Shown: positions 1 to 64,000, numbered from the stretch's first letter. The stretch is 64,000 nt of DNA from an uncultured bacterium (GCA_937903605.1 CALCZC010000025.1:67275-131274), one strand, 5' to 3'. Notes: a model not told the origin generated them from the sequence alone. Numbers and translations are program-made.

Positions 1-1
1 A

Positions 2-1507
2 AAGTTACAAGACAAACGTTTTGTGAGACTAAAAACCTCGGCATTGCTTTCCGGTACCACGCCAGCCGGAGCGGTAGAAAGACTCAATAATATCTTTTAT
101 GAAATTGCCAGGGCAGGAAATATTATTTTATGTATTCACAATATCCATGAATTGTTCGGAGTCAGCTCAGGGGGTGGTAGTAGTTTGGATGTAGCCGGAG
201 CCTTGGCAGAAAATTTATCCAAAGGTAGATTTTTAACTGTAGCTACTACTAGTCCAGAGGAATTTGCCAGGACTTTTAGCGGTACGACCTTGGGAAATAT
301 CTTTACCAAGATAGATGTGCCGGAGATGAACGAAGACCAAGCGATTCAAGTTATTGAAGCCAAAGTTGGTTATATTGAACATAAACATTCGGTTTTCTTT
401 TCCTATGATGCGATAGAAAAAGCGGTTAAATATAGTCATCGCTTTTTACATGAAACACTTTTACCCGGAAGTGCTTTGGAAGTGGTAGTAGAAGCAGCCG
501 CCTATACCAAAAATCACAAAGGGATAAATTCTTTGGTAACCGGAGAGGAGATATCCAAAGTAATAGCGGATAAGACCGGTATTCCGGTATCCTCGGTTAC
601 TGTCCAAGAAAGCGCTAAATTATTGAATTTAGAGCAAGAAATGCATAAACGCGTTATCGGACAAGATGAAGCCGTGCAGGCGATAGCCTTTGCTCTTCGA
701 CGAGCTCGAGCGGAAATAAGATCGCAAAATAGACCGATTGCTGCCTTCTTGTTTTTGGGCAGTACAGGGGTGGGGAAAACCGAATTGGCCAAAACCATAG
801 CCGAAATTTATTTTGGCGGAGAGAAAAAAATGATTCGTTTGGATATGAGTGAATATCAAGACGCACAAAGCATTTCAAGACTTATCGGCGCGCCCGGTCA
901 AAAAGGTACGGGTGTATTAACTGAAAATGTTCGTCGTAACCCTTTTTCATTGGTTCTGCTTGATGAAATAGAAAAAGCTGATAAAGATATTTTAAATTTA
1001 TTCTTACAAGTTTTAGACGATGGTCGTTTGACCGACAGTGTAGGTAAGGTGGTAGATTTCACCAACACCATAATCATTACTACCAGTAATGCCGGAACTT
1101 CTTTTATTATTCAAGCGCAAAAAGAAGGTGTTTCTTCCGAAGTGGTAAAAGAAAAACTATTACACGGAGAGTTAAAACAATATTTTCGACCGGAATTTTT
1201 GAATCGTTTTGACGGCATTGTATTGTTCAAAGAACTACAAAGAGAAGATTTGAAAAAAATTGCGGGTTTGATGTTAATGCGAGTAGTCAGAGACTTAGAA
1301 GTCAAAGGTATTGAAATGGTTTTTGACGATGAAGCTCAAGAATTTTTGGCTGATGTAGGTTTTGATCCGGAGTTTGGCGCCAGACCGATGCGACGAGCGG
1401 TCCAGGAAAAAGTAGAAAATAAATTGGCTGATTTATTATTAAGCGGTCAAATAAAAAAAGGGAGTAAGATAAAATTAGGTCAAGGAGGAGAAATAACTTC
1501 TTTATAA
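2..1507 (+). CDS. ClpA/B/C-family AAA+ ATPase, 5'-truncated by the window edge
   Basis: The frame is open from the window start. The second AAA module has GSTGVGKT, RLDMSEY, LLDEIEKA, FRPEFLNR and FGARPMRR. Confidence 0.92.
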   Translation, partial: KLQDKRFVRLKTSALLSGTTPAGAVERLNNIFYEIARAGNIILCIHNIHELFGVSSGGGSSLDVAGALAENLSKGRFLTVATTSPEEFARTFSGTTLGNIFTKIDVPEMNEDQAIQVIEAKVGYIEHKHSVFFSYDAIEKAVKYSHRFLHETLLPGSALEVVVEAAAYTKNHKGINSLVTGEEISKVIADKTGIPVSSVTVQESAKLLNLEQEMHKRVIGQDEAVQAIAFALRRARAEIRSQNRPIAAFLFLGSTGVGKTELAKTIAEIYFGGEKKMIRLDMSEYQDAQSISRLIGAPGQKGTGVLTENVRRNPFSLVLLDEIEKADKDILNLFLQVLDDGRLTDSVGKVVDFTNTIIITTSNAGTSFIIQAQKEGVSSEVVKEKLLHGELKQYFRPEFLNRFDGIVLFKELQREDLKKIAGLMLMRVVRDLEVKGIEMVFDDEAQEFLADVGFDPEFGARPMRRAVQEKVENKLADLLLSGQIKKGSKIKLGQGGEITSL

Positions 1508-1513
1508 TTTTTT

Positions 1514-1867
1514 ATGTTTGTTTTGTTAAAATCGCATTTCAAGGATTATTTTATTTTTGTGAGCCTTTTGGTTTCCATTATTTTTTTTGGTTTATCAAGT
1601 TGGTATATTTTTGGTCAAATAAATTGGGGTTTAGAACGTATTTTTTTGCATTATAATATTATTTTTGGTGTGGACAGGATAGGTGAGCCCGGGGATCTGT
1701 GGTATTTTTTTGCCGGCACAATCGGTGTTTTATTATTTAATTATTTATTATCTTTGTTTTTATATACAAAAGATAAGATTATTTCCCGAATTATCATGGT
1801 TTTCGGTGGTGTCTGGCAAATTTTTATGTTTATTGCGATTTCTTTGATTGTTTCTTTGAATAGTTGA
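1514..1867 (+). CDS. Small membrane protein, hypothetical
   Basis: 117 aa, three hydrophobic segments, abuts ftsW. Confidence 0.7.
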   Translation: MFVLLKSHFKDYFIFVSLLVSIIFFGLSSWYIFGQINWGLERIFLHYNIIFGVDRIGEPGDLWYFFAGTIGVLLFNYLLSLFLYTKDKIISRIIMVFGGVWQIFMFIAISLIVSLNS

Positions 1868-1868
1868 T

Positions 1869-2975
1869 ATGCAAAACGGAGAACTTTCAAAAAAAAGTAT
1901 TGATTGGAATTATCTTATATATATCTTTATTTTGTTAGCTTTTGGTTTGGCAATGCTAGCTTCAGCTTCCGCACCGCTTGGTTATATCAAATTTAACGAT
2001 TCCTATTTTTATCTCAAGCGCCAAATGCTTTTTGGGGTTTTACCGGGCTTGGCGCTTTTTTTTGTCGCTTTGAAAATGAAAAATGAATGGTTTCGTTTTT
2101 TGGCTTGGCCGGCTTATTTTTTGGGTTTACTTTTAGTTTGTTTGACATTTATTCCCGGGATAGCATTGGTCTTGAACAATTCTAGCAGTTGGATACAGAT
2201 TTGGGGTTTTTCTTTTCAGCCGGGTGAATTCATGAAATTGGGACTAGTTTTATTATTAGCGGCCATGCTTTCCGATCCGCATAGAGATGTTCGGGATTGG
2301 CAAAACGGTTTATTGCCGGTTTTGGTTTTTATTGGTATTCCGTTGGGTTTGATTTTAGCTCAACCGGATTTGGGGATGATGTTAATTTTGGGGGTTATTG
2401 CTTTCTGTATGCTTTTTGCCGCGCGTTTGCCGTGGAGTTATTTGATAATTTTGGGGTTGCTCGGAATAGTAGTTTTTTCCGGAATGGTCATGATAAAACC
2501 TTATCGCATGGAAAGATTGACTGTTTTTATGCATCCTGAACTTGATCCTCAGGGAGTTGGTTATCATGTCAATCAGGCTTATTTGGCTGTTGGATCCGGT
2601 GGTTTTTGGGGATTGGGTTTTGGTCATTCACGACAAAAGTACCAGTATTTACCTGAAGTCAACGCCGACTCTATCTATGCGGTTATTGCCGAGGAAATGG
2701 GATTCTTGATTGCCGCGGGCTTGATTTTACTTATTGGACTTATTGCTTTACGCGGTTTGAAAATAGCACGAAGCTGTGAAGATGAATTTGCCAGATATGT
2801 CGTGGTAGGGGTTTCGGCCTGGTTTTTTTGTCAGTCAATTATCAATATTGGCGCGATGGTCGGGGTTTTGCCGCTTACGGGAGTACCTCTACCATTTGTT
2901 TCTCATGGTGGTTCGGCGATGTTGATTTCTTTGATAGCAGTAGGAATGGTTTTGAATTTCAGTAAAAATGACTAA
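1869..2975 (+). CDS. ftsW: SEDS-family peptidoglycan polymerase FtsW
   Basis: FQPGEFMK, QPDLG, GSGGFWGLGFG, LPEVNADSI and PLTGVPLPFVSHGGS motifs. Confidence 0.93.
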   Translation: MQNGELSKKSIDWNYLIYIFILLAFGLAMLASASAPLGYIKFNDSYFYLKRQMLFGVLPGLALFFVALKMKNEWFRFLAWPAYFLGLLLVCLTFIPGIALVLNNSSSWIQIWGFSFQPGEFMKLGLVLLLAAMLSDPHRDVRDWQNGLLPVLVFIGIPLGLILAQPDLGMMLILGVIAFCMLFAARLPWSYLIILGLLGIVVFSGMVMIKPYRMERLTVFMHPELDPQGVGYHVNQAYLAVGSGGFWGLGFGHSRQKYQYLPEVNADSIYAVIAEEMGFLIAAGLILLIGLIALRGLKIARSCEDEFARYVVVGVSAWFFCQSIINIGAMVGVLPLTGVPLPFVSHGGSAMLISLIAVGMVLNFSKND

Positions 2976-3040
2976 ACAAGAGGTTTGACAAGAGTTGTAA
3001 TTATTGGAATAATTAAGCAAATAATTAAAATTAAAAAAAT

Positions 3041-4096
3041 ATGAAATTACTTGTTTGTGGGGGCGCAGGCTTTATCGGATCCAATTTTATCCGTTATATG
3101 CTCAATAAATATCCGGATTACAAAATAGTCAATTATGACAAATTGACCTATGCCGGTAATTTGGAAAATCTAAAAGACATAGAAAATAATCCCAATTATA
3201 CTTTTGTTCAAGGTGATATTGTGGATTTGGAAAATTTGGATAAAGTTGTTAAAGAATATAGTATAACTCATGTAATAAATTTTGCGGCGGAAACCCATGT
3301 GGACAGATCTATTCATGGCGGCTGTAAGGACTTTGTCTTGACTAATACTTTGGGGGTACAAATGATTTTGGATGCTGTTCGCAATAATAAACTGGAAAAA
3401 TTCGTTAATGTTTCCACAGATGAAGTTTATGGATCTTTGGAGCTGGATGAACCAAGTCGTTTTACCGAAAGTACTCCTATAGAACCAAATATGCCATATG
3501 CAGCGGCCAAAGCCGGTGGAGATCTGATGTGTCGGGCTTATTTTGCCACACATAAAGTTCCGGTTGTAGTTACTCATTGTTCCAACAATTACGGACCATA
3601 CCAATTTCCGGAAAAATTGATTCCATTTTTTATTTTTAAACTTTTTAAAGGTGAAAAGGTTCCGGTTTATGGCGATGGGCTGAATGTGCGCGATTGGATT
3701 CATGTGGTTGATCATGCGCGAGCTTTGGATTTATTACTACACAAAGGTGTTCCCGGCGAGGTTTATAATATTGGTGTGGATAATGAAAGAAATAATTTGG
3801 AAATTACCAAAATGATTTTGAAATTGATGAATTTGGGTGAAGACAGGATAGAATATATTACCGATAGACCAGGGCACGATCGTCGTTATGCCATTGATGC
3901 GAGTAAAATAACCGCCCTTGGCTGGTCTCCGGAATATAACAAAGAAAAATTTGAACAAGGCCTTCAAGAAACCATACAGTGGTATTTGAACAACCAGCCC
4001 TGGGTGGAAAATCTTTATCAAAAAAAGAAAGATGAAATGAATAAATTTCAAAATGATTTACAAAGATCACAAGAAAAAATGAAATCTTCGACATAA
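3041..4096 (+). CDS. rmlB: dTDP-glucose 4,6-dehydratase
   Basis: GGAGFIGSNF, DKLTYAGN, AAETHVDRSI, STDEVYG and DRPGHDRRY motifs. Confidence 0.97.
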   Translation: MKLLVCGGAGFIGSNFIRYMLNKYPDYKIVNYDKLTYAGNLENLKDIENNPNYTFVQGDIVDLENLDKVVKEYSITHVINFAAETHVDRSIHGGCKDFVLTNTLGVQMILDAVRNNKLEKFVNVSTDEVYGSLELDEPSRFTESTPIEPNMPYAAAKAGGDLMCRAYFATHKVPVVVTHCSNNYGPYQFPEKLIPFFIFKLFKGEKVPVYGDGLNVRDWIHVVDHARALDLLLHKGVPGEVYNIGVDNERNNLEITKMILKLMNLGEDRIEYITDRPGHDRRYAIDASKITALGWSPEYNKEKFEQGLQETIQWYLNNQPWVENLYQKKKDEMNKFQNDLQRSQEKMKSST

Positions 4097-4105
4097 TTTA
4101 TTCGT

Positions 4106-4522
4106 ATGCAAAAATTTCAACAATTTTCCCTGAAAAAAATAGAAGTTCCCGGTAAATTTGTTATGAGTCCGGTGGAACTCAAAGATTATATCGATTTTGA
4201 AGTGAAAAGAATTTATTATATAACAAAAGTGGAGGCCCCGACCGGCGCGCATTGTCATAAAGTGGAAGAAGAATTGTTTATTTTGCTTTCCGGCACTTGC
4301 ACGGCCGTGATAGACAAAGGAAACGGCTTGGAAGAAATTTCGATGACCGGACCGACTGATGCACTCTATGTTCCAGGTTATGTTTGGCATCATTTCAAAG
4401 ATTTTTCTCCGGACGCCATACTTTTGGCCGTTTCTTCCACCAATTACAATCCGGATAGAAGCGATTATATAGAAAACTACGAAGAATATTTGAAAGTAAG
4501 AGATGAAAAATTGAAAGTTTAA
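4106..4522 (+). CDS. FdtA/QdtA (WxcM-like) cupin, dTDP-sugar ketoisomerase family
   Basis: FEVKRIYYI, GAHCHK, VWH and YNPDRSDYIENYEEY match the FdtA-type cupin pattern. Confidence 0.78.
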   Translation: MQKFQQFSLKKIEVPGKFVMSPVELKDYIDFEVKRIYYITKVEAPTGAHCHKVEEELFILLSGTCTAVIDKGNGLEEISMTGPTDALYVPGYVWHHFKDFSPDAILLAVSSTNYNPDRSDYIENYEEYLKVRDEKLKV

Positions 4523-4523
4523 T

Positions 4524-5378
4524 ATGAAAGTTTTAATCTTGGGTTACAAAGGAATGCTCGGACAATCTTTGACCGATGAATTTAAAAACAACGGCTATGA
4601 AGTCGTACTTTGGGATAAAGAAGATATAGATGTTGGCGATTTTGAATTGTTAAACCAAAAAATAAAAGAAGTACAGCCTAATATTTTGATAAACGCCACG
4701 GCCGTGAATGCCGTGGATAAGATAGAAGAAGACCCAAATGTTTTTGAATTGGCTTGGAAAATTAATGGAGAAGCAATAGGGGAATTGGCCAAAATTTGTA
4801 AAGAACAAAATATTTTGTTGGTTCATTATTCGTCCGATTATGTTTTTTATGGTGATAAAAAAGAAGGTTACGATGAAAACAGTGAAACCAACCCCGTGGA
4901 CAAATACGGGCAAACCAAAGCTAGGGGAGAAAAATTATTGCAAGAAAAAGGGGATAAATATTATTTAATTCGTTTATCCAAACTGTTTGGCAAACCGGCA
5001 ATAAGTGAAGGAGCGAAAAAAAGTTTTGTAGATACTATGATCTGGTTGGCAAATGAAGGTGGTAAAACACACCTTGATCTGGTGGATGAGGAAATCAGTT
5101 CTCCGACTTACGCGCCGGATTTGGCAATATTTACCAGGAATTTGTTGGAAGAAAATAAACCCTTTGGAATTTACCATGGCGCCAATAGCGGAGTTTGTAG
5201 TTGGTATGAATTGGGGAAAGCGACGTTTGAATTGAAAAATATCAAAATAGATATTTCACCGGTGAGCGGGGATAAATTCCAGAGACCCGCAAAAAGACCG
5301 GTTTACTCGGAACTCAAAAATACGAAAATGCCGTTACAGAGAAGTTGGCAAGAAGCGCTCAAAGAGTATTTAAAATAA
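4524..5378 (+). CDS. rmlD: dTDP-4-dehydrorhamnose reductase
   Basis: GYKGMLG, SSDYVF, YGQTK, SSPTY and RPAKRP motifs. Confidence 0.95.
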   Translation: MKVLILGYKGMLGQSLTDEFKNNGYEVVLWDKEDIDVGDFELLNQKIKEVQPNILINATAVNAVDKIEEDPNVFELAWKINGEAIGELAKICKEQNILLVHYSSDYVFYGDKKEGYDENSETNPVDKYGQTKARGEKLLQEKGDKYYLIRLSKLFGKPAISEGAKKSFVDTMIWLANEGGKTHLDLVDEEISSPTYAPDLAIFTRNLLEENKPFGIYHGANSGVCSWYELGKATFELKNIKIDISPVSGDKFQRPAKRPVYSELKNTKMPLQRSWQEALKEYLK

Positions 5379-5384
5379 ATTAAC

Positions 5385-5412
5385 AAAAAACAGCCCAAAC
5401 AGGCTGTTTTTT
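5385..5412 (+). terminator. Intrinsic terminator after rmlD
   Basis: AAAAAACAGCC-CAAACA-GGCTGTTTTTT hairpin with U-tract. Confidence 0.75.
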
Positions 5413-5421
5413 GTTTTAATC

Positions 5422-5450
5422 TTGACAAAATAGCCAAAATGTGCTAATCT
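5422..5450 (+). promoter_or_regulatory. Sigma70-type promoter for the GC-rich ORFan
   Basis: TTGACA-17 nt-TAATCT with TG at the extended -10 position. Confidence 0.6.
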
Positions 5451-5502
5451 AATTCCGTGTTCTTTGTTAGTTTCATAAACTTTTTTTGGAAGAGGTAAAA
5501 AC

Positions 5503-5961
5503 ATGACCAAGTACAAGCAGTGGGATCTGTTGACCGATGACGAGAAGTACAACCTGTGTAATCTCGGCCCCGACGGCAAGAAACAGTTCTACGAGGTCAT
5601 CATGGGCCAGTACGGGCAGCCGCTCATCGTGGCCGAACCCGACAGGGCCTTCCCGTGTCCGGCGACGCTCGAGTATGTCAACGCCAAGGGCGAGCAGGCG
5701 GTGCCCAATGAGAAGATCGCCGGGATCATCTGCAGTGATGGTAAGCGTTTCTCGCTGACCAACGCCGCCAACAAAGGGATCAGGATCGAGCCCAAGGAAG
5801 ACGGTTCGATTCAGGTCGACAATGAGGTCTGGTGGATCAAGACGCTGTTCCAGAAGGACAAGAACCGCGTCATCAACTACGATGCGTACCTTGTCCCGAC
5901 CAAGCCGGAGCAGGTCAAGGTCATCGAATTGGCCGACCTCGTCAGCTTCCTCTGTTCCTAG
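5503..5961 (+). CDS. Hypothetical protein, GC-rich foreign gene
   Basis: 152-aa ORF with strong GC3 bias, AGAGGT SD-like motif, own promoter and a downstream hairpin/U-tract at 5976-6002. Confidence 0.8.
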   Translation: MTKYKQWDLLTDDEKYNLCNLGPDGKKQFYEVIMGQYGQPLIVAEPDRAFPCPATLEYVNAKGEQAVPNEKIAGIICSDGKRFSLTNAANKGIRIEPKEDGSIQVDNEVWWIKTLFQKDKNRVINYDAYLVPTKPEQVKVIELADLVSFLCS

Positions 5962-6060
5962 TTTCCACGGGTTTGCCGATTGTCCCTAACAATCGGTTTT
6001 TTGTTTACAAAACACGTTTTTGATGATAAAATCAGAATAACCTTTTTAACTAAAAATTTT

Positions 6061-7119
6061 ATGAAAATTTTAGATAATTTAGCCAAAATTAAGCAACTTG
6101 ATAGTAAAAACATGCTTGGTAGTATTGAATTGCTGGGGCAACAAATAAAGGAAGTAGAAAAAGCAGTTAAAACTATAAAGATTCCGAAAAATTATAAAAA
6201 GTTTGAAAATATTATCGTGTGTGGGATGGGTGGATCAGCCCTGGGTGCGCATCTGATAAAAAGCGTATATAAAAATGATTTGAAAACTCCTTTGTCTATT
6301 GTGAACGGTTATCATTTACCCGGGTTTGCGAATAAAAATACTTTGGTGATACTTAGTAGTTATTCGGGAAACACCGAAGAAGTAATATCTTGCGCCGTTG
6401 AAGCTAAAAAGAAAAAATGTAAAATTGCCGTGATTGCCTCAGGTGGTAAATTGGCGACTTTGAGTAAAAAAGAAAAATATCCGGCTTTGATTTTTACTAC
6501 AGAAAATAATCCGTGCGGATCACCGCGTATGGGGTTGGGTTATTCCATTGTCGGACAGATTTATTTATTTTCTAAATTAGGTCTATTAAAAGTTAAAACT
6601 GAGAAGCTGAAAAAAATTCCGGAGTTAATAGGGGAGTTAAATAAAAAATTCGGTGTTAAAGTAAAAAGTATTTTGAAAGATGTTGCCGAAAAAACAAAAG
6701 GTAAATCCGTGTGGTTTGTCGGAGCCGAACATCTCGGAGGTTCGGCGCATATTGCCGCCAATCAGATGAATGAAAACGCCAAACGTTTTGCCGGATATTT
6801 TCTCATCCCGGAACTGAATCACCATTTGATGGAAGGGATGATAAATCCCAAAAACAATAAAGATAATTTGTTGTTTGTATTTCTAGAATCGGATTTGTAT
6901 AGCGATAATTTCAAAAAACGTTTTGTCTTGACTAAAGAAATTTTGAAAATGAATAAGATAAATTTTGTTTCTATCAAAGCGAAAGAAAAATCCGCTTTGG
7001 AACAAACTGTGGAAATATTGATTATGAGCTCTTATTTGAGTTTTTATTCTGCGATGGTAGAGGGGATTGATCCAACTGCGATTCCTTTCGTTGATTTTTT
7101 TAAGAAAAAATTGGTTTAA
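6061..7119 (+). CDS. Bifunctional phosphoglucose/phosphomannose isomerase (SIS domain)
   Basis: GMGGSALG, SYSGNTEE, QMNENAK and PELNHH motifs; ATG at 6061 preferred. Confidence 0.9.
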   Translation: MKILDNLAKIKQLDSKNMLGSIELLGQQIKEVEKAVKTIKIPKNYKKFENIIVCGMGGSALGAHLIKSVYKNDLKTPLSIVNGYHLPGFANKNTLVILSSYSGNTEEVISCAVEAKKKKCKIAVIASGGKLATLSKKEKYPALIFTTENNPCGSPRMGLGYSIVGQIYLFSKLGLLKVKTEKLKKIPELIGELNKKFGVKVKSILKDVAEKTKGKSVWFVGAEHLGGSAHIAANQMNENAKRFAGYFLIPELNHHLMEGMINPKNNKDNLLFVFLESDLYSDNFKKRFVLTKEILKMNKINFVSIKAKEKSALEQTVEILIMSSYLSFYSAMVEGIDPTAIPFVDFFKKKLV

Positions 7120-7173
7120 TTATTACCAAAACTTACTTGCTTACTAGCTTACTAGCTTATAAGCTAACAAAAT

Positions 7174-8052
7174 ATGAAATTGTCAGTAATCACTGTTACT
7201 TGGAAAAATGAATCATCTATTGGAAAGCAAATAGAAAGCGTACAAAAGGGTGCGACTGGTTTAGAATTGGAGCAGATTATCGTGGACAACGGTTCAACGG
7301 ATAGGACAATAGAAGTTGTCAAAAATTATCCGCAAATCAAACTTATTCAAAATAAAGAAAATCTCGGTTTTGGTGCGGCTAATAATCAAGGTTATAAAAT
7401 CGCCACCGGTGACTATATTTTATTTTTGAACCCTGATAATGAAGTGGAACCAGATTCTTTATTAAAACTTTGTAAAATGATGGAACAACGTCCAGAAATT
7501 GGTTTGCTGAGTTGTAAATTGACTACTCAAGAAGGGCTATTTAATGAAGGTGCCAAACCTAGGCGTTATCCTGGTTTGATTGATCAATTGGCCTTGTTGC
7601 TTAAAATTCCACATCTATTTCCGAAAGTTTTAGATAAATATTTAATGAAAGACTTTAATCCGGAAATAGAACAGGAGGTAGAAACGGTGAGGGGAGCTTT
7701 TATGTTGCTACGAAAATCAACCTTAGATAAACTGGGCTGGGGTTTTGATCCACGATATTTTATTTGGTTTGAAGATGTGGACCTGTGTAAAGAAGTACAA
7801 AAATTGGGGCTAAAAGTATTTTATACCCCAGAAGTTTCTTGTGTTGATTTGGTTGGACAAAGTTTTAAACAGCAAGATAATTTATGGAAGCAAAAGATTT
7901 TTACTGCTAGTATGGTACAATATTTTCAAAAGTGGGAACCATGGTATGTGTGGGTTTGGGTTGTATTTTTAAGGCCAGTAGCAATATTTTTAGTTTGGTT
8001 TAAAGTCTCTCTAAAGAGAAAAGAAAAAGAAAAAATTAAGCCATATTTATAA
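7174..8052 (+). CDS. GT2 glycosyltransferase (rhamnosyltransferase-like)
   Basis: VDNGSTD, NLGFGAANN, FLNPD and FEDVDLC motifs. Confidence 0.9.
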   Translation: MKLSVITVTWKNESSIGKQIESVQKGATGLELEQIIVDNGSTDRTIEVVKNYPQIKLIQNKENLGFGAANNQGYKIATGDYILFLNPDNEVEPDSLLKLCKMMEQRPEIGLLSCKLTTQEGLFNEGAKPRRYPGLIDQLALLLKIPHLFPKVLDKYLMKDFNPEIEQEVETVRGAFMLLRKSTLDKLGWGFDPRYFIWFEDVDLCKEVQKLGLKVFYTPEVSCVDLVGQSFKQQDNLWKQKIFTASMVQYFQKWEPWYVWVWVVFLRPVAIFLVWFKVSLKRKEKEKIKPYL

Positions 8053-8053
8053 T

Positions 8054-9097
8054 ATGCCAAAACTTTCTGTAAATTTAGTTGTCTGGAACGGGGCGAAATA
8101 TTTGCCTTATCTTTTTGATTCACTGCGTAAACAAAACTATCAAGATTGGGAATTGCAAATTTTAGATAATAATTCTACCGACAATACCATAGAAATTATT
8201 GAAAAAGAAATTATAAATTTTCCGGTCTCGGTAAGATTTTTCAAAGAAAAAGAAAATCATGGTTTTGCCAAAGGACATAATACATTATTTGCAGAAAGCG
8301 ACGATGAATATTTTTTACTTTTGAATCAAGATATGTATTTGGCGGAAGATTGTTTAGAAAAAATGGTAGATTTTTTGGATAAAAATCCGGCAGTTGCCGC
8401 AGTTTCACCTCGTTTGATGCGTTGGGATTTTGCCAAAATCAATGAAGGATTATTCGGGTCTTTTTCTTCACAAATAGACGCTTTGGGTTTGAAAGTTTTT
8501 CGTAATCGTCGCGTGATAGAACAGTATACCGGAAAAAATTGGGAAGAGATAAAAAATATTTTTGGATCAAAAGATAAAATGGAAGTTTTTGGCGTCTCCG
8601 GAGCTTTTCCGATGTATCGTCGTAGTGTCATAAAAAATGTTTTGTTTGATAACGGGCAGATGCTTGATGAAAGTTATCAATCTTACAAAGAAGATGTGGA
8701 TTTGGCTTATCGGTTGCAAGCCTCCGGGTACTCTTCCTTTATATTACTCGATACCATTGCTTATCATGATAGAGCCGGTGCCGGTCCTAAAGAAAGTGGA
8801 GATTTAGCGGCTTTAAAAAATAAGAAGAAACACAGTCCTTGGGTCAAATATTTTAGCTATAGAAATCATTTGGCGACTCTTTATAAAAACGAGCGCTGGC
8901 AAAACTTTTGGCTTGATTTTGTTTTTATTTTATGGTATGAATTGAAAAAGTTCGTTTATTTTTTGATTTTTGAACCGAAGATTTTAAAAGGTTGGGCCGA
9001 TTTGATGAAAGAAAGAAAAAATTTAAAAAGTAAAAGACAAGAAATTAAAAACAAACAAAAAATTTCTTGGAGGGATTTACGTAAATGGTGGAAATAA
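8054..9097 (+). CDS. GT2 glycosyltransferase
   Basis: DNNSTD, NHGFAKGHN, LNQD and KEDVDLAYR motifs. Confidence 0.9.
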   Translation: MPKLSVNLVVWNGAKYLPYLFDSLRKQNYQDWELQILDNNSTDNTIEIIEKEIINFPVSVRFFKEKENHGFAKGHNTLFAESDDEYFLLLNQDMYLAEDCLEKMVDFLDKNPAVAAVSPRLMRWDFAKINEGLFGSFSSQIDALGLKVFRNRRVIEQYTGKNWEEIKNIFGSKDKMEVFGVSGAFPMYRRSVIKNVLFDNGQMLDESYQSYKEDVDLAYRLQASGYSSFILLDTIAYHDRAGAGPKESGDLAALKNKKKHSPWVKYFSYRNHLATLYKNERWQNFWLDFVFILWYELKKFVYFLIFEPKILKGWADLMKERKNLKSKRQEIKNKQKISWRDLRKWWK

Positions 9098-9101
9098 TTA
9101 T

Positions 9102-9941
9102 ATGAAAGACATAACAATAGTATTTGTAAATTATTTAATGAAAGACGACATTATAAATGCTGTCGATTCTTTGATCAAAGATATTGCTGATTGTCCCTAT
9201 GCCGTTCAAATAACGGTTACAGACAATTCGCAAAACAAAGATAATATCAAAGAATCTTTGGCGGAAAAATTTCCGCAAGTTAAATATATTGATTGTGGAG
9301 GAAATATCGGCTTTGGTGCCGGCAATCAAGTCGGTTTTATAGACACTCCGGCTCGTTATTATTTTGCTATTAATCGTGATACGATAATTCCAGAAAACAG
9401 CAGGACGATAGAACGGTTGGTAAGATTTATGGATGAACATCCTAAAATCGGCTGTATTGGGCCAAAATTACTGAACATGGACGGAACTCTGCAGGATACT
9501 TGTTATCGTTTTGATTTTCGTGCTTTATTGATTAAACCGCTCAAACAAATAAATTTTGATAAAAAATATGCTTGGGTAAAAAAATATACAGATTATCTTC
9601 TGATGAAAGATTTTGATCATAACGAAACCAGACCTGTAGATTGGGTTTTGGGAGCGGCCATGATAGTGCGTCAAGAAGTGGTAAACGAAATTGGTTGGTT
9701 TGATCCTAGATATTTTATGTATTTGGAAGATTGCGACTGGTGTCGCAGGATGTGGGAGTACCACTGGCCGGTTTATTATGTCCATGATATTGTCATATTA
9801 CATCGTCACGAAAGACAATCTGCCAAAGTTCCGGGAATTTTCAAAGCTTTGATAAAAAATAAAACCGCCCGCATCCATCTGGCCAGTTGGTGTAAATACC
9901 TCTGGAAATGGAAAGGTAAATATAAATATTATGCTGAATAA
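9102..9941 (+). CDS. GT2 glycosyltransferase
   Basis: NIGFGAGN, VDWVLGAAM and YFMYLEDCDWC motifs. Confidence 0.9.
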   Translation: MKDITIVFVNYLMKDDIINAVDSLIKDIADCPYAVQITVTDNSQNKDNIKESLAEKFPQVKYIDCGGNIGFGAGNQVGFIDTPARYYFAINRDTIIPENSRTIERLVRFMDEHPKIGCIGPKLLNMDGTLQDTCYRFDFRALLIKPLKQINFDKKYAWVKKYTDYLLMKDFDHNETRPVDWVLGAAMIVRQEVVNEIGWFDPRYFMYLEDCDWCRRMWEYHWPVYYVHDIVILHRHERQSAKVPGIFKALIKNKTARIHLASWCKYLWKWKGKYKYYAE

Positions 9942-11031
9942 ATATCCCAAAGTTGCCATTGTATATCTTTCATTTCACAGCGAACCGTATATTGATGATG
10001 TGGTATCCGCTTTGAAAAAAACCACTTATCCCAAAGATAAATTGGAGTTTGTTATAGTAGATAATCCACATCCGCAATATGGGCCGTCTGTCAGATTTTT
10101 GAATGAAACAGTAATGCCTTTGTCGGGTAATGAATTGCCACATGTGACAATTTTACCGCAAACAGAAAATCTTGGTTTTGCTGGCGGTAATAATGCGGGG
10201 ATAAATTGGGCATTGGAACAAAACTTTGATTATGTATACTTTCACAATAACGATGGCTTTGTAGCTACTGATTTTTTGGAACCCTTGATTGAAACTATGG
10301 AACAGGATAAAAAAATCGGCATTACCCAATCACTTGTTATGTTGCATCCGGAAACAGAATTGATAAATACTTCCGGCAACACTTTCCAATATCTCGGGAT
10401 AGGCTTTTGTAATGATTTTCGTAAAAAGAGAACGAATATTGATTTAACAAAAAACAAGGAAATTAATTATGCTAGCGGTGCGGCGATGTTGATGAGGGTA
10501 GATTTGTTGAAACAGTTTGGAGTTTGGGATAAAGATTTCTTTTTGTATCATGAAGACGTAGAATACTCTTTTCGTTTGAAAATCGCCGGCTATAAAGTCG
10601 TGGTAGTTCCCAATTCCATCTTCTATCATAAATATTCTTTTTCTCGCAATAAAGAAAAATTTTATTATATTGAACGTAATCGTTACGGAGTGATGTTGAT
10701 GTTTTTTAAATGGCCAACACTTTTGTTGATGTTGCCGATGGGAATCATTTTAGATATTGGTCTACTCTTGTTTGCTTTCAAAAATGGTTGGATAAAAGAA
10801 AAGATGAATGCTTATAAATACTGGCTATCATGGAAAAATTGGCGCTTATGGTTAAAAAAACGCAGTTATGTGCAAAGCATTCGCCAGATCAAAGATAGAG
10901 AATTAATAAAAGACTTAGCGGGCAAAGTTGAATTTGAAGATAAAAGTATCAATAATCCTCTTTTGAAATACATAGGCAATCCGCTGATGAATATCTATTG
11001 GCAAGTAATCAAAAGAATAATTTTTTGGTAA
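9931..11031 (+). CDS. GT2 glycosyltransferase
   Basis: NLGFAGGNN, ASGAAML and FLYHEDVEYS motifs. Confidence 0.9.
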   Translation: MLNKYPKVAIVYLSFHSEPYIDDVVSALKKTTYPKDKLEFVIVDNPHPQYGPSVRFLNETVMPLSGNELPHVTILPQTENLGFAGGNNAGINWALEQNFDYVYFHNNDGFVATDFLEPLIETMEQDKKIGITQSLVMLHPETELINTSGNTFQYLGIGFCNDFRKKRTNIDLTKNKEINYASGAAMLMRVDLLKQFGVWDKDFFLYHEDVEYSFRLKIAGYKVVVVPNSIFYHKYSFSRNKEKFYYIERNRYGVMLMFFKWPTLLLMLPMGIILDIGLLLFAFKNGWIKEKMNAYKYWLSWKNWRLWLKKRSYVQSIRQIKDRELIKDLAGKVEFEDKSINNPLLKYIGNPLMNIYWQVIKRIIFW

Positions 11032-11033
11032 TT

Positions 11034-12128
11034 ATGTCTTTGAAAAAGATTAGAAAAGCTATTTTGACCGGCGGGGGAAGAGCAACCAGACTGCGTCCTA
11101 TAACTTCCACTATTAATAAACATTTGATACCGCTGGCCAATAAACCCATGATTTTTCATGCTATCCAAAAAGTCGTGGATGCTGGCGTGGAAGAAATTTT
11201 TATTAATCTTAATCCCGGAGACACGGAACTTTCTAAATATATTGGTGATGGGGGACATTGGGGAATAAAAATAACTTATTTTGAACAAGAGGGCGGTCCG
11301 CAAGGTGTGGCTCACGTAGTCAAACAAGCGCAAAAGTTTATCGGTAACGATCCATTTATTTTCTTTTTATCCGATAATGTAGTGCTTGGCGATATCAAAC
11401 CGATGGTAGCGGAATTTATGGACAATAAATATGATTGTATGTTGGCCTTATCGGAAGTTCCCAATGCCAAATCTTTTGGCGTGCCGGTTTTTGATGAAAA
11501 CAAAAAATTGATTGATGTTTGGGAAAAGCCGGAAAATCCGCCAAACAATTTTGCAGTGACCGGTATTTATATTTATGGTCCGGATGTTTTTTTCAAAGCA
11601 TTTGATAACATAGAAAAAAGCGCTCGCGGTGAATATGAAATCAGCAGTATCCATTCTCATTTTTTGAAAAATAATTATAAAGTCGGTTACAAAGAAATAA
11701 CCGGTTGGTGGAAAGATACCGGACAAGCTCACGATCTTATTTTGGCCAACAAGTTATTGCTCGATGAATTGAAAGATGAAGAGTTTACCATTCAAGGAAA
11801 AGTGGAAGAGGGTGCAACGCTTACGGAAAAAGTGCATATTGGTGCCGGAACGATTGTCAGAAATGATGTAAAAATAAAAGGCCCTTCTACTATCGGTGAA
11901 AATTGTGTTTTGGAAAATTGTGTTATCGGACCTTATGCGACTATCGGAGGAGGTTGTATGATAAAAAATGCGGAAGTTAACAATTCTATTATTTTAAAAA
12001 ATTGTACTATTGATTGTCCGCTAAAATTCACAGAGAGTATTGTGGGTGAAAAAGCGGAAATAGTGAAAAAAAGAACGGATGAATGCCGAAGGATAATTAT
12101 CGGTGAACAGACGGTGATTGAGGTATAA
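11034..12128 (+). CDS. rmlA: Glucose-1-phosphate thymidylyltransferase, long form
   Basis: GGRATRLRPIT..NKHLIP, EKP, SARGEYEI and WWKDTG motifs; C-terminal hexapeptide beta-helix. Confidence 0.88.
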   Translation: MSLKKIRKAILTGGGRATRLRPITSTINKHLIPLANKPMIFHAIQKVVDAGVEEIFINLNPGDTELSKYIGDGGHWGIKITYFEQEGGPQGVAHVVKQAQKFIGNDPFIFFLSDNVVLGDIKPMVAEFMDNKYDCMLALSEVPNAKSFGVPVFDENKKLIDVWEKPENPPNNFAVTGIYIYGPDVFFKAFDNIEKSARGEYEISSIHSHFLKNNYKVGYKEITGWWKDTGQAHDLILANKLLLDELKDEEFTIQGKVEEGATLTEKVHIGAGTIVRNDVKIKGPSTIGENCVLENCVIGPYATIGGGCMIKNAEVNNSIILKNCTIDCPLKFTESIVGEKAEIVKKRTDECRRIIIGEQTVIEV

Positions 12129-12166
12129 AATAAATATTAGATATTGGATATTGAATATTAAATATT

Positions 12167-12196
12167 AAAAACTCTGAACTTAGTTCAGAGTTTTTT
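12167..12196. terminator. Bidirectional terminator between rmlA and recR
   Basis: AAAAACTCTGAAC-TTA-GTTCAGAGTTTTTT. Confidence 0.75.
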
Positions 12197-12226
12197 GTAG
12201 TCCATAGTTTGTAGACTGAAGTCCAA

Positions 12227-12823
12227 TTACGTTCTGTTTTTCAACGCGCTGATGAGAGTGATTTCATCCGCATACTGTAAATCTGATCCTAGCGGGAGTC
12301 CGCGAGCCAAACGAGTAACTTTCAAATCAGGATTGATTTGCAACAATTCTTTTTTGATATACATCATCGTTGTTTCTCCGGAAAGGTCAGGGGACAGAGC
12401 CAAAATAACTTCTTTTATTTCTTTTTTACTTATTCTTTTTTTCAATTCTTCAATTTTAATTTTAGCGATTTCTGTTTCATCATCATCGGGACTTAGTGTT
12501 CCGCGTAAAACATGGTAAAGTCCACCATACTCATGGGTATTTTCAATAGCTACCAAATCTTGCGGATCAGCTACGACACAGACAACTTCTCTGTTTCTTT
12601 TTGAATCGCTACAAATATGGCAAGGGGAGTTATCATCAAAATTCCAGCACACCTCGCAACTTTTGGTGTTTTGTAACAAGATATCCAAGGCATCGCGCAA
12701 TTCATTGACTTCCTTTTTGCCGGATTTGAGCCAATAAAAAACAAAACGCTCGGCCGTGCGTTGCCCGACCGAGGGTAATTTTTTGAGAGCTTCAATAAGT
12801 TTGTTTATTGAAGAAGAATACAT
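12227..12823 (-). CDS. recR: Recombination protein RecR
   Basis: HhH (LPSVGQRTAER), CxxC-CxxC zinc finger, TOPRIM domain, RLARGLPLG. Confidence 0.97.
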   Translation of the reverse strand: MYSSSINKLIEALKKLPSVGQRTAERFVFYWLKSGKKEVNELRDALDILLQNTKSCEVCWNFDDNSPCHICSDSKRNREVVCVVADPQDLVAIENTHEYGGLYHVLRGTLSPDDDETEIAKIKIEELKKRISKKEIKEVILALSPDLSGETTMMYIKKELLQINPDLKVTRLARGLPLGSDLQYADEITLISALKNRT

Positions 12824-12827
12824 AAAA

Positions 12828-13142
12828 TTATTGATTTCCGCCTCCTAGACCAGGTAAACTGAAGCCGCTTTCTTGCATTTTGCCGGCGATAATTTTTTGG
12901 ATTTTTTTGAGCACATCCGTATGAACATCTTTGATGGCGCTTTCCAATTTTTCTTTTTTATCTGGAGCCATCATATCCGGAGCGATTTTGACTTCCGTAA
13001 TTTGCATATTGCCGTTCATGGTAATACTGACGGTAGAACCGAAATTACTAGCCGTGGCGCTTTCACCGCTTAGACTTTCTTGAAGTTTTTTTCCTTGATC
13101 ACGAAGATCTTTGAACTGTTTTAATTTGGAGAACATGGACAT
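12828..13142 (-). CDS. ybaB: YbaB/EbfC nucleoid-associated protein
   Basis: 104 aa, VSITMNG motif, conserved position upstream of recR. Confidence 0.9.
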   Translation of the reverse strand: MSMFSKLKQFKDLRDQGKKLQESLSGESATASNFGSTVSITMNGNMQITEVKIAPDMMAPDKKEKLESAIKDVHTDVLKKIQKIIAGKMQESGFSLPGLGGGNQ

Positions 13143-13184
13143 AAGTTTGTATTTAAGATTTAAAGATTGAAATATTTAAAGATT

Positions 13185-13247
13185 TACCCCAGTGAAATGG
13201 CGCTTCGCGCCAATTTTTATTAAAATAAAAATTATTTCACGGGGTTA
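13185..13247. repeat. Palindromic element TACCCCAGTGAAAT...ATTTCACGGGGT
   Basis: Inverted ends enclosing two small internal hairpins; abuts the dnaB stop codon. Confidence 0.6.
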
Positions 13248-14723
13248 AAACTGTGGGGCGGGTGGTTCGGCGGAAATAGGTTTATTTACAAAATCACTTT
13301 TTGGTCGCAAACCGGATGAAAATTTATTTTCGGTTTTATTTTCACTGGTAACTCTGGTTTCCAGGTTGCGGAAAGAAGTGCAGTTGGCATTAAAGAGTAG
13401 TTTGACCGTACCGACAGGACCGTTTCTGTGTTTGGCAACGATTATCTCTGCTAAATATTTTTCATCCGGCGGAATTTCTTCCGGACGATAGTTCTTATCG
13501 GCTGATTTACGATAGATGAACATTACCACATCGGCGTCTTGTTCGATAGAACCGGATTCGCGCAAATGAGAAAGTTTCGGGATAGCCGGTTTGCTTTGTT
13601 CAACAACACGAGAGAGCTGAGAAAGAGCGATAACCGGGATATTTAGTTCACGAGCGATACTTTTGAGACCGCGAGTAATTTCGGAAACTTCTTGAACACG
13701 ATTTTCAAAACTACCGCGTGATTCCATCAACTGCAAATAATCGATAACGATCATACCCAAACCGTGTTCAGCTTGCAGTCTTCTGGCTTTGGTGCGTAAT
13801 TGCAAAATATTGTTGTTGGGGGAGTCGTCAATAAAAATCGGAGCTTCCGATAATGTACCGATAGCATGTCCGATACGAGGAAAATCATCATCTTCCGGTC
13901 TGTCGGACAGTTTGCCGTTACGTAATCGCCACAAATCAATATTGGCCTCGGCGCAGATCATACGATCAACGAGTTGTTCCTTACTCATTTCGAGCGAAAA
14001 CATCCCGACCGGAACTTTGAGTTTACCTCCGACGTGACGAACAATATCCATAGCAAAAGACGTTTTACCCACAGATGGACGAGCGGCGATAATTATCAGA
14101 TCTGATTTTTGTAAACCGGCCAACAGTTCATCCATTTCTTTGAATCCGGTTGATAGTCCGCGCAGTTGCCCTTTATTTTTATGCAACTCATCAATACGAT
14201 CAAAAGCGGTGTCCAAGACGCCGCGGATAGGAGTAAAATTTTGTTTGAAATAATTTCCAGAAACTCCGAACAAACTGCGTTGCGCCTCGTCTAATATTTG
14301 TTCCAAATCATCTCTTTCTTCATAACCTAGTCGCGCGATATCCGATGATGATTGGATAAGACGGCGACGGACAGCTTTACGATGAACGATCTGGGCATAA
14401 TGCAGTACATTGGCCGCGGTAGGCACGACATTGCAAAGAGTGGCTAAATACGGTTTTCCACCGACTTCTTCCAATTGATTTTTTTCATTCAAACGGTTAT
14501 CAATAGTCAATAAATCTATAGATTCGTTTTTGGCATAGAGTTCTTGCATGGCTTCATAAATCTTGCCGTGAGAACTTTTATAAAAATCACTTACCTCCAC
14601 AAGATCGGCAATTTTAATCATAGCATCTTTGTCTATAAGTAAAGAGCCGATTAATGACATTTCCGCCTCTACGCTGTGTGGCGGAATTTTATCTATGGAG
14701 TCAAAATTACCCGGAATAGTCAT
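13245..14723 (-). CDS. dnaB: Replicative DNA helicase
   Basis: PPHSVEAE, AARPSVGKT, IDYLQL, SQLSR, LRESGSIEQDAD and KHRNGP motifs. Confidence 0.98.
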   Translation of the reverse strand: MTIPGNFDSIDKIPPHSVEAEMSLIGSLLIDKDAMIKIADLVEVSDFYKSSHGKIYEAMQELYAKNESIDLLTIDNRLNEKNQLEEVGGKPYLATLCNVVPTAANVLHYAQIVHRKAVRRRLIQSSSDIARLGYEERDDLEQILDEAQRSLFGVSGNYFKQNFTPIRGVLDTAFDRIDELHKNKGQLRGLSTGFKEMDELLAGLQKSDLIIIAARPSVGKTSFAMDIVRHVGGKLKVPVGMFSLEMSKEQLVDRMICAEANIDLWRLRNGKLSDRPEDDDFPRIGHAIGTLSEAPIFIDDSPNNNILQLRTKARRLQAEHGLGMIVIDYLQLMESRGSFENRVQEVSEITRGLKSIARELNIPVIALSQLSRVVEQSKPAIPKLSHLRESGSIEQDADVVMFIYRKSADKNYRPEEIPPDEKYLAEIIVAKHRNGPVGTVKLLFNANCTSFRNLETRVTSENKTENKFSSGLRPKSDFVNKPISAEPPAPQF

Positions 14724-14843
14724 ATTGTTTTTTAGTTATTTTATCTTAACTAAAAAGATTGAAATTGGCAAGCGGGGAGGGGTGCGTTTTGCGGATAACC
14801 TGTTGATGAAATGTGATTAAAAAACCGCCCCCTAAGGAGCGGT

Positions 14844-15602
14844 TCAAGAACGAGCGTTTAATTTACTAATAAGCGACCGGTAGGCAAACGGTGCGCTCAA
14901 AATGATAAAAAAAGAACCAAGTAAGGAAAAATTGCTTTCCGGGTTGGGATAAGCCAGGATAAAAGCGCCCAAACCGCACATTTCCAGTAAAAATTTGATT
15001 TTTCCGGACATGCCGGCTTTTATCAAACACTTACTATCGTTGTTAGCGGAAAATTTTTTATAATCTTGCCAACGAACAATAGCGAGCCAAATTTCTACTG
15101 GCACAATCAAGGTCAAACTACTGAAAGCGAGTGCTGGATAAAATATTCCCGTGTTTGTAAAATCCATCAGGAAAATCAAAGGAACAATCAAACAAACAAA
15201 GAAAACCTTATCCATGAGCGCGTCAATGGCTGCGCCGAATTCGGTCAGCATTTTTCTGCTTCTGGCCAAAAGTCCGTCCACTGAATCAAGATAAGCGGCA
15301 AAAACAAACAGGACAAAGGCTGGAATCTGGAAATCAAGCAACAGCAGGATAAGTACGGGTAGAAACAAAAAAGCGCGAAAAACAGAAATGCCGTTGGGCG
15401 TGACCCAAGGGGGAAAGATTTTTCCAACGATTTTTTCCATTACGAAATTGTATCGCTGGTAAAAAGCCTTGAAAGATTTTTCAAAGAACTCAAAGGTTGC
15501 AAAGACCACTACCAGCAAGAAATCCCAAAGTCTTTTGTACAACAGGTACGGATCATAATCCACTACCGGCTGGAAAAGCATAAGGCAGTTAGTCTGACGC
15601 AT
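14844..15602 (-). CDS. CDP-alcohol phosphatidyltransferase family protein
   Basis: TPNGIS and D-x2-DG-x2-AR-x8-G-x3-D-x3-D motif. Confidence 0.88.
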   Translation of the reverse strand: MRQTNCLMLFQPVVDYDPYLLYKRLWDFLLVVVFATFEFFEKSFKAFYQRYNFVMEKIVGKIFPPWVTPNGISVFRAFLFLPVLILLLLDFQIPAFVLFVFAAYLDSVDGLLARSRKMLTEFGAAIDALMDKVFFVCLIVPLIFLMDFTNTGIFYPALAFSSLTLIVPVEIWLAIVRWQDYKKFSANNDSKCLIKAGMSGKIKFLLEMCGLGAFILAYPNPESNFSLLGSFFIILSAPFAYRSLISKLNARS

Positions 15603-15684
15603 TTTGTACCTCCTTTTAGTTTATTTTCACAAAAACACTACAATACTTTGCTTTTTTTGTCAACTTTGTTATAATTCAAATAAT

Positions 15685-17784
15685 ATGTTAAAGGTAGTAA
15701 AAAATTTGCTTGTTATAGCTATTTTTTCTCTGTTTTCGGGGTTTATTTTTACATATCAGCCAGGCTGGTTTTTTGGGCTGATTTTTTTATTATTTTTTGT
15801 TTTTTATTATGCCAAAGATGGATATCTACTGCTTGAACGCGTGTTTGATTTTCCACAAAATTCTTTTTTAAGTCGTTTTTTTGGCATGCTCACAGTTTTT
15901 TGGTTATTGGTTATAGTCGGCGGTTTTCTGATTTTAATCAAAATACCGATTTTTTATTTGAGCATTTTGGTTTTACCGGTGACAGCCGGGTTTTTGGAAA
16001 TTTTATTGAGTTTATCGCGATGGCGAAAAAAAAGAGAAAATGAAACAGAAGTTTTTGCGCAAAAACAAGAAACAGTCTTGCCTAGCTCTACTTCTTTTTT
16101 AGCTGCGGTTTTACTGTTGATGGCCGGGGCTTTTTATGTTTTGGTGCGTCATCAAACTGGAGATGAAATTTTGACTCCCTGGTCGGTTTTGCCGGATTAT
16201 TATCCTTATTTGTATTTATTGATTTATCTAGGTTTGGGATTGCTTATTTTTACCAACAATCATGCCAAGACTTTACTGATTTTGTTTTTCGTTTTTTCTC
16301 TGTTATGTCATTTTGATTTGAGTTTAACACACCAACTGGTTTATGGCGCGGATTATTGGCGACATTTGGGTACGCAAAATCAGATTTTACAAGGTGGGGG
16401 AGTCGTGGTGCAAAATTTTGCGGAAAATCCGAGTTTGATTGAAAAAATAAACTTCGGACTTTATTCTTATCTCGGGTTTTGGGGATTAAACGTTATTTTG
16501 AATTTATTTACCGGGTTTGATTTTTTGACTTTGGGGAAATTTGTCGGCCCAATACTTTGGTCTTTGTTTGTGCCGGTTTTGTTTTACGCGCTGGGGCGGG
16601 TTTTGAGTTTGTCCAAACGTTTATCGCTATTTTTGGTTTGGTTGTCTTTTATCCCGAGCGCCTTGCTTATCAGCGGTTCGTTTTCACTGCCTGCTACTTT
16701 GCATTTTATTTTCTGGCTTTTTTCGTTGACACTTTTGTTAAAAGCAAATTTAAAAGAAAACAGAAGCCAATTTTGGGGACTGCTTTTTGTCGGTCTGCTA
16801 CTTCTAAGCGGTTATCTGCTTTATGCCATAATTTTCTTTTTGGCTTTGGGGTTGAAATTATTAAACACATTGGACATCAAAAATCGCCTGGCTGATATCG
16901 TAATTTGGTTTTCAGCCGGCATTGGCGGAATTTTATTTTTGCCGCTATTGGAAATCCTATCCGGATATTCGCAATTATCTTTCAAAAGCGATATTTTTTC
17001 CGCCATCAAACAGTTTGTCGGCAATCTGACCGGATATTATTTTGTTTTTGGTCCGCGACCGCATACCATCGCAACCGGAAATATTCTTTTCAACCAAACT
17101 CCTGATTATGCTTTTGTCAGTAATGGTTTGACTGCCTGGTCGGGTTGGATGTTGTTTGTTGCGATTATATTTATTGGTTTGGCGATTTACGGATTATATA
17201 AATTTTTTGTAGAAGAAAAAGAAAAACGTTGGTTGGGGATTTTATTTATCGGATTATTTGGCGGGTATTTTATTTCTCGATATTTACTCAATGGTGAAAA
17301 TATTTTGGCTCGTCGACTAGATACTGTCCTCTCTACAGGCTTGATAATATTTTTTGTTTACGGAATTTCTTATTTACAACAATATTTTTCTCACCGAAGC
17401 GTCACTGTGTTTACGGTTATTATCTTGGCGATTTTTGGTTCTGCGATTTATACACTCGGACCGGTCAGTAAAGCGGTCTCATTTCAAGAATATTTGGATT
17501 ACACAGATATTGCTTTTCAGCTCAAAGATGAAAACAAATATTGCGTCATCGCTGATCCATATAATCTTACCGTGCTTGAAGGGGTTTCTACCAAGCAGAT
17601 AGTCGGTGGAGGTTTTCCAATAAAGGGAGATTTTTCGCAAATAGAATTGCAAACAGTACTCAAAGATTTGGAAGAGGGAAGAGATAAAAATCAGATTATT
17701 GCAGAAGCGAAACAAATCACCGGCGCGAAGAATTGTTTTGTGGTCGAAAAAAACGAGAGTGGTGTTAAAATGATAAAATTTTGA
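15685..17784 (+). CDS. Large polytopic membrane protein (possibly GT-C fold)
   Basis: About 700 aa with many TM segments and a GADYWRH loop; ATG at 15685 preferred. Confidence 0.7.
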   Translation: MLKVVKNLLVIAIFSLFSGFIFTYQPGWFFGLIFLLFFVFYYAKDGYLLLERVFDFPQNSFLSRFFGMLTVFWLLVIVGGFLILIKIPIFYLSILVLPVTAGFLEILLSLSRWRKKRENETEVFAQKQETVLPSSTSFLAAVLLLMAGAFYVLVRHQTGDEILTPWSVLPDYYPYLYLLIYLGLGLLIFTNNHAKTLLILFFVFSLLCHFDLSLTHQLVYGADYWRHLGTQNQILQGGGVVVQNFAENPSLIEKINFGLYSYLGFWGLNVILNLFTGFDFLTLGKFVGPILWSLFVPVLFYALGRVLSLSKRLSLFLVWLSFIPSALLISGSFSLPATLHFIFWLFSLTLLLKANLKENRSQFWGLLFVGLLLLSGYLLYAIIFFLALGLKLLNTLDIKNRLADIVIWFSAGIGGILFLPLLEILSGYSQLSFKSDIFSAIKQFVGNLTGYYFVFGPRPHTIATGNILFNQTPDYAFVSNGLTAWSGWMLFVAIIFIGLAIYGLYKFFVEEKEKRWLGILFIGLFGGYFISRYLLNGENILARRLDTVLSTGLIIFFVYGISYLQQYFSHRSVTVFTVIILAIFGSAIYTLGPVSKAVSFQEYLDYTDIAFQLKDENKYCVIADPYNLTVLEGVSTKQIVGGGFPIKGDFSQIELQTVLKDLEEGRDKNQIIAEAKQITGAKNCFVVEKNESGVKMIKF

Positions 17785-17861
17785 GATATTGAATATTAAA
17801 TATTGAATATTATTTTTATTTACGACTAATATCCAGTATTCAATATTCAGTATTTATTTTT

Positions 17862-18101
17862 ATGTCTTTTTTTGTCTACATTCTAAAGTGTTCCGACAAA
17901 ACTCTCTACACCGGTATTACCACCGACCTGAAACGCCGTATTGACGAACATAATTTTTCTGATTTGGGCGCCAAATACACCCGCGCGCGCCGTCCAGTCA
18001 AACTTGTTTGGTCAAAAAAGTTCAAAACCAGATCTTCCGCCGCGCGGATGGAGTATAAAATCAAACAGTTAAGCAGAGAAGAAAAATTAAAATTACTCTA
18101 G
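17862..18101 (+). CDS. Small GIY-YIG nuclease (UPF0213/YhbQ-like)
   Basis: FVYIL..LYTGIT.DL.RR..EH, GAKYTR.RRPV and E.KIK motifs. Confidence 0.92.
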   Translation: MSFFVYILKCSDKTLYTGITTDLKRRIDEHNFSDLGAKYTRARRPVKLVWSKKFKTRSSAARMEYKIKQLSREEKLKLL

Positions 18102-18103
18102 AT

Positions 18104-18152
18104 TGTCATCCTTGCACCCGTCAAGCGGGTATAAACTACAGCAGGGATCCAG
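18104..18152 (+). repeat. TGTCAT-tagged REP-like hairpin with loop insert
   Basis: TGTCATCCTTGC-[ACCCGTCAAGCGGGTATAAACTACA]-GCAGGGATCCAG; near-identical copy at 20744-20792. Confidence 0.85.
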
Positions 18153-18197
18153 GAAATAATTATAAAAAAGCTCGCCTGAAAATGGCGAGTTTTTGTT

Positions 18198-18285
18198 CCC
18201 CTCTCTTTTTTAAGAGAGAGCTTGTCCGTCCGTAGTCCGGCGTAGTCTTAACGGAGCCTGGACGAAGGCGGAGGTTAGGGGAGAG
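18198..18285. repeat. Composite nested palindromic element
   Basis: Outer CCCCTCTCTT..AAGAGAG..GGTTAGGGGAGAG encloses CTTGTCCGTCCGTAG..CGAAGGCGGA, which encloses TCCGGCGTAG..GAGCCTGGA. A related unit lies at 23585-23614. Confidence 0.6.
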
Positions 18286-18302
18286 TCTCTAAAAAATTTG
18301 TA

Positions 18303-18331
18303 TTGAAGAAAATGTAAAAAAAGAGTAAAAT
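18303..18331 (+). promoter_or_regulatory. Module promoter TTGAAG-17-TAAAAT
   Basis: Same architecture recurs at 19366, 23799, 24748 and 28121. Confidence 0.7.
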
Positions 18332-18364
18332 ATATTTGTTTTATATTAAAACATTATTAAATAT

Positions 18365-19204
18365 ATGGAGGAAAAAAATAAATTAGTGGTTTTGTTTGAA
18401 GATAATCCAGTACGTCGTTTATGGGATGAAAAAGAGGAGAAGTGGTATTTCAGCGTAGTGGATATTATTCAAATTTTAACTGGTAGTGTAGATGCGCGCG
18501 ATTATTGGTTTAAGATGAAAAAACGTGTTAAAAGTGACGATGGAATTGAGTTGTCGACAATTTGTCGTCAACTGAAATTAACAGCCAAAGATGGTAAAAA
18601 ATACTTGACAGATACGGCCAATATTGAAGGATTATTTCGTATTATTCAATCTGTCCCATCACCCAAAGCCGAACCAATAAAGCTTTGGCTAGCGCGTGTT
18701 GGTTATGAGCGCATGCAAGAAACTGTTGATCCGGAAAAATCTATCAATCGCGGTAGAAAAAATTGGCAAAGAATGGGGCGAAGTCAAAAATGGATTCAAC
18801 AAAGAATGATGGGGCAAGAAATAAGAAATAAATTGACGGATTATTGGAAAGATAATGAAGTAAAAGAAAAAGATGAATATGCGATTTTGACAAATATTAT
18901 TCATCAAGAATGGAGTGATTTGACGGTTAAAGAACACAAAAATTTAAAAGGTTTGAAAGTTCAAAATTTACGTGATCATATGACAGATGCGGAATTGGTT
19001 TTTACCGCATTGGCAGAATTATCCACGCGACAAATAGCTGAAACGATGCGAACCAAAGGTTTGGAAGAAAATAAAATTCCGGCACAAAAAGGCGGACGAA
19101 TTGCCAAAAATGCGCGATTGGAATTGGAAGAAAAAACGGGGAAAAAAGTGGTGACAAAAAACAATTTTCTCAAAAACATAGAAAACAGAAAAAGAATAAA
19201 ATAA
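18365..19204 (+). CDS. BRO-N domain protein (phage antirepressor-like)
   Basis: VRRLWD..EEKWYFSVVD, KLTAKDGK, RIIQSVPSPKAEPIKLWLA and NLRDHMT motifs. Confidence 0.88.
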   Translation: MEEKNKLVVLFEDNPVRRLWDEKEEKWYFSVVDIIQILTGSVDARDYWFKMKKRVKSDDGIELSTICRQLKLTAKDGKKYLTDTANIEGLFRIIQSVPSPKAEPIKLWLARVGYERMQETVDPEKSINRGRKNWQRMGRSQKWIQQRMMGQEIRNKLTDYWKDNEVKEKDEYAILTNIIHQEWSDLTVKEHKNLKGLKVQNLRDHMTDAELVFTALAELSTRQIAETMRTKGLEENKIPAQKGGRIAKNARLELEEKTGKKVVTKNNFLKNIENRKRIK

Positions 19205-19224
19205 AAAAACCAAACAATAATTTC

Positions 19225-19252
19225 AACACTTCAGCCTATAGGTTGAAGTGTT
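19225..19252. repeat. Module-boundary palindrome, copy 1
   Basis: AACACTTCAGCCTATAGGTTGAAGTGTT. Confidence 0.9.
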
Positions 19253-19365
19253 TTTATTTTCTTTGTTTTAGCAAAAATAAGTTGATTTATTTATTAGTAT
19301 AAATTTTAGTATTGCATTCGTATTATTAGTAAAATTAGTATATTGGTATCAATCAAAAAATTCAG

Positions 19366-19394
19366 TTGAATTTTTTAGGGAAAGAGAGTAAAAT
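19366..19394 (+). promoter_or_regulatory. Module promoter TTGAAT-17-TAAAAT
   Basis: 17-nt spacer ending GGGAAAGAGAG. Confidence 0.7.
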
Positions 19395-19418
19395 AAAGGC
19401 ATTAGTTGTTATAAAATT

Positions 19419-20402
19419 ATGAAGAAAAAAGTAAAAAACAATCAAGTTATTATTTATCAAGCCAAAAATGGAGCGATTGAGCTTCGGGGTGATAATTCCC
19501 GTGAGACTTTTTGGGCCACACAAGCGCAAATAGCGCGGTTGTTTGATGTTACTCCTCAAAATGTGACATTGCACTTAAATAATATCTATAAAGACAAAGA
19601 GCTTGAAATGTCGACAACTTGTAAGGAATCCTTACAAGTTCAAATCGAAGGGAAAAGAGAAATTAAAAGAACCGTTAAGTTTTATAACCTTGATGCGATT
19701 ATTGCTGTCGGCTATCGTATAAATTCCGTCTTGGGAACAAATTTTCGTATTTGGGCGACAAAGACTCTTCGTGGATATATTATCAACGGTTTTGTTATAA
19801 ATCGTAAACAAATATCGGTTCATTATTCGCAATTTTTGGAAGCTGTAGAAAATATCAAACAAATATTACCTGGAGCCGGAAATATAGATCAAAATAGTGT
19901 TTTGGAATTGATTTCCGCTTTTGCCAATACTTGGTTATCTCTGGAAGCTTATGATAAAGATAAAATGGTCAGCACCGGAAATACCAAAAAATCAGTAGTG
20001 ATAACCGCGGACAAATTAAAAAAAGCGTTGGGTGATTTCAAAAACGAGTTATTGAAGAAAGGCGAAGCAACGGAAATTTTCGGACAAGAAAAACACAGAG
20101 ATGCCGTAGGAAGTATTGTCGGTAATGTGATGCAATCGTTTGGCGGTAAATCGCTTTACGCAACCGTAGAAGAAAAAGCGGCCCATCTTCTTTATTTTTT
20201 GGTTAAAGATCATCCGTTTACAGACGGAAACAAACGAAGCGGTGCTTTCGCTTTTGTTTGGTTTTTGAAAAAAGCCGGTTTGCTTGATTCTTCCAAAATC
20301 ACTCCGCCCGCGCTCACGGCTATAACGCTTTTTATCGCTGAAAGCAATCCAAAACAAAAAGATAAGATGATTAAATTAGTTTTACAATTATTAAAAAAAT
20401 GA
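19419..20402 (+). CDS. RhuM-family domain fused to Fic/Doc domain
   Basis: N-terminal W.TQ.QIA.LF and YNLDAIIAVGYRINS; C-terminal HPFTDGNKRSG Fic motif. Confidence 0.92.
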   Translation: MKKKVKNNQVIIYQAKNGAIELRGDNSRETFWATQAQIARLFDVTPQNVTLHLNNIYKDKELEMSTTCKESLQVQIEGKREIKRTVKFYNLDAIIAVGYRINSVLGTNFRIWATKTLRGYIINGFVINRKQISVHYSQFLEAVENIKQILPGAGNIDQNSVLELISAFANTWLSLEAYDKDKMVSTGNTKKSVVITADKLKKALGDFKNELLKKGEATEIFGQEKHRDAVGSIVGNVMQSFGGKSLYATVEEKAAHLLYFLVKDHPFTDGNKRSGAFAFVWFLKKAGLLDSSKITPPALTAITLFIAESNPKQKDKMIKLVLQLLKK

Positions 20403-20409
20403 TATCCTG

Positions 20410-20527
20410 TGTCATCCTGAACGCAATGAAGGATCTGTAAATAAAACAGGACTTTGAATCAAATAATTTATTTTTTTGCAGACCTGCCTGCCGGCAGGCA
20501 GGTTCTTCGCTTGCGCTCAGAATGACA
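20410..20527. repeat. Inverted pair of TGTCAT REPs; second copy carries a CCTGCCTGCCGGCAGGCAGG insert
   Basis: 20410-20437 TGTCATCCTGAACGCAATGAAGGATCTG; reverse copy at 20479-20527 with the insert at 20483-20502. Confidence 0.85.
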
Positions 20528-20552
20528 AATTATACTAAATTTAGCCAAATTT

Positions 20553-20580
20553 AACACTTCACCCTATAGGTTGAAGTGTT
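20553..20580. repeat. Module-boundary palindrome, copy 2
   Basis: AACACTTCACCCTATAGGTTGAAGTGTT. Confidence 0.9.
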
Positions 20581-20589
20581 TGTTTTATA

Positions 20590-20618
20590 TTGACTTATAA
20601 CCCTGATCGTGTTATATT
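20590..20618 (+). promoter_or_regulatory. Sigma70 promoter with extended -10
   Basis: TTGACT-17-TATATT, TG immediately upstream of the -10. Confidence 0.7.
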
Positions 20619-20646
20619 TTAAATAGGAGACATTCAAAATTTATTA

Positions 20647-20868
20647 GCGCGAAATGCGCCGTATAATTCTGGTGAAAACCAAGGCAACCGGGGAAATCTG
20701 CCGGAGTGCCGTATGAATTATATCGACTAACCAAAAAGGCAATTGTCATTCCCGTACCCGTCAAGCGAGTATAAACTACAGCGGGAATCCAGTGGTCAAA
20801 GGCGGTTGGGAGATTTCATTCTAAGAGATAGTAATATCTTTTTGATGAAATCTCTTAGCCGCTTTTTT
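20647..20868 (+). ncRNA. Candidate structured leader or sRNA
   Basis: Three-way junction at 20662-20722, REP at 20744-20792, and a long hairpin plus U-tract at 20802-20868. Confidence 0.45.
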
Positions 20869-20912
20869 GTTTTTCAAAAAGGTCGAATCCGTAAAAACGG
20901 GAGAAAAACAAA

Positions 20913-21617
20913 ATGACTAATTTTAATTTTTTAACATCAATCTTTATGACACACAAAATACCTGAAGGATTAACCAAATGCAAAGTTTGCGGTTGGTATG
21001 ACGGACAAACGACCAGAGGTCAGTTCAATAACGGCGGGAGTTCCACTGAAAAAATCACCATATCCTGTCTTTGCAAAGGTTTGGTTTGTAAAAAATGCGG
21101 TCAAACCAAAATACCGAGACCTTGTTCCAATTCTTATGATGAAAAATCAAACACATTCGGACATTGGCCGTATTTCATCGGCATGATGACTACCTGTCCG
21201 GATTGCAGAAGGTTGGAAAAGATAATTGAAAAACCTTTTATCGGTTTTATCATTGATTGGAAAAAAATGTATTATGAAATAAATCTGGTCAATCCTACTG
21301 ATAGAAAAATTTCCAGCGTCTTGGCATATACAGGCGCGTTTTGCGGGGATACAGATGGCTTGATAGAGACAAGCAGGGTTACACGAGAAAAAGGGGAGAT
21401 GTTACCAAATTCATCAATTCTTTTGGAAAAAAGCGATGTTGACGGTTTGGAATTCGTGATTTGGTTTCATCTGGACATTTATTTTGAAGGAGAAGAAAAA
21501 CCCCTGAAAGTTTGGTTTAATATACCAAAAAATGGTTGGAATTATAAAGACAATGAAGAAATGCTTCCGGTATTGAATAAAAAAGGGCAAATAATAGAGT
21601 TAAAAGAGAGAAATTGA
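20913..21617 (+). CDS. Hypothetical protein with Cys-rich (zinc-binding) N-terminus
   Basis: CKVC, CLC, CKKC and CPDC; alternative start at 20946. Confidence 0.75.
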   Translation: MTNFNFLTSIFMTHKIPEGLTKCKVCGWYDGQTTRGQFNNGGSSTEKITISCLCKGLVCKKCGQTKIPRPCSNSYDEKSNTFGHWPYFIGMMTTCPDCRRLEKIIEKPFIGFIIDWKKMYYEINLVNPTDRKISSVLAYTGAFCGDTDGLIETSRVTREKGEMLPNSSILLEKSDVDGLEFVIWFHLDIYFEGEEKPLKVWFNIPKNGWNYKDNEEMLPVLNKKGQIIELKERN

Positions 21618-21619
21618 GA

Positions 21620-21648
21620 TTGTATTTTTCTTCCAAAAATGCTAAACT
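21620..21648 (+). promoter_or_regulatory. Promoter of HD gene copy 1
   Basis: TTGTAT-17-TAAACT with TG extension; homologous to 27170-27198. Confidence 0.6.
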
Positions 21649-21656
21649 TTATTCAG

Positions 21657-21684
21657 TGTCATTCCTGCGAAGGCAGGAATCCAG
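21657..21684 (+). repeat. TGTCAT REP, uninterrupted
   Basis: TGTCATTCCTGCGAAGGCAGGAATCCAG. Confidence 0.9.
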
Positions 21685-21754
21685 TGGTTAATTCGAATTT
21701 CTCGGTTATTCGGGGCATTTGGATATTAATTTGTAGTATTCGGATTATATCTAT

Positions 21755-22342
21755 ATGAAATTAACACCAAAAATATTAAAAGCTATTAATTTTGCTAGCA
21801 AAAAGCATAAAAAGGGGGTTAGAAAAGGGGACAAGGGGTTGCCTTATATTAGCCACTGTTTTGCAACTGCCTGGATCTTGAACAGCTTTACCAAAGATGA
21901 AGATGTGATTGTCGCCGGTTTGCTTCACGATGTTATCGAAGATGTCTTGGGGCCCAAGGGTTACAAAATACTTCAAGAAAAATTCGGTCAGCGCGTGGTT
22001 GATATTGTGAAGGGTGTTACCGAAGACAAAGATCCCAACAAAAAAGAAGATGAAAAGCCATGGATTGAAAGAAAACAAGATTATCTTGATCATCTCAAAA
22101 AAGATAGCAAGGAATCCATGATGGTAAGTACAGCGGATAAAATACACAATTTGCAGTCCATGCGCGATGCTTATCGCGAACAAGGGGAAAAATTATGGAA
22201 GAATTTCAACTCTCCGGCGGATAAAAAGCTTTGGTTTTATGAAGAGGTTTATAAGATAGTAAAGGGAAAATTGAGGAATAAAATTGTAGAAGAGTTAAAT
22301 AAACAAATTAAAGGAGCAAAATATGAATTTCATTTATATTAA
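21755..22342 (+). CDS. HD-domain small alarmone hydrolase (Mesh1/SpoT-HD-like), copy 1
   Basis: H....RK, PYISH, GLLHDVIED and ADKIHN motifs. Confidence 0.88.
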   Translation: MKLTPKILKAINFASKKHKKGVRKGDKGLPYISHCFATAWILNSFTKDEDVIVAGLLHDVIEDVLGPKGYKILQEKFGQRVVDIVKGVTEDKDPNKKEDEKPWIERKQDYLDHLKKDSKESMMVSTADKIHNLQSMRDAYREQGEKLWKNFNSPADKKLWFYEEVYKIVKGKLRNKIVEELNKQIKGAKYEFHLY

Positions 22343-23057
22343 AAAAAGTTCAGCTATTGCCGGAATTATAGCTTTAGCTTTTATTTTTGCCGGAGTCGGT
22401 TATTTTTTCAAAGATAAAATACAAAAACAAAATTTTGATAATTATATTAATGAAAATAATGCAGAAAATTATTTTGAAGTCGTTAAAAAAGCCGACATGT
22501 GTTTGATGATGGAGCCAAAAGATATTGATTGTTTTATTTATAAAGCCAATGCTTTGGCAAAAATGGCTTATATTGACGAGGCTCTGAAAGTGTTAACCGA
22601 TGCAAAAAAATATGTAAATAAATGGTCTGATGAGGGTGAAGATTTAATACACTTATATTATTCTATCAGTGACAGAGGAAAAACGGACAAATGGAATCTA
22701 ATTTTAGATCAAGATATTCAGTGGAAAGGAAAAATTGGTATAGGGTTGGAACAGATTGACGGTATAAAATTTTATTTTATCGGAGATGATGGAAAAACAT
22801 CGCGAACAGCCGGTTGGCAAGATTGGTTTTGGGTTTTACCAACATCGACAGAGGAAATTGTAATAGAGAAAGATGGATGGGTAGAATATATGCTCAAAAG
22901 TTTTGGAAATATTGATATAAATACCGTAGATTTTATTAGTGATACGTTTTTGATAACAGGTAAATATACTAATTTTGATTGTGGTTTCTATGGAGATTAT
23001 ATGTGTGTACCAATAGTTGCTGTTGAGAAAATTGAAAGAATAAAAAATAACAAATAA
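22323..23057 (+). CDS. Membrane-anchored hypothetical protein with a TPR-like helix pair
   Basis: N-terminal TM helix; P..IDCFIYKANALAKM...EAL pattern. Confidence 0.65.
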   Translation: MNFIYIKKSSAIAGIIALAFIFAGVGYFFKDKIQKQNFDNYINENNAENYFEVVKKADMCLMMEPKDIDCFIYKANALAKMAYIDEALKVLTDAKKYVNKWSDEGEDLIHLYYSISDRGKTDKWNLILDQDIQWKGKIGIGLEQIDGIKFYFIGDDGKTSRTAGWQDWFWVLPTSTEEIVIEKDGWVEYMLKSFGNIDINTVDFISDTFLITGKYTNFDCGFYGDYMCVPIVAVEKIERIKNNK

Positions 23058-23059
23058 AT

Positions 23060-23428
23060 ATGAAAATAGTTTATTCAAAATTCATTTCCGGTGCTTCTGC
23101 TTCGCGATTTAAAGTCAAAGGAGATAAAAAAAGTGTAAAAAATTGGAGAAATAATGTGATTGAACAAACCAAAGACGGGATAGGTATTATCAACAAAGAG
23201 TGTAGAATGAAAGTTATCTTTAAATTTCATTCAAGCAGATATCCAACAGATTTTCCATATGGTCCGGATTTAGATAACCACATAAAAAATTTATGGGATG
23301 GGCTTAATGAAACCATTTTTAAAAACGCACCAGGGCATGATAGTTGTGTAAAAATACTTCACGCGAGTAAACATAAAGTTGAAAAAGAAAAAGAAGCCGG
23401 AGTAAAAATAGAAATATCTTATATATAA
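23060..23428 (+). CDS. RusA-like Holliday junction resolvase
   Basis: PDLDNHIKNLWDGL...HDSCV resembles the RusA D-x-DN-x2-K-x3-D motif. Confidence 0.75.
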   Translation: MKIVYSKFISGASASRFKVKGDKKSVKNWRNNVIEQTKDGIGIINKECRMKVIFKFHSSRYPTDFPYGPDLDNHIKNLWDGLNETIFKNAPGHDSCVKILHASKHKVEKEKEAGVKIEISYI

Positions 23429-23474
23429 AATAAGAATATTTTCTATATTATTAAAAGCTAAAATAAGCCGGTTT

Positions 23475-23527
23475 TGTCATCCCCGCGAATCCGCCTTCGC
23501 CAGTTGGCGAATGGCGGAGGGGATCCG
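23475..23527 (+). repeat. TGTCAT REP with nested TCCGCC..GGCGGA insert
   Basis: TGTCATCCCCGCGAA-[TCCGCCTTCGCCAGTTGGCGAATGGCGGA]-GGGGATCC. Confidence 0.8.
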
Positions 23528-23649
23528 GTGGTTAATTTTTGTAATCTTTCAATTTCGTAATTTCGCCTTTTTTTGTATGCTTAGCTTGTCCGGCGTAACT
23601 TTAGTGAAGTCGGATTATATTGTCCGTAAAAATAATATTCTGTATTTCA

Positions 23650-23675
23650 AACACTTCAGCCTAGGTTGAAGTGTT
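23650..23675. repeat. Module-boundary palindrome, copy 3
   Basis: AACACTTCAGCCTAGGTTGAAGTGTT, inside a 64-bp direct repeat (23619-23682). Confidence 0.9.
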
Positions 23676-23711
23676 TTAATTTGCTTTGTTTTAGTAAAAT
23701 GTAGAACACAT

Positions 23712-23781
23712 TGTCATTCCTGCGAAAGCAGGAATCCAGCGGTCGTCTCAATTTTCCTATATTCCTGCTTTCGCAGGAATT
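23712..23781. repeat. Inverted TGTCAT REP pair, second copy decayed
   Basis: TGTCATTCCTGCGAAAGCAGGAATCCAG and ATTCCTGCTTTCGCAGGAAT. Confidence 0.8.
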
Positions 23782-23798
23782 ATGTTCTAAATCTTTAT

Positions 23799-23827
23799 TT
23801 GAATTTTATAATCAAAAAGAGTAAAAT
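23799..23827 (+). promoter_or_regulatory. Module promoter TTGAAT-17-TAAAAT
   Basis: The -10 ends 6 nt before the ATG, so the transcript is likely leaderless. Confidence 0.65.
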
Positions 23828-23833
23828 TCCATC

Positions 23834-24667
23834 ATGAAAAAACTTTATATTTCCATCATATTTCTACTATTTCTATCCGGTTGTACTTCCGAGGTTACGC
23901 AAAATAGTAAAGTAGAAATCAAAACCGAAAATCAAACCGTCACTGCGGTTGTTTCTTCTACCACAAATATAAAAATAAACGATGATTTTGATGATATAAA
24001 AACAGAAATTTTTGTTACTACCAATACCCCTACAAATTCAGAAAAAACTTTTTTGGTGACACGAGTTATTGACGGCGACACTATCGAGATAGAAGGCGGG
24101 CAAAAAGTGCGCTATATCGGTATAGACACTCCGGAAACTGTAGATCCGCGCAAACCCGTGCAATGTTTTGGCAAAGAAGCTTCCGCAAAAAACAAAGAAT
24201 TGGTGGAAGGCAAAAAAGTGCGTTTGGAAAAAGATGTTACAGACACGGATAAATACGGGCGCTTGTTGCGATACGTTTACATCGGCGATATTTTTGTAAA
24301 TCTGGAATTGGTCAAACAAGGTTACGCCTCCTCATATTCTTATCCGCCGGATATCAAATTTCAAAATATATTTTTGCAAGCTCAACAAGAAGCGCAAGCC
24401 AAGGATCTAGGTTTTTGGTCAGCTTGTGAAGAAAATAATATCCCCGAAATATCCACTCCTTCCATAAATACCACAACAAACAACAACAGCCCGACGGATT
24501 GTAAAATAAAAGGAAATATCAGTTCAAAAGAAGAAAAAATTTATCATTCTATAGGGTGTGATAGTTACGATCTTACAAAAATAGATGAGGCTAGGGGAGA
24601 GAGATGGTTTTGCACGGAAGAGGAAGCGGTGAACGCGGGGTGGAGAAAAGCATTAAATTGTCCGTAA
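23834..24667 (+). CDS. Thermonuclease (SNase) lipoprotein with C-terminal Cys/His domain
   Basis: Lipobox LSGC; VIDGDT, VRYIGIDTPE and DKYGRLLRY motifs; C-terminal CKIKGNIS..YH...C..Y..ERWFC. Confidence 0.92.
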   Translation: MKKLYISIIFLLFLSGCTSEVTQNSKVEIKTENQTVTAVVSSTTNIKINDDFDDIKTEIFVTTNTPTNSEKTFLVTRVIDGDTIEIEGGQKVRYIGIDTPETVDPRKPVQCFGKEASAKNKELVEGKKVRLEKDVTDTDKYGRLLRYVYIGDIFVNLELVKQGYASSYSYPPDIKFQNIFLQAQQEAQAKDLGFWSACEENNIPEISTPSINTTTNNNSPTDCKIKGNISSKEEKIYHSIGCDSYDLTKIDEARGERWFCTEEEAVNAGWRKALNCP

Positions 24668-24687
24668 AAATAATATTCTGTATTTTA

Positions 24688-24713
24688 AACACTTCACCCT
24701 AGGGTGAAGTGTT
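24688..24713. repeat. Module-boundary palindrome, copy 4
   Basis: AACACTTCACCCTAGGGTGAAGTGTT, a perfect palindrome inside direct repeat 24657-24720. Confidence 0.9.
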
Positions 24714-24747
24714 TTAATTTTGTTTTATATTAGCAAAAATTTGTTTC

Positions 24748-24776
24748 TTGAGTTTTTTAGGGAAAAGGAGTAAAAT
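24748..24776 (+). promoter_or_regulatory. Module promoter TTGAGT-17-TAAAAT
   Basis: Spacer TTTTTAGGGAAAAGGAG is nearly identical to that at 19372. Confidence 0.7.
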
Positions 24777-24802
24777 AAATGCATCTTATTTAACAAAAAT
24801 TT

Positions 24803-25465
24803 ATGAAATTAAAGGAGGTTCCCGTCGTCGATAGACCGCGGGAAAAGTTGGAAAAATATGGGGTAAATAGGCTCAGTGACAGCGAGCTTATGGCTATTTT
24901 GATTCGCACCGGGATTGTTGGTAAAAATGTTGTGGAGCTTTCCAAACAAATTTTGAAAAAAATTAAAAAACTCGGTTTGGAAAAAATGGAAATGAAGGAT
25001 TTATTGGAAATAAAAGGTTTGGGAAAAACCAAGGCCGGGCAGATATTGGCAAGCTTGGAAATCGGTCGCCGTTTTCTTCAAAACAAAAAATCCGAATTAA
25101 TACTTTCTCCGCAAGATGTTTGGAACGAAATGAAAGACTTGCGCGACAGTAAAAAAGAACATTTTGTTATTTTTTATCTAGACACGCAAAATCAAATTAT
25201 TAAAAGAGAAATTATTTCCGTCGGCACGTTAAACGAAAGTCTGATTCATCCGCGAGAAGTTTTTGAACCGGCTGTCAGATATTCCACGGCGCAAATAATC
25301 ATGGCGCACAACCATCCGTCCGGGAATTTGGAACCGTCGCCTGAAGATGTCGCAGTTTCAAGACGTTTGATAGACGCCGGAAATTTATTGGGGATTGAAG
25401 TTTTGGATCATATTATCATAACAAAGGACGGTTTTAAAAGCATGAAAGAATTAAAAATGTTATAG
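24803..25465 (+). CDS. radC: RadC (JAB domain) protein
   Basis: RPREKL, LSDSELMAI, HhH, HPREVF, HNHPSG..PS..D and LDHII motifs. Confidence 0.95.
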   Translation: MKLKEVPVVDRPREKLEKYGVNRLSDSELMAILIRTGIVGKNVVELSKQILKKIKKLGLEKMEMKDLLEIKGLGKTKAGQILASLEIGRRFLQNKKSELILSPQDVWNEMKDLRDSKKEHFVIFYLDTQNQIIKREIISVGTLNESLIHPREVFEPAVRYSTAQIIMAHNHPSGNLEPSPEDVAVSRRLIDAGNLLGIEVLDHIIITKDGFKSMKELKML

Positions 25466-25468
25466 GTT

Positions 25469-26089
25469 ATGTCAAATCACTATACAGAAAAATTAAAAGC
25501 GGCTTTAAAAAAACGAGTTTATGTTTACATAGACGCGGCTAATTTGGAACGCTCGGTACAGGATATGTGGGTAAACTCCAAAGATATTCCGGATAATTTA
25601 AAAGAAAATAAAGCGGAAGAGTTGCACTATCGCGTAGATTATCAAAAATTTAAAGCTTATTTTGACAAAATTTCCGATTTAAAAGAAATAAAATTTTATT
25701 CCGCCGATTTTAATAATGAAAAGCACAGTAAGTTTTTATGGTTTTTAAGTAAAATATTAAAATTTAAATTAGGAACAAAACCTTTGAAAGAATATACTGA
25801 CCACACTCCTGAAACTCCGCACCGAAAAGCAAATTTTGACGTAGAACTGGCGGTAGATGCTACTTATCATTTGAATAAATATGACACTTTGGTTTTGTTT
25901 TCAGGAGATTGTGATTTTGAATACCTGATCAAATTTTTGAAGGGTCATGGTAAAGTGGTTATTGTTTTTTCACGGGTCGGACATGTGGCCAAAGAACTTC
26001 CGCCAGCAAGCAGTTATTATTTTGACATAGTGGACTTTAGACAGGAATTGTTAAAAATAGAAACTAAAACGCAAAAAATCCCGCGATAA
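25469..26089 (+). CDS. NYN-domain (LabA/DUF88, PIN-like) ribonuclease
   Basis: YIDAAN, KANFDVELAVD and SGDCDF acidic motifs. Confidence 0.9.
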   Translation: MSNHYTEKLKAALKKRVYVYIDAANLERSVQDMWVNSKDIPDNLKENKAEELHYRVDYQKFKAYFDKISDLKEIKFYSADFNNEKHSKFLWFLSKILKFKLGTKPLKEYTDHTPETPHRKANFDVELAVDATYHLNKYDTLVLFSGDCDFEYLIKFLKGHGKVVIVFSRVGHVAKELPPASSYYFDIVDFRQELLKIETKTQKIPR

Positions 26090-26135
26090 AGCGGGATTCT
26101 GCAGTTGATTACAAGTGATACTGCTATCACCTGTA
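26073..26135 (-). ncRNA. Candidate ~60-nt sRNA convergent on the NYN 3' end
   Basis: Minus-strand TTGACA(26169-26164)-17-TATAGT(26146-26141), an internal hairpin, and terminator AATCCCGC/GCGGGATT + U6 overlapping the NYN stop. Confidence 0.55.
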
Positions 26136-26220
26136 ATTCAACTATACATTAATTTTACGATTTTGTCAATGTTATCCACAACGGAAAAAGTACCTAAGAT
26201 TGTTGTAATACTAAATAAAC

Positions 26221-26350
26221 AAAAAACCCAATCGGTTAGATTAGGCGCTTTGTTGAAGTAGCGTCTTAAAAAGTGGTTATCTGCGGCTTAAGTCCCGAGT
26301 TCCTCGGGGGAACACCACAGCGCTCTCTAAGCTATTATTGCATACTTCAA
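26221..26350 (-). ncRNA. Candidate ~130-nt rod-shaped sRNA
   Basis: Minus-strand TTGGCG-17-(TGg)TATATT promoter at 26383-26355, four stacked stems, terminator CCTAATC/GATTGGG + U6. Confidence 0.55.
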
Positions 26351-26406
26351 GATTAATATACCACAAAACCCCTTTTTCGCCAATATCAGCTTATCCACAG
26401 GTTTTT

Positions 26407-26433
26407 TGTCATCCTGAACTTGATTCAGGATCT
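26407..26433 (+). repeat. TGTCAT REP, variant stem
   Basis: TGTCATCCTGAACTTGATTCAGGATCT. Confidence 0.8.
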
Positions 26434-26473
26434 CCCTTTAAGTCTAATTTCGCCTGTTCAAGGCGGATTTTTT

Positions 26474-26501
26474 AACACTTCAGCCTGTAGGTTGAAGTGT
26501 T
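26474..26501. repeat. Module-boundary palindrome, copy 5
   Basis: AACACTTCAGCCTGTAGGTTGAAGTGTT. Confidence 0.9.
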
Positions 26502-26533
26502 TTTGTTTGGGTTGAATTAGCGAAAATTTATTT

Positions 26534-26562
26534 TTGACAAAATCACCAAAATATACTATACT
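26534..26562 (+). promoter_or_regulatory. Sigma70 promoter upstream of the riboswitch
   Basis: TTGACA-17-TATACT. Confidence 0.75.
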
Positions 26563-26590
26563 ACTAATAGTTACAATCTAAAATAATTAT

Positions 26591-26719
26591 TTATCAAGAG
26601 CGCAGGTAGTTTCTTCGCCGAGGCGGAGAACTTAGGGATCTAGCCCAAAATCTGCCGGCAACCTCTGTGGCTGACTGCCAAAGAAAGGTGCCAATTCTAG
26701 CCCGAATAGGGAAAGATGA
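26591..26719 (+). promoter_or_regulatory. SAM-I (S-box) riboswitch aptamer, variant with an extra hairpin in P2
   Basis: TTATCAAGAG, AGGGA..GCCC, CGGCAACC, AAGGTGCCAATTC and GAAAGATGA in canonical order; pseudoknot CTAG/CTAG. Confidence 0.88.
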
Positions 26720-26750
26720 TCGTCGATTTTTTGTTTCTTGAGCAAAAAGC

Positions 26751-26776
26751 ATCTTTCCCACCCGGGAAAGATTTTT
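26751..26776 (+). terminator. Riboswitch expression-platform terminator
   Basis: ATCTTTCCC-ACCC-GGGAAAGAT-TTTT. Its 5' arm (CATCTTTCCC) is also complementary to the aptamer 3' strand GGGAAAGATG (26709-26718), forming an antiterminator. Confidence 0.82.
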
Positions 26777-26795
26777 AATTTTTAATAATGAATAT

Positions 26796-27173
26796 ATGAT
26801 AACTGAAAATTTTAATACTTATACTTTTAAATTTTTATCAGGGGTTAAAAATAAAATGACGGAGTTTACCGAAGAACCGGATCTTATTGTTTATGAATCA
26901 ATAGGATTAGCCACGGCTGGCAGTGTAGAACATGCAATTATTCTTGCTTTACAACATAAAGAAGGTTTTTTAAAAGAGGCAGTAGGGTATAGAGTCAGAG
27001 AAAATAATGATATTATTAAAATTCTCAGCAAAGCCACGGGTAAAGATTATGTCGGAGTGGAGTTTTATAAGTTAAAAAGAAAAAATCAAGAAGAATTAAG
27101 TGGTATAGGTAAGTTTTTTGCGGACAATTTGAACAAGAATGTCCTGGAAGATCAAAAAAAGATGAAAAATTGA
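26796..27173 (+). CDS. Hypothetical protein under SAM-riboswitch control
   Basis: 125-aa ORF directly after the terminator; no recognisable family. Confidence 0.7.
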   Translation: MITENFNTYTFKFLSGVKNKMTEFTEEPDLIVYESIGLATAGSVEHAIILALQHKEGFLKEAVGYRVRENNDIIKILSKATGKDYVGVEFYKLKRKNQEELSGIGKFFADNLNKNVLEDQKKMKN

Positions 27174-27198
27174 AGTTTTCTTAAAAAAATGCTAAACT
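27170..27198 (+). promoter_or_regulatory. Promoter of HD gene copy 2
   Basis: TTGAAG-17-TAAACT with TG extension. Confidence 0.6.
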
Positions 27199-27352
27199 TT
27201 AATGGCAATATTCGTATAAATTTTAGTATAGCACTAGTATAATTAGTATCAATTATTCGTATCTATGAAATTAATATTAAATTAGTATAAATTTTAGTAT
27301 TACATTCGTATCATTAGTACAATTAGTATATTAGTATCAATTATTTGTATCT

Positions 27353-27931
27353 ATGAAACTAACTCCCAAAATACAAAAAGCCATCAATTACGCCAGTCGT
27401 TTGCATGCCAAACAGATAAGAAAAGGGGATAAAGACCTGCCTTATGTCAGCCATTGCTTCACCGCGGCTTGGATTCTCAATGAATTTACCAAAGACGAAG
27501 ATATTATCGTGGCCGGATTGCTTCACGATGTACTGGAAGATGTTCCGGGTTATGGTTACGAAAGGATGAAAAAAGATTTTGGCGCGCGAGTGGCGAAAAT
27601 AGTCGCCGGTGTTACCGAAGATAAAGATCCCAATAAAAAAGAGAAAGAGAAGCCGTGGATTGAAAGAAAACAGAAATATCTCGAGCATCTCAAAAAAGAT
27701 AGCCGGGAATCCATGATGGTAAGCGCAGCGGATAAAATACACAATTTGCAGTCCATGCGCGATGCTTATTGCGAACAAGGGGAGAAATTGTGGAAGCATT
27801 TCAATGCTACAAAAGAGGAATCTCTTTGGTTTTATGAGCAAGTTTATAAGATTATTAGGGGGAAATTGAGGAATAAAATTGTGGGGGAATTGGGGAAACA
27901 ATTGGCAGGGGCAAAAAAGGAATTTAAATAA
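27353..27931 (+). CDS. HD-domain small alarmone hydrolase, copy 2
   Basis: H..Q.RK, PYVSH, GLLHDVLED and ADKIHN motifs; close paralog of 21755-22342. Confidence 0.88.
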   Translation: MKLTPKIQKAINYASRLHAKQIRKGDKDLPYVSHCFTAAWILNEFTKDEDIIVAGLLHDVLEDVPGYGYERMKKDFGARVAKIVAGVTEDKDPNKKEKEKPWIERKQKYLEHLKKDSRESMMVSAADKIHNLQSMRDAYCEQGEKLWKHFNATKEESLWFYEQVYKIIRGKLRNKIVGELGKQLAGAKKEFK

Positions 27932-27936
27932 TTTTT

Positions 27937-27964
27937 AACACTTCAGCCTGTAGGTTGAAGTGTT
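27937..27964. repeat. Module-boundary palindrome, copy 6
   Basis: AACACTTCAGCCTGTAGGTTGAAGTGTT, identical to copy 5. Confidence 0.9.
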
Positions 27965-27988
27965 TGTTTTGTGTAATTTTGGCCATTT

Positions 27989-28070
27989 TGTCATTCCTGT
28001 GGGCCAAAGGCCTCCCTTTGGGAAAGGCAGAGATCTAGGCACTTGTCATCCCCGCGCAGGCGGGGATCCA
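27989..28070 (+). repeat. Two tandem TGTCAT REPs; first has a GGCCAAAGGCCTCCCTTTGGGA insert
   Basis: 27989-28038 and 28044-28070 (TGTCATCCCCGCGCAGGCGGGGATCCA). Confidence 0.85.
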
Positions 28071-28120
28071 ATGACTAATTTTTCGCAATTTTTCGTATTT
28101 TTATAATTCAAAAATTGGTA

Positions 28121-28149
28121 TTGTAAAAAAGGGGGAAAGAGAGTAAAAT
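28121..28149 (+). promoter_or_regulatory. Module promoter TTGTAA-17-TAAAAT driving the R-M island
   Basis: Spacer ends GGGAAAGAGAG, as at 19378-19388. Confidence 0.7.
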
Positions 28150-28175
28150 ATAGACAACTTATTTAATAAAAATTT

Positions 28176-29105
28176 ATGAAAAGTTATTATCGTATAATGC
28201 TTGGCAAGGGTAGTGTTTATGCCAAAGAAGCAAGGTTAGAAAATTTTATGGGCGCCGGATGGCTTGGTGATATTGATTTAACAAATGAATTACCAGAAAG
28301 TCGAGTTGAATTCAATAAGAAATTCATACCTGTTTATTTAAAAAAACATCCTGATGCAAAGAAAATGTCAGCGGCCCTTGCTTGTGGTATGTTATACACG
28401 ATCGCAAAAGGTATTGTTATTGGTGATATTGTTTTATGTCCGGATGGGTCAGGTAATTATTATTTCGGAGAAGTCATTGGTGATTATCAATATGTGTCGG
28501 GAGTAAACTTACCGCACCGTCGTGCTGTGAAATGGTATTCCAAAATTATTCCCAGAGAAGAAATGAGTCAAGCTTTAAAATATTCCACTGGCGCCATTGG
28601 TACAGTTAGCAATATAACCGATCATGCTTCTGAATTAGAAAAATTGATATCAGGTAATGTTGAAAGTCCGATTGTTGTGACCGACGAGTCAATTGAAGAC
28701 CCAAGTGTATTTATGTTAGAGAAACATCTAGAGGATTTTTTGGTACAAAATTGGAACAATACTGAATTGGGTAAGAATTATAATATTTATGAAGAAGATG
28801 GTGAAATAGTGGGGCAACAATATCCTAGCGATACTGGTCCAATAGATATTTTGGCAATTAGTAAAGATAAAAAAACACTTTTGGTAGTTGAGTTAAAAAA
28901 AGGACGCGCAAGTGATGTGGTGGTCGGCCAAATTCAAAGGTACATGGGTTATGTAAAAGACGAATTAGCAGAAAAAAATCAAGAAATTAAAGGGGTTATA
29001 ATTGCTTTTGAAGATGATATTAAAATTCGCCGTGCTTTATCGGTTGCAAATAACATCGATTTTTATACTTATAAAATTGATTTTAAACTTGAAAAAAATA
29101 AATAA
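28176..29105 (+). CDS. NucS/DUF91-type PD-(D/E)XK endonuclease with an extra N-terminal domain
   Basis: LEKHLEDFL, GPIDILA, VVELKK and VGQIQRYMG motifs. Confidence 0.82.
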   Translation: MKSYYRIMLGKGSVYAKEARLENFMGAGWLGDIDLTNELPESRVEFNKKFIPVYLKKHPDAKKMSAALACGMLYTIAKGIVIGDIVLCPDGSGNYYFGEVIGDYQYVSGVNLPHRRAVKWYSKIIPREEMSQALKYSTGAIGTVSNITDHASELEKLISGNVESPIVVTDESIEDPSVFMLEKHLEDFLVQNWNNTELGKNYNIYEEDGEIVGQQYPSDTGPIDILAISKDKKTLLVVELKKGRASDVVVGQIQRYMGYVKDELAEKNQEIKGVIIAFEDDIKIRRALSVANNIDFYTYKIDFKLEKNK

Positions 29106-29107
29106 TT

Positions 29108-30682
29108 ATGACTAATTTTAATACTTCAAAAGAACAAGAACGTGCCGAGCTTCATCGTGCTATTTGGCAAATTGCTAATGATCTAAGGGGAAGTGTAGAT
29201 GGTTGGGATTTCAAACAATATGTTTTGGGAATTTTGTTTTATAGATTTATTGGTGAAAATCTTTCTAATTATATCAATAAACAACAGAGAAAAGTTAAAG
29301 GGTTTGAAAATTTTGAATATTCAAATTTGAGCGATAAAGAAGCAGAATTGGGTAAAAAAGAAATTGTGTTGGCAAAGGGTTTCTATATTCTTCCAAGTGA
29401 GCTTTTTGTAAATGTTCGTAAAAATGCTAAAAACAATGCAAATTTAAACGAAACTCTTTCAAGAGTTTTTAGTAATATTGAAAATTCTGCAAAAGGTTTT
29501 GATAGTGAGGATGATATAAAAGGGTTATTTGCTGACCTTGATGTCAATTCTCCAAAACTTGGAAATACAGTTGAAAAACGTAATCAAAAATTAGTAAAAC
29601 TTTTAGATGCTATTGGAGATCTTCAATTAGGAAATTACTCTGATAATACTATCGATGCTTTCGGTGATGCTTATGAGTTTTTAATGACCATGTATGCTTC
29701 AAATGCTGGTAAATCTGGAGGTGAATTTTATACACCACAAGAAGTTAGTGAATTACTTGCAAAAATTACGACTGTGGGTAAAAAAGAGGTAAACAAAGTT
29801 TATGATCCATGTTGTGGTTCAGGATCGCTTCTTTTGAAATTTGCCAAAGTTCTTGGTAAAGAAAATGTCCGGCTTGGTTTTTTTGGTCAAGAAATAAATC
29901 TTACCACCTATAATTTGTGTCGTATCAACATGTTTTTACACGATATCAACTATAATCATTTTGATATTGAGCTCGGTGACACACTAACTGATCCCAAACA
30001 TTGGGATGACGAACCTTTTGATGCTATAGTTTCTAACCCGCCTTATTCAATTAATTGGGAAGGGGACGCTAATCCGCTTTTAATAAACGACCCTCGTTTT
30101 TCGCCTGCTGGAGTACTTGCTCCAAAGAGTAAAGCTGATTTGGCTTTCACCATGCACATGCTTTCGTGGCTTTCTACCAGCGGAACGGCGGCGATTGTTG
30201 AATTCCCTGGAGTTCTTTATCGTGGTGGAGCTGAAGCAAAAATCCGCAAATATTTGATTGATAACAATTACGTTGATGCTGTAATACAACTTCCACTAGA
30301 TCTTTTCTTTGGTACAACCATTGCTACTTGTGTTATCGTTTTAAAGAAGAGTAAAAAAGACAATAAGACTTTATTTATCGATGCTTCCGCTGAATTTGTT
30401 CGGGGTGGTAATAAAAATAAATTAAACGAAGAAAATCGTAAAAAGATCCTGAATGCTTTTATAGAAAGAAAAGATATAGAACATTTTGCAAAAATTATAG
30501 ATAACAAAGCTATTGCAGAAAATGATTACAATCTAGCAGTTTCTAGTTATGTGGAGCAAAAAGACACTAGAGAAGCAGTGGACATAAAAGAACTTAATAA
30601 AGAAATTGAGAGAATCGTAAAAAGACAAAGTGAATTAAGGTTGGCAATTGATGAGATTGTGAGGGAGATTGAGGGTAATTAA
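29108..30682 (+). CDS. hsdM: Type I R-M methyltransferase subunit
   Basis: GEFYTP, DPCCGSG (motif I) and NPPY (motif IV). Confidence 0.97.
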   Translation: MTNFNTSKEQERAELHRAIWQIANDLRGSVDGWDFKQYVLGILFYRFIGENLSNYINKQQRKVKGFENFEYSNLSDKEAELGKKEIVLAKGFYILPSELFVNVRKNAKNNANLNETLSRVFSNIENSAKGFDSEDDIKGLFADLDVNSPKLGNTVEKRNQKLVKLLDAIGDLQLGNYSDNTIDAFGDAYEFLMTMYASNAGKSGGEFYTPQEVSELLAKITTVGKKEVNKVYDPCCGSGSLLLKFAKVLGKENVRLGFFGQEINLTTYNLCRINMFLHDINYNHFDIELGDTLTDPKHWDDEPFDAIVSNPPYSINWEGDANPLLINDPRFSPAGVLAPKSKADLAFTMHMLSWLSTSGTAAIVEFPGVLYRGGAEAKIRKYLIDNNYVDAVIQLPLDLFFGTTIATCVIVLKKSKKDNKTLFIDASAEFVRGGNKNKLNEENRKKILNAFIERKDIEHFAKIIDNKAIAENDYNLAVSSYVEQKDTREAVDIKELNKEIERIVKRQSELRLAIDEIVREIEGN

Positions 30683-30688
30683 ATTAAT

Positions 30689-32890
30689 ATGAATAAATTA
30701 AAAGTTAAATTAGAAAATTGTTACGGAATAAAAAAGCTTGAACACGAGTTTGATTTTTCTAATTTTAAAACTTTTGTTATCTATGCACCCAACGGCGTAA
30801 TGAAGACATCATTTGCAAAAACCCTTAGCGATATTGCAAAAGGAGAAAAACCCTGTGATCAAATAGATGATACTTTAACACCAATTTTTAATTTTTTAAT
30901 TGATGATTCTGAAAATCAAATCCAATCAGAAGAAATATGTGTTATAGAGTCATACAACAAAAAAGCGTTTGATTCTGAAGATAAGATTCTTACGCTTCTA
31001 GCAGACGACGAGACCAAAAAGGAATATTTGGCAATATTTAACGAAATTGAATCACTTAAAAAAGCTTCTCTTCCTGGATTAAAAAAAATATCAGGCAGTA
31101 GTAACTACGAATCTGAAATTACAGAAGCATTTTCTAATCTTGATAAGAAAAATATTTTTGAAATTTTTGAGGCCGTTTTAAATGACATTGAAGCATCGAA
31201 AGATTCATTTGAATTTAAATATAACGATGTTTTTGATAAAGGTGGAAAAGTTAAAAAATTTCTGGCAGATAATTTTGCATTATTAAAAGAGTACATTGAA
31301 AAATACAATGATCTGATTAGTAAGTCTACTTTTTTTGCAAAAAATGCCAACCATATTTTTGGAACAACGGAAGCAAAAATTCTTGGTAAGTCGCTTGAGG
31401 GCGATGAATATTTTACTGCTGGGCATAAATTAGTATTAAAATCACATGGGGATGTATCTGCTAAAAATAAATTATCAGAAATAATTGATGAGGAAATTGA
31501 AAAAGTTTTTAATGATAAAGACCTGAAAGATATTTTTGAAAAAATCGATAATTTGCTCAATACTAATAAAGAACTTCAAGCATTTAAGAAGATTATTGAA
31601 AGAGACAATTCAATTTTATTGAGATTAAATAATTACGATGCTTTTAGAAGAGAGGTGTGGTTTAGTTTTTTAAAACAAATTGAGACAAGCATAAAATCAT
31701 TAGTTGAATTATATAATCAGAAAAAGGTTGATTTAGAAAGGATTATACAAAAAGCAAAGGACAGTCAGTCACAATGGGAAAGTGCTATTAAAGAATTTGA
31801 AAACAGATTTGTTAATAATCCATTTACTCTTGAAATTCAAAATAAGGCGGACGCTGTATTAAACGAAAAGACACCAGTAATTGATTTTAAATTTCAAGGA
31901 AAAGATATCGAAAGAAACAATTTGATAGAAAATGTATTGAGCCAAGGAGAGAGACGAGCTTTTTATATTTTAAATGTTATTTTTGAGATTAAATCTCGGC
32001 AGCTACAAAACAAAAAAACATTATTTATTATTGATGACATAGCGGACTCGTTTGATTACAAAAATAAATATGCAATTATTGAATATTTAAATGATTTATC
32101 CAAAGAAGATAATTTCTATTCAATAATTTTAACGCACAACTTTGACTTTTTTAGGACACTTCAATCAAGAATCTTGCAAGATAATAAGTGGAACTATTCT
32201 TTTATAGCAGAAAAACTAACAGATGAAATTAAACTAATTAAAGCAGGTAGTAAAAATGTTACTGACCCATTTACTAACTGGAAAGCAGGTCTTAATAACA
32301 ACAAAAAACATTTAATTGCTTGTATTCCTTTTGTGCGAAATTTGATTGAATTTAAAGATGGACGAAATGATGGATATAAGCTTCTAACGCACACTCTTCA
32401 TAGAAAATCTTTGGACGAAACTATTAAAGCAACCCCAGATATTTCAATTGCTGATCTACAAGCACCGTTTTCGAGTGTTGTGTCTGGTGTTGCATTTACA
32501 TTTACAGACACAAATGAAAAAATTATTGATGTAATTGAGGAACAGATAGCAGTGATAAAAAATGACAGAAATACCGATTCAATTGTTCTAGAAGATAAAA
32601 TTATTTTTGCTATTGGAATAAGATTGAAAGCAGAAGAATATATGTGGTCGAAGGTTACAAACCAAGATCTAATAAACGGATCGCAAACAGGTAAGCTGTT
32701 TCAGCGATACAAAGATCAATTTAAACAAGATCCGACTCATGTTGAAGCTATAAAAATCTTAGAAAGCGTAAATATAATGACTCCTGAGAACATACACCTG
32801 AACTCTTTTATGTATGAACCAATTTTAGATATAGGCATAGATGAGTTAAAGAGTTTACACGATAAGGTTTGCAATTTAATGAATAATTAG
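30689..32890 (+). CDS. ABC/SMC-like ATPase with long coiled insert (RloC-like architecture)
   Basis: Walker A YAPNGVMKTS, signature LSQGE, Walker B IIDD..DSFD, H-loop LTHN. Confidence 0.8.
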   Translation: MNKLKVKLENCYGIKKLEHEFDFSNFKTFVIYAPNGVMKTSFAKTLSDIAKGEKPCDQIDDTLTPIFNFLIDDSENQIQSEEICVIESYNKKAFDSEDKILTLLADDETKKEYLAIFNEIESLKKASLPGLKKISGSSNYESEITEAFSNLDKKNIFEIFEAVLNDIEASKDSFEFKYNDVFDKGGKVKKFLADNFALLKEYIEKYNDLISKSTFFAKNANHIFGTTEAKILGKSLEGDEYFTAGHKLVLKSHGDVSAKNKLSEIIDEEIEKVFNDKDLKDIFEKIDNLLNTNKELQAFKKIIERDNSILLRLNNYDAFRREVWFSFLKQIETSIKSLVELYNQKKVDLERIIQKAKDSQSQWESAIKEFENRFVNNPFTLEIQNKADAVLNEKTPVIDFKFQGKDIERNNLIENVLSQGERRAFYILNVIFEIKSRQLQNKKTLFIIDDIADSFDYKNKYAIIEYLNDLSKEDNFYSIILTHNFDFFRTLQSRILQDNKWNYSFIAEKLTDEIKLIKAGSKNVTDPFTNWKAGLNNNKKHLIACIPFVRNLIEFKDGRNDGYKLLTHTLHRKSLDETIKATPDISIADLQAPFSSVVSGVAFTFTDTNEKIIDVIEEQIAVIKNDRNTDSIVLEDKIIFAIGIRLKAEEYMWSKVTNQDLINGSQTGKLFQRYKDQFKQDPTHVEAIKILESVNIMTPENIHLNSFMYEPILDIGIDELKSLHDKVCNLMNN

Positions 32891-32891
32891 T

Positions 32892-34010
32892 ATGAAAAAA
32901 CACCAATCAAAAATTGAAAAACTAATTTCAGAACTATGCCCTAATGGTGTGGAGTTTAAAATGCTTGGAGAACTAGAAGATGATAATTTGATTAAACTTG
33001 GACGTGGAAATGTAATTTCAAAAACTGATATTACAAACACACCTGGTGATTATCCGGTTTATTCTTCATCTGCAAATGATGAGGGCGAATTTGGCAGGTA
33101 TGGAAAATATATGTTTGATGATGAAAGAATTACGTGGTCAATCGATGGGGGCGGTAGATTTTTTTATAGACAGTCACATAAATATTCTGTAACAAATGTA
33201 TCGGGGTGGTTAAAAGTAAATGATAATAATGTATTAAATTTACGTTATTTGTATTTTGTTCTGTCAAATGCTTGGTTAACAAAAGTTTTTGATTATACAA
33301 AAAAAGCTCATCCTTCAGTAATTAGAGAAGAGTACAAAATCCCTATTCCACCTCTTGCAATTCAAGAAGAAATTGTAAAAATTCTTAATAGTTTTACGGA
33401 GCTGGAAGCGGAGCTGGAAGCGGAGCTGGAAGTAAGAAAGAAACAGTATGATTATTACCATAAAGAACTTTTTGATTTAAGGGATGATTTCGAATTAAAA
33501 ACACTTGGGGATATTTACGAATTTCAATATGGAGAAGGAAATACTATTCCTACTTCAGGGGATAAATTTCCAGTATATGGAAGTAATGGTATTGTTGGTT
33601 CTCATGAAAAATTCAACAGTGAAGATGCTCCGGTGATTGGACATATTGGAGCTTACGCAGGAATAGTAAATTGGGCTCAAGGAAAACACTTTGTTACATA
33701 CAACGGAGTTATTTGTAAAATCAAGCCAGGAGTTAATCCAAGGTTTGGTTATCATCTGTTGATTCTCCAAGATTTTAGATCAAAAGCAAACGCAGGGTCT
33801 CAACCTTTTGTTTCTTACGACATGCTTAGAAAAACCGAAGTAAAAATACCTCCTATTTTAATACAAAATAAAATTGCAGATGTCCTTGATAAATTTGATG
33901 CACTTGTAAACGATATTTCAGTTGGTTTGCCTGCCGAGCTCAAAGCACGTAGGTCACAATACGAATATTATAGAAATAAACTTCTTGATTTTAAAGAGTT
34001 AGAAAAATAA
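32892..34010 (+). CDS. hsdS: Type IC specificity subunit
   Basis: LCPNGVEFK, IPIPPLAIQEEIV, ELEA repeats and GLPAELKARRSQYEYYRNKLL. Confidence 0.95.
   Translation: MKKHQSKIEKLISELCPNGVEFKMLGELEDDNLIKLGRGNVISKTDITNTPGDYPVYSSSANDEGEFGRYGKYMFDDERITWSIDGGGRFFYRQSHKYSVTNVSGWLKVNDNNVLNLRYLYFVLSNAWLTKVFDYTKKAHPSVIREEYKIPIPPLAIQEEIVKILNSFTELEAELEAELEVRKKQYDYYHKELFDLRDDFELKTLGDIYEFQYGEGNTIPTSGDKFPVYGSNGIVGSHEKFNSEDAPVIGHIGAYAGIVNWAQGKHFVTYNGVICKIKPGVNPRFGYHLLILQDFRSKANAGSQPFVSYDMLRKTEVKIPPILIQNKIADVLDKFDALVNDISVGLPAELKARRSQYEYYRNKLLDFKELEK
33397..33432 (+). repeat. Perfect 12-bp tandem repeat x3 within hsdS
   Basis: CGGAGCTGGAAG x3. Confidence 0.95.
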
Positions 34011-34011
34011 T

Positions 34012-35166
34012 ATGGTTGAATTCGACTCAATCTCTGAATTGTTTGTTAATATAAAAAATGATTTATTATCAGATATTGATAAAAAGAGTATTGCTTTACT
34101 TTATGCTTTTAATTCTACTGGTAAGACAAGGCTTTCTATTGAGTTTGATGAATTAAACGAAAATGATAATGGTTATATTAAAGTACTATCTTATAATGCT
34201 TTTTTAGAAGACCTGTTTGTCTGGGATAATAAGAACCTTGTCTTAAATTTTAGTCCGGATGATTGGCGGATAAGATTTATTCAGGATCAAGGTTTAGAAA
34301 ATAAAATTGTAGAGAATTTTAAATTATTTACTAATTCAAAAGTTGAGCCTATCTTTGAAATTGAAACACATAGAGCAGAGCTCGATAAATTTATATTAGA
34401 CAAATCTAAACTAGGTGGAAATAAGATAGGAAAAATTTCTTTTTTTATTGCTTCAGGAGATGGAAAAAATAAAGATAGCATAAAAATTTCTAAAAGTGAA
34501 GAAAGTATACTGATATGGTCTGTTTTTTATTCTATTTTAGAGATTGTTATAGAAGAATTAAATACACCAGAAGAACATCGTTCAACTAATCTTTTTAATC
34601 ACCTTGAATATATTGTAATAGATGATCCTGTTTCTTCGATCGATGATGAAAGAATTATTTCTTTAGCAGTAAAATTATGTAGGACTATAAAGTTAAATGA
34701 AAATAGAAAAATAAACTTTTTAATAACCACACATCACGCTTTATTTTTTAATGTTTTATTTAATTCTTTCAAAAAATTTCAAAAATCTGATGTAAAAAAA
34801 TATTGTTATATTTTATCAAAAAATGGTAATATTTTTATATTAGAAAGCCAGAAAGATGATTCACCGTTTGCATATCATATTTTAGTTAAAAATAAGCTTA
34901 AAGAAGCAATAAAAAATGGAAGTCTTGAAAAATACCATTTTAATTTATTTAGAACTTTATTAGAAAAAACGGCAAATTTTTTAGGATATACTGATTGGGG
35001 TGAGTGTATTTATAAAGAAGAAAACAGAGAAGAAGTTAAAAGACTTATTAATTTATATAGTCATAGCAAATTATCAGAATTGGAAAGTGGAAGTTTAAGT
35101 AATGCTGATAAAGAGTTGTTTGCAAATACTTTTAATTCTTTTATGGAAGATTTTAAATATAAATAA
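34012..35166 (+). CDS. prrC: PrrC-family anticodon nuclease (ABC ATPase + HEPN)
   Basis: YAFNSTGKTRLS, DDPVSS, TTHH, FNLFRTLLEK and RLINLYSH; lies between hsdS and hsdR as in EcoprrI. Confidence 0.85.
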   Translation: MVEFDSISELFVNIKNDLLSDIDKKSIALLYAFNSTGKTRLSIEFDELNENDNGYIKVLSYNAFLEDLFVWDNKNLVLNFSPDDWRIRFIQDQGLENKIVENFKLFTNSKVEPIFEIETHRAELDKFILDKSKLGGNKIGKISFFIASGDGKNKDSIKISKSEESILIWSVFYSILEIVIEELNTPEEHRSTNLFNHLEYIVIDDPVSSIDDERIISLAVKLCRTIKLNENRKINFLITTHHALFFNVLFNSFKKFQKSDVKKYCYILSKNGNIFILESQKDDSPFAYHILVKNKLKEAIKNGSLEKYHFNLFRTLLEKTANFLGYTDWGECIYKEENREEVKRLINLYSHSKLSELESGSLSNADKELFANTFNSFMEDFKYK

Positions 35167-35169
35167 ATT

Positions 35170-38100
35170 ATGTCTAAAAATAATAATTACAATTTAGTTG
35201 CAGAAAATACACAAAGCACGGTTGTCGCCGAGTATGTTTCTGGTACAAAAAGATTATCACAATATCAAAGTGAAGATGCTTTAGAAAAAGCTTTTATTAA
35301 ACAATTAGAATCTCAGGCGTATGAATATATTGCGATTAAATCCGAAAATGATTTGATTCTTAATCTTCGCAAACAACTTGAAAAGTTAAATAGTTATACT
35401 TTTTCTGATGCAGAATGGGATAGATTTTTTACGAGCGAAATAGCAAATCCAAATCAGAGTATTGAAGAAAAAACTGCAACTATACAAGAAAATGAAGTAA
35501 AAAATTTATATGGTGATGATGGAAAATTTAAAAGAAATATAACTCTTTTAGATAAGAAAAATATTCACAACAACAGTCTGCAAGTCATCAATCAGTACGT
35601 CACCGAAGACGGACAAAGATCGAATCGTTATGATGTGACGGTATTGGTAAATGGATTACCGCTTATACACATTGAATTAAAACGTCGTGGAGTTGCTATT
35701 CAAGAAGCATTTAACCAAATAAACAGATATCAAAGAGAGAGTTTTTGGGCTTCAAGTGGTCTTTTTGAATATGTGCAATTGTTTGTAATATCTAATGGAA
35801 CACATACAAAATATTACAGCAATACAACAAGATCACAACACGTCAAAGAATCTCAAGAGGGTTCTAAAAATAAAGGAAAGAAGACCAGTAATAGTTTTGA
35901 ATTTACAAGTTGGTGGGCTGATGCAACAAATAGACCAATCACTGATTTGATGGACTTTGCAAAAACATTTTTTGCAAAGCATGCGATTTTGAATATTCTG
36001 ACGAAGTATTGCGTATTTACGACCGATCGCCTTTTGCTTGTTATGCGACCGTATCAAATCGTAGCAACAGAAAGAATTTTAAATCGCATTGAAGTTAGTA
36101 CAAATTATAAAAAACTTGGCACCACCGAAGCGGGTGGCTATATTTGGCACACCACAGGGTCAGGAAAGACTCTGACGAGTTTTAAAACTGCTCAATTGGC
36201 AAGTAAATTGTCATATGTAGATAAAGTATTGTTTGTGGTAGATCGTAAGGATTTGGACTATCAAACAATGAAAGAATATGACAAGTTTGAAAAAGGTGCG
36301 GCGAACAGCAATACGAGCACTGCGGTTTTAAAGAAACAACTGGAGGATTCAAATTCTAGAATTATTATCACAACAATTCAAAAACTTGATAGATTTATTG
36401 CCAAAAATTCTAGTCACACTATTTTTGATGGTCATATCGTAATTATTTTTGACGAGTGTCATCGTTCGCAATTTGGTGAAATGCATTCGAGTATTATAAA
36501 ATCATTTAATAATTATCACTTATTTGGATTTACTGGAACACCAATATTTTCTAAGAATGCTTCAGCTGGTGGCAGACCTGATTTCAAGACCACAGAGCAG
36601 GCTTTTGGTGAAAAATTACACACTTATACAATAGTTGATGCTATTTCTGATAAGAATGTTTTACCGTTTAAAGTTGATTATGTTTCAACTGTTAAAGAAG
36701 CAGAAAATATTGAAGACGCTCAAGTAAAAGATATTGACCGTGAAGCGGTATTATCCGCTCCAGAACGATTAGAAAATATTGTTCGCTATATTCGTGAACA
36801 TTTTGATCAGAAAACTAAAAGAAATAGTTTTTATAAAATTCAAGATAGAAGATTAGCGGGGTTTAATTCTGTTTTTGCAGTTTCTTCTATTGAGGTAGCA
36901 AAGAAATATTATCTTGAATTTAAAAGACAGTTGGCAGATGAACCGAGTGATAAAAAATTAAAAGTCGCCACAATATTTAGTTTTGGAGTAAATGACGAGG
37001 ATATAGACGGAATGATTGATGAAAATTCTGAAGATACAAGTGGTTTAGACGTAAGTTCAAGAGAGTTTCTTGAAAGTGCTATCAAAGATTATAATAAAAT
37101 GTTTGGAACGTCTTATGACACTTCATCTGAAAAATTTCAAAATTACTATAAAGATGTTAGTGAAAAAGTAAAAAAACGAGAAATAGACATCTTAATTGTG
37201 GTTAATATGTTTTTAACTGGTTTTGATGCTACTACTTTAAATACTTTGTGGGTAGATAAGAATTTGAGATTGCATGGATTACTTCAGGCATATTCAAGAA
37301 CTAACCGTATATTAAATAGTATTAAAACTTTTGGAAATATTGTTTGTTTTAGAAACCTAGAAAAAGCTACTAATGAAGCGATTGCTTTATTTGGAGATAA
37401 AGAAGCCGGTGGAATCGTATTACTTAAAGCATATGAGGATTACTACAATGGGTATAAAGAAGGTAATAAAGAAGTTCGAGGATACAAAAGTTTTGTTAAT
37501 GAACTACTTGCAAAGTTTCCAATCGGAGAAAGAATTATTGGAGAACAAAATCAAAAAGATTTTATAAAATTATACGGAGCAATTTTGAGAGTCAAAAATA
37601 TTTTAGCTACTTTCGATGAATTTAATGGTAATGAAATATTATCTGATAGAGATGTGCAAGATTATCATAGTATGTATATTGATTTATACAATGAATTCCG
37701 CAAAGCCGATGATTCTGAGAAAGAAAACATTAATGACGATATTGTTTTTGAAATGGAACTTATCAAACAAGTTGAAATTAACATTGATTATGTTCTTGGT
37801 CTTATAAAAATATATCATGAGGATCATGTAAAAAATAAAGAACTTTTGATAGATATTAATAAAGCAATTGATTCGAGTGTGGAATTGCGTAATAAAAAAG
37901 ATTTGATCAATCAGTTTATTACTTCCCTTGATGTTCATTCTATCATTGATGAAGATTGGCAAAAGTTTGTGGAAGAGAAAAAAGTCCAAGAATTAGAACA
38001 AATTATTGAAACTGAAAATCTTGATCATGAAGCTACATATAAATTTATAAAAAACTCTTTTAGAGATGGTAATATACCGATTACAGGAACCGCTATAAGT

Positions 38101-38226
38101 GATATTTTGCCACCAGTATCAATGTTTTCCCCAAACGGAGAAAGAACTAAAAAAAGAGAAGGTGTTTTGGATAAATTAACAAGATATTTTGAGAGGTTTT
38201 TTGATATTAGTAAAAGAGATTTATAG
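35170..38226 (+). CDS. hsdR: Type I restriction subunit R
   Basis: RYD..NGLPL.HIELK nuclease motif, TGSGKT, DECH, FTGTP and QAYSRTNR. Confidence 0.97.
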   Translation: MSKNNNYNLVAENTQSTVVAEYVSGTKRLSQYQSEDALEKAFIKQLESQAYEYIAIKSENDLILNLRKQLEKLNSYTFSDAEWDRFFTSEIANPNQSIEEKTATIQENEVKNLYGDDGKFKRNITLLDKKNIHNNSLQVINQYVTEDGQRSNRYDVTVLVNGLPLIHIELKRRGVAIQEAFNQINRYQRESFWASSGLFEYVQLFVISNGTHTKYYSNTTRSQHVKESQEGSKNKGKKTSNSFEFTSWWADATNRPITDLMDFAKTFFAKHAILNILTKYCVFTTDRLLLVMRPYQIVATERILNRIEVSTNYKKLGTTEAGGYIWHTTGSGKTLTSFKTAQLASKLSYVDKVLFVVDRKDLDYQTMKEYDKFEKGAANSNTSTAVLKKQLEDSNSRIIITTIQKLDRFIAKNSSHTIFDGHIVIIFDECHRSQFGEMHSSIIKSFNNYHLFGFTGTPIFSKNASAGGRPDFKTTEQAFGEKLHTYTIVDAISDKNVLPFKVDYVSTVKEAENIEDAQVKDIDREAVLSAPERLENIVRYIREHFDQKTKRNSFYKIQDRRLAGFNSVFAVSSIEVAKKYYLEFKRQLADEPSDKKLKVATIFSFGVNDEDIDGMIDENSEDTSGLDVSSREFLESAIKDYNKMFGTSYDTSSEKFQNYYKDVSEKVKKREIDILIVVNMFLTGFDATTLNTLWVDKNLRLHGLLQAYSRTNRILNSIKTFGNIVCFRNLEKATNEAIALFGDKEAGGIVLLKAYEDYYNGYKEGNKEVRGYKSFVNELLAKFPIGERIIGEQNQKDFIKLYGAILRVKNILATFDEFNGNEILSDRDVQDYHSMYIDLYNEFRKADDSEKENINDDIVFEMELIKQVEINIDYVLGLIKIYHEDHVKNKELLIDINKAIDSSVELRNKKDLINQFITSLDVHSIIDEDWQKFVEEKKVQELEQIIETENLDHEATYKFIKNSFRDGNIPITGTAISDILPPVSMFSPNGERTKKREGVLDKLTRYFERFFDISKRDL

Positions 38227-38232
38227 GTTTGT

Positions 38233-38946
38233 ATGAATATTTTAGGAATACACACTGAATTTATTGTTAATTCAACTCTATTAATAGGAGCTGTGGCTTA
38301 TCTATCACACTTTTTTGGTAAAGTCATAACCGACTGCAAACCAATAGTTGATGATCGTAAATGGGATGCCGAACTTTCCGGAGTTTATTATATTGGAATG
38401 TATGTTTTTTTGCCACTTACACTTTTATTAATCATTCCGCAATCCATATTGATGAATTTTCTTGATTCAATTGGTTTAAATAGTTTTGTTGCTGTTTTAT
38501 TACAGTTTATCCTTTGCTCTTATCTTTCTGTGTTTCAAGTAATTAAGTCACGGTTTTTTTACAGTGTGCCAACAGGACAAATAAAGTGGGTTGAAAAACG
38601 AATTGTAGAATATATAAAAAAGAAACGAAATTTTAAATTAAGTATTATTTTGGTGTTACTTGCACAAATACAATTATATTATTCTAGCAATGTTAGATTA
38701 TTTATTCTTGGTTTAATATTTTGTTTGATCTTTTATTTTTTACGTGCTGCCATATTTTCTTATGATAAAAATGTAAAACTAAATAAATTTAATATTTATT
38801 TTATAGATACAACGATTGCACCTTTACTTAATTATGATTTGGTTAAAATTAACGATGATCATATTAAGTTAAAAAAAGACGGTAAATTTATGATTATAAA
38901 TAAAAATACTATTTTACGTCTTGAGTGTTTAGAAAAAGAAAAATAA
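38233..38946 (+). CDS. Hypothetical multi-TM protein
   Basis: 237 aa with several hydrophobic segments; 6 nt after hsdR. Confidence 0.65.
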   Translation: MNILGIHTEFIVNSTLLIGAVAYLSHFFGKVITDCKPIVDDRKWDAELSGVYYIGMYVFLPLTLLLIIPQSILMNFLDSIGLNSFVAVLLQFILCSYLSVFQVIKSRFFYSVPTGQIKWVEKRIVEYIKKKRNFKLSIILVLLAQIQLYYSSNVRLFILGLIFCLIFYFLRAAIFSYDKNVKLNKFNIYFIDTTIAPLLNYDLVKINDDHIKLKKDGKFMIINKNTILRLECLEKEK

Positions 38947-38953
38947 TAAAAAT

Positions 38954-39592
38954 ATGAATTTAAATGATTATACCAAAAGATTTGAAAAATGTTATCAAAT
39001 TTTTTCCGAAACTTTTTTAAGTTTTTTTGTTTGGAAGGGATTACAAGATAAAGATTTTGAAAAGACATATTCAGAAAATAATTATTTTTGGTCCGCCATT
39101 CTTCGTTCGCTTGAAAATGATTGGCTTACTAATCTTGCAAAAATATATGAAGAATCAAGATATAGTAAAGAAAATGAAGTAATTTCTGTGTATGCTCTTG
39201 TATCATACCAGGCTGACCTTGATCGAGCAGTCAAAGTCAGACAGATTTTAGAAGTAAATGCAGATATTATTAAAAATATTCAAATTTTACGTCATAATCA
39301 GTTGGCGCACAATAATGCTGAGCATTTACTAAAGCCGGAGACGTTGTTAGAGAAATTTCCGATTGAATATAATAAAGTAGAACAACTTGTGTTGTTAACA
39401 GATGAAGTTTTATCAAATTTACATCCTGAAACGGGTCACGGATATATTTATAAAATGCTTTCTGAAGATGCTGTCAACGACAGTAAAAATATTATAAAAA
39501 AATTACAATATTATTCAAAACTTCACCATAATCATTCAGAAAAATTTAGGTGTGGAGAAGTAAATGATTGGAAATTTCCACCAGATTTATAA
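38954..39592 (+). CDS. HEPN-domain protein (AbiU2-like)
   Basis: Helical protein with LAKIYE and RHNQLAH (R-x5-H) motif. Confidence 0.65.
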   Translation: MNLNDYTKRFEKCYQIFSETFLSFFVWKGLQDKDFEKTYSENNYFWSAILRSLENDWLTNLAKIYEESRYSKENEVISVYALVSYQADLDRAVKVRQILEVNADIIKNIQILRHNQLAHNNAEHLLKPETLLEKFPIEYNKVEQLVLLTDEVLSNLHPETGHGYIYKMLSEDAVNDSKNIIKKLQYYSKLHHNHSEKFRCGEVNDWKFPPDL

Positions 39593-39603
39593 TTTAAATA
39601 AAT

Positions 39604-40179
39604 ATGCAAACACCGATTTTAATAAAAGAACATGTGAGTATAACTCAATTTATTAATTTTTGGTCAAGTTATTATATTTATGCAAAAATTGAAAATTATT
39701 ATATAAAAAATATAAATAAAAAAGTATTTGATAGTGAAACGTTAAACGCTTTATTTATGTGGAAGAATGGATCTGTGTTAAGTAAAAAAAAGAAAGATTC
39801 TCTGAATAAAAATATTATAAGAAAAATTGAAATAATAAATTCTCTTAAAAATAAATTTGATTTCGATCTGTTTAAAAAGGAATTTAAAAATGTGTCTGTA
39901 ATATGGAAAATTTTTCTTCTAAACTTAATTAAACCGAAAACATACCCCATATTTGATCAACATGTTTTTAGAGCGATGAAATTTATTAAATTTTCTAAAA
40001 TTGAAGAAGTTCCAAATAATGACAGAGAAAAAGAAGAAGTATATTTTGATGAATACATAGATTTTTTTAATAAAATTAAAGCTGAATTACCAAGAGATTT
40101 TGATAATAAAAAAATTGATGAAGCACTTTGGTCTTTTGGAAAATTTCTTAAGAGTAATTACAAAACAATTTTATGTTAG
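39604..40179 (+). CDS. Hypothetical protein, possible HhH-glycosylase-like fold
   Basis: WK..., YPIFDQHVFRAM and IDEALWSFGK motifs. Confidence 0.55.
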   Translation: MQTPILIKEHVSITQFINFWSSYYIYAKIENYYIKNINKKVFDSETLNALFMWKNGSVLSKKKKDSLNKNIIRKIEIINSLKNKFDFDLFKKEFKNVSVIWKIFLLNLIKPKTYPIFDQHVFRAMKFIKFSKIEEVPNNDREKEEVYFDEYIDFFNKIKAELPRDFDNKKIDEALWSFGKFLKSNYKTILC

Positions 40180-40946
40180 GTGCTATTGCCGGTGACATTA
40201 TAGGTTCCGCTTTTGAATGGAACAACAAAAAAACAACGGACTTCTCTTTGTTTTCTGAAAAATCTATTTTTACCGATGACACCATAATGACTGTGGTGGT
40301 GATGGAAAGTTTGCTTACAAATAAAGATTATTTTTTTAAATTCAAAGATATAGGTCGCAGGTATCCGGATGCCGGATGGGGAGATGTATTTAGACAGTGG
40401 CTTTTTTCTCGACAAGAAGAACCCAACGATAGCTTTGGAAACGGCGCGGCAATGAGAGTAAGCCCTATGGGTTTCTTTTTTGACGACCTTGATTCTGTTT
40501 TGGAAGAAACGGCAATATGTACAAATATATCCCACGACCACGTAGAAGCTCGCAAAGGCGCACAAGCTGTGGCTTCTGCCGTATTTTTGGCTAGGACCGG
40601 TAAAACCAAGCAAGAGATTAAAGAATACGTTGAAAAGAAGTTTGGATATGATTTAAGCAGAAAATTGGATGATATTCGGCCGAATTACAGGTATGATGTA
40701 AGTTGTCAGGGGTCCGTACCAGAAGCTATTATCGCTTTTTTGGAATCAGAAAATTTTGAGGATGCTATCCGAAAAGCGGTTTCTTTGGGAGGGGATAGTG
40801 ATACTATCGCTTGTATAACCGGTGGCGTTGCCGAAGCTTTTTATAAAGGTGTACCAATTGATATAATGGAAAAGGTTAGAGTTTTATTACCGCCAGAATT
40901 GTTGGAAATAGTAGATAAATTTTACGAATATATTAATAATAAATAA
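40173..40946 (+). CDS. ADP-ribosylglycohydrolase (DraG/ARH family)
   Basis: GAIAGDIIG, FTDDT, SFGNGAAMR and GGDSDT motifs. Confidence 0.93.
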   Translation: MLGAIAGDIIGSAFEWNNKKTTDFSLFSEKSIFTDDTIMTVVVMESLLTNKDYFFKFKDIGRRYPDAGWGDVFRQWLFSRQEEPNDSFGNGAAMRVSPMGFFFDDLDSVLEETAICTNISHDHVEARKGAQAVASAVFLARTGKTKQEIKEYVEKKFGYDLSRKLDDIRPNYRYDVSCQGSVPEAIIAFLESENFEDAIRKAVSLGGDSDTIACITGGVAEAFYKGVPIDIMEKVRVLLPPELLEIVDKFYEYINNK

Positions 40947-40947
40947 T

Positions 40948-41745
40948 ATGTCCGAATACTACACCCCCAAACGTACAAAAAATATCTTTGATCCAAAATC
41001 CAAAGAGCCTTTTAAAATATCTCGTTCCAAACTGGACCTATTTTTAAACTGCCCTCGCTGTTTTTATTTGGATCGTCGTCTCGGTGTTGGTCAACCGCCC
41101 GGATATCCTTTCAACCTCAACTCTGCCGTTGATGCCTTGCTCAAAAAAGAATTTGATATTCATCGCGCGAAAAACACTACCCATCCGCTCATGAAAACAT
41201 ACGGATTGGACCTTGTTCCGCTTGCCCATGACAAAATGAACGAATGGCGAGAGAATTTTGTCGGCGTGCAATATTTGCACGAGCCTACCAATTTGATTAT
41301 CACCGGCGCGGTTGATGATCTATGGGTGGATGCTCCCACCCCCTCTACCTCCTCTTCCGCCAAAGGCGGACAGGCGGGCAGGGGGAGAGAAAAAATTTAT
41401 ATTGTTGACTACAAGTCTACGAGTAAAAGCACGGAAGTGAACTTGGATGCTGACTGGCAAATAGGATATAAGAGACAGATGGAGGTTTATCAATGGTTGA
41501 TGCGTAAAAATGGCTTTCAGGTTTCTGATACCGGTTATTTTGTCTATTGCAACGGCCGGACCGACCGAGAGGCCTTTGACAGTAAATTGGAATTTGATGT
41601 AAAGATTATTCCCTACATTGGCGATGATAGTTGGGTGGAAAAAGCCATCGTTGCCGCGCACAAATGTCTGATGAGCGACAAAATCCCCAAAGCAGGGGAG
41701 GGTTGCGATTTTTGTCGTTACGTCGATGAAGCGAGTAAATTTTAG
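40948..41745 (+). CDS. PD-(D/E)XK nuclease, RecB/Cas4-like, with Cys cluster
   Basis: CPRCFY, GAVDD, VDYKST, QMEVY and CDFC motifs. Confidence 0.88.
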   Translation: MSEYYTPKRTKNIFDPKSKEPFKISRSKLDLFLNCPRCFYLDRRLGVGQPPGYPFNLNSAVDALLKKEFDIHRAKNTTHPLMKTYGLDLVPLAHDKMNEWRENFVGVQYLHEPTNLIITGAVDDLWVDAPTPSTSSSAKGGQAGRGREKIYIVDYKSTSKSTEVNLDADWQIGYKRQMEVYQWLMRKNGFQVSDTGYFVYCNGRTDREAFDSKLEFDVKIIPYIGDDSWVEKAIVAAHKCLMSDKIPKAGEGCDFCRYVDEASKF

Positions 41746-41774
41746 ATTTTAGATTGCTGATTTTAGATTTAAAT

Positions 41775-42107
41775 ATGGAAGACGATCCATCTATACAACA
41801 AAGTATAAAATTTTTAAAAATAACACTGATTATATTTAAGATATTTCTTTTTGTGTTAGTTTTATTTATTGGATATGTAGTTATTAATATTAAAGGTTTG
41901 AATAAAAATAGATCAACTATAGATAATTCCTGGAATTATTTTCAAGACAATACAAACGCTACTCCAATACAGAAAAAAACAGAAACGCCCATTATTGAAG
42001 AAAAAACAAAACAACTAAGTGACGAAGAGCTAAAAGCTATTTATCAAGCTCAAGAAAATGAAATTAAGGAAGCGGAAGAAAGGGCTAGACAAAAATATAA
42101 TTTTTAA
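41775..42107 (+). CDS. Single-TM hypothetical protein
   Basis: ATG at 41775, one TM helix, charged C-terminus. Confidence 0.6.
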   Translation: MEDDPSIQQSIKFLKITLIIFKIFLFVLVLFIGYVVINIKGLNKNRSTIDNSWNYFQDNTNATPIQKKTETPIIEEKTKQLSDEELKAIYQAQENEIKEAEERARQKYNF

Positions 42108-42110
42108 TTT

Positions 42111-42713
42111 ATGTTCAAACAAGTTATTGTCATCCATGGCGGAGACAGTTACAACACTTACAAAGAATATCTTTCCAATTTAAAAAAGATAAATTTAAAT
42201 TTTGAAAAGATGTTTCGAAAAGGTTGGAAAGATGGTTTAGATAAATCGCTTGGTAAAAACTTTCAAGTGATAATGCCAAGCATGCCCAACAAATCCAATG
42301 CTCGTTTTGAAGAATGGAAAATTTGGTTTGAGAAATTGTTCCCGTATTTAAACAAAGAAGTTATTTTAATAGGACATTCGCTTGGTGCCAGTTTTTTGCT
42401 CCGATATTTATCGGAGAATAAGTTCCCCAAAAAAATTAAAGCGACTTTTTTAGTCTCTGCTCCTTACGAGCAAACAGGCATGAAGACGGAATTGGGCGAC
42501 AGTTTCCGTTTTGGCAAAGATATGAGTTTGCTTATTAAGCAATCGCCAAGATTGGTTTTTTATCACAGCAAAGACGACAAAATCGTGCCTTATGCGGATT
42601 TTAAGAAGTTTCAAGATCTTTTCCCCGGCGCTTGTTTTGTAGAATTTGCAGATAGGGGACATTTCAATCAAGAAAATTTCCCAGAAATAGTTAAAGATTT
42701 GAAAGTACTTTAG
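42111..42713 (+). CDS. RBBP9/YdeN-family alpha/beta hydrolase
   Basis: IHGG, GHSLG, SKDD.IVP and RGHF motifs. Confidence 0.88.
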   Translation: MFKQVIVIHGGDSYNTYKEYLSNLKKINLNFEKMFRKGWKDGLDKSLGKNFQVIMPSMPNKSNARFEEWKIWFEKLFPYLNKEVILIGHSLGASFLLRYLSENKFPKKIKATFLVSAPYEQTGMKTELGDSFRFGKDMSLLIKQSPRLVFYHSKDDKIVPYADFKKFQDLFPGACFVEFADRGHFNQENFPEIVKDLKVL

Positions 42714-42717
42714 ATTT

Positions 42718-43194
42718 ATGAGTGTTGTTACCTTTAAACCTCACGACAGAAAAGACATTCCCTTGCGAGTAAAATGGTTGAATAATAAAAAAGCCAATGT
42801 TTGCGCTATTGATAATCCGGAAAGCGGAACGACTTTAGAAAAAGAAACGAAGTGGTTTGATGAATATGAAAAAAATCCAACCAAAAAATTCTTTACCATT
42901 TATAGCGATGAAACACCGATTGGGTTGATGGGGCTATCTAATATTAATTTAAATACTAAAACCGCCAAATTATTTATTTTGATAGGGGAGGATGAATATC
43001 GTGGAAAAGGAATTGGAAAAACATCGCTCAAATATATAATTGATTATGCTTTTAATGATATAGGACTCTATTCTATTTTTTTGGAAGTGAAGAGAATTAA
43101 TTATCCAGCAATCAAACTTTATGAATCATTTGGTTTTGTAGATAACGGACCAGGAGATAAAGAATTTAGATATATGGTGTTTGATAAAAAATAA
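42718..43194 (+). CDS. GNAT acetyltransferase (RimJ/RimL-like)
   Basis: YRGKGIG and N.PAIKLYESFGF motifs. Confidence 0.88.
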   Translation: MSVVTFKPHDRKDIPLRVKWLNNKKANVCAIDNPESGTTLEKETKWFDEYEKNPTKKFFTIYSDETPIGLMGLSNINLNTKTAKLFILIGEDEYRGKGIGKTSLKYIIDYAFNDIGLYSIFLEVKRINYPAIKLYESFGFVDNGPGDKEFRYMVFDKK

Positions 43195-43208
43195 AATATT
43201 AAAATTAT

Positions 43209-43901
43209 ATGTCCAAACCTCGTCGTGTTGCTATCTTTGACATTGACGGAACGATATTTCGCTCCAGTCTTTTGATTGAGATAACCGAAGCCCTGATAGA
43301 TGAAGGTATATTTTCTCCCAATACCAGAAATATCTACATGAAACCCTACAAAAACTGGTCCAATCGCCGGGATACTTATGAGAAATACATTGATTCGGTG
43401 GTAGTGGCTTTCTTGAAAAACATCAAAGGTGTTGATTATGATATTTTTACCAAAATTGTCAGAAGGGTGATAAATGCGAAAAAAGACCGGGTTTATCGTT
43501 ATACTCGCGATTTGGTACATGACCTAAAAAAGAAAGGATTTTTCTTGTTGGCAATTTCTCAATCACCCAAAGAACTCGTGCAAGATTTCGGTTATAAGAT
43601 GGGGTTTGATAAAGTTTACGGTCAATATTACGAAGTTGGTAAAAACAAGAAATTTACCGGTAAAGTTTTATCATTAGAGATGACCGGCAACAAAGCCAAT
43701 TTACTCAACCGCGCGTTGGAGAGAAACAATATTACTTTGAAAGGATCTGTTGGAGTTGGGGATAGTGAAAGTGACATTGCTTTTTTGAAAATGGTGGATA
43801 ATCCGATTTGTTTCAATCCCAACAACAAACTTTACCAACATGCCAAAAAACATGGGTGGGCTGTGGTGGTGGAGAGGAAAGACGTAACATATAAGATATA
43901 A
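43209..43901 (+). CDS. HAD-IB phosphatase (SerB-like)
   Basis: FDIDGT, ISQS and GDSESD motifs. Confidence 0.9.
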   Translation: MSKPRRVAIFDIDGTIFRSSLLIEITEALIDEGIFSPNTRNIYMKPYKNWSNRRDTYEKYIDSVVVAFLKNIKGVDYDIFTKIVRRVINAKKDRVYRYTRDLVHDLKKKGFFLLAISQSPKELVQDFGYKMGFDKVYGQYYEVGKNKKFTGKVLSLEMTGNKANLLNRALERNNITLKGSVGVGDSESDIAFLKMVDNPICFNPNNKLYQHAKKHGWAVVVERKDVTYKI

Positions 43902-43949
43902 AAAATACTGGATATTGAATATTGAATATTGCGAAAATAAATAAATAAT

Positions 43950-44027
43950 ATGATGTCTATGATTATAATAGGAATAGTATTAATTTTGGTGATAGTTGGA
44001 GTGGTGAGTTGGTATTTTGTAGATTGA
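43950..44027 (+). CDS. Possible 25-aa single-TM peptide
   Basis: MMSMIIIGIVLILVIVGVVSWYFVD; below the ORF-track cutoff. Confidence 0.35.
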   Translation: MMSMIIIGIVLILVIVGVVSWYFVD

Positions 44028-44064
44028 AAGATTACAAGATTTAAAGATTACAAGATTAACAAAA

Positions 44065-44177
44065 TGTCATCCCCGCGAAGGCGGGGATCCAGGACATTTC
44101 GCCACTGGACCTGCCTGTCCGGTAGGCAGGTTCCCGCTCGTCCCAAAGGGACCCCTTCGGGGGAGGCGGGAATGACA
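44065..44177. repeat. Inverted TGTCAT REP pair; second copy carries two inserts
   Basis: 44065-44092 TGTCATCCCCGCGAAGGCGGGGATCCAG; reverse copy at 44105-44177 with CCTGCCTGTCCGGTAGGCAGG and TCCCAAAGGGACCCCTTCGGGG. Confidence 0.88.
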
Positions 44178-44245
44178 AGTCAACGTAAATTGATAACTAA
44201 AAATTAATTAAAAATTGTAAAATTATAAAATTAAAAATTGCCATT

Positions 44246-44647
44246 ATGTCCAACTGTATTTTTTGTAAAATCATTGCCGGAGAAATTCCGTGCCATAAAA
44301 TCTATGAAGACGATTATGCTTTGGCATTCCTAGATATTTTTCCTCATGCCAAGGGTCACACAGTCGTGATTCCAAAAAAACATTTGGAAAATATTGATGA
44401 ATTTAGCGCGGAGGAATGGAACTTTTTGATGTCTGCGGTTCACAAAGTTGCCAAAAGAGTAGAGGAAGTACTCAAGCCAGACGGGCTCAATATCGCGATG
44501 AATGATAAGCCTGTTGCCGGACAAATAGTACCACACACCCATTGGCATATCTTGCCGAGATACGAGGGCGACGGGGGAGGATCTATACATTCTATAATTA
44601 AAAATCCCGGGGATATCAAACCCGAAGAATTGATAAAATTATTTTAA
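44246..44647 (+). CDS. HIT-family nucleotide hydrolase
   Basis: CIFCKI, GHTVVIPKKH and GQIVPHTHWH motifs. Confidence 0.95.
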   Translation: MSNCIFCKIIAGEIPCHKIYEDDYALAFLDIFPHAKGHTVVIPKKHLENIDEFSAEEWNFLMSAVHKVAKRVEEVLKPDGLNIAMNDKPVAGQIVPHTHWHILPRYEGDGGGSIHSIIKNPGDIKPEELIKLF

Positions 44648-44650
44648 ATT

Positions 44651-45202
44651 ATGCGTAAAGCAAAAAAAACCGACGAAGAAATAATTCACCAAAATCCGTG
44701 GTGGACTTACAAACACGACAAATTTGAAAAAGACGACGGCACTGTCGGTGATTATTTTTATGCGCAAACAAATAACAGTGCGATGATCGTGCCTGTGCTT
44801 GATGACGGGAGAGTGATATTAGTCAGTCAATATCGCTATTTACAAGATCGAGAAAGTATCGAATTTCCTTGCGGACAATTACAAGAAGACGAAGCGCCCT
44901 CAGAAGGTGCCAAGCGTGAATTGTTTGAAGAAACCGGTTATAAAGGCGGGGATTTGATCAAAGTAGGTAATTTTTGCGGAATAAAAGGTATGGTCAAAGA
45001 CGATACTCATCTATTCCTCGGGACCGATCTCAAACAAATAGATGAACCGCAAAAGGAAGATGATAGCGGGAAGATGGAAGTGATTTATCGTCGAGTGGAT
45101 GAATTGGAACAAATGATAATAGACGGTAAAATCTGGGATGGGCAAACGTTGGCTGCTTGGGCGCTAGTGCGCGATCATCTGCACAAATTAATTTCCGGAT
45201 AA
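44651..45202 (+). CDS. NUDIX hydrolase (ADP-ribose pyrophosphatase-like)
   Basis: QYRY, EFPCG and AKRELFEETG Nudix box. Confidence 0.9.
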   Translation: MRKAKKTDEEIIHQNPWWTYKHDKFEKDDGTVGDYFYAQTNNSAMIVPVLDDGRVILVSQYRYLQDRESIEFPCGQLQEDEAPSEGAKRELFEETGYKGGDLIKVGNFCGIKGMVKDDTHLFLGTDLKQIDEPQKEDDSGKMEVIYRRVDELEQMIIDGKIWDGQTLAAWALVRDHLHKLISG

Positions 45203-45261
45203 GCTATTTTTAGAGTTTTTGTTTTTGTGATATAATATAGTTAGCTAAAAAAATTTTAAAT

Positions 45262-47157
45262 GTGAGTGATAATTTTTGGGACAATTTAGAAGAGGCAGAA
45301 AAAGAACCGGAGTTTTACGCACCTCCGGATGTTAATTATTTCGCCATGACCAATTTCCGCAATCAAATGCGTAAATTTGGTATCAAGACCGATGACCGTC
45401 GCCGACACATGTATGTTATCGGTAAGACCGGTATGGGTAAGACCACGGTGCTTGAAAATATGGTGCTCAACGATATCTATGCCGGGCATGGAGTTGGTTT
45501 GGTTGATCCGCATGGAGATTTTGCCGAAAAAATCATCAACTATATTCCGCCCCGTCGCATCAATGATGTGGTATATTTTAATCCGGCTGATATGGATTTT
45601 CCGGTCGGTTTTAATATTTTTGAAACCGTTCGTCCGGAACACAAACATCTGGTGGCTAGCGGTTTGATGGGTGTTTTCAAAAAGATTTGGGTAGATATGT
45701 GGAGTTCTCGCATGGAATATATTCTCAATAATACTATTTTGGCGTTGCTCGAATATCCGGGTACGACACTACTTGGTATCAATCGCATGTTGGCTGATGA
45801 CGAATATCGTAATCGTATCGTTGCCAATCTCAAAGATCCGGTAGTAAAAGCTTTTTGGCAAAGTGAATTTGCCGGTTATAACGACAGATACAAACAAGAA
45901 GCGGTCGCGCCTATCCAAAACAAGATCGGTCAGTTTTTGTCCGCTTCGGTTATCCGCAACATCGTGGCACAAGTAAAAAGCAAGATAAACATCCGCGAAA
46001 TCATGGATCAAAAAAAGATTTTTATCATGAATTTATCCAAAGGTAGAATCGGGGAGGATAATTCTCGACTCTTGGGAGGTATGCTCATCACCAAAATCCA
46101 ACTCTCTGCCATGGAACGTGTAGATATGGCGGAAAAAGATCGTAAAGATTTCTTTTTATACGTGGATGAGTTTCAAAATTTTGCGACTGAAAGTTTTTCC
46201 AATATTTTGTCCGAAGCGCGTAAATATCGCTTGGATTTGACCATGGCGCATCAATATATGGATCAGCTTGATGAACACGTACGCGCCGCGGTAATAGGTA
46301 ACGTCGGCAGTATCGTTACTTATCGTGTAGGTTCGACAGATGCGGAAATATTGGGCAAAGAGTTTGCGCCGATTTTCACGGAAGAAGATCTGATCAACTT
46401 ACCAAAATACAACGTTTACCTCAAATTGATGATTGACGGCGTGGCCTCACGTCCTTTTAGTGCCATCACCTTGCCGCCTATTGGCAAACCTACCGGTAGT
46501 TTGGAAAAAGTGGTACGCGTATCTCGTGAACGTTACGCGACACCGCGCGATCAGATAGAAGATAAGATTATGCGTTGGAGCGGAATGGAAGAAAATATTG
46601 ATGAAAACAGAGAATTGGATGAAGATGAAATAGAGTTTAATAAAGCCGCGCCTTTGGTAAAAACTCCCGATACCGGCGGAAAAAAAGAATTTAAGAAAAA
46701 CGATTTTCGCGGTGACAAAAAAAGTAAACCAAATTTTAATAAAAAAGATAAAAAAAGTTTTGATTTTGCCTCTTTGCGACCAGATCCGGTTTTTGTTCCG
46801 CCACCAACGGTTAAGATTCCGCGTAAAGAAATTGTTCCGCCAAAGCCGGTAATAAAAACCGAGCCCAAAATCATAGAACAGAAAACAACTACGCTTTCAT
46901 TGTCTTCTTTGCAAAATAGGACAGATGTCAAACCACCGGAAAAATTGGCGCAAAAAATAGCCCCGGAACCGATTGAAAAAGAAATTGTTGAAGAACCACC
47001 GCAAAGTATCAATTTCAGCGATTTAAAGCGTTCCCACAAAGCAGAACCGCCAAAAAAAGTGGAAAATAAACCGAATTTGCCGAAAACCGAAAAGCCGCGA
47101 GAAAATCAAGGTAATCCGAAACCGCTAAAGCCAAATGATGTGGTAACTTTTGATTAA
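45262..47157 (+). CDS. VirB4/TraG/HerA-like ATPase (CPR type) with Pro/Lys-rich tail
   Basis: RRHMYVIGKTGMGKT, DPHGD, YVDEFQNF and SEARKY motifs. Confidence 0.85.
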   Translation: MSDNFWDNLEEAEKEPEFYAPPDVNYFAMTNFRNQMRKFGIKTDDRRRHMYVIGKTGMGKTTVLENMVLNDIYAGHGVGLVDPHGDFAEKIINYIPPRRINDVVYFNPADMDFPVGFNIFETVRPEHKHLVASGLMGVFKKIWVDMWSSRMEYILNNTILALLEYPGTTLLGINRMLADDEYRNRIVANLKDPVVKAFWQSEFAGYNDRYKQEAVAPIQNKIGQFLSASVIRNIVAQVKSKINIREIMDQKKIFIMNLSKGRIGEDNSRLLGGMLITKIQLSAMERVDMAEKDRKDFFLYVDEFQNFATESFSNILSEARKYRLDLTMAHQYMDQLDEHVRAAVIGNVGSIVTYRVGSTDAEILGKEFAPIFTEEDLINLPKYNVYLKLMIDGVASRPFSAITLPPIGKPTGSLEKVVRVSRERYATPRDQIEDKIMRWSGMEENIDENRELDEDEIEFNKAAPLVKTPDTGGKKEFKKNDFRGDKKSKPNFNKKDKKSFDFASLRPDPVFVPPPTVKIPRKEIVPPKPVIKTEPKIIEQKTTTLSLSSLQNRTDVKPPEKLAQKIAPEPIEKEIVEEPPQSINFSDLKRSHKAEPPKKVENKPNLPKTEKPRENQGNPKPLKPNDVVTFD

Positions 47158-47325
47158 TAAAAAAGCAAAAAAGCACTCTTGACAAAAAGGTCAAAATGTG
47201 CTATAATATTGCCAAATAAGTTTGGGTTACGTACGTTTTTGTGACAAACAAGTAGTCGTTCCCAAAACAGGTCGTTTAATTAAAAAATCCAAATAACATT
47301 TTGGGAAATAGTCACAAAAATTACT

Positions 47326-47640
47326 ATGATGGACAGACAAATGTACTCTGTAGACGCTACTTGCGCAAAATGTGGCGCTCATATTTCTGAGCTTCCTTTT
47401 CAACCAAGTGGTGATCGACCAGTTTACTGTTCTGACTGCAATCGTGAATTCCGCAACCGCAACCGTGATGACAGAGGCGGACGTGGATTCAACAATCGTG
47501 ATCGCGGTCCAAAACAAATGTTTGACGTAAACATTGACTGCGCCGGCTGTGGTACGAAAATTACCAAATTGCCGTTCATGCCAAAAGATGGCGGAAAGCC
47601 AATCTTGTGCATCGATTGTTTGAAAAAACAAAGAGCATAA
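47326..47640 (+). CDS. Tandem CxxC-x17-CxxC zinc-ribbon protein with RG-rich linker
   Basis: Two CxxC..LPF.P...RPVYCxxC-type units; promoter TTGACA-17-TATAAT at 47179-47207; terminator at about 47644-47674. Confidence 0.88.
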   Translation: MMDRQMYSVDATCAKCGAHISELPFQPSGDRPVYCSDCNREFRNRNRDDRGGRGFNNRDRGPKQMFDVNIDCAGCGTKITKLPFMPKDGGKPILCIDCLKKQRA

Positions 47641-47842
47641 AATTAAAAAACTCGCTGATAAGGCGAGTTTTTTAATTAAAACTCAAAACGCAAATCTCAA
47701 AACTCAAAACCACAACTTAAAACCTTAAAACTACTAATAAATCGTCCCGACTTGTCGGGACACCAAAGTTTTGACTTTTGACATTTGAATTTTGACTTAT
47801 AACATTGAAAATATCCCAAATCTTTGATATTATTAAGTGAGT

Positions 47843-48976
47843 ATGAGAAATAAAAAAATGCCTAAAGTGTTAGTCTGTCTCTCCGGTGGCGTAGATTCTT
47901 CTGTAGCCGCCGCTCTTTTGGTTAAGGCCGGATATGATGTTACCGGCGCATTTATGGTGAATTATGATGATAAGGATGCTCTGACAAGTTGCTGGCGAGG
48001 GGATTACCAGGATGCTCTGCGAGTCGCTGCTAAACTTCATATTCCGCTTTTACGTTTGAATTTTGTTCGGGAATACAAAAAAGCGGTTTTGGACTACATG
48101 TACTCTGAGTACAAAAAAGGCCGGACACCAAATCCGGATGTTTTGTGCAATAAATTTGTGAAATTTGGGTTTTGGTTGAAAAAAGCGAAAAGTTTGGGTT
48201 TTGATTACCTTGCGACCGGTCATTACGCCCGACTTTCCAGTTTGTCATCCCGCGGGCCAAAGGCCTCCCTTTGGGAAAGGCGGGAATCCAGTATCAAATT
48301 GGTTAGCGCTGTTGACGATAATAAAGACCAAACATATTTCCTTCATCAATTGAACCAATCTCAATTAAAGCATATCATGTTCCCCATAGGCGAATATACC
48401 AAAGACCAAGTTCGTAAATTGGCGGATAAATTTGATTTACCAACTGCCAAAAAAGAAGAAAGCATGGGTATTTGTTTTATCGGGGAAGTACCGATGAAAG
48501 AATTTTTACAAAAAAAGATTAAATCAAAAAAAGGAAAAGTGATTTTAAATAATAGTAAAGAAGTTTTGGGCGAACATGACGGTGTCCCTTTTTATACTAT
48601 CGGACAAAGATTGGGTTTGAATAATAAACCTTATTTTGTTGTTAAAAAAGACGCAAAGAAAAATATTTTGTTTGTCGGAACTGAAAATGATCCGGAACTT
48701 TTGAAGAAAGAAATTGAAGTTGAAAATGTAAATTGGATAAGTGGACAAAAGCCGAAATTGCCGTTAAAATGTGAAGTAAGACTGCGACATAGACAGACAC
48801 TACAAAAGTGTAGTGTCGAGTTCATAAAGTCTATAAAGTCCGTAAAGTCCATAAAGACGAAAGCGAATAATAATGTAATTATTAAGTTTCAAACCCCGCA
48901 ACGGGCCGTCACCCCCGGACAGTTTGCAGTTTTATACAATAAAGGTGTTTGTTTGGGTGGAGGAGTGGTAAAATAA
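47843..48976 (+). CDS. mnmA: tRNA 2-thiouridylase MnmA with two repeat-derived insertions
   Basis: SGGVDSS, TPNPDVLCN, ATGHYAR, KDQTYFL, GICFIG and TPGQ motifs. Confidence 0.97.
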   Translation: MRNKKMPKVLVCLSGGVDSSVAAALLVKAGYDVTGAFMVNYDDKDALTSCWRGDYQDALRVAAKLHIPLLRLNFVREYKKAVLDYMYSEYKKGRTPNPDVLCNKFVKFGFWLKKAKSLGFDYLATGHYARLSSLSSRGPKASLWERRESSIKLVSAVDDNKDQTYFLHQLNQSQLKHIMFPIGEYTKDQVRKLADKFDLPTAKKEESMGICFIGEVPMKEFLQKKIKSKKGKVILNNSKEVLGEHDGVPFYTIGQRLGLNNKPYFVVKKDAKKNILFVGTENDPELLKKEIEVENVNWISGQKPKLPLKCEVRLRHRQTLQKCSVEFIKSIKSVKSIKTKANNNVIIKFQTPQRAVTPGQFAVLYNKGVCLGGGVVK

Positions 48977-49005
48977 AATATTTAATTTTTTTAATAAAAA
49001 TTTGT

Positions 49006-49239
49006 ATGATAACAACCATCGGAATATTAGGCGCATTTTTTATGTTATTGGCTTTTGTAATGAATCAAACCGGAAAGTGGAAAACCAATGATTTGATTTA
49101 TGATGTTGTGAATTTCATCGCAGCCGTACTTTTGGTTGTTTACGGTATATTGATCAAAGGTTATCCTTTTGTAATTTTAAACACGGTTTGGGCGTTGGTG
49201 TCGCTTAAAGATGTTTTTATAGATTTAAAAAAGAAATAA
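49006..49239 (+). CDS. Small 3-TM protein (CBU_0592-like)
   Basis: IGILGA..L.AF, Y..VN and PFVILN.VW motifs. Confidence 0.75.
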   Translation: MITTIGILGAFFMLLAFVMNQTGKWKTNDLIYDVVNFIAAVLLVVYGILIKGYPFVILNTVWALVSLKDVFIDLKKK

Positions 49240-49241
49240 GT

Positions 49242-49400
49242 ATGCCTTCCGAAACTGATAAACAAAAAATAAAAAAGATTATCCAAAAATTTGATGCAGA
49301 GATTGTTTTGCTCAAGAAAAAACAAAAGGAAGTTATTAAAAAGAATGTAAAGATTGTTGAAAAAAGAAAAATAGATCAAATAAGAAAGAAAATTTTTTAG
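49242..49400 (+). CDS. 52-aa Lys-rich helical protein
   Basis: MPSETDKQKIKK...KIDQIRKKIF fills the gap between its neighbours exactly; below the track cutoff. Confidence 0.6.
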   Translation: MPSETDKQKIKKIIQKFDAEIVLLKKKQKEVIKKNVKIVEKRKIDQIRKKIF

Positions 49401-49401
49401 T

Positions 49402-52400
49402 ATGGAGAATAAAATGATTGACAATGAAAAAAATAACGATTTTTTTTCCGATCTGAAAAAAAACCCAGATCGTGCTATTGAATTTGAAAAAATAGATGAA
49501 TTTACTGAAAATAATTTTGAAAAAGAAACAGAAAGTTATATTACCAACCAAACTAGAAATACTATTGTATCTGGTGAAAAAAATTTAATAATAGCCATGC
49601 AATCTGTTGAAGCTTCAGAACAAGAGTTACAAATGGCAAAGAAAGAATTAAATGAAATTAACCAAGAAATTAAAAAAGTTGGTCAAGATGGTCTTGATAA
49701 AGTTCATGAAAAAAAAGAAAGCGAAAAAGATAAAAAGTACGAGGATTTTTCCGAACAAATGACCCATCTATCACAACAAGGAAAAGAAATAAACTATGCG
49801 TTAAAAGAAAAAGATGAAAATTATAGAGAATTTATTGAAACAATGCAAGTTATTGCGGATATGGGAAATGTTTCTGAAGATGATGATGTGACAGCTATTA
49901 AATATATTGAAGCAAAAGGAATTAAAAAATATTTATCGGAAAAACAAATTAAAGAAGGTGTAAAAAAAGGCATTATTTCTTGCCTTTTGGAACAAAAGTC
50001 AATACCAGATTTGACAGTCTTTAAAGGCGTCGCTTCAAAAGAAGATCTTTTGGCAGATTCGGAAATTATTGAATCATTTAAAAAATCGATTAAAGAACTT
50101 ATAGAGAGGGGGGCTATTTCTATAATTAAAGGTTATATTTTACAGGCCGGATTACCGGAAGATGAAGTTAGAAAACCAGAATATGCTGAATCAATTAAAA
50201 TAGGAATACAAAAAAATTTGGAACAAGGAGATATCTATAAAGCTGAGGGAGATCTCTTAATGTTGGGTTTTACAGAAGAAGAGATAAAAGAAGAATTAAA
50301 AAAAGCAGAGTATAATCCTTTTGTTAAAAAGGGAATAGTTGAGATGCTTAAAAATGAGGATAGTATTAAAAAACTTCTCGATTCCACATCGCTTCCTTTA
50401 GAAGAATTAGATACTCCGGATATAATACATGGTTTTGTAATTAATCTCGCTAAAAACTTTAAAGAAGGAAATTACTATAGAATGGAAGAAACGCTTCATT
50501 ATGTGCCAGAAAAAAGAAAAGAAGAAGTTATTAAAGAAAGTATAATGGAATATTTCTTGATTGCTAATTTTAAAGATCCTAGTTGGGATTTAAGAAGAAT
50601 GATTGAATGGTTTAAATTGCCTACTGAAAATTTTGATTTAATCAAATTTGTTAAAACAGAAACTGATGATAAAAAAATTCAAGCAAAAATATTTTCTTTT
50701 TATGCAGATGAAAAACAATGGAAAGAGGAATTTGGCGAGGAAGAAATAAATAGTTTTTTGGATGTTTTGCCTAAAAAATCCGAAGAAAAACGCAATGCCT
50801 TTACGCATAATAAATATGATAGAACCAGTAAATTTTTGCAATTCTTATCCAAAGATAGTCTGTTTGTTTTAGATAAAGAAAATCTGGGTATAGCAAAGGA
50901 ATATATAAATAAATTTGGTTTAGCGAAATCAAAAATATTATATGAATATTTTAACAATATTAAATTACTTGAAAAAGGTTTATTAAAAGAATTACCGGAA
51001 GAACAAAAAAATGATGGTATTGTTTCTATGGAAATATTGGAAACAAAATATAATAATTTAAAAAATACTGTGTTTGGAGATAAGCCGATGATGGCGGAAA
51101 ATCTGGAAAATTTGTCAGAATTTGAAATTAGTCTTTTGAACAGTGTTACGGGGAAAAGTACTCATCGTTTTGATGGTGATCGTCCGAACATTCAAGAAAT
51201 TATAGAAAACTTTAAAAAATATTCTAAAAATGAAGGACACGAGGCGAAGGAATATGTGCCGGTTCCAAAGGAATATACATCGGCAGAAGTCGAGGTTAGC
51301 AATGTGGATATATCTTTTGATATCGAAAGAGTAAAAGAAGATTTTGATGTTTTGAAACAGGAAATTTTTCAAAGTTTTGATACGGAAGTTTCTGATAAAG
51401 ATAAAATAAATAAAATAAAAGAATCAGTATTGGATAAAATTAAGATCAAAATTCAGGAGCTGAAAAAAAATATTGAATCAAAATCTAACAAATTTTTGCA
51501 GGTACAATTGGAAAATTATCAAAATTTAGAAAAAAATATCACAGCGGTTGATGATTATGATAGTTTGATGGGAAATTTATTAGAAATCGAAAGAGGTACT
51601 GCGGAAAAACTGGGTTTATATGGTGAAATGAGGCAAATAATATTTCGTAAGATTTTAGAAAAAAATTACGGATCAAATCAAGCTGTAGAAAATATTCATA
51701 GTAATTTGGAAGGAAAAATAACCAGTCAATCAATTTTATCTATCGTTGATTTGATTGATAACTTTGCCAAGGAACATGTCTTGAATTTACAGGGTGCAAA
51801 TAGTGAAAAATATTGGTCAAACGAAACTTGGAAAAAAATTAAAGATGCGAAAGATAAAAGTAAAATGGTAAACTTATTAAAAATTTTTAGTCCACATCTG
51901 GATAGTCTTAAAAATGAAATAGCTAATTTTGAAGTAAAAGACAAAGGAGAACAATTTAAAATAAAATGTATTCCGGATAGAGGATTGGTCGGGGAAATGT
52001 CTGGTTATTTGGCGGATGTCTGTTATACAAAAGAAACAAAAATGTTGGAAAGATATCCCAATGTTATTCCGTTTAAGTTTGTGGTGGATGATGGAGTGGG
52101 AAATAAAAATTTTATTGGGTCTGTTTTATTGTTTGAACTTACGGATAATCAAGGAGAAAAAGTTGCTTTATTGCGTGGTTTTGACGTGCCTGATGAAAAT
52201 GATATAAATATTTCGAAGTTTATAGAAAAATTTATTGATCAAGTACAAATAATGACAAAAAATAGAAATATTAAAAAAGTTATTATTCCTGGGCTTAGTG
52301 GTGCTATTTCAAATTATAGAAGGACCGTAAATCATATGGCTTATAACTATGCCAAACCAAATAATCATGTAGCTTTGAGCGAAAAGTTTGATTTTAATGG

Positions 52401-52449
52401 AAATGAATATGATATTACAAACAATTGTTATATAGTAAGAAAAAATTAA
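49402..52449 (+). CDS. Large hypothetical protein (1015 aa, helical, acidic)
   Basis: Long uninterrupted ORF; no recognised family. Confidence 0.8.
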   Translation: MENKMIDNEKNNDFFSDLKKNPDRAIEFEKIDEFTENNFEKETESYITNQTRNTIVSGEKNLIIAMQSVEASEQELQMAKKELNEINQEIKKVGQDGLDKVHEKKESEKDKKYEDFSEQMTHLSQQGKEINYALKEKDENYREFIETMQVIADMGNVSEDDDVTAIKYIEAKGIKKYLSEKQIKEGVKKGIISCLLEQKSIPDLTVFKGVASKEDLLADSEIIESFKKSIKELIERGAISIIKGYILQAGLPEDEVRKPEYAESIKIGIQKNLEQGDIYKAEGDLLMLGFTEEEIKEELKKAEYNPFVKKGIVEMLKNEDSIKKLLDSTSLPLEELDTPDIIHGFVINLAKNFKEGNYYRMEETLHYVPEKRKEEVIKESIMEYFLIANFKDPSWDLRRMIEWFKLPTENFDLIKFVKTETDDKKIQAKIFSFYADEKQWKEEFGEEEINSFLDVLPKKSEEKRNAFTHNKYDRTSKFLQFLSKDSLFVLDKENLGIAKEYINKFGLAKSKILYEYFNNIKLLEKGLLKELPEEQKNDGIVSMEILETKYNNLKNTVFGDKPMMAENLENLSEFEISLLNSVTGKSTHRFDGDRPNIQEIIENFKKYSKNEGHEAKEYVPVPKEYTSAEVEVSNVDISFDIERVKEDFDVLKQEIFQSFDTEVSDKDKINKIKESVLDKIKIKIQELKKNIESKSNKFLQVQLENYQNLEKNITAVDDYDSLMGNLLEIERGTAEKLGLYGEMRQIIFRKILEKNYGSNQAVENIHSNLEGKITSQSILSIVDLIDNFAKEHVLNLQGANSEKYWSNETWKKIKDAKDKSKMVNLLKIFSPHLDSLKNEIANFEVKDKGEQFKIKCIPDRGLVGEMSGYLADVCYTKETKMLERYPNVIPFKFVVDDGVGNKNFIGSVLLFELTDNQGEKVALLRGFDVPDENDINISKFIEKFIDQVQIMTKNRNIKKVIIPGLSGAISNYRRTVNHMAYNYAKPNNHVALSEKFDFNGNEYDITNNCYIVRKN

Positions 52450-52476
52450 AATAAAAAAATTAAACTTATTGTTTTT

Positions 52477-54300
52477 ATGTTAACATCCACAGAACTTCGT
52501 CAAAAATATTTAGATTTTTTCAAAAGCAAGAACCATGCGATTATTGGTTCGGCTTCGGTAATTCCGGAAAATGATCCCACTGTGTTGTTTACCACCGCCG
52601 GGATGCATCCGCTCGTGCCGTATTTGTTGGGACAAAAACATCCGAGTGGTACCCGTTTGGCTGATGTGCAAAAATGTATTCGTACCGGAGATATTGATGA
52701 GGTTGGCGATATGAGCCATTTCACTTTTTTTGAAATGCTTGGCAATTGGTCGCTCGGGGATTATTTCAAAGAAGATTCTATCAAATGGAGCTTTGAATTC
52801 TTGACTGACAAAAAATGGCTTGGTTTGGATATAAAAAAATTGGCCGTGTCTGTTTTTGAAGGCGACGCTGACGCACCGCGTGATGAATTTTCCGCTGATG
52901 TTTGGAAAAAAGCCGGGATGCCAGAAAATAGAATTGCTTATTTACCAAAAAAAAATAATTGGTGGGGACCAGCTGGTCAAACAGGTCCTTGCGGTCCGGA
53001 TACGGAAATATTTTATTGGCGCGGTACTAGTGAATTTCCACCTGTTGATAGTAATCCGAAAAACGATGAAGAAAATTGGTTGGAAATCTGGAATAATGTT
53101 TTCATGGAATATTTTAAAAATGAAAAGGGTGAGTTTGAACCGCTCAAACAAAAAAATGTAGATACGGGCATGGGAATGGAGCGTACGATAGCCGTGATTA
53201 ACGGTTTAACTGATACTTACCAGATAGACACAATGTGGCCACTCATTCAAAAAATTGAAGAAATTTCCGGTCGTGAATATGTGGAAAATAAAGATGTTAC
53301 CAAAGCTATGCGCGTGATTGCCGATCATTTGCGTACATCCACGATGATAATGGGAGATGATCGAGGTATTGGCCCGAGCAATGTAGATCAGGGTTATATC
53401 GTTCGTCGTCTCATTCGTCGCGCGGTGCGTTACGGAAAAATTATCGGTTTGAAAGAAAATTTTTGTTCAATAATTTCAGAAAAAGTTATTGAAATTTTTG
53501 GCGATATTTATCCGGAAGTAAAAAAGAATAAAGAATTTATTTTGACGGAAATGGCTCGCGAAGAAAGTAAATTTCGAAATACTATTGAACAGGGGATAAA
53601 AGAATTTGAAAAGTTGGTTGACGGTTTTCGCCTTGCTTTTGAAAAGACCGGCAAGTTGATCAATACGATTTCCGGCAAGCAGGCCTTCAAACTTTATGAT
53701 ACTTACGGTTTTCCGCTCGAGATGACCATGGAATTGGCGGTGGAACACGGATTGAGTGTGGATGTGGATGATTTTAATGTGGCTTTCAAACGTCACCAAG
53801 AATTATCTCGCGCCGGTGCTGAACAAAAATTCAAAGGGGGGTTGGCCGATACCTCGGAAATTTCTACCAAATATCACACTGCCACGCACCTGATGCACAG
53901 CGCTTTACGCAAAGTGCTGGGTAGTCATGTAGAACAACGCGGTAGTAATATCACGGCGGATCGCATGCGTTTTGATTTTTCTCATCCGGAAAAAATGACT
54001 GACGAACAAAAACAACAAGTGGAAGATATGGTAAATGAGGCTATAGCCAAAAATTATTCCGTAACTTTCGAAGAAATGACAGTAGATCAGGCCAAAAAAC
54101 AAAATGCTATCGGATTGTTTGAAGATAAGTACGGTGAATCAGTCAAGGTTTACACTGTAGGAAATGATCAAGAAATTTATAGTAGAGAAATTTGCGGAGG
54201 TCCGCATGTGGAAAACACTGGAGTTTTGGGAAAATTCAAAATTACCAAAGAGGAAGCAGTTAGTTCCGGTGTCAGACGTATCAAAGCCGTGTTAGAATAA
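52477..54300 (+). CDS. alaS: Alanine--tRNA ligase, short form lacking the C-Ala domain
   Basis: DPTVLFTTAGM, FFEMLGNWS, DTGMGMER, HTATHL and CGGPHV; ends at GVRRIKA. Confidence 0.97.
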   Translation: MLTSTELRQKYLDFFKSKNHAIIGSASVIPENDPTVLFTTAGMHPLVPYLLGQKHPSGTRLADVQKCIRTGDIDEVGDMSHFTFFEMLGNWSLGDYFKEDSIKWSFEFLTDKKWLGLDIKKLAVSVFEGDADAPRDEFSADVWKKAGMPENRIAYLPKKNNWWGPAGQTGPCGPDTEIFYWRGTSEFPPVDSNPKNDEENWLEIWNNVFMEYFKNEKGEFEPLKQKNVDTGMGMERTIAVINGLTDTYQIDTMWPLIQKIEEISGREYVENKDVTKAMRVIADHLRTSTMIMGDDRGIGPSNVDQGYIVRRLIRRAVRYGKIIGLKENFCSIISEKVIEIFGDIYPEVKKNKEFILTEMAREESKFRNTIEQGIKEFEKLVDGFRLAFEKTGKLINTISGKQAFKLYDTYGFPLEMTMELAVEHGLSVDVDDFNVAFKRHQELSRAGAEQKFKGGLADTSEISTKYHTATHLMHSALRKVLGSHVEQRGSNITADRMRFDFSHPEKMTDEQKQQVEDMVNEAIAKNYSVTFEEMTVDQAKKQNAIGLFEDKYGESVKVYTVGNDQEIYSREICGGPHVENTGVLGKFKITKEEAVSSGVRRIKAVLE

Positions 54301-54302
54301 TT

Positions 54303-54728
54303 ATGTTTTCTAAAATTGTCGGATACTTCAAAGAACATTCATTTGAATTTAATAGGTATTTTGTTATAGGAATCTCTGGAACGGTTCTGGACATAGTTTC
54401 ACTTTGGATATTGAAACAGTTTTTTAATCTGGTTCCAGTGTTGGCAGTTGTGGTGAACCAGATTTTTATTTTGCTATATTTGTTTTGGTTAAATAAAAAA
54501 ATCAGTTTTCGCGCACAGGGGATAGCCCGACAACAATTAGTAAGATTTGTTTTAGTGTTTGGGGGTAATTATATCCTCGCTATAGGCTGGATGTGGGCGT
54601 TCAATCATTTATTGAATTTTAATTATTTATTGGTTCGTTTGGTTAATATTGCTCTTTCTGTATCTTGGAATTTCTTTCTATATAAAGAATGGGTGTACAA
54701 AACAGCTAATAAGCAAATAAGCTTGTAA
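54303..54728 (+). CDS. GtrA-family membrane protein
   Basis: RYFVIG, four TM helices, WNFFLYKEWVY. Confidence 0.85.
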   Translation: MFSKIVGYFKEHSFEFNRYFVIGISGTVLDIVSLWILKQFFNLVPVLAVVVNQIFILLYLFWLNKKISFRAQGIARQQLVRFVLVFGGNYILAIGWMWAFNHLLNFNYLLVRLVNIALSVSWNFFLYKEWVYKTANKQISL

Positions 54729-54855
54729 GCAGTAAAGTAGTAAATAATTTTTGGCTAAAATAAGCGAAATTATCCATTAAAAAGCCGGTTTTTGGCTAAG
54801 ACTTGACTAAAATTAAAAAATAGTTTAATATATTTACATAAATAATCCTTTCAAA

Positions 54856-55071
54856 ATGGCAAACAAAGACGCTATTGAAATCAAAGGGACAATCGAAGAG
54901 CTTTTACCAGCCGGTACTTTCAGAGTAAAACTTGAAAGCGGCCAGGTGGTTTTGGCTCATTTGTCCGGTAAAATGCGCCTGAATAAAATTCGTTTGGGAC
55001 TCGGCGATCAAGTAAAGATCGAGATGACCCCTTACGATTTGACTAAAGGTAGAATTATTTATCGGTTTTAA
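54856..55071 (+). CDS. infA: Translation initiation factor IF-1
   Basis: LAHLSGKMR and PYDLTKGRI motifs. Confidence 0.98.
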
Positions 55072-55182
55072 AAAATATTATTAAAAAAGAAATATCAACC
55101 ACTGCGGTGTAGCTTGACACATAAGTTGAGCGTCGATATCGCGGCAGTGGTTGATGTTTTTGTGTAATTTAAAATTAGTTTT

Positions 55183-55296
55183 ATGAAAGTACGTCCATCG
55201 GCAAAAAAAATTTGCCAAAAATGTAAAGTCGTCAGACGTAAGGGAAGGGTTTGTGTGATTTGTTCAAATCCCAAACACAAACAACGTCAAGGTTAA
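55183..55296 (+). CDS. rpmJ: 50S ribosomal protein L36
   Basis: [37 protein letters not shown], read manually (not in the ORF track). Confidence 0.97.
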
Positions 55297-55323
55297 TTTA
55301 ATTTATTAAAGTAAGTTTAACTT

Positions 55324-55710
55324 ATGCGTATAGCAGGTACCAATATACCCAAAGAAAAGAAAATACTTTTTTCTTTGCAATATGTTTACGGAGTTGGTCC
55401 GACTTTGGCGGAAAGAATTTTAAAACAAGCCAAAGTTGACGGTGATTTACGCACCAAAGATTTGACTCCCGAACAAGAAGACAAAATCCGAGCGATTGTC
55501 GAAAAAAGTTATGTTACCGAAGGAGATTTACGTCGTGAAATCGGCGCCAACATTAAACGTCTCAAAGACGTTAAATGTTATCGTGGTATTCGTCATATGA
55601 AACATTTACCTTGTCGCGGTCAAAGAACCAAGACAAATTCCAGAACAGTTCGAGGCAATACCAGAAAAACCATGGGTAGCGGTCGCAAACCCTCTGGTAT
55701 CAAGACTTAA
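55324..55710 (+). CDS. rpsM: 30S ribosomal protein S13
   Basis: RIAG, EGDLRR, YRGIRH and RGQRTKTN motifs. Confidence 0.98.
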   Translation: MRIAGTNIPKEKKILFSLQYVYGVGPTLAERILKQAKVDGDLRTKDLTPEQEDKIRAIVEKSYVTEGDLRREIGANIKRLKDVKCYRGIRHMKHLPCRGQRTKTNSRTVRGNTRKTMGSGRKPSGIKT

Positions 55711-55739
55711 TTTTTTAATTTGGTAAGATTTTGTAATAT

Positions 55740-56141
55740 ATGGCAACAGAACAAGCAAAAAAAGTAAAAGCTAAAAAGAAAAAAGTGGTTAAACAAGTAC
55801 CACGTGCCGTGGCGCACATTTTGGCTTCTTACAACAATACCATCATTACCGTCACCGATCCCAATGGCAATGCGTTGGGTTGGGCTTCTGCCGGTATGGC
55901 TGGTTTCAAAGGTCCTAAAAAAGCCACTCCTTATGCTGCTTCCGTGGTAGTAAAAAATTTAGCGGAGAAAATTGTTGATTATGGTGTAAAAGAAGTGAGT
56001 GTTTTTGTGAAAGGTATCGGTCAAGGTCGTGAAGGCGCCATTCGCGCTTTTCATACCAACGGCATCAATGTGATTTCTATCAATGATGTCACCCCGATCC
56101 CGCACAATGGTTGTCGTCCGCCGAAGCCTCGTCGCGTTTAA
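55740..56141 (+). CDS. rpsK: 30S ribosomal protein S11
   Basis: NNTII, TPYAA and DVTPIPHNGCRPPK motifs. Confidence 0.98.
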   Translation: MATEQAKKVKAKKKKVVKQVPRAVAHILASYNNTIITVTDPNGNALGWASAGMAGFKGPKKATPYAASVVVKNLAEKIVDYGVKEVSVFVKGIGQGREGAIRAFHTNGINVISINDVTPIPHNGCRPPKPRRV

Positions 56142-56167
56142 TACTTCTGAAATCTTAATTTATAGAT

Positions 56168-56794
56168 ATGTCTAAAAAAATTAATACCAATTGCGCACAA
56201 TGTCGTCGCGCCGGAGTAAAATTGATGCTTAAGGGAGAAAAATGTTTGGGACCAAAATGTCCTTTCGCCAAACGTAGTTATGCTCCGGGACAACATGGTC
56301 CTAATTCTCGTCGTGGAAAACTTTCCGGATATGGTGCTCAATTGAAAGAAAAACAAAAAGCCAAAAGAACTTATGGTCTGATAGAAAGACAATTTGCCAA
56401 CTATGTGAATAAAGCCGAATCTAAATTGGGAGATACGTCCAAAATTTTGTTGGCAATGTTGGAACAACGTCTTGATAACGTAGTTTATCGCATGGGTTTG
56501 GGAAAATCTCGTTTGGCCGCTCGTCAAATAGTTTCCCATGGTTTAGTAACCGTCAATGGTAAAAAAGTTGACGTTCCTTCATATAATGTAAAAATCGGCG
56601 ATGTTGTTGCTTTGGGTTCTAAGGGAAAAAATAAAAAAGGATTTGAAAATATCGGAGAAAAATTATCAAAAGTTGAAACTCCAGCTTGGTTGGGCTTGGA
56701 TGTCAAAAACATCTCTGCTAAAGTTTTGAACGTACCTCAAGTAGAAGATCCTGGTTTCAGTGTCAAAGCTATCATTGAGTATTATTCACGTTAA
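56168..56794 (+). CDS. rpsD: 30S ribosomal protein S4 (zinc-ribbon type)
   Basis: CAQCRR..KC...KC, PGQHG, EKQK and RLDNVVYR motifs. Confidence 0.98.
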   Translation: MSKKINTNCAQCRRAGVKLMLKGEKCLGPKCPFAKRSYAPGQHGPNSRRGKLSGYGAQLKEKQKAKRTYGLIERQFANYVNKAESKLGDTSKILLAMLEQRLDNVVYRMGLGKSRLAARQIVSHGLVTVNGKKVDVPSYNVKIGDVVALGSKGKNKKGFENIGEKLSKVETPAWLGLDVKNISAKVLNVPQVEDPGFSVKAIIEYYSR

Positions 56795-56815
56795 AAATTT
56801 TTAATTTTAAACCAT

Positions 56816-57655
56816 ATGGAGAACTTATTATTACCGTCAAAAATTGAGTTTAATGAAGGCGAACAAGGTAATATCGGGGTGGTTACCGTCAGTCCGTGTT
56901 ATTTCGGCTACGGCACAACTCTGGGAAACGCTTTGCGTCGCGTACTTTTATCTTCTTTGCCGGGGGCAGCGGTAGAATCTTTCAAAATTAAAGGCGTTCA
57001 ACATGAATTTTCTACCATCGAAGGAGTAAAGGAAGATGTTGTAGAAATAATGTTAAACCTAAAACAATTGGTGGTAAAAGTTTATTCGCAAGAACCGGTA
57101 ACATTGGTACTTACCAAAAAAGGTCCTGGTGCGGTCACAGCAGCTGATTTTGAAAAAAATGCTGATGTGGAAATTATCAATTCCGACTTAGTTATTGCCA
57201 ATTTAACCGCCAATAAAACTTTTGAAATGGAAATTACTGTGGGAGTTGGCAGAGGTTTTAGAACGGTTGAAGAAAAAGATAAACAAGCTGTTGATTTGGG
57301 AACTGTTTTGATAGATTCCATCTATACTCCGGTCAAAGATGTTGGTTATCATGTTGAATATACTCGTGTAGGAGATATTACCAACTATGAAAAATTGACT
57401 TTAACCATTGAAACCAACGGTTCAATTTCACCAAAATTGGCCTTACAACAAGCCAATGACATCTTGATGGAACATTTCAAAATCGTCGCTTCCGGTATAA
57501 AAACCGAAGAAGAACTATACAGTGAACCGGAAATTTCTCTAGAAAAAGAAATTGAAGGAATAGATGAAGAAACACCGATAAAAGAAAAAAAGAAAAAGGG
57601 GGAAGAAAAGGTCGCTAAAAAAGTTAAAAAAACCACTAGTAAAAAAAGTAAGTAA
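56816..57655 (+). CDS. rpoA: RNA polymerase alpha subunit (NTD plus charged tail)
   Basis: GYGTTLGNALRRVLLSSLPG and HEFSTIEGVKED motifs. Confidence 0.97.
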   Translation: MENLLLPSKIEFNEGEQGNIGVVTVSPCYFGYGTTLGNALRRVLLSSLPGAAVESFKIKGVQHEFSTIEGVKEDVVEIMLNLKQLVVKVYSQEPVTLVLTKKGPGAVTAADFEKNADVEIINSDLVIANLTANKTFEMEITVGVGRGFRTVEEKDKQAVDLGTVLIDSIYTPVKDVGYHVEYTRVGDITNYEKLTLTIETNGSISPKLALQQANDILMEHFKIVASGIKTEEELYSEPEISLEKEIEGIDEETPIKEKKKKGEEKVAKKVKKTTSKKSK

Positions 57656-57661
57656 ACCCCT

Positions 57662-58012
57662 ATGAGACACAAAAGTAAAAAAATAACTTTGGATAGAGCT
57701 AAAGCCGGAAGACGCGCGTTGATGGCCAATCTGGTTGAAAGTTTGATTTTGTACGGAAAAATAAAAACAACCAAAGCCAAAGCCAGAGCGACTCGTTCCG
57801 CAATAGAAAAATTGATCACTATTGCCAAGAAAAATAATTTAGCTGCCCGTCGACAAATTTCTAAAACATTATATACAAAAAATGCGGTTAAAAAGTTGAT
57901 GGAAGTATATGGTCCGAAATATAATGAAACCAAAGGCGGCTGCACCAGAATTATTACTTTAAAAAACCGTAAAGGCGACGGAGCCGAAGAAGCGGTTGTA
58001 GAATTTATTTAA
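57662..58012 (+). CDS. rplQ: 50S ribosomal protein L17
   Basis: MRHK, IKTTKAKA, GGCTRI and RKGDGA motifs. Confidence 0.97.
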   Translation: MRHKSKKITLDRAKAGRRALMANLVESLILYGKIKTTKAKARATRSAIEKLITIAKKNNLAARRQISKTLYTKNAVKKLMEVYGPKYNETKGGCTRIITLKNRKGDGAEEAVVEFI

Positions 58013-58023
58013 TTTTTTTAGCT

Positions 58024-58371
58024 ATGAATAGAAAGAAAATTGAAATTGACGCCACAGACATGGCTCCGGGACGTTTAGCCACAAAAATCGCGATGATTTT
58101 GATGGGTAAACACAAAGTCGGCTATGAACCGCGCTTGGACAAAGGAGATAAAGTCGTGATAGTCAATGTAGAAAAATTAAAATTTACCGGTAAAAAGTTG
58201 GATCAAAAAGTTTATCGTCACCACAGTATGCATCCAGGCGGTTTGAAAGAAACTCCGGCTAAAAAAATCATGAAAGAAGATCCTAAAAAAATTGTTTTGC
58301 ATGCTGTCGCGAAAATGTTGCCGAAAAACAAATTACGCGACGGAAGAATGTTAAGAATATCATTTAAATAA
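58024..58371 (+). CDS. rplM: 50S ribosomal protein L13 (short form)
   Basis: IDA...GRLAT, GKHK, H..HPGGLK and MLPKN motifs. Confidence 0.96.
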   Translation: MNRKKIEIDATDMAPGRLATKIAMILMGKHKVGYEPRLDKGDKVVIVNVEKLKFTGKKLDQKVYRHHSMHPGGLKETPAKKIMKEDPKKIVLHAVAKMLPKNKLRDGRMLRISFK

Positions 58372-58379
58372 TTTGTTCT

Positions 58380-58805
58380 ATGGCAAAAACAACAGTAAAA
58401 ACTTTAAAAAACGCTAAAAAGAAAGATGAAAACAGATCAGTTGGTCGTCGTAAATCAGCTGCTGCCAGAGTTAAGATAGACAAAGGTGAAGGTAAAATCA
58501 TTGTTAACGGCAAAGATTACAAAGAATATTTTTCTTTTTTTGAACAAGGTTTGGTTATCGTGCCTCTTAAAACCTTGGCAAAAGAAAAAGATTTGGATAT
58601 TTCCGTAAAAGTTAGCGGTGGTGGTAAAAAAGGCCAAGCTATAGCCGTACAACACGGTATTGCTCGTGCCTTGGTCAAATGGAACGAAGAATTTCGTAAG
58701 ACTTTGAAAGTTTCCGGATTATTGACTCGTGATGCTCGTGTAAAAGAAAGAAAGAAACCGGGTTTGAAAAAAGCTCGCAGAGCACCGCAATGGTCGAAGC
58801 GTTAA
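58380..58805 (+). CDS. rpsI: 30S ribosomal protein S9
   Basis: GRRK, GGGKKGQA and LTRDARVKERKKPGLKKARRAPQWSKR. Confidence 0.98.
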   Translation: MAKTTVKTLKNAKKKDENRSVGRRKSAAARVKIDKGEGKIIVNGKDYKEYFSFFEQGLVIVPLKTLAKEKDLDISVKVSGGGKKGQAIAVQHGIARALVKWNEEFRKTLKVSGLLTRDARVKERKKPGLKKARRAPQWSKR

Positions 58806-58929
58806 GCGAGACCAGTGTGGCAGAGGGGGGTCGGGGGAACTGGGTGTTCCACCGCGGAGGAGAGCAGTGAAGCGCTGAGAACCGTGGGTTCTTAGAGCGC
58901 GCAGCGCCCGCAAATGGAGCAAACGTTAA
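58806..58929 (+). mobile_element. GC-rich 124-bp insert ending in a second copy of the rpsI 3' end
   Basis: 58897-58929 encodes ARSARKWSKR-stop versus ARRAPQWSKR-stop at 58773-58805; two internal hairpins. Confidence 0.5.
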
Positions 58930-58938
58930 TATTACTTC

Positions 58939-58970
58939 AAAAAAATCCCGATTTTACATCGGGATTTTTT
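58939..58970 (+). terminator. Terminator of the ribosomal operon
   Basis: AAAAAATCCCGAT-TTTAC-ATCGGGATTTTTT. Confidence 0.85.
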
Positions 58971-59015
58971 GTTTGAAAAAAGAATAGATTACTGATATAA
59001 TGGAAGAAACAAAAT

Positions 59016-60443
59016 ATGGCTAATAGTATTGCAAAAAATACGACTTTTATGACAATTGCTTCGATCGCTCAGCGGATCGTTTCTTTTGTTTACTTTATCA
59101 TCATTGCGCGAATTATCGGAGTAGAGAATACCGGCGATTACTTTTTTGCTTTATCCTTTTCTACCATATTTTTGGTAGTGGCTGATTTCGGGCTTAACAA
59201 TGTATTGGTTCGAGAATTAGCGAGAAACCAAGAAAAAGGAAATAGTTATTTGAATAGTTTATTGAGTTTGAAATTTTTCCTCGGTATTTTTTCTTACGCT
59301 TTGATAATTTTATTCGCTAATATTTTGGGTTATTCGGAAAATATCAAACAATTGATTTATGTTGCAGGTATCACGGTGGTTTTTGACAGTTTGCAAAATC
59401 TTTTTTATGCCTCTTTGCGCGCGGCGGAAAAACTGAAATATGAAGCTTTTGGGATTTTTATGTCTCAGGTTTTAACTATGGTTATCGGAACAACAGCTTT
59501 ACTTTTGCACTGGCCGCTTTATTTTCTTATTTTAGCTTATACAATCCCGAGTTTTTTGAGTGTTTTTTACGCCGGATATTTTACTGCTAAAAATGTTGGC
59601 TGGAAATTTCACCCTGTTTGGAAAAAAGAAATTTTGCAACCTTTTTTCTTCATGGCTTTGCCATTTTTTGCGGCCGCGATTATCGGCAAACTCTATTCTT
59701 TTAGCGACTCTCTTTTGATGAGTAAAATTCTTGACAGTACGCAATTGGGTTATTGGAGTGTGCCATATAAAATAGTTTTTGCATTTCAGTTTATTCCTAT
59801 AGCTTTGACCGCCAGTTTATATCCGGTCATTTCTGCGCTTCACACCGGGGAAAACAAAGAGCGCATCGCGCAATTACTTCTCAAAGGTTGGCGCTATTTA
59901 TTACTTATTGTCATGCCTCTCATGTTTGGAATTTACGCTATAGCTGATAATTTTATCATATCTTTTTATACGTCTGCCTATGCACCATCTGTTGCCGTGC
60001 TCAAGATTTTGATTTTTAGCCTGGTTTTCGGTTATCTCAATTATACTATGGCCGCACTGCTTAATGCGGTAAATAAACAAACCGAGCAAACACTGTTGGT
60101 TTTGTTAGCCCTGATCTTAAGTGTTTGTCTAAATTTGTGGCTATTACCAAAAGCGGGGGTGTTGGGTGCCGCTATTTCCGCTTTGCTTAGTAATGCTATT
60201 TTATTTATTTTTACATTATGGCGTGTGCGAAAAATTGTTTTATTGCCAATACGTGATATTATAGCTTTGGTTGATAAATGTCTCTGGCCGGCGGTTATTA
60301 TGGCGGCAGCGGTTGTTTATTTACAAAATTATTTTCATTTCATCGCTTGTATCTTTTTAGGCGCTTTGATTTATATTGCTTTGGCTTTTGTTTTTGGCGG
60401 TTTGGTGCGTGAAGATCTAAACATTAAAAAAATTATTTTATAA
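59016..60443 (+). CDS. Wzx-type polysaccharide flippase
   Basis: IAKNT, DFGL...LVRELAR and LGYWSVPYK motifs; about 12-14 TM segments. Confidence 0.9.
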   Translation: MANSIAKNTTFMTIASIAQRIVSFVYFIIIARIIGVENTGDYFFALSFSTIFLVVADFGLNNVLVRELARNQEKGNSYLNSLLSLKFFLGIFSYALIILFANILGYSENIKQLIYVAGITVVFDSLQNLFYASLRAAEKLKYEAFGIFMSQVLTMVIGTTALLLHWPLYFLILAYTIPSFLSVFYAGYFTAKNVGWKFHPVWKKEILQPFFFMALPFFAAAIIGKLYSFSDSLLMSKILDSTQLGYWSVPYKIVFAFQFIPIALTASLYPVISALHTGENKERIAQLLLKGWRYLLLIVMPLMFGIYAIADNFIISFYTSAYAPSVAVLKILIFSLVFGYLNYTMAALLNAVNKQTEQTLLVLLALILSVCLNLWLLPKAGVLGAAISALLSNAILFIFTLWRVRKIVLLPIRDIIALVDKCLWPAVIMAAAVVYLQNYFHFIACIFLGALIYIALAFVFGGLVREDLNIKKIIL

Positions 60444-60452
60444 AAGGAATTT

Positions 60453-61565
60453 ATGAAAACGCTTATTATAACATTGGAATATCCGCCAAAAATCGGAGGT
60501 ATAGCTTCTTATACTTATAATTTTGCTTCTCATTTGAAACCGGAAGAAGTTTTTCTTTATGCCCCCAAACAATCAGGGGATAAAGAATTTGATGCTCATA
60601 ATGATTGGAAAACATATCGTTTCAAGCCATATTTTAGGATTTTATGGCCAAGATGGTTGAGAATGTTTTTTCAAGTTCGTAAAATAATAAAAAAAGAAAA
60701 AATAGAAAAAATTTATGTTCACCATGCGTTACCTTCCGGTTATGTGGCTTATTTATGTAAAAAGTTCTATAAAATTCCATATATCGTCTTTTTTCATGGT
60801 ACGGATTTGGAAGTCGGACTCAAGAAAAAAGCACGCAAAATAAAACTGGTTTGCGATGGAGCAGAAAAAATTGTCGTTAGCAGTCATTTTCTAAAAAATA
60901 AAATAACAATGAGAATAGAAAGTTTGGAAGAAAAAATTATAATTTTACATCCATGTCCGGGAGATTTCTTTTTACAACCGATTAAAACAGAAGAGTTAGA
61001 AAATTTACGGGCGAAGTTGGCACTTAAAGGTAAAAAAGTTTTGATTTCTGTAGGGAGAATGGCGGATGGCAAAGGTTTTCCTCATATGGTCAGATTATTG
61101 CCAAAGATTTTGGAAAAAGTTCCGAATTTGGTTTGGTTGGTTGTAGGCGATGGTCCTAAAAAAGAAGATTTGATTAAAAATATTCAAAAAAATTACCTGC
61201 AAAATGTCGCTCGTATTATGGGCTTTATTCCCTTAGCGGAACTACCTAAATATTATCAGTTAGCTGACACATTTGTTTTACTTACCCATAAAGACGAAGA
61301 GAGTGAAGAGGGTTGGGGGACTGCATTTCTAGAAGCTGCAGCGTCTGGTTTGCCGGTGATTGCCGGACGTGTGGGTGGAGTGGAAGAAGTGATAGAAAAT
61401 TTGGTTACCGGTATAGTGGTTGATGTTTATCAAGATCAGGGTGTTGTTTCCGCAATTTCCGAACTTTTGAAAAATCCAGATTATGCTAGACAGATGGGAG
61501 AAGCAGGACGCCAGAGAATTCTGGCTGAATTTAATTGGGAGAAACAGATAGCGAAGTTAAATTAA
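60453..61565 (+). CDS. GT4 glycosyltransferase
   Basis: YPPKIGGI, VGR...KG and EGWGTAFLEAAASGLPVI motifs. Confidence 0.93.
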   Translation: MKTLIITLEYPPKIGGIASYTYNFASHLKPEEVFLYAPKQSGDKEFDAHNDWKTYRFKPYFRILWPRWLRMFFQVRKIIKKEKIEKIYVHHALPSGYVAYLCKKFYKIPYIVFFHGTDLEVGLKKKARKIKLVCDGAEKIVVSSHFLKNKITMRIESLEEKIIILHPCPGDFFLQPIKTEELENLRAKLALKGKKVLISVGRMADGKGFPHMVRLLPKILEKVPNLVWLVVGDGPKKEDLIKNIQKNYLQNVARIMGFIPLAELPKYYQLADTFVLLTHKDEESEEGWGTAFLEAAASGLPVIAGRVGGVEEVIENLVTGIVVDVYQDQGVVSAISELLKNPDYARQMGEAGRQRILAEFNWEKQIAKLN

Positions 61566-61656
61566 TTTGGTATATTGTATACCGTATGTCGTATATCGTA
61601 TAGTTTATATTATGCTTACAATATACTAAATACTATATACGAAATACGTTTTTCAT

Positions 61657-62361
61657 ATGGTCTCAGTAATCATTCCCATCTACAACCACAAACACACAAT
61701 AATCCCGACTTTAGAGTCCATAATGGGGCAATCTTATCGTCCTATAGAAGTGATAATTGTGAATGATGGTAGCAATGACGGATTTGAAGAAATGGTGCCA
61801 AAATTGACTCAAATAGGCCGTATCAACGGGGTAGACGTTAAAATACTCAACCAAGCCAATTTCGGGGCTCCTAAGGCCAGAAATGAGGGTTTTTTGGCCT
61901 CCCGCGGGGAGTATGTTATCTTTTGGGATGCTGATACTATTGGTGAATCCCAAATGCTGTCAAAAATGGCTTCGGTTCTGGATAAAAAACCAAATATCAG
62001 TTTTGTTTACAGCGGGTTTAAATTTGGTTGGAAAAAATTTAGAAACTGTACTTTTGAACCTGAAAAATTGAAAAAATTCAATTATGTAGATATTACCAGT
62101 TTGATAAGAAGAAAAGATTTTGTGCCATTTGATGAAAGTTTAAAAAAATTCCAAGATTGGGATTTTTGGCTGGGTCTCACACTGTCTGGAAAAAAAGGTG
62201 AGTGGATTGATGAAATTTTGTATCAAAAAATAGTTCGCGGGAGAAAGGGTATTAGCTTCTGGTTGCCGAAGTTTGTTTATAAACTTCCTTGGAAGATGGA
62301 AGAAGTAAAAAAATATGAGGAAGCGAAAAAGGTTATATATAAAAAACATCACTTAGATTAG
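61657..62361 (+). CDS. GT2 glycosyltransferase
   Basis: SVIIPIYN, VNDGSND, WDAD and FQDWDFW motifs. Confidence 0.92.
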   Translation: MVSVIIPIYNHKHTIIPTLESIMGQSYRPIEVIIVNDGSNDGFEEMVPKLTQIGRINGVDVKILNQANFGAPKARNEGFLASRGEYVIFWDADTIGESQMLSKMASVLDKKPNISFVYSGFKFGWKKFRNCTFEPEKLKKFNYVDITSLIRRKDFVPFDESLKKFQDWDFWLGLTLSGKKGEWIDEILYQKIVRGRKGISFWLPKFVYKLPWKMEEVKKYEEAKKVIYKKHHLD

Positions 62362-62425
62362 TATTTAGTATATAGTATTAAGTATTCGGTATAAAAATAA
62401 AAAAGACCGTTAGTAGACGGTCTTT

Positions 62426-62521
62426 TGTTATCCCCGCGGGCCAACGGCCTCCCTTTGGGAAAGGCGGGGATCCAGAAAATTTAATTACTACCACTGGATT
62501 CTTGCTTTCGCAGGAATGACA
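62426..62521. repeat. Inverted TGTCAT REP pair
   Basis: 62426-62475 with GGCCAACGGCCTCCCTTTGGGA insert; reverse copy at 62494-62521 lies inside the ligase gene end. Confidence 0.85.
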
Positions 62522-63863
62522 GTAAAAAAATTATCAAAATTATTCCCATCACATGAAATAACGCCGGAGAAGTGAAATTGATAATCAAAATGGAAATTAG
62601 AAGCGACAAAGAAAGTTTGTTATTTTTTGTTTGTTTAAATAACAACCAAATTAAAGCCATCCAGATTAGAATTCCAACAATTCCCATTTCACCGATAATT
62701 TCGAGATATCCCCAATCATAATGCGAAGTAGTAATTTCTTTTTTGAAAATAGGGGAATAAACGGCTATGGTATCACCTAAACCATTACCAATAAGTGGGT
62801 TAGTTTTTATTTTCTCCCAAATTTTTGGCAATAACATCATACGAGAAAGCGAACTATTCTCGGAGCTTGGGTCGATTACACTTTGAGCACGACCAAGAAG
62901 TAAATTTAATCCTGCGTCTTTACCTTGAGTTATTATTAAGTTTGTTGAACAAAAAATAAATATATAAATAAAAGCGGAAAGAAAAAAAACAGAAAAAGTT
63001 TTTTTCCAATTTAGTTTGGTGATTAAAAATAAACATCCGAAAATTATCGCCAGATGATAGATACGAGTAAAGTTAATCCCGAGAACAAAAAGTAAAGCGG
63101 ATAATATGGTAATATTTTGCCAAGTAATTTTTTCTTTGATGATTTTATAAAGCCAATAAAGCAAAATAGGCGCCAAAAGCAGTTGTTCGTTGAGAACCAG
63201 ACGGAAGAAATTTCCGCCCATTTCCGTAATCTTTCCCAAACCGATATCGCGGTACCAGTGGTAATATGGATCAAACATTACCAAAGTACCGGAAGAATAA
63301 CCGATGAAAGTCAACAAAACAAACAAAGCATTGCCAATAATGGCAGCCAAAATAAGTTTTTTGACAAATGAAACAAATTCAGCATTATCCAAAAGTTCTT
63401 TGAGCGGAAAATAATAAAAAAGAAAAAAATAGGGGAGAATGTCGGAAAAAATCAAATTCATACTGTGCCCGTTTAGCAAACCAACAACAGCTGAAATACC
63501 GGCGGATAATATTAATAAGCTAAAAATTAGGCTTATGATTCTATCCTCTTTAATTAAAGGAATCAATTGTTTTCGTTTCAGTTTTTGAAAGACAAAAATT
63601 AAGGCCGAAGAAATCAAGAGTAAAGTACGTAAAGATAGACCGAAAGCGGATAGAAATCCGCCGGCCCCGCCCAAAATAATTTCAAACGCAATCAAATACC
63701 AACCTTCTTTTCTTTTGGCAATAAGCAAAGCAGCGGTTATACTCAAAAAAAACAAAGTTAAAACGGTATTCATCCAATCGCCGGGTTGGAAATAAAAAGA
63801 AAAGACGCGTAGTAGTGCGTAGTCTAGTAAGAGTAGATAAGTGGGGTAGGTGGAGAAAGACAT
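62481..63863 (-). CDS. O-antigen ligase/polymerase-like membrane protein
   Basis: FTR, SR....W..I..NPLIGNGLG and H..YLEIIGEMGIVG motifs. Confidence 0.85.
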   Translation of the reverse strand: MSFSTYPTYLLLLDYALLRVFSFYFQPGDWMNTVLTLFFLSITAALLIAKRKEGWYLIAFEIILGGAGGFLSAFGLSLRTLLLISSALIFVFQKLKRKQLIPLIKEDRIISLIFSLLILSAGISAVVGLLNGHSMNLIFSDILPYFFLFYYFPLKELLDNAEFVSFVKKLILAAIIGNALFVLLTFIGYSSGTLVMFDPYYHWYRDIGLGKITEMGGNFFRLVLNEQLLLAPILLYWLYKIIKEKITWQNITILSALLFVLGINFTRIYHLAIIFGCLFLITKLNWKKTFSVFFLSAFIYIFIFCSTNLIITQGKDAGLNLLLGRAQSVIDPSSENSSLSRMMLLPKIWEKIKTNPLIGNGLGDTIAVYSPIFKKEITTSHYDWGYLEIIGEMGIVGILIWMALIWLLFKQTKNNKLSLSLLISILIINFTSPALFHVMGIILIIFLLSFLRKQESSGSN

Positions 63864-63867
63864 GCAG

Positions 63868-64000
63868 TTATTTTAAATAACCATTGATAAATGCTTTAGC
63901 ATTCATGGATTTCTTTCCCTCAATTTGTAATTCAAATATTTCCAGCGCTCCTTCTGTGCATCCAATAAACAATCTTCCGTTTTCAACAACAAATTTTCCC
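63868..64000 (-). CDS. fmt: Methionyl-tRNA formyltransferase, C-terminal fragment
   Basis: Minus strand reads GKFVVENGRLFIGCTEGALEIFELQIEGKKSMNAKAFINGYLK-stop. Confidence 0.85.
   Translation of the reverse strand, partial: GKFVVENGRLFIGCTEGALEIFELQIEGKKSMNAKAFINGYLK

Follow-up and report, generated by a model that had tools for sequence, protein, structure and literature searches.

A lineage-restricted hairpin at the joints of accessory gene modules in a bacterial chromosome and its likeness to PeSL linkers of T4-type phages

We found a lineage-restricted palindromic hairpin that marks many joints where the accessory modules of related genomes differ. By analogy, we consider it somewhat better than an even bet (a probability of roughly 0.55) that this hairpin belongs to a chromosomal analogue of the PeSL linkers of T4-type phages, with modules shuffled by host recombination rather than by a dedicated recombinase. 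The palindrome has six matches in the window, the 64,000-nt stretch of DNA that we analyzed, and none elsewhere in it (Table 1), exactly as a preliminary description had stated, and it appeared in 0 of 100 dinucleotide shuffles of the window. The source genome (G000) has nine copies in total, the extra three being at C25:170902, C25:199657, and C28:89894. The array sits between core genes on the bacterial chromosome.

The palindrome is 26 to 28 bp long, with 10-bp arms around a centre of 6 or 8 bp, and folds into a plain 12-bp stem with at most one internal mismatch. It starts with AAC and ends with GTT, as noted before. The sequence of the arms is itself conserved, beyond pairing alone, and this invariance is partly a product of the search patterns used. 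In 16 of 45 copies there is no pairing at position 10, where 0 of 90 half-sites have a T and the left and right alleles are only weakly coupled (17 Watson-Crick pairs versus 11.7 expected, p 0.03). The centre sequence is common to the neighbours in pairs 1-2, 3-4, and 5-6 (6 of 90 arrangements), and the exact identity between copies extends over only 10 to 34 bp. A search of Rfam gave no family at the palindromes. Each window copy was confirmed to lie between a co-oriented module and the next promoter-like site, 5 to 384 bp behind a plus-strand stop codon and with a -35 box 9 to 156 bp further on.

Table 1. Features of the array and the surrounding island, in window coordinates
Feature	Position	Strand	Remark
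Small single-domain GIY-YIG gene, head of island	17862..18101	+	directly followed by the palindrome in G002, G003, and G005
Promoter-like TTGA-17-GAGTAAAAT	18303..18331	+	consensus match only
Further members of this promoter family	19366-19394, 23799-23827, 24748-24776, 28121-28149	+	consensus match only
Bro-N protein module, PADLOC candidate PDC-S13	18365..19204	+	
Palindrome copy 1, 28 bp	19225..19252	+	terminator-like hairpin, module joint
RhuM-Fic protein module, PADLOC PDC-S23	19419..20402	+	missing at this position in L105
Palindrome copy 2, 28 bp	20553..20580	+	tail motif inverted, on left (~20530-20552)
Promoter-like site of a different type behind copy 2	20590..20618	+	consensus match only
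Module: Cys-rich ORFan, HD hydrolase, 244-aa ORFan, RusA-like protein	20913..23428	+	
GTCATTCC-type (NTS/SRM-like) repeat	21654..21701	+	others at 18102, 20742, 23709, 28041
Scar: duplicate of nuclease-gene 3' end plus palindrome	23614..23687	+	92% to 24652-24725; also in G005
Palindrome copy 3, 26 bp	23650..23675	+	joined to HD gene end in run X4
Thermonuclease (SNase) module	23834..24667	+	neighbours differ in G002
Palindrome copy 4, 26 bp	24688..24713	+	heads complete 89-bp linker 24688-24776
T-rich tail ending TTAGCAAAA	24714..24738	+	related tails 19253-19277, 23676-23699, 26502-26526
RadC and NYN module	24803..26089	+	preceded by HD gene in run X3
DUF3800-V RNA motif	26254..26349	-	72.9 bits; gathering score 37.4
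Palindrome copy 5, 28 bp	26474..26501	+	immediately behind second terminator-like hairpin (26449-26467)
Promoter-like site of a different type behind copy 5	26534-26562	+	consensus match only
SAM riboswitch-like leader	26588..26722	+	precedes ORFan here, MetK in G002 and G005
Module: 125-aa ORFan and second HD hydrolase	26796..27931	+	
Palindrome copy 6, 28 bp	27937..27964	+	34 identical bp in common with copy 5
Rest of variable island: NucS-like, type I R-M, PrrC-like, AbiU2-like, other accessory genes	28176..43194	+	

Most cargo labels of the preliminary description stood, namely Bro-N, RhuM with Fic, RusA, SNase, RadC, NYN, and both HD proteins. The TPR label fell away, as the 244-aa protein matched no TPR family at E<=0.01, and the SAM riboswitch-like leader scored 38.8 bits, under its gathering score of 44.4. 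The SNase module is 97.7% identical to that of G002, against 77% locally, which is less of an outlier given that the identity of core genes between G000 and G002 ranges from 74 to 91%. The remainder of the island contains no palindrome.

A T-rich tail ending TTAG(C/T)(A/G)AAA, said earlier to be common to several copies, lies to the right of copies 1, 3, 4, and 5, and this part of the claim holds; at copy 2 it is on the left and inverted, and at copy 6 it is degenerate. Its core TTTTGGCTAA occurs 58 times in the genome, against 18 expected, and is therefore not special to the array. Every module is preceded by a promoter-like site (by consensus match only), and five of the nine genome matches per pattern of the promoter family fall within the array. 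Palindrome, tail, and promoter-like site often form a joint linker of ~90 bp, in which homology begins at the first palindrome base and reaches the -10 box. The complete linkers (n = 8) are 89 to 99 bp long and 66 to 96% identical; many others are interrupted or partial, and only 1 of the 6 window copies belongs to a complete uninterrupted one. The GTCATTCC-type repeats, compared by eye with the motif of PMC11893778, are a separate genome-wide family interleaved with the array.

Judging from its sequence, the palindrome hairpin likely acts as an intrinsic terminator, in line with the earlier suggestion that it may double as one. On the sense strand, every window copy gives a fold of -12.7 to -18.9 kcal/mol (z -3.4 to -6.8). 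Where genes flank the palindrome on both sides (n = 45), 34 pairs are tandem, 10 convergent, and 1 divergent, compared with a genome background of 347, 57, and 80, respectively. At least six T in the 8 nt after the palindrome were found on 38 of 58 transcription-receiving sides versus 12 of 40 others, kin copies in these counts not being independent. At two orthologous spots G005 has the palindrome and G000 an unrelated terminator-like hairpin; the dnaE site, where a block of ~190 bp is present or absent, is not counted among these swaps. Some copies sit behind another terminator, and some lack the sense-direction T run, such as those behind ftsW and in front of the HAD gene.

The palindrome was found in five of five congeners and in 0 of 55 other relatives, with 1 to 13 copies per genome, and also in G166, G167, and G168, the latter two possibly being incomplete genomes. 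A recent transfer to these three together with cargo found no support, since near-identity is confined to a site of 42 to 48 bp and the RhuM-Fic protein is 56% identical. A phage origin was rejected, with 0 matches in viral contigs. Six of the nine copies of G000 lie in the array. Many palindromes are single and adjoin core genes, which is one part of what the preliminary description had named as refuting its inference. The copy after mgtE occupies the same inherited place in four genomes. Between secA and secD, G000, G002, G003, and G004 have an empty gap, G001 has one palindrome, and G005 has two that enclose five genes. The largest cluster lies 50 to 60 kb from the predicted terminus.

Module content and order differ among relatives. 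L105 is 97.4% identical to the window until 19253, 1 nt past copy 1, and unrelated thereafter, while L110 and L095 are 99.8% identical across 3,878 bp starting at palindrome base 1. G002 and G005 switch at the palindrome on both sides of two modules. In sequencing-run contigs (4 of the 18 runs found were examined, and those with a small share count for nothing as evidence), X3 has the order HD, copy 6, copy 4, RadC, with the two copies fused, and X4 has the end of the HD gene joined to copy 3. The predicted coincidence of breakpoints with the palindrome holds for several joints at or inside it; among 10 one-sided strain pairs, 4 break right at the hairpin, 4 break 25 to 90 bp beyond it, and 2 are ambiguous, the breaks beyond it being in part what the preliminary description had said would refute its inference. 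Joints also occur at the -10 box, at other repeats, in secA, inside the HD paralogues, and behind the SAM leader, and these joints outside the hairpin argue for general recombination. Flanks travel with their own modules, left with left and right with right. The circularized module junctions proposed earlier were not seen in the run contigs, which drop rare variants and could hardly show one; no excised circle was among the X1 joints listed, and depth was flat near 11.

Under host recombination, DNA uptake through ComEC (found in 4 of 5 genomes) would import modules, and crossovers anchored by RecA (in 5 of 6) or at short repeats would exchange them. The comparison of L108 and L110 with L095, where secA provides a long anchor at one end and the joint at the opposite end is the 28-bp hairpin, would fit homology-facilitated illegitimate recombination. 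If cut at two linkers, a module would bring along a putative promoter and a terminator end, so swaps would stay viable, and repeated swaps may put further copies of this hairpin elsewhere, as with the PeSLs of T4-type phages. Exact identity of 10 to 34 bp is short for RecA, and four one-sided pairs nevertheless break at the hairpin, which counts against our favored reading. So do the matching centres of neighbour pairs, equally expected from a site-specific enzyme, as well as the conserved arm sequence, the copies behind other terminators or lacking a T run, and the scarcity of complete linkers.

The palindrome may instead be a core site at which a site-specific recombinase, be it another enzyme or Xer on a second site, integrates and excises cassettes, with termination secondary, a reading that we regard as doubtful. 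Its geometry is within the ranges of simple tyrosine-recombinase cores (arms of 9 to 13 bp, centre of 6 to 8 bp; PMC2727003), and the base-exact joints, the matching centres, the weak position-10 coupling, as if halves were exchanged, and the empty, single, and double states of the secA-secD gap all favor it, but many joints lie outside the palindrome, the contigs revealed no circle, and of the recombinase families tested the single Xer alone co-occurs with the palindrome. This XerC-like protein is the one tyrosine recombinase that 4 of 5 congeners were found to have. At 29 of 29 loci it is accompanied by a separate 28-bp dif-like site, single-copy and beside xer, with an inner TATAA/TTAA motif missing from the palindrome; a canonical-dif pattern search gave noise only. 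The location of this family-wide site, at the GC-skew peak in G000, is a by-product of the analysis. Palindrome and dif-like site have the outer ACTTC in common, which does not track across genomes (G166 combines the palindrome with a family-type dif, and among genomes whose dif is of the ACTTC or TCTTC type, 0 of 3 have the palindrome), and identity with dif or pdif was rejected. Also rejected were a hix/res-like serine recombinase site, as no resolvase or invertase co-occurs (PF00239 is in 2 of 5 genomes and was not found in G000, G001, and G005), and an IS110 target (PF01548 in 1 of 6 genomes, no co-occurrence). A Patescibacteria-specific cassette system, in which the terminator hairpin would be the crossover site of an enzyme and self-promoted defence modules would occupy many chromosomal places without IntI, Xer/dif, resolvase, or RAYT, seems to us similarly questionable. 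There is an IntI-like recombinase of 270 aa on C13 (208 bits on TIGR02249, below the cut-off of 265), with an array-type promoter-like site over the start of its gene, and the AAC/GTT ends might suggest that the palindrome works as an attC-like site, in an integron or CALIN, on which this enzyme acts in trans. This is highly improbable, and largely refuted already by co-occurrence: the enzyme was not found in any of the five palindrome-bearing congeners and is present in many palindrome-free relatives, its locus contains repeats of other kinds but lacks the palindrome, and the array modules have their own promoter-like sites. Using heptamer patterns of the attC R box, we found both boxes in 0 of 102 orientations. 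The palindrome is also, as the preliminary description recognized, far shorter than attC sites, which measure 57 to 142 nt (PMC2727003). The integron analogy and the capture of cassettes by a trans-acting enzyme drawn in that description were hence not supported, and neither a tyrosine recombinase, other than the shared Xer with its own site, nor an HUH/RAYT enzyme co-occurs.

An ordinary terminator could also hitchhike on module ends with no recombination role, the joints being apparent since homology stops where selection stops. We find this unlikely: while the terminator-like behavior, the mgtE copy, and the ACTTC...GAAGT stems that seven unrelated intergenic hairpins in G000 also have would suit it, the right arm of the palindrome is in 8 of the 117 terminator-like hairpins of G000 and any other arm in at most 3, strain pairs at 97 to 99.8% identity break exactly at the palindrome, and the flanks move with their modules. 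Rather less credible is a REP/SRM-type repeat that a RAYT or the island GIY-YIG protein would spread or cut in single-stranded form, giving recombinogenic ends during transformation. Ssn GIY-YIG nucleases cleave cognate hairpins and modulate transformation (PMC11893778), the GIY-YIG gene directly precedes the palindrome in G002, G003 (its sole copy), and G005 and lies 5 kb off in G166, and the centres vary in distant genomes yet partly keep pairing. However, the association is not general, and a cognate GIY-YIG nuclease was rejected: across the order, 78 of 151 genomes have the orthologue, the palindrome lies within 1.5 kb at 0 of 27 loci outside the genus, and the orthologue was not found in the palindrome-bearing, possibly incomplete G167 and G168. 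RAYT/IS200 was rejected as well, with a GTAG/GGAG/CGTC/TGTC tag at 0 of 102 palindrome flank ends, a Y1 transposase in 1 of 5 congeners, other repeats at the Y1 transposases of G000, and a low copy number. A MerR-type operator was discarded too: a similar core is present in Streptomyces hits, but here the palindrome does not fall within promoter spacers and shows 2 bp of variation in its spacing.

PeSLs combine a stem-loop terminator with a sigma-70-like promoter in ~100 conserved bp between accessory ORFans of plastic regions, with a single linker at empty sites, two round inserted genes, and crossovers also near the -10 box; their termination, promoter activity, and mini-circles have been demonstrated (PMC2839356, PMC4122927). 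The linkers described here, known from sequence alone, resemble them in their hairpin, promoter-like sequence, and length, in bounding differential genes, singly or in twos at secA-secD, and in having joints at the -10 box. They differ in their bacterial chromosome and absence from viral contigs, in multi-gene defence-type modules, in an AT-richer stem of fixed sequence, and in their few copies per genome, many of them lone beside core genes, and would be PeSL-like in working rather than members. The literature searched describes no terminator-promoter module linker for a Patescibacteria chromosome. Our results suggest how a 1-Mb host-dependent bacterium could do without a cassette integrase in renewing R-M and other predicted defence genes: with a terminator-promoter joint that can be reused, imported modules would arrive insulated and expressed. 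The palindrome offers a testable, base-exact substrate. Integron-like palindrome arrays need not be CALINs: the array shares with them co-oriented accessory modules, a repeated palindrome with AAC/GTT ends, and strain-variable order, but has no R/L boxes, extrahelical bases, unpaired spacer, or co-occurring IntI, and has a promoter-like site per module. Like Xer/dif and pdif modules (PMC12907356, PMC1914069), it has a 26- to 28-bp inverted-arm site bounding modules, and its position at 50 to 60 kb from the predicted terminus is a further likeness, whereas the dif-like site of the genome is a different sequence. REP/RAYT and Ssn/SRM systems likewise have extragenic palindromes of 20 to 40 bp between tandem or convergent genes (PMC3733652, PMC11893778), and Ssn/SRM shares the adjacent small GIY-YIG gene and the interleaved SRM-like repeats; the tetranucleotide tag, high copy number, and co-occurring RAYT are missing here, and GIY-YIG orthologues elsewhere lack the palindrome. 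In the T6SS immunity arrays of V. cholerae, homology-facilitated illegitimate recombination adds foreign modules through a long homologous anchor at one end and a short joint at the other, with no integrase (PMC5361080), a pattern that the secA-anchored strains would fit, except that here the short end falls repeatedly on one stereotyped hairpin.

The six palindromes, hairpin-forming sequences of 26 to 28 bp, were found where they had been described, as the only window matches to the pattern AACACTTCA-N7-10-TGAAGTGTT, which gave none in 100 shuffles. The palindrome array is a real feature, and the first reading of it was partly supported. Each copy lies 5 to 384 bp downstream of a stop codon and 9 to 156 bp upstream of a -35 box, and every gene from 17862 to past 43000 is on the + strand. 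The cargo runs in the order Bro-N, RhuM-Fic, HD, RusA, SNase, RadC, NYN, and HD, followed by NucS and type I R-M. The labels Bro-N, RhuM-Fic, HD, RusA, RadC/NYN, and SNase were borne out, but that of TPR was matched by no TPR family. Several cargo genes match PADLOC candidate defence models. An Rfam search of the window found no family at the palindromes. Elsewhere in it, the DUF3800-V RNA lies behind the NYN gene but behind DUF3800 genes in the congeners G002, G004, and G005, so its partner gene seems to have changed. The SAM riboswitch-like leader precedes a 125-aa ORFan here and MetK in G002 and G005. Another leader, ahead of the Cys-rich/HD module, shows 88% conservation, has a hairpin that appears to be compensated, and is a candidate cis-regulatory RNA.

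Coordinates of the palindromes and neighbouring features (window positions unless prefixed; G000, the genome holding the window; C8, C13, and C25, its contigs; L-numbers, loci of relatives unless noted)
Feature	Coordinates	Strand	Remark
Palindrome copies 1 to 6	19225, 20553, 23650, 24688, 26474, 27937		array
DUF3800-V RNA	26254-26349	-	Rfam
SAM riboswitch-like leader	26588-26722; L015:1581-1801		window copy Rfam, sub-threshold
Leader, Cys-rich/HD module	20621-20736; L105:1264-1380		window copy without Rfam match
AT-rich short tandem repeat block	19293-19353		upstream of RhuM-Fic
AT-rich short tandem repeat block	27210-27341		upstream of HD
AT-rich short tandem repeat block	17785-17860		upstream of GIY-YIG
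PD-(D/E)XK gene	40948-41745		in-frame repeat-like insertion at 41300-41380, from translation only
xer gene	G000:C25:147471-148442		XerC-like
dif-like site, 28 bp (11-6-11)	G000:C25:148455-148482		beside xer gene
IntI-like recombinase locus	G000:C13:35556-48900
Y1/RAYT-like gene and repeats	G000:C8:1-700		L014

Across G000, eight palindromes have exact arms, and ten are found if one mismatch per arm is allowed. A profile of the linker (palindrome, T-rich tail, and promoter-like site) recovered nine copies at E<0.01. All five congeners carry the palindrome (3, 5, 1, 1, and 13 copies with a looser pattern), as do 0 of 55 other relatives, and a phylum sample of 401 genomes gave matches in G000 and the congener G003 only. 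A GTDB-wide scan returned 50 loci, many of them chance matches or unrelated cores; outside the genus, three genomes have three to five full-arm copies each, with partly different centres. The palindrome was present in 20 metagenome stretches and in none of the viral contigs scanned. The expected clustering holds for G000, with six of the nine profile copies in the array, but many copies in relatives are single and next to core genes, and the palindrome is therefore not restricted to an array. At L024:2071-2511, L024:2877-3143, and L094:296-736, the TAG in its centre is the upstream gene's stop codon.

Homology between copies begins at the first base of the palindrome, and complete copies extend across the T-rich tail as far as a promoter-like site, TTGA-17-GAGTAAAAT, giving linkers of 89 to 99 bp with 66 to 96% identity (8 copies). 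Five of the nine genome matches to this promoter pattern are within the array. Copy 4 has the only uninterrupted linker in the window; the others contain further repeats, and copy 2 has the tail core on its left side, inverted. This core, TTTTGGCTAA, is common across G000 (58 observed versus 18 expected), often in or near promoter-like sites, and is possibly a regulator site. A 74-bp stretch (23614-23687) repeats the end of the nuclease gene together with the palindrome, so duplications reach beyond the latter. Interleaved with the array are GTCATTCC-type repeats, a separate genome-wide family resembling the NTS motif in the available part of PMC11893778. The AT-rich blocks represent further repeat families of G000.

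As proposed, module content varies among relatives, the island being different in every congener. The nuclease gene shares 97.7% identity with that of G002, where it has other neighbours; core genes are at 74 to 91%. Among loci of relatives, L110 matches L095 at 99.8% over 3878 bp from the hairpin's first base, with no relation before it, and L105 follows the window at 97.4% until 19253 and then continues without RhuM-Fic. One sequencing-run contig (X3) passes from the Cys-rich gene and a hybrid HD into copy 6, up to 27955, and continues with copy 4 from 24705 and RadC/NYN; another (X4) joins an HD end to 23644. G002 and G005 switch at the palindrome, after GIY-YIG and before DUF3800. The secA-secD gap (secA, secD, ftsW, rfbB, dnaE, and mgtE are names read from translations, without family matches) has no palindrome in four genomes, one in G001, and two in G005, where they enclose five genes, with an EcoRI-type methylase and a GmrSD-HNH protein among the products. 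The preliminary description had asked whether breakpoints fall at the palindrome; of ten one-sided pairs, four break at the hairpin and two are ambiguous in paralogous linkers, but four lie 25 to 90 bp further. Joints outside the hairpin fall at the -10 box, other repeats, secA, HD paralogues, and behind the SAM leader. L108 diverges from L095 within secA, and L110 rejoins L095 at the hairpin. These separate contigs may hold the two ends of one insertion, which would combine an anchor with a short joint and resemble the mechanism that the available part of PMC5361080 discusses. In G003 (L018, L085, L086), the GIY-YIG-to-HAD island lies on the opposite side of the xer gene, and thus appears to have moved as a block.

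A site-specific enzyme acting at the palindrome, as originally suggested, is unlikely, even though four breakpoints coincide with the hairpin. Our enzyme search covered named families, and among these IntI-like, Y1, resolvase, and IS110 proteins do not co-occur with the palindrome: Y1 transposases were found in one of five congeners, resolvases in two of five genomes, and IS110 in one of six. G000 has two tyrosine recombinases. The XerC-like one, the sole such match in four of five congeners, is encoded at the GC-skew peak of G000 and has its own dif-like site, which is single-copy in that genome, conserved close to the gene at all 29 family loci examined (L115-L144; usually just upstream), and probably the family's chromosome-dimer resolution site. 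Its genus form has outer ACTTC/GAAGT in common with the palindrome, a resemblance that fails to hold up when genomes are compared. Run X1, which may be the source run, has flat depth and no excision joint among those listed, although contigs cannot reveal rare circles. An attC identity is scarcely credible: the 270-aa IntI-like recombinase scores under the integron cut-off, sits at its own locus with other repeats, is absent from the search results in five congeners, and is common among palindrome-free relatives. That locus has a divergent array-type promoter, with accessory genes downstream that alternate with long structured repeats, and resembles an integron-like locus in its own right.

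Termination at the hairpin is predicted, as first supposed, from folds (-12.7 to -18.9 kcal/mol on the sense strand), gene orientation, and T runs; that the palindrome is a passive terminator and nothing else is unlikely. At 45 of 53 distinct sites the palindrome lies between two genes, which are tandem at 34, convergent at 10, and divergent at 1 (G000 background, 347, 57, and 80), and at least six T in the following 8 nt occur on 38/58 sides receiving transcription versus 12/40 others, kin not being independent. At two orthologous spots, the place of the G005 palindrome is taken in G000 by an unrelated hairpin. Against termination, some copies lie behind another terminator or lack a sense-direction T run, and 16 of 45 copies leave position 10 unpaired, with T there in 0 of 90 half-sites (45 copies being what remained after collapsing 51 sites, and arm invariance being partly imposed by the search patterns). 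Nor is the palindrome typical of terminators: its right arm occurs in 8 of 117 terminator-like hairpins of G000, and any other arm in at most three. A REP/Ssn-type repeat is more doubtful still. A GIY-YIG gene adjoins the palindrome in three congeners, and its orthologue occurs in 78 of 151 genomes, but none of 27 loci outside the genus has a palindrome nearby. G000 has 11 GIY-YIG matches, many of them small single-domain genes alongside NTS-like repeats, possibly Ssn-type systems in Patescibacteria; a Y1/RAYT-like gene there has its own set of some ten 60-bp tandem repeats behind it, with no relation to the palindrome.

We favour, at a probability of roughly 55%, the palindrome as part of a terminator-promoter linker at which host recombination joins modules preferentially, though not exclusively. 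RecA is present in five of six genomes and ComEC in four of five; natural competence has been demonstrated for Saccharibacteria, another group, according to the accessible part of PMC10633639. The weakest point of this explanation is the short exact identity between copies, 10 to 34 bp only. Our literature search, with most subscription papers outside it, found no paper describing the repeat. The closest design is the promoter-early stem-loop (PeSL) of T4-type phages. In the parts of PMC2839356 and PMC4122927 available to us, PeSLs combine a stem-loop and a promoter over about 100 bp, empty sites hold one linker, crossovers fall near the -10 box, and the recombinase question is left open. The palindrome linker has the same design, with terminator and promoter activities predicted from sequence, and by this analogy it would work like a PeSL, but without being in a phage.
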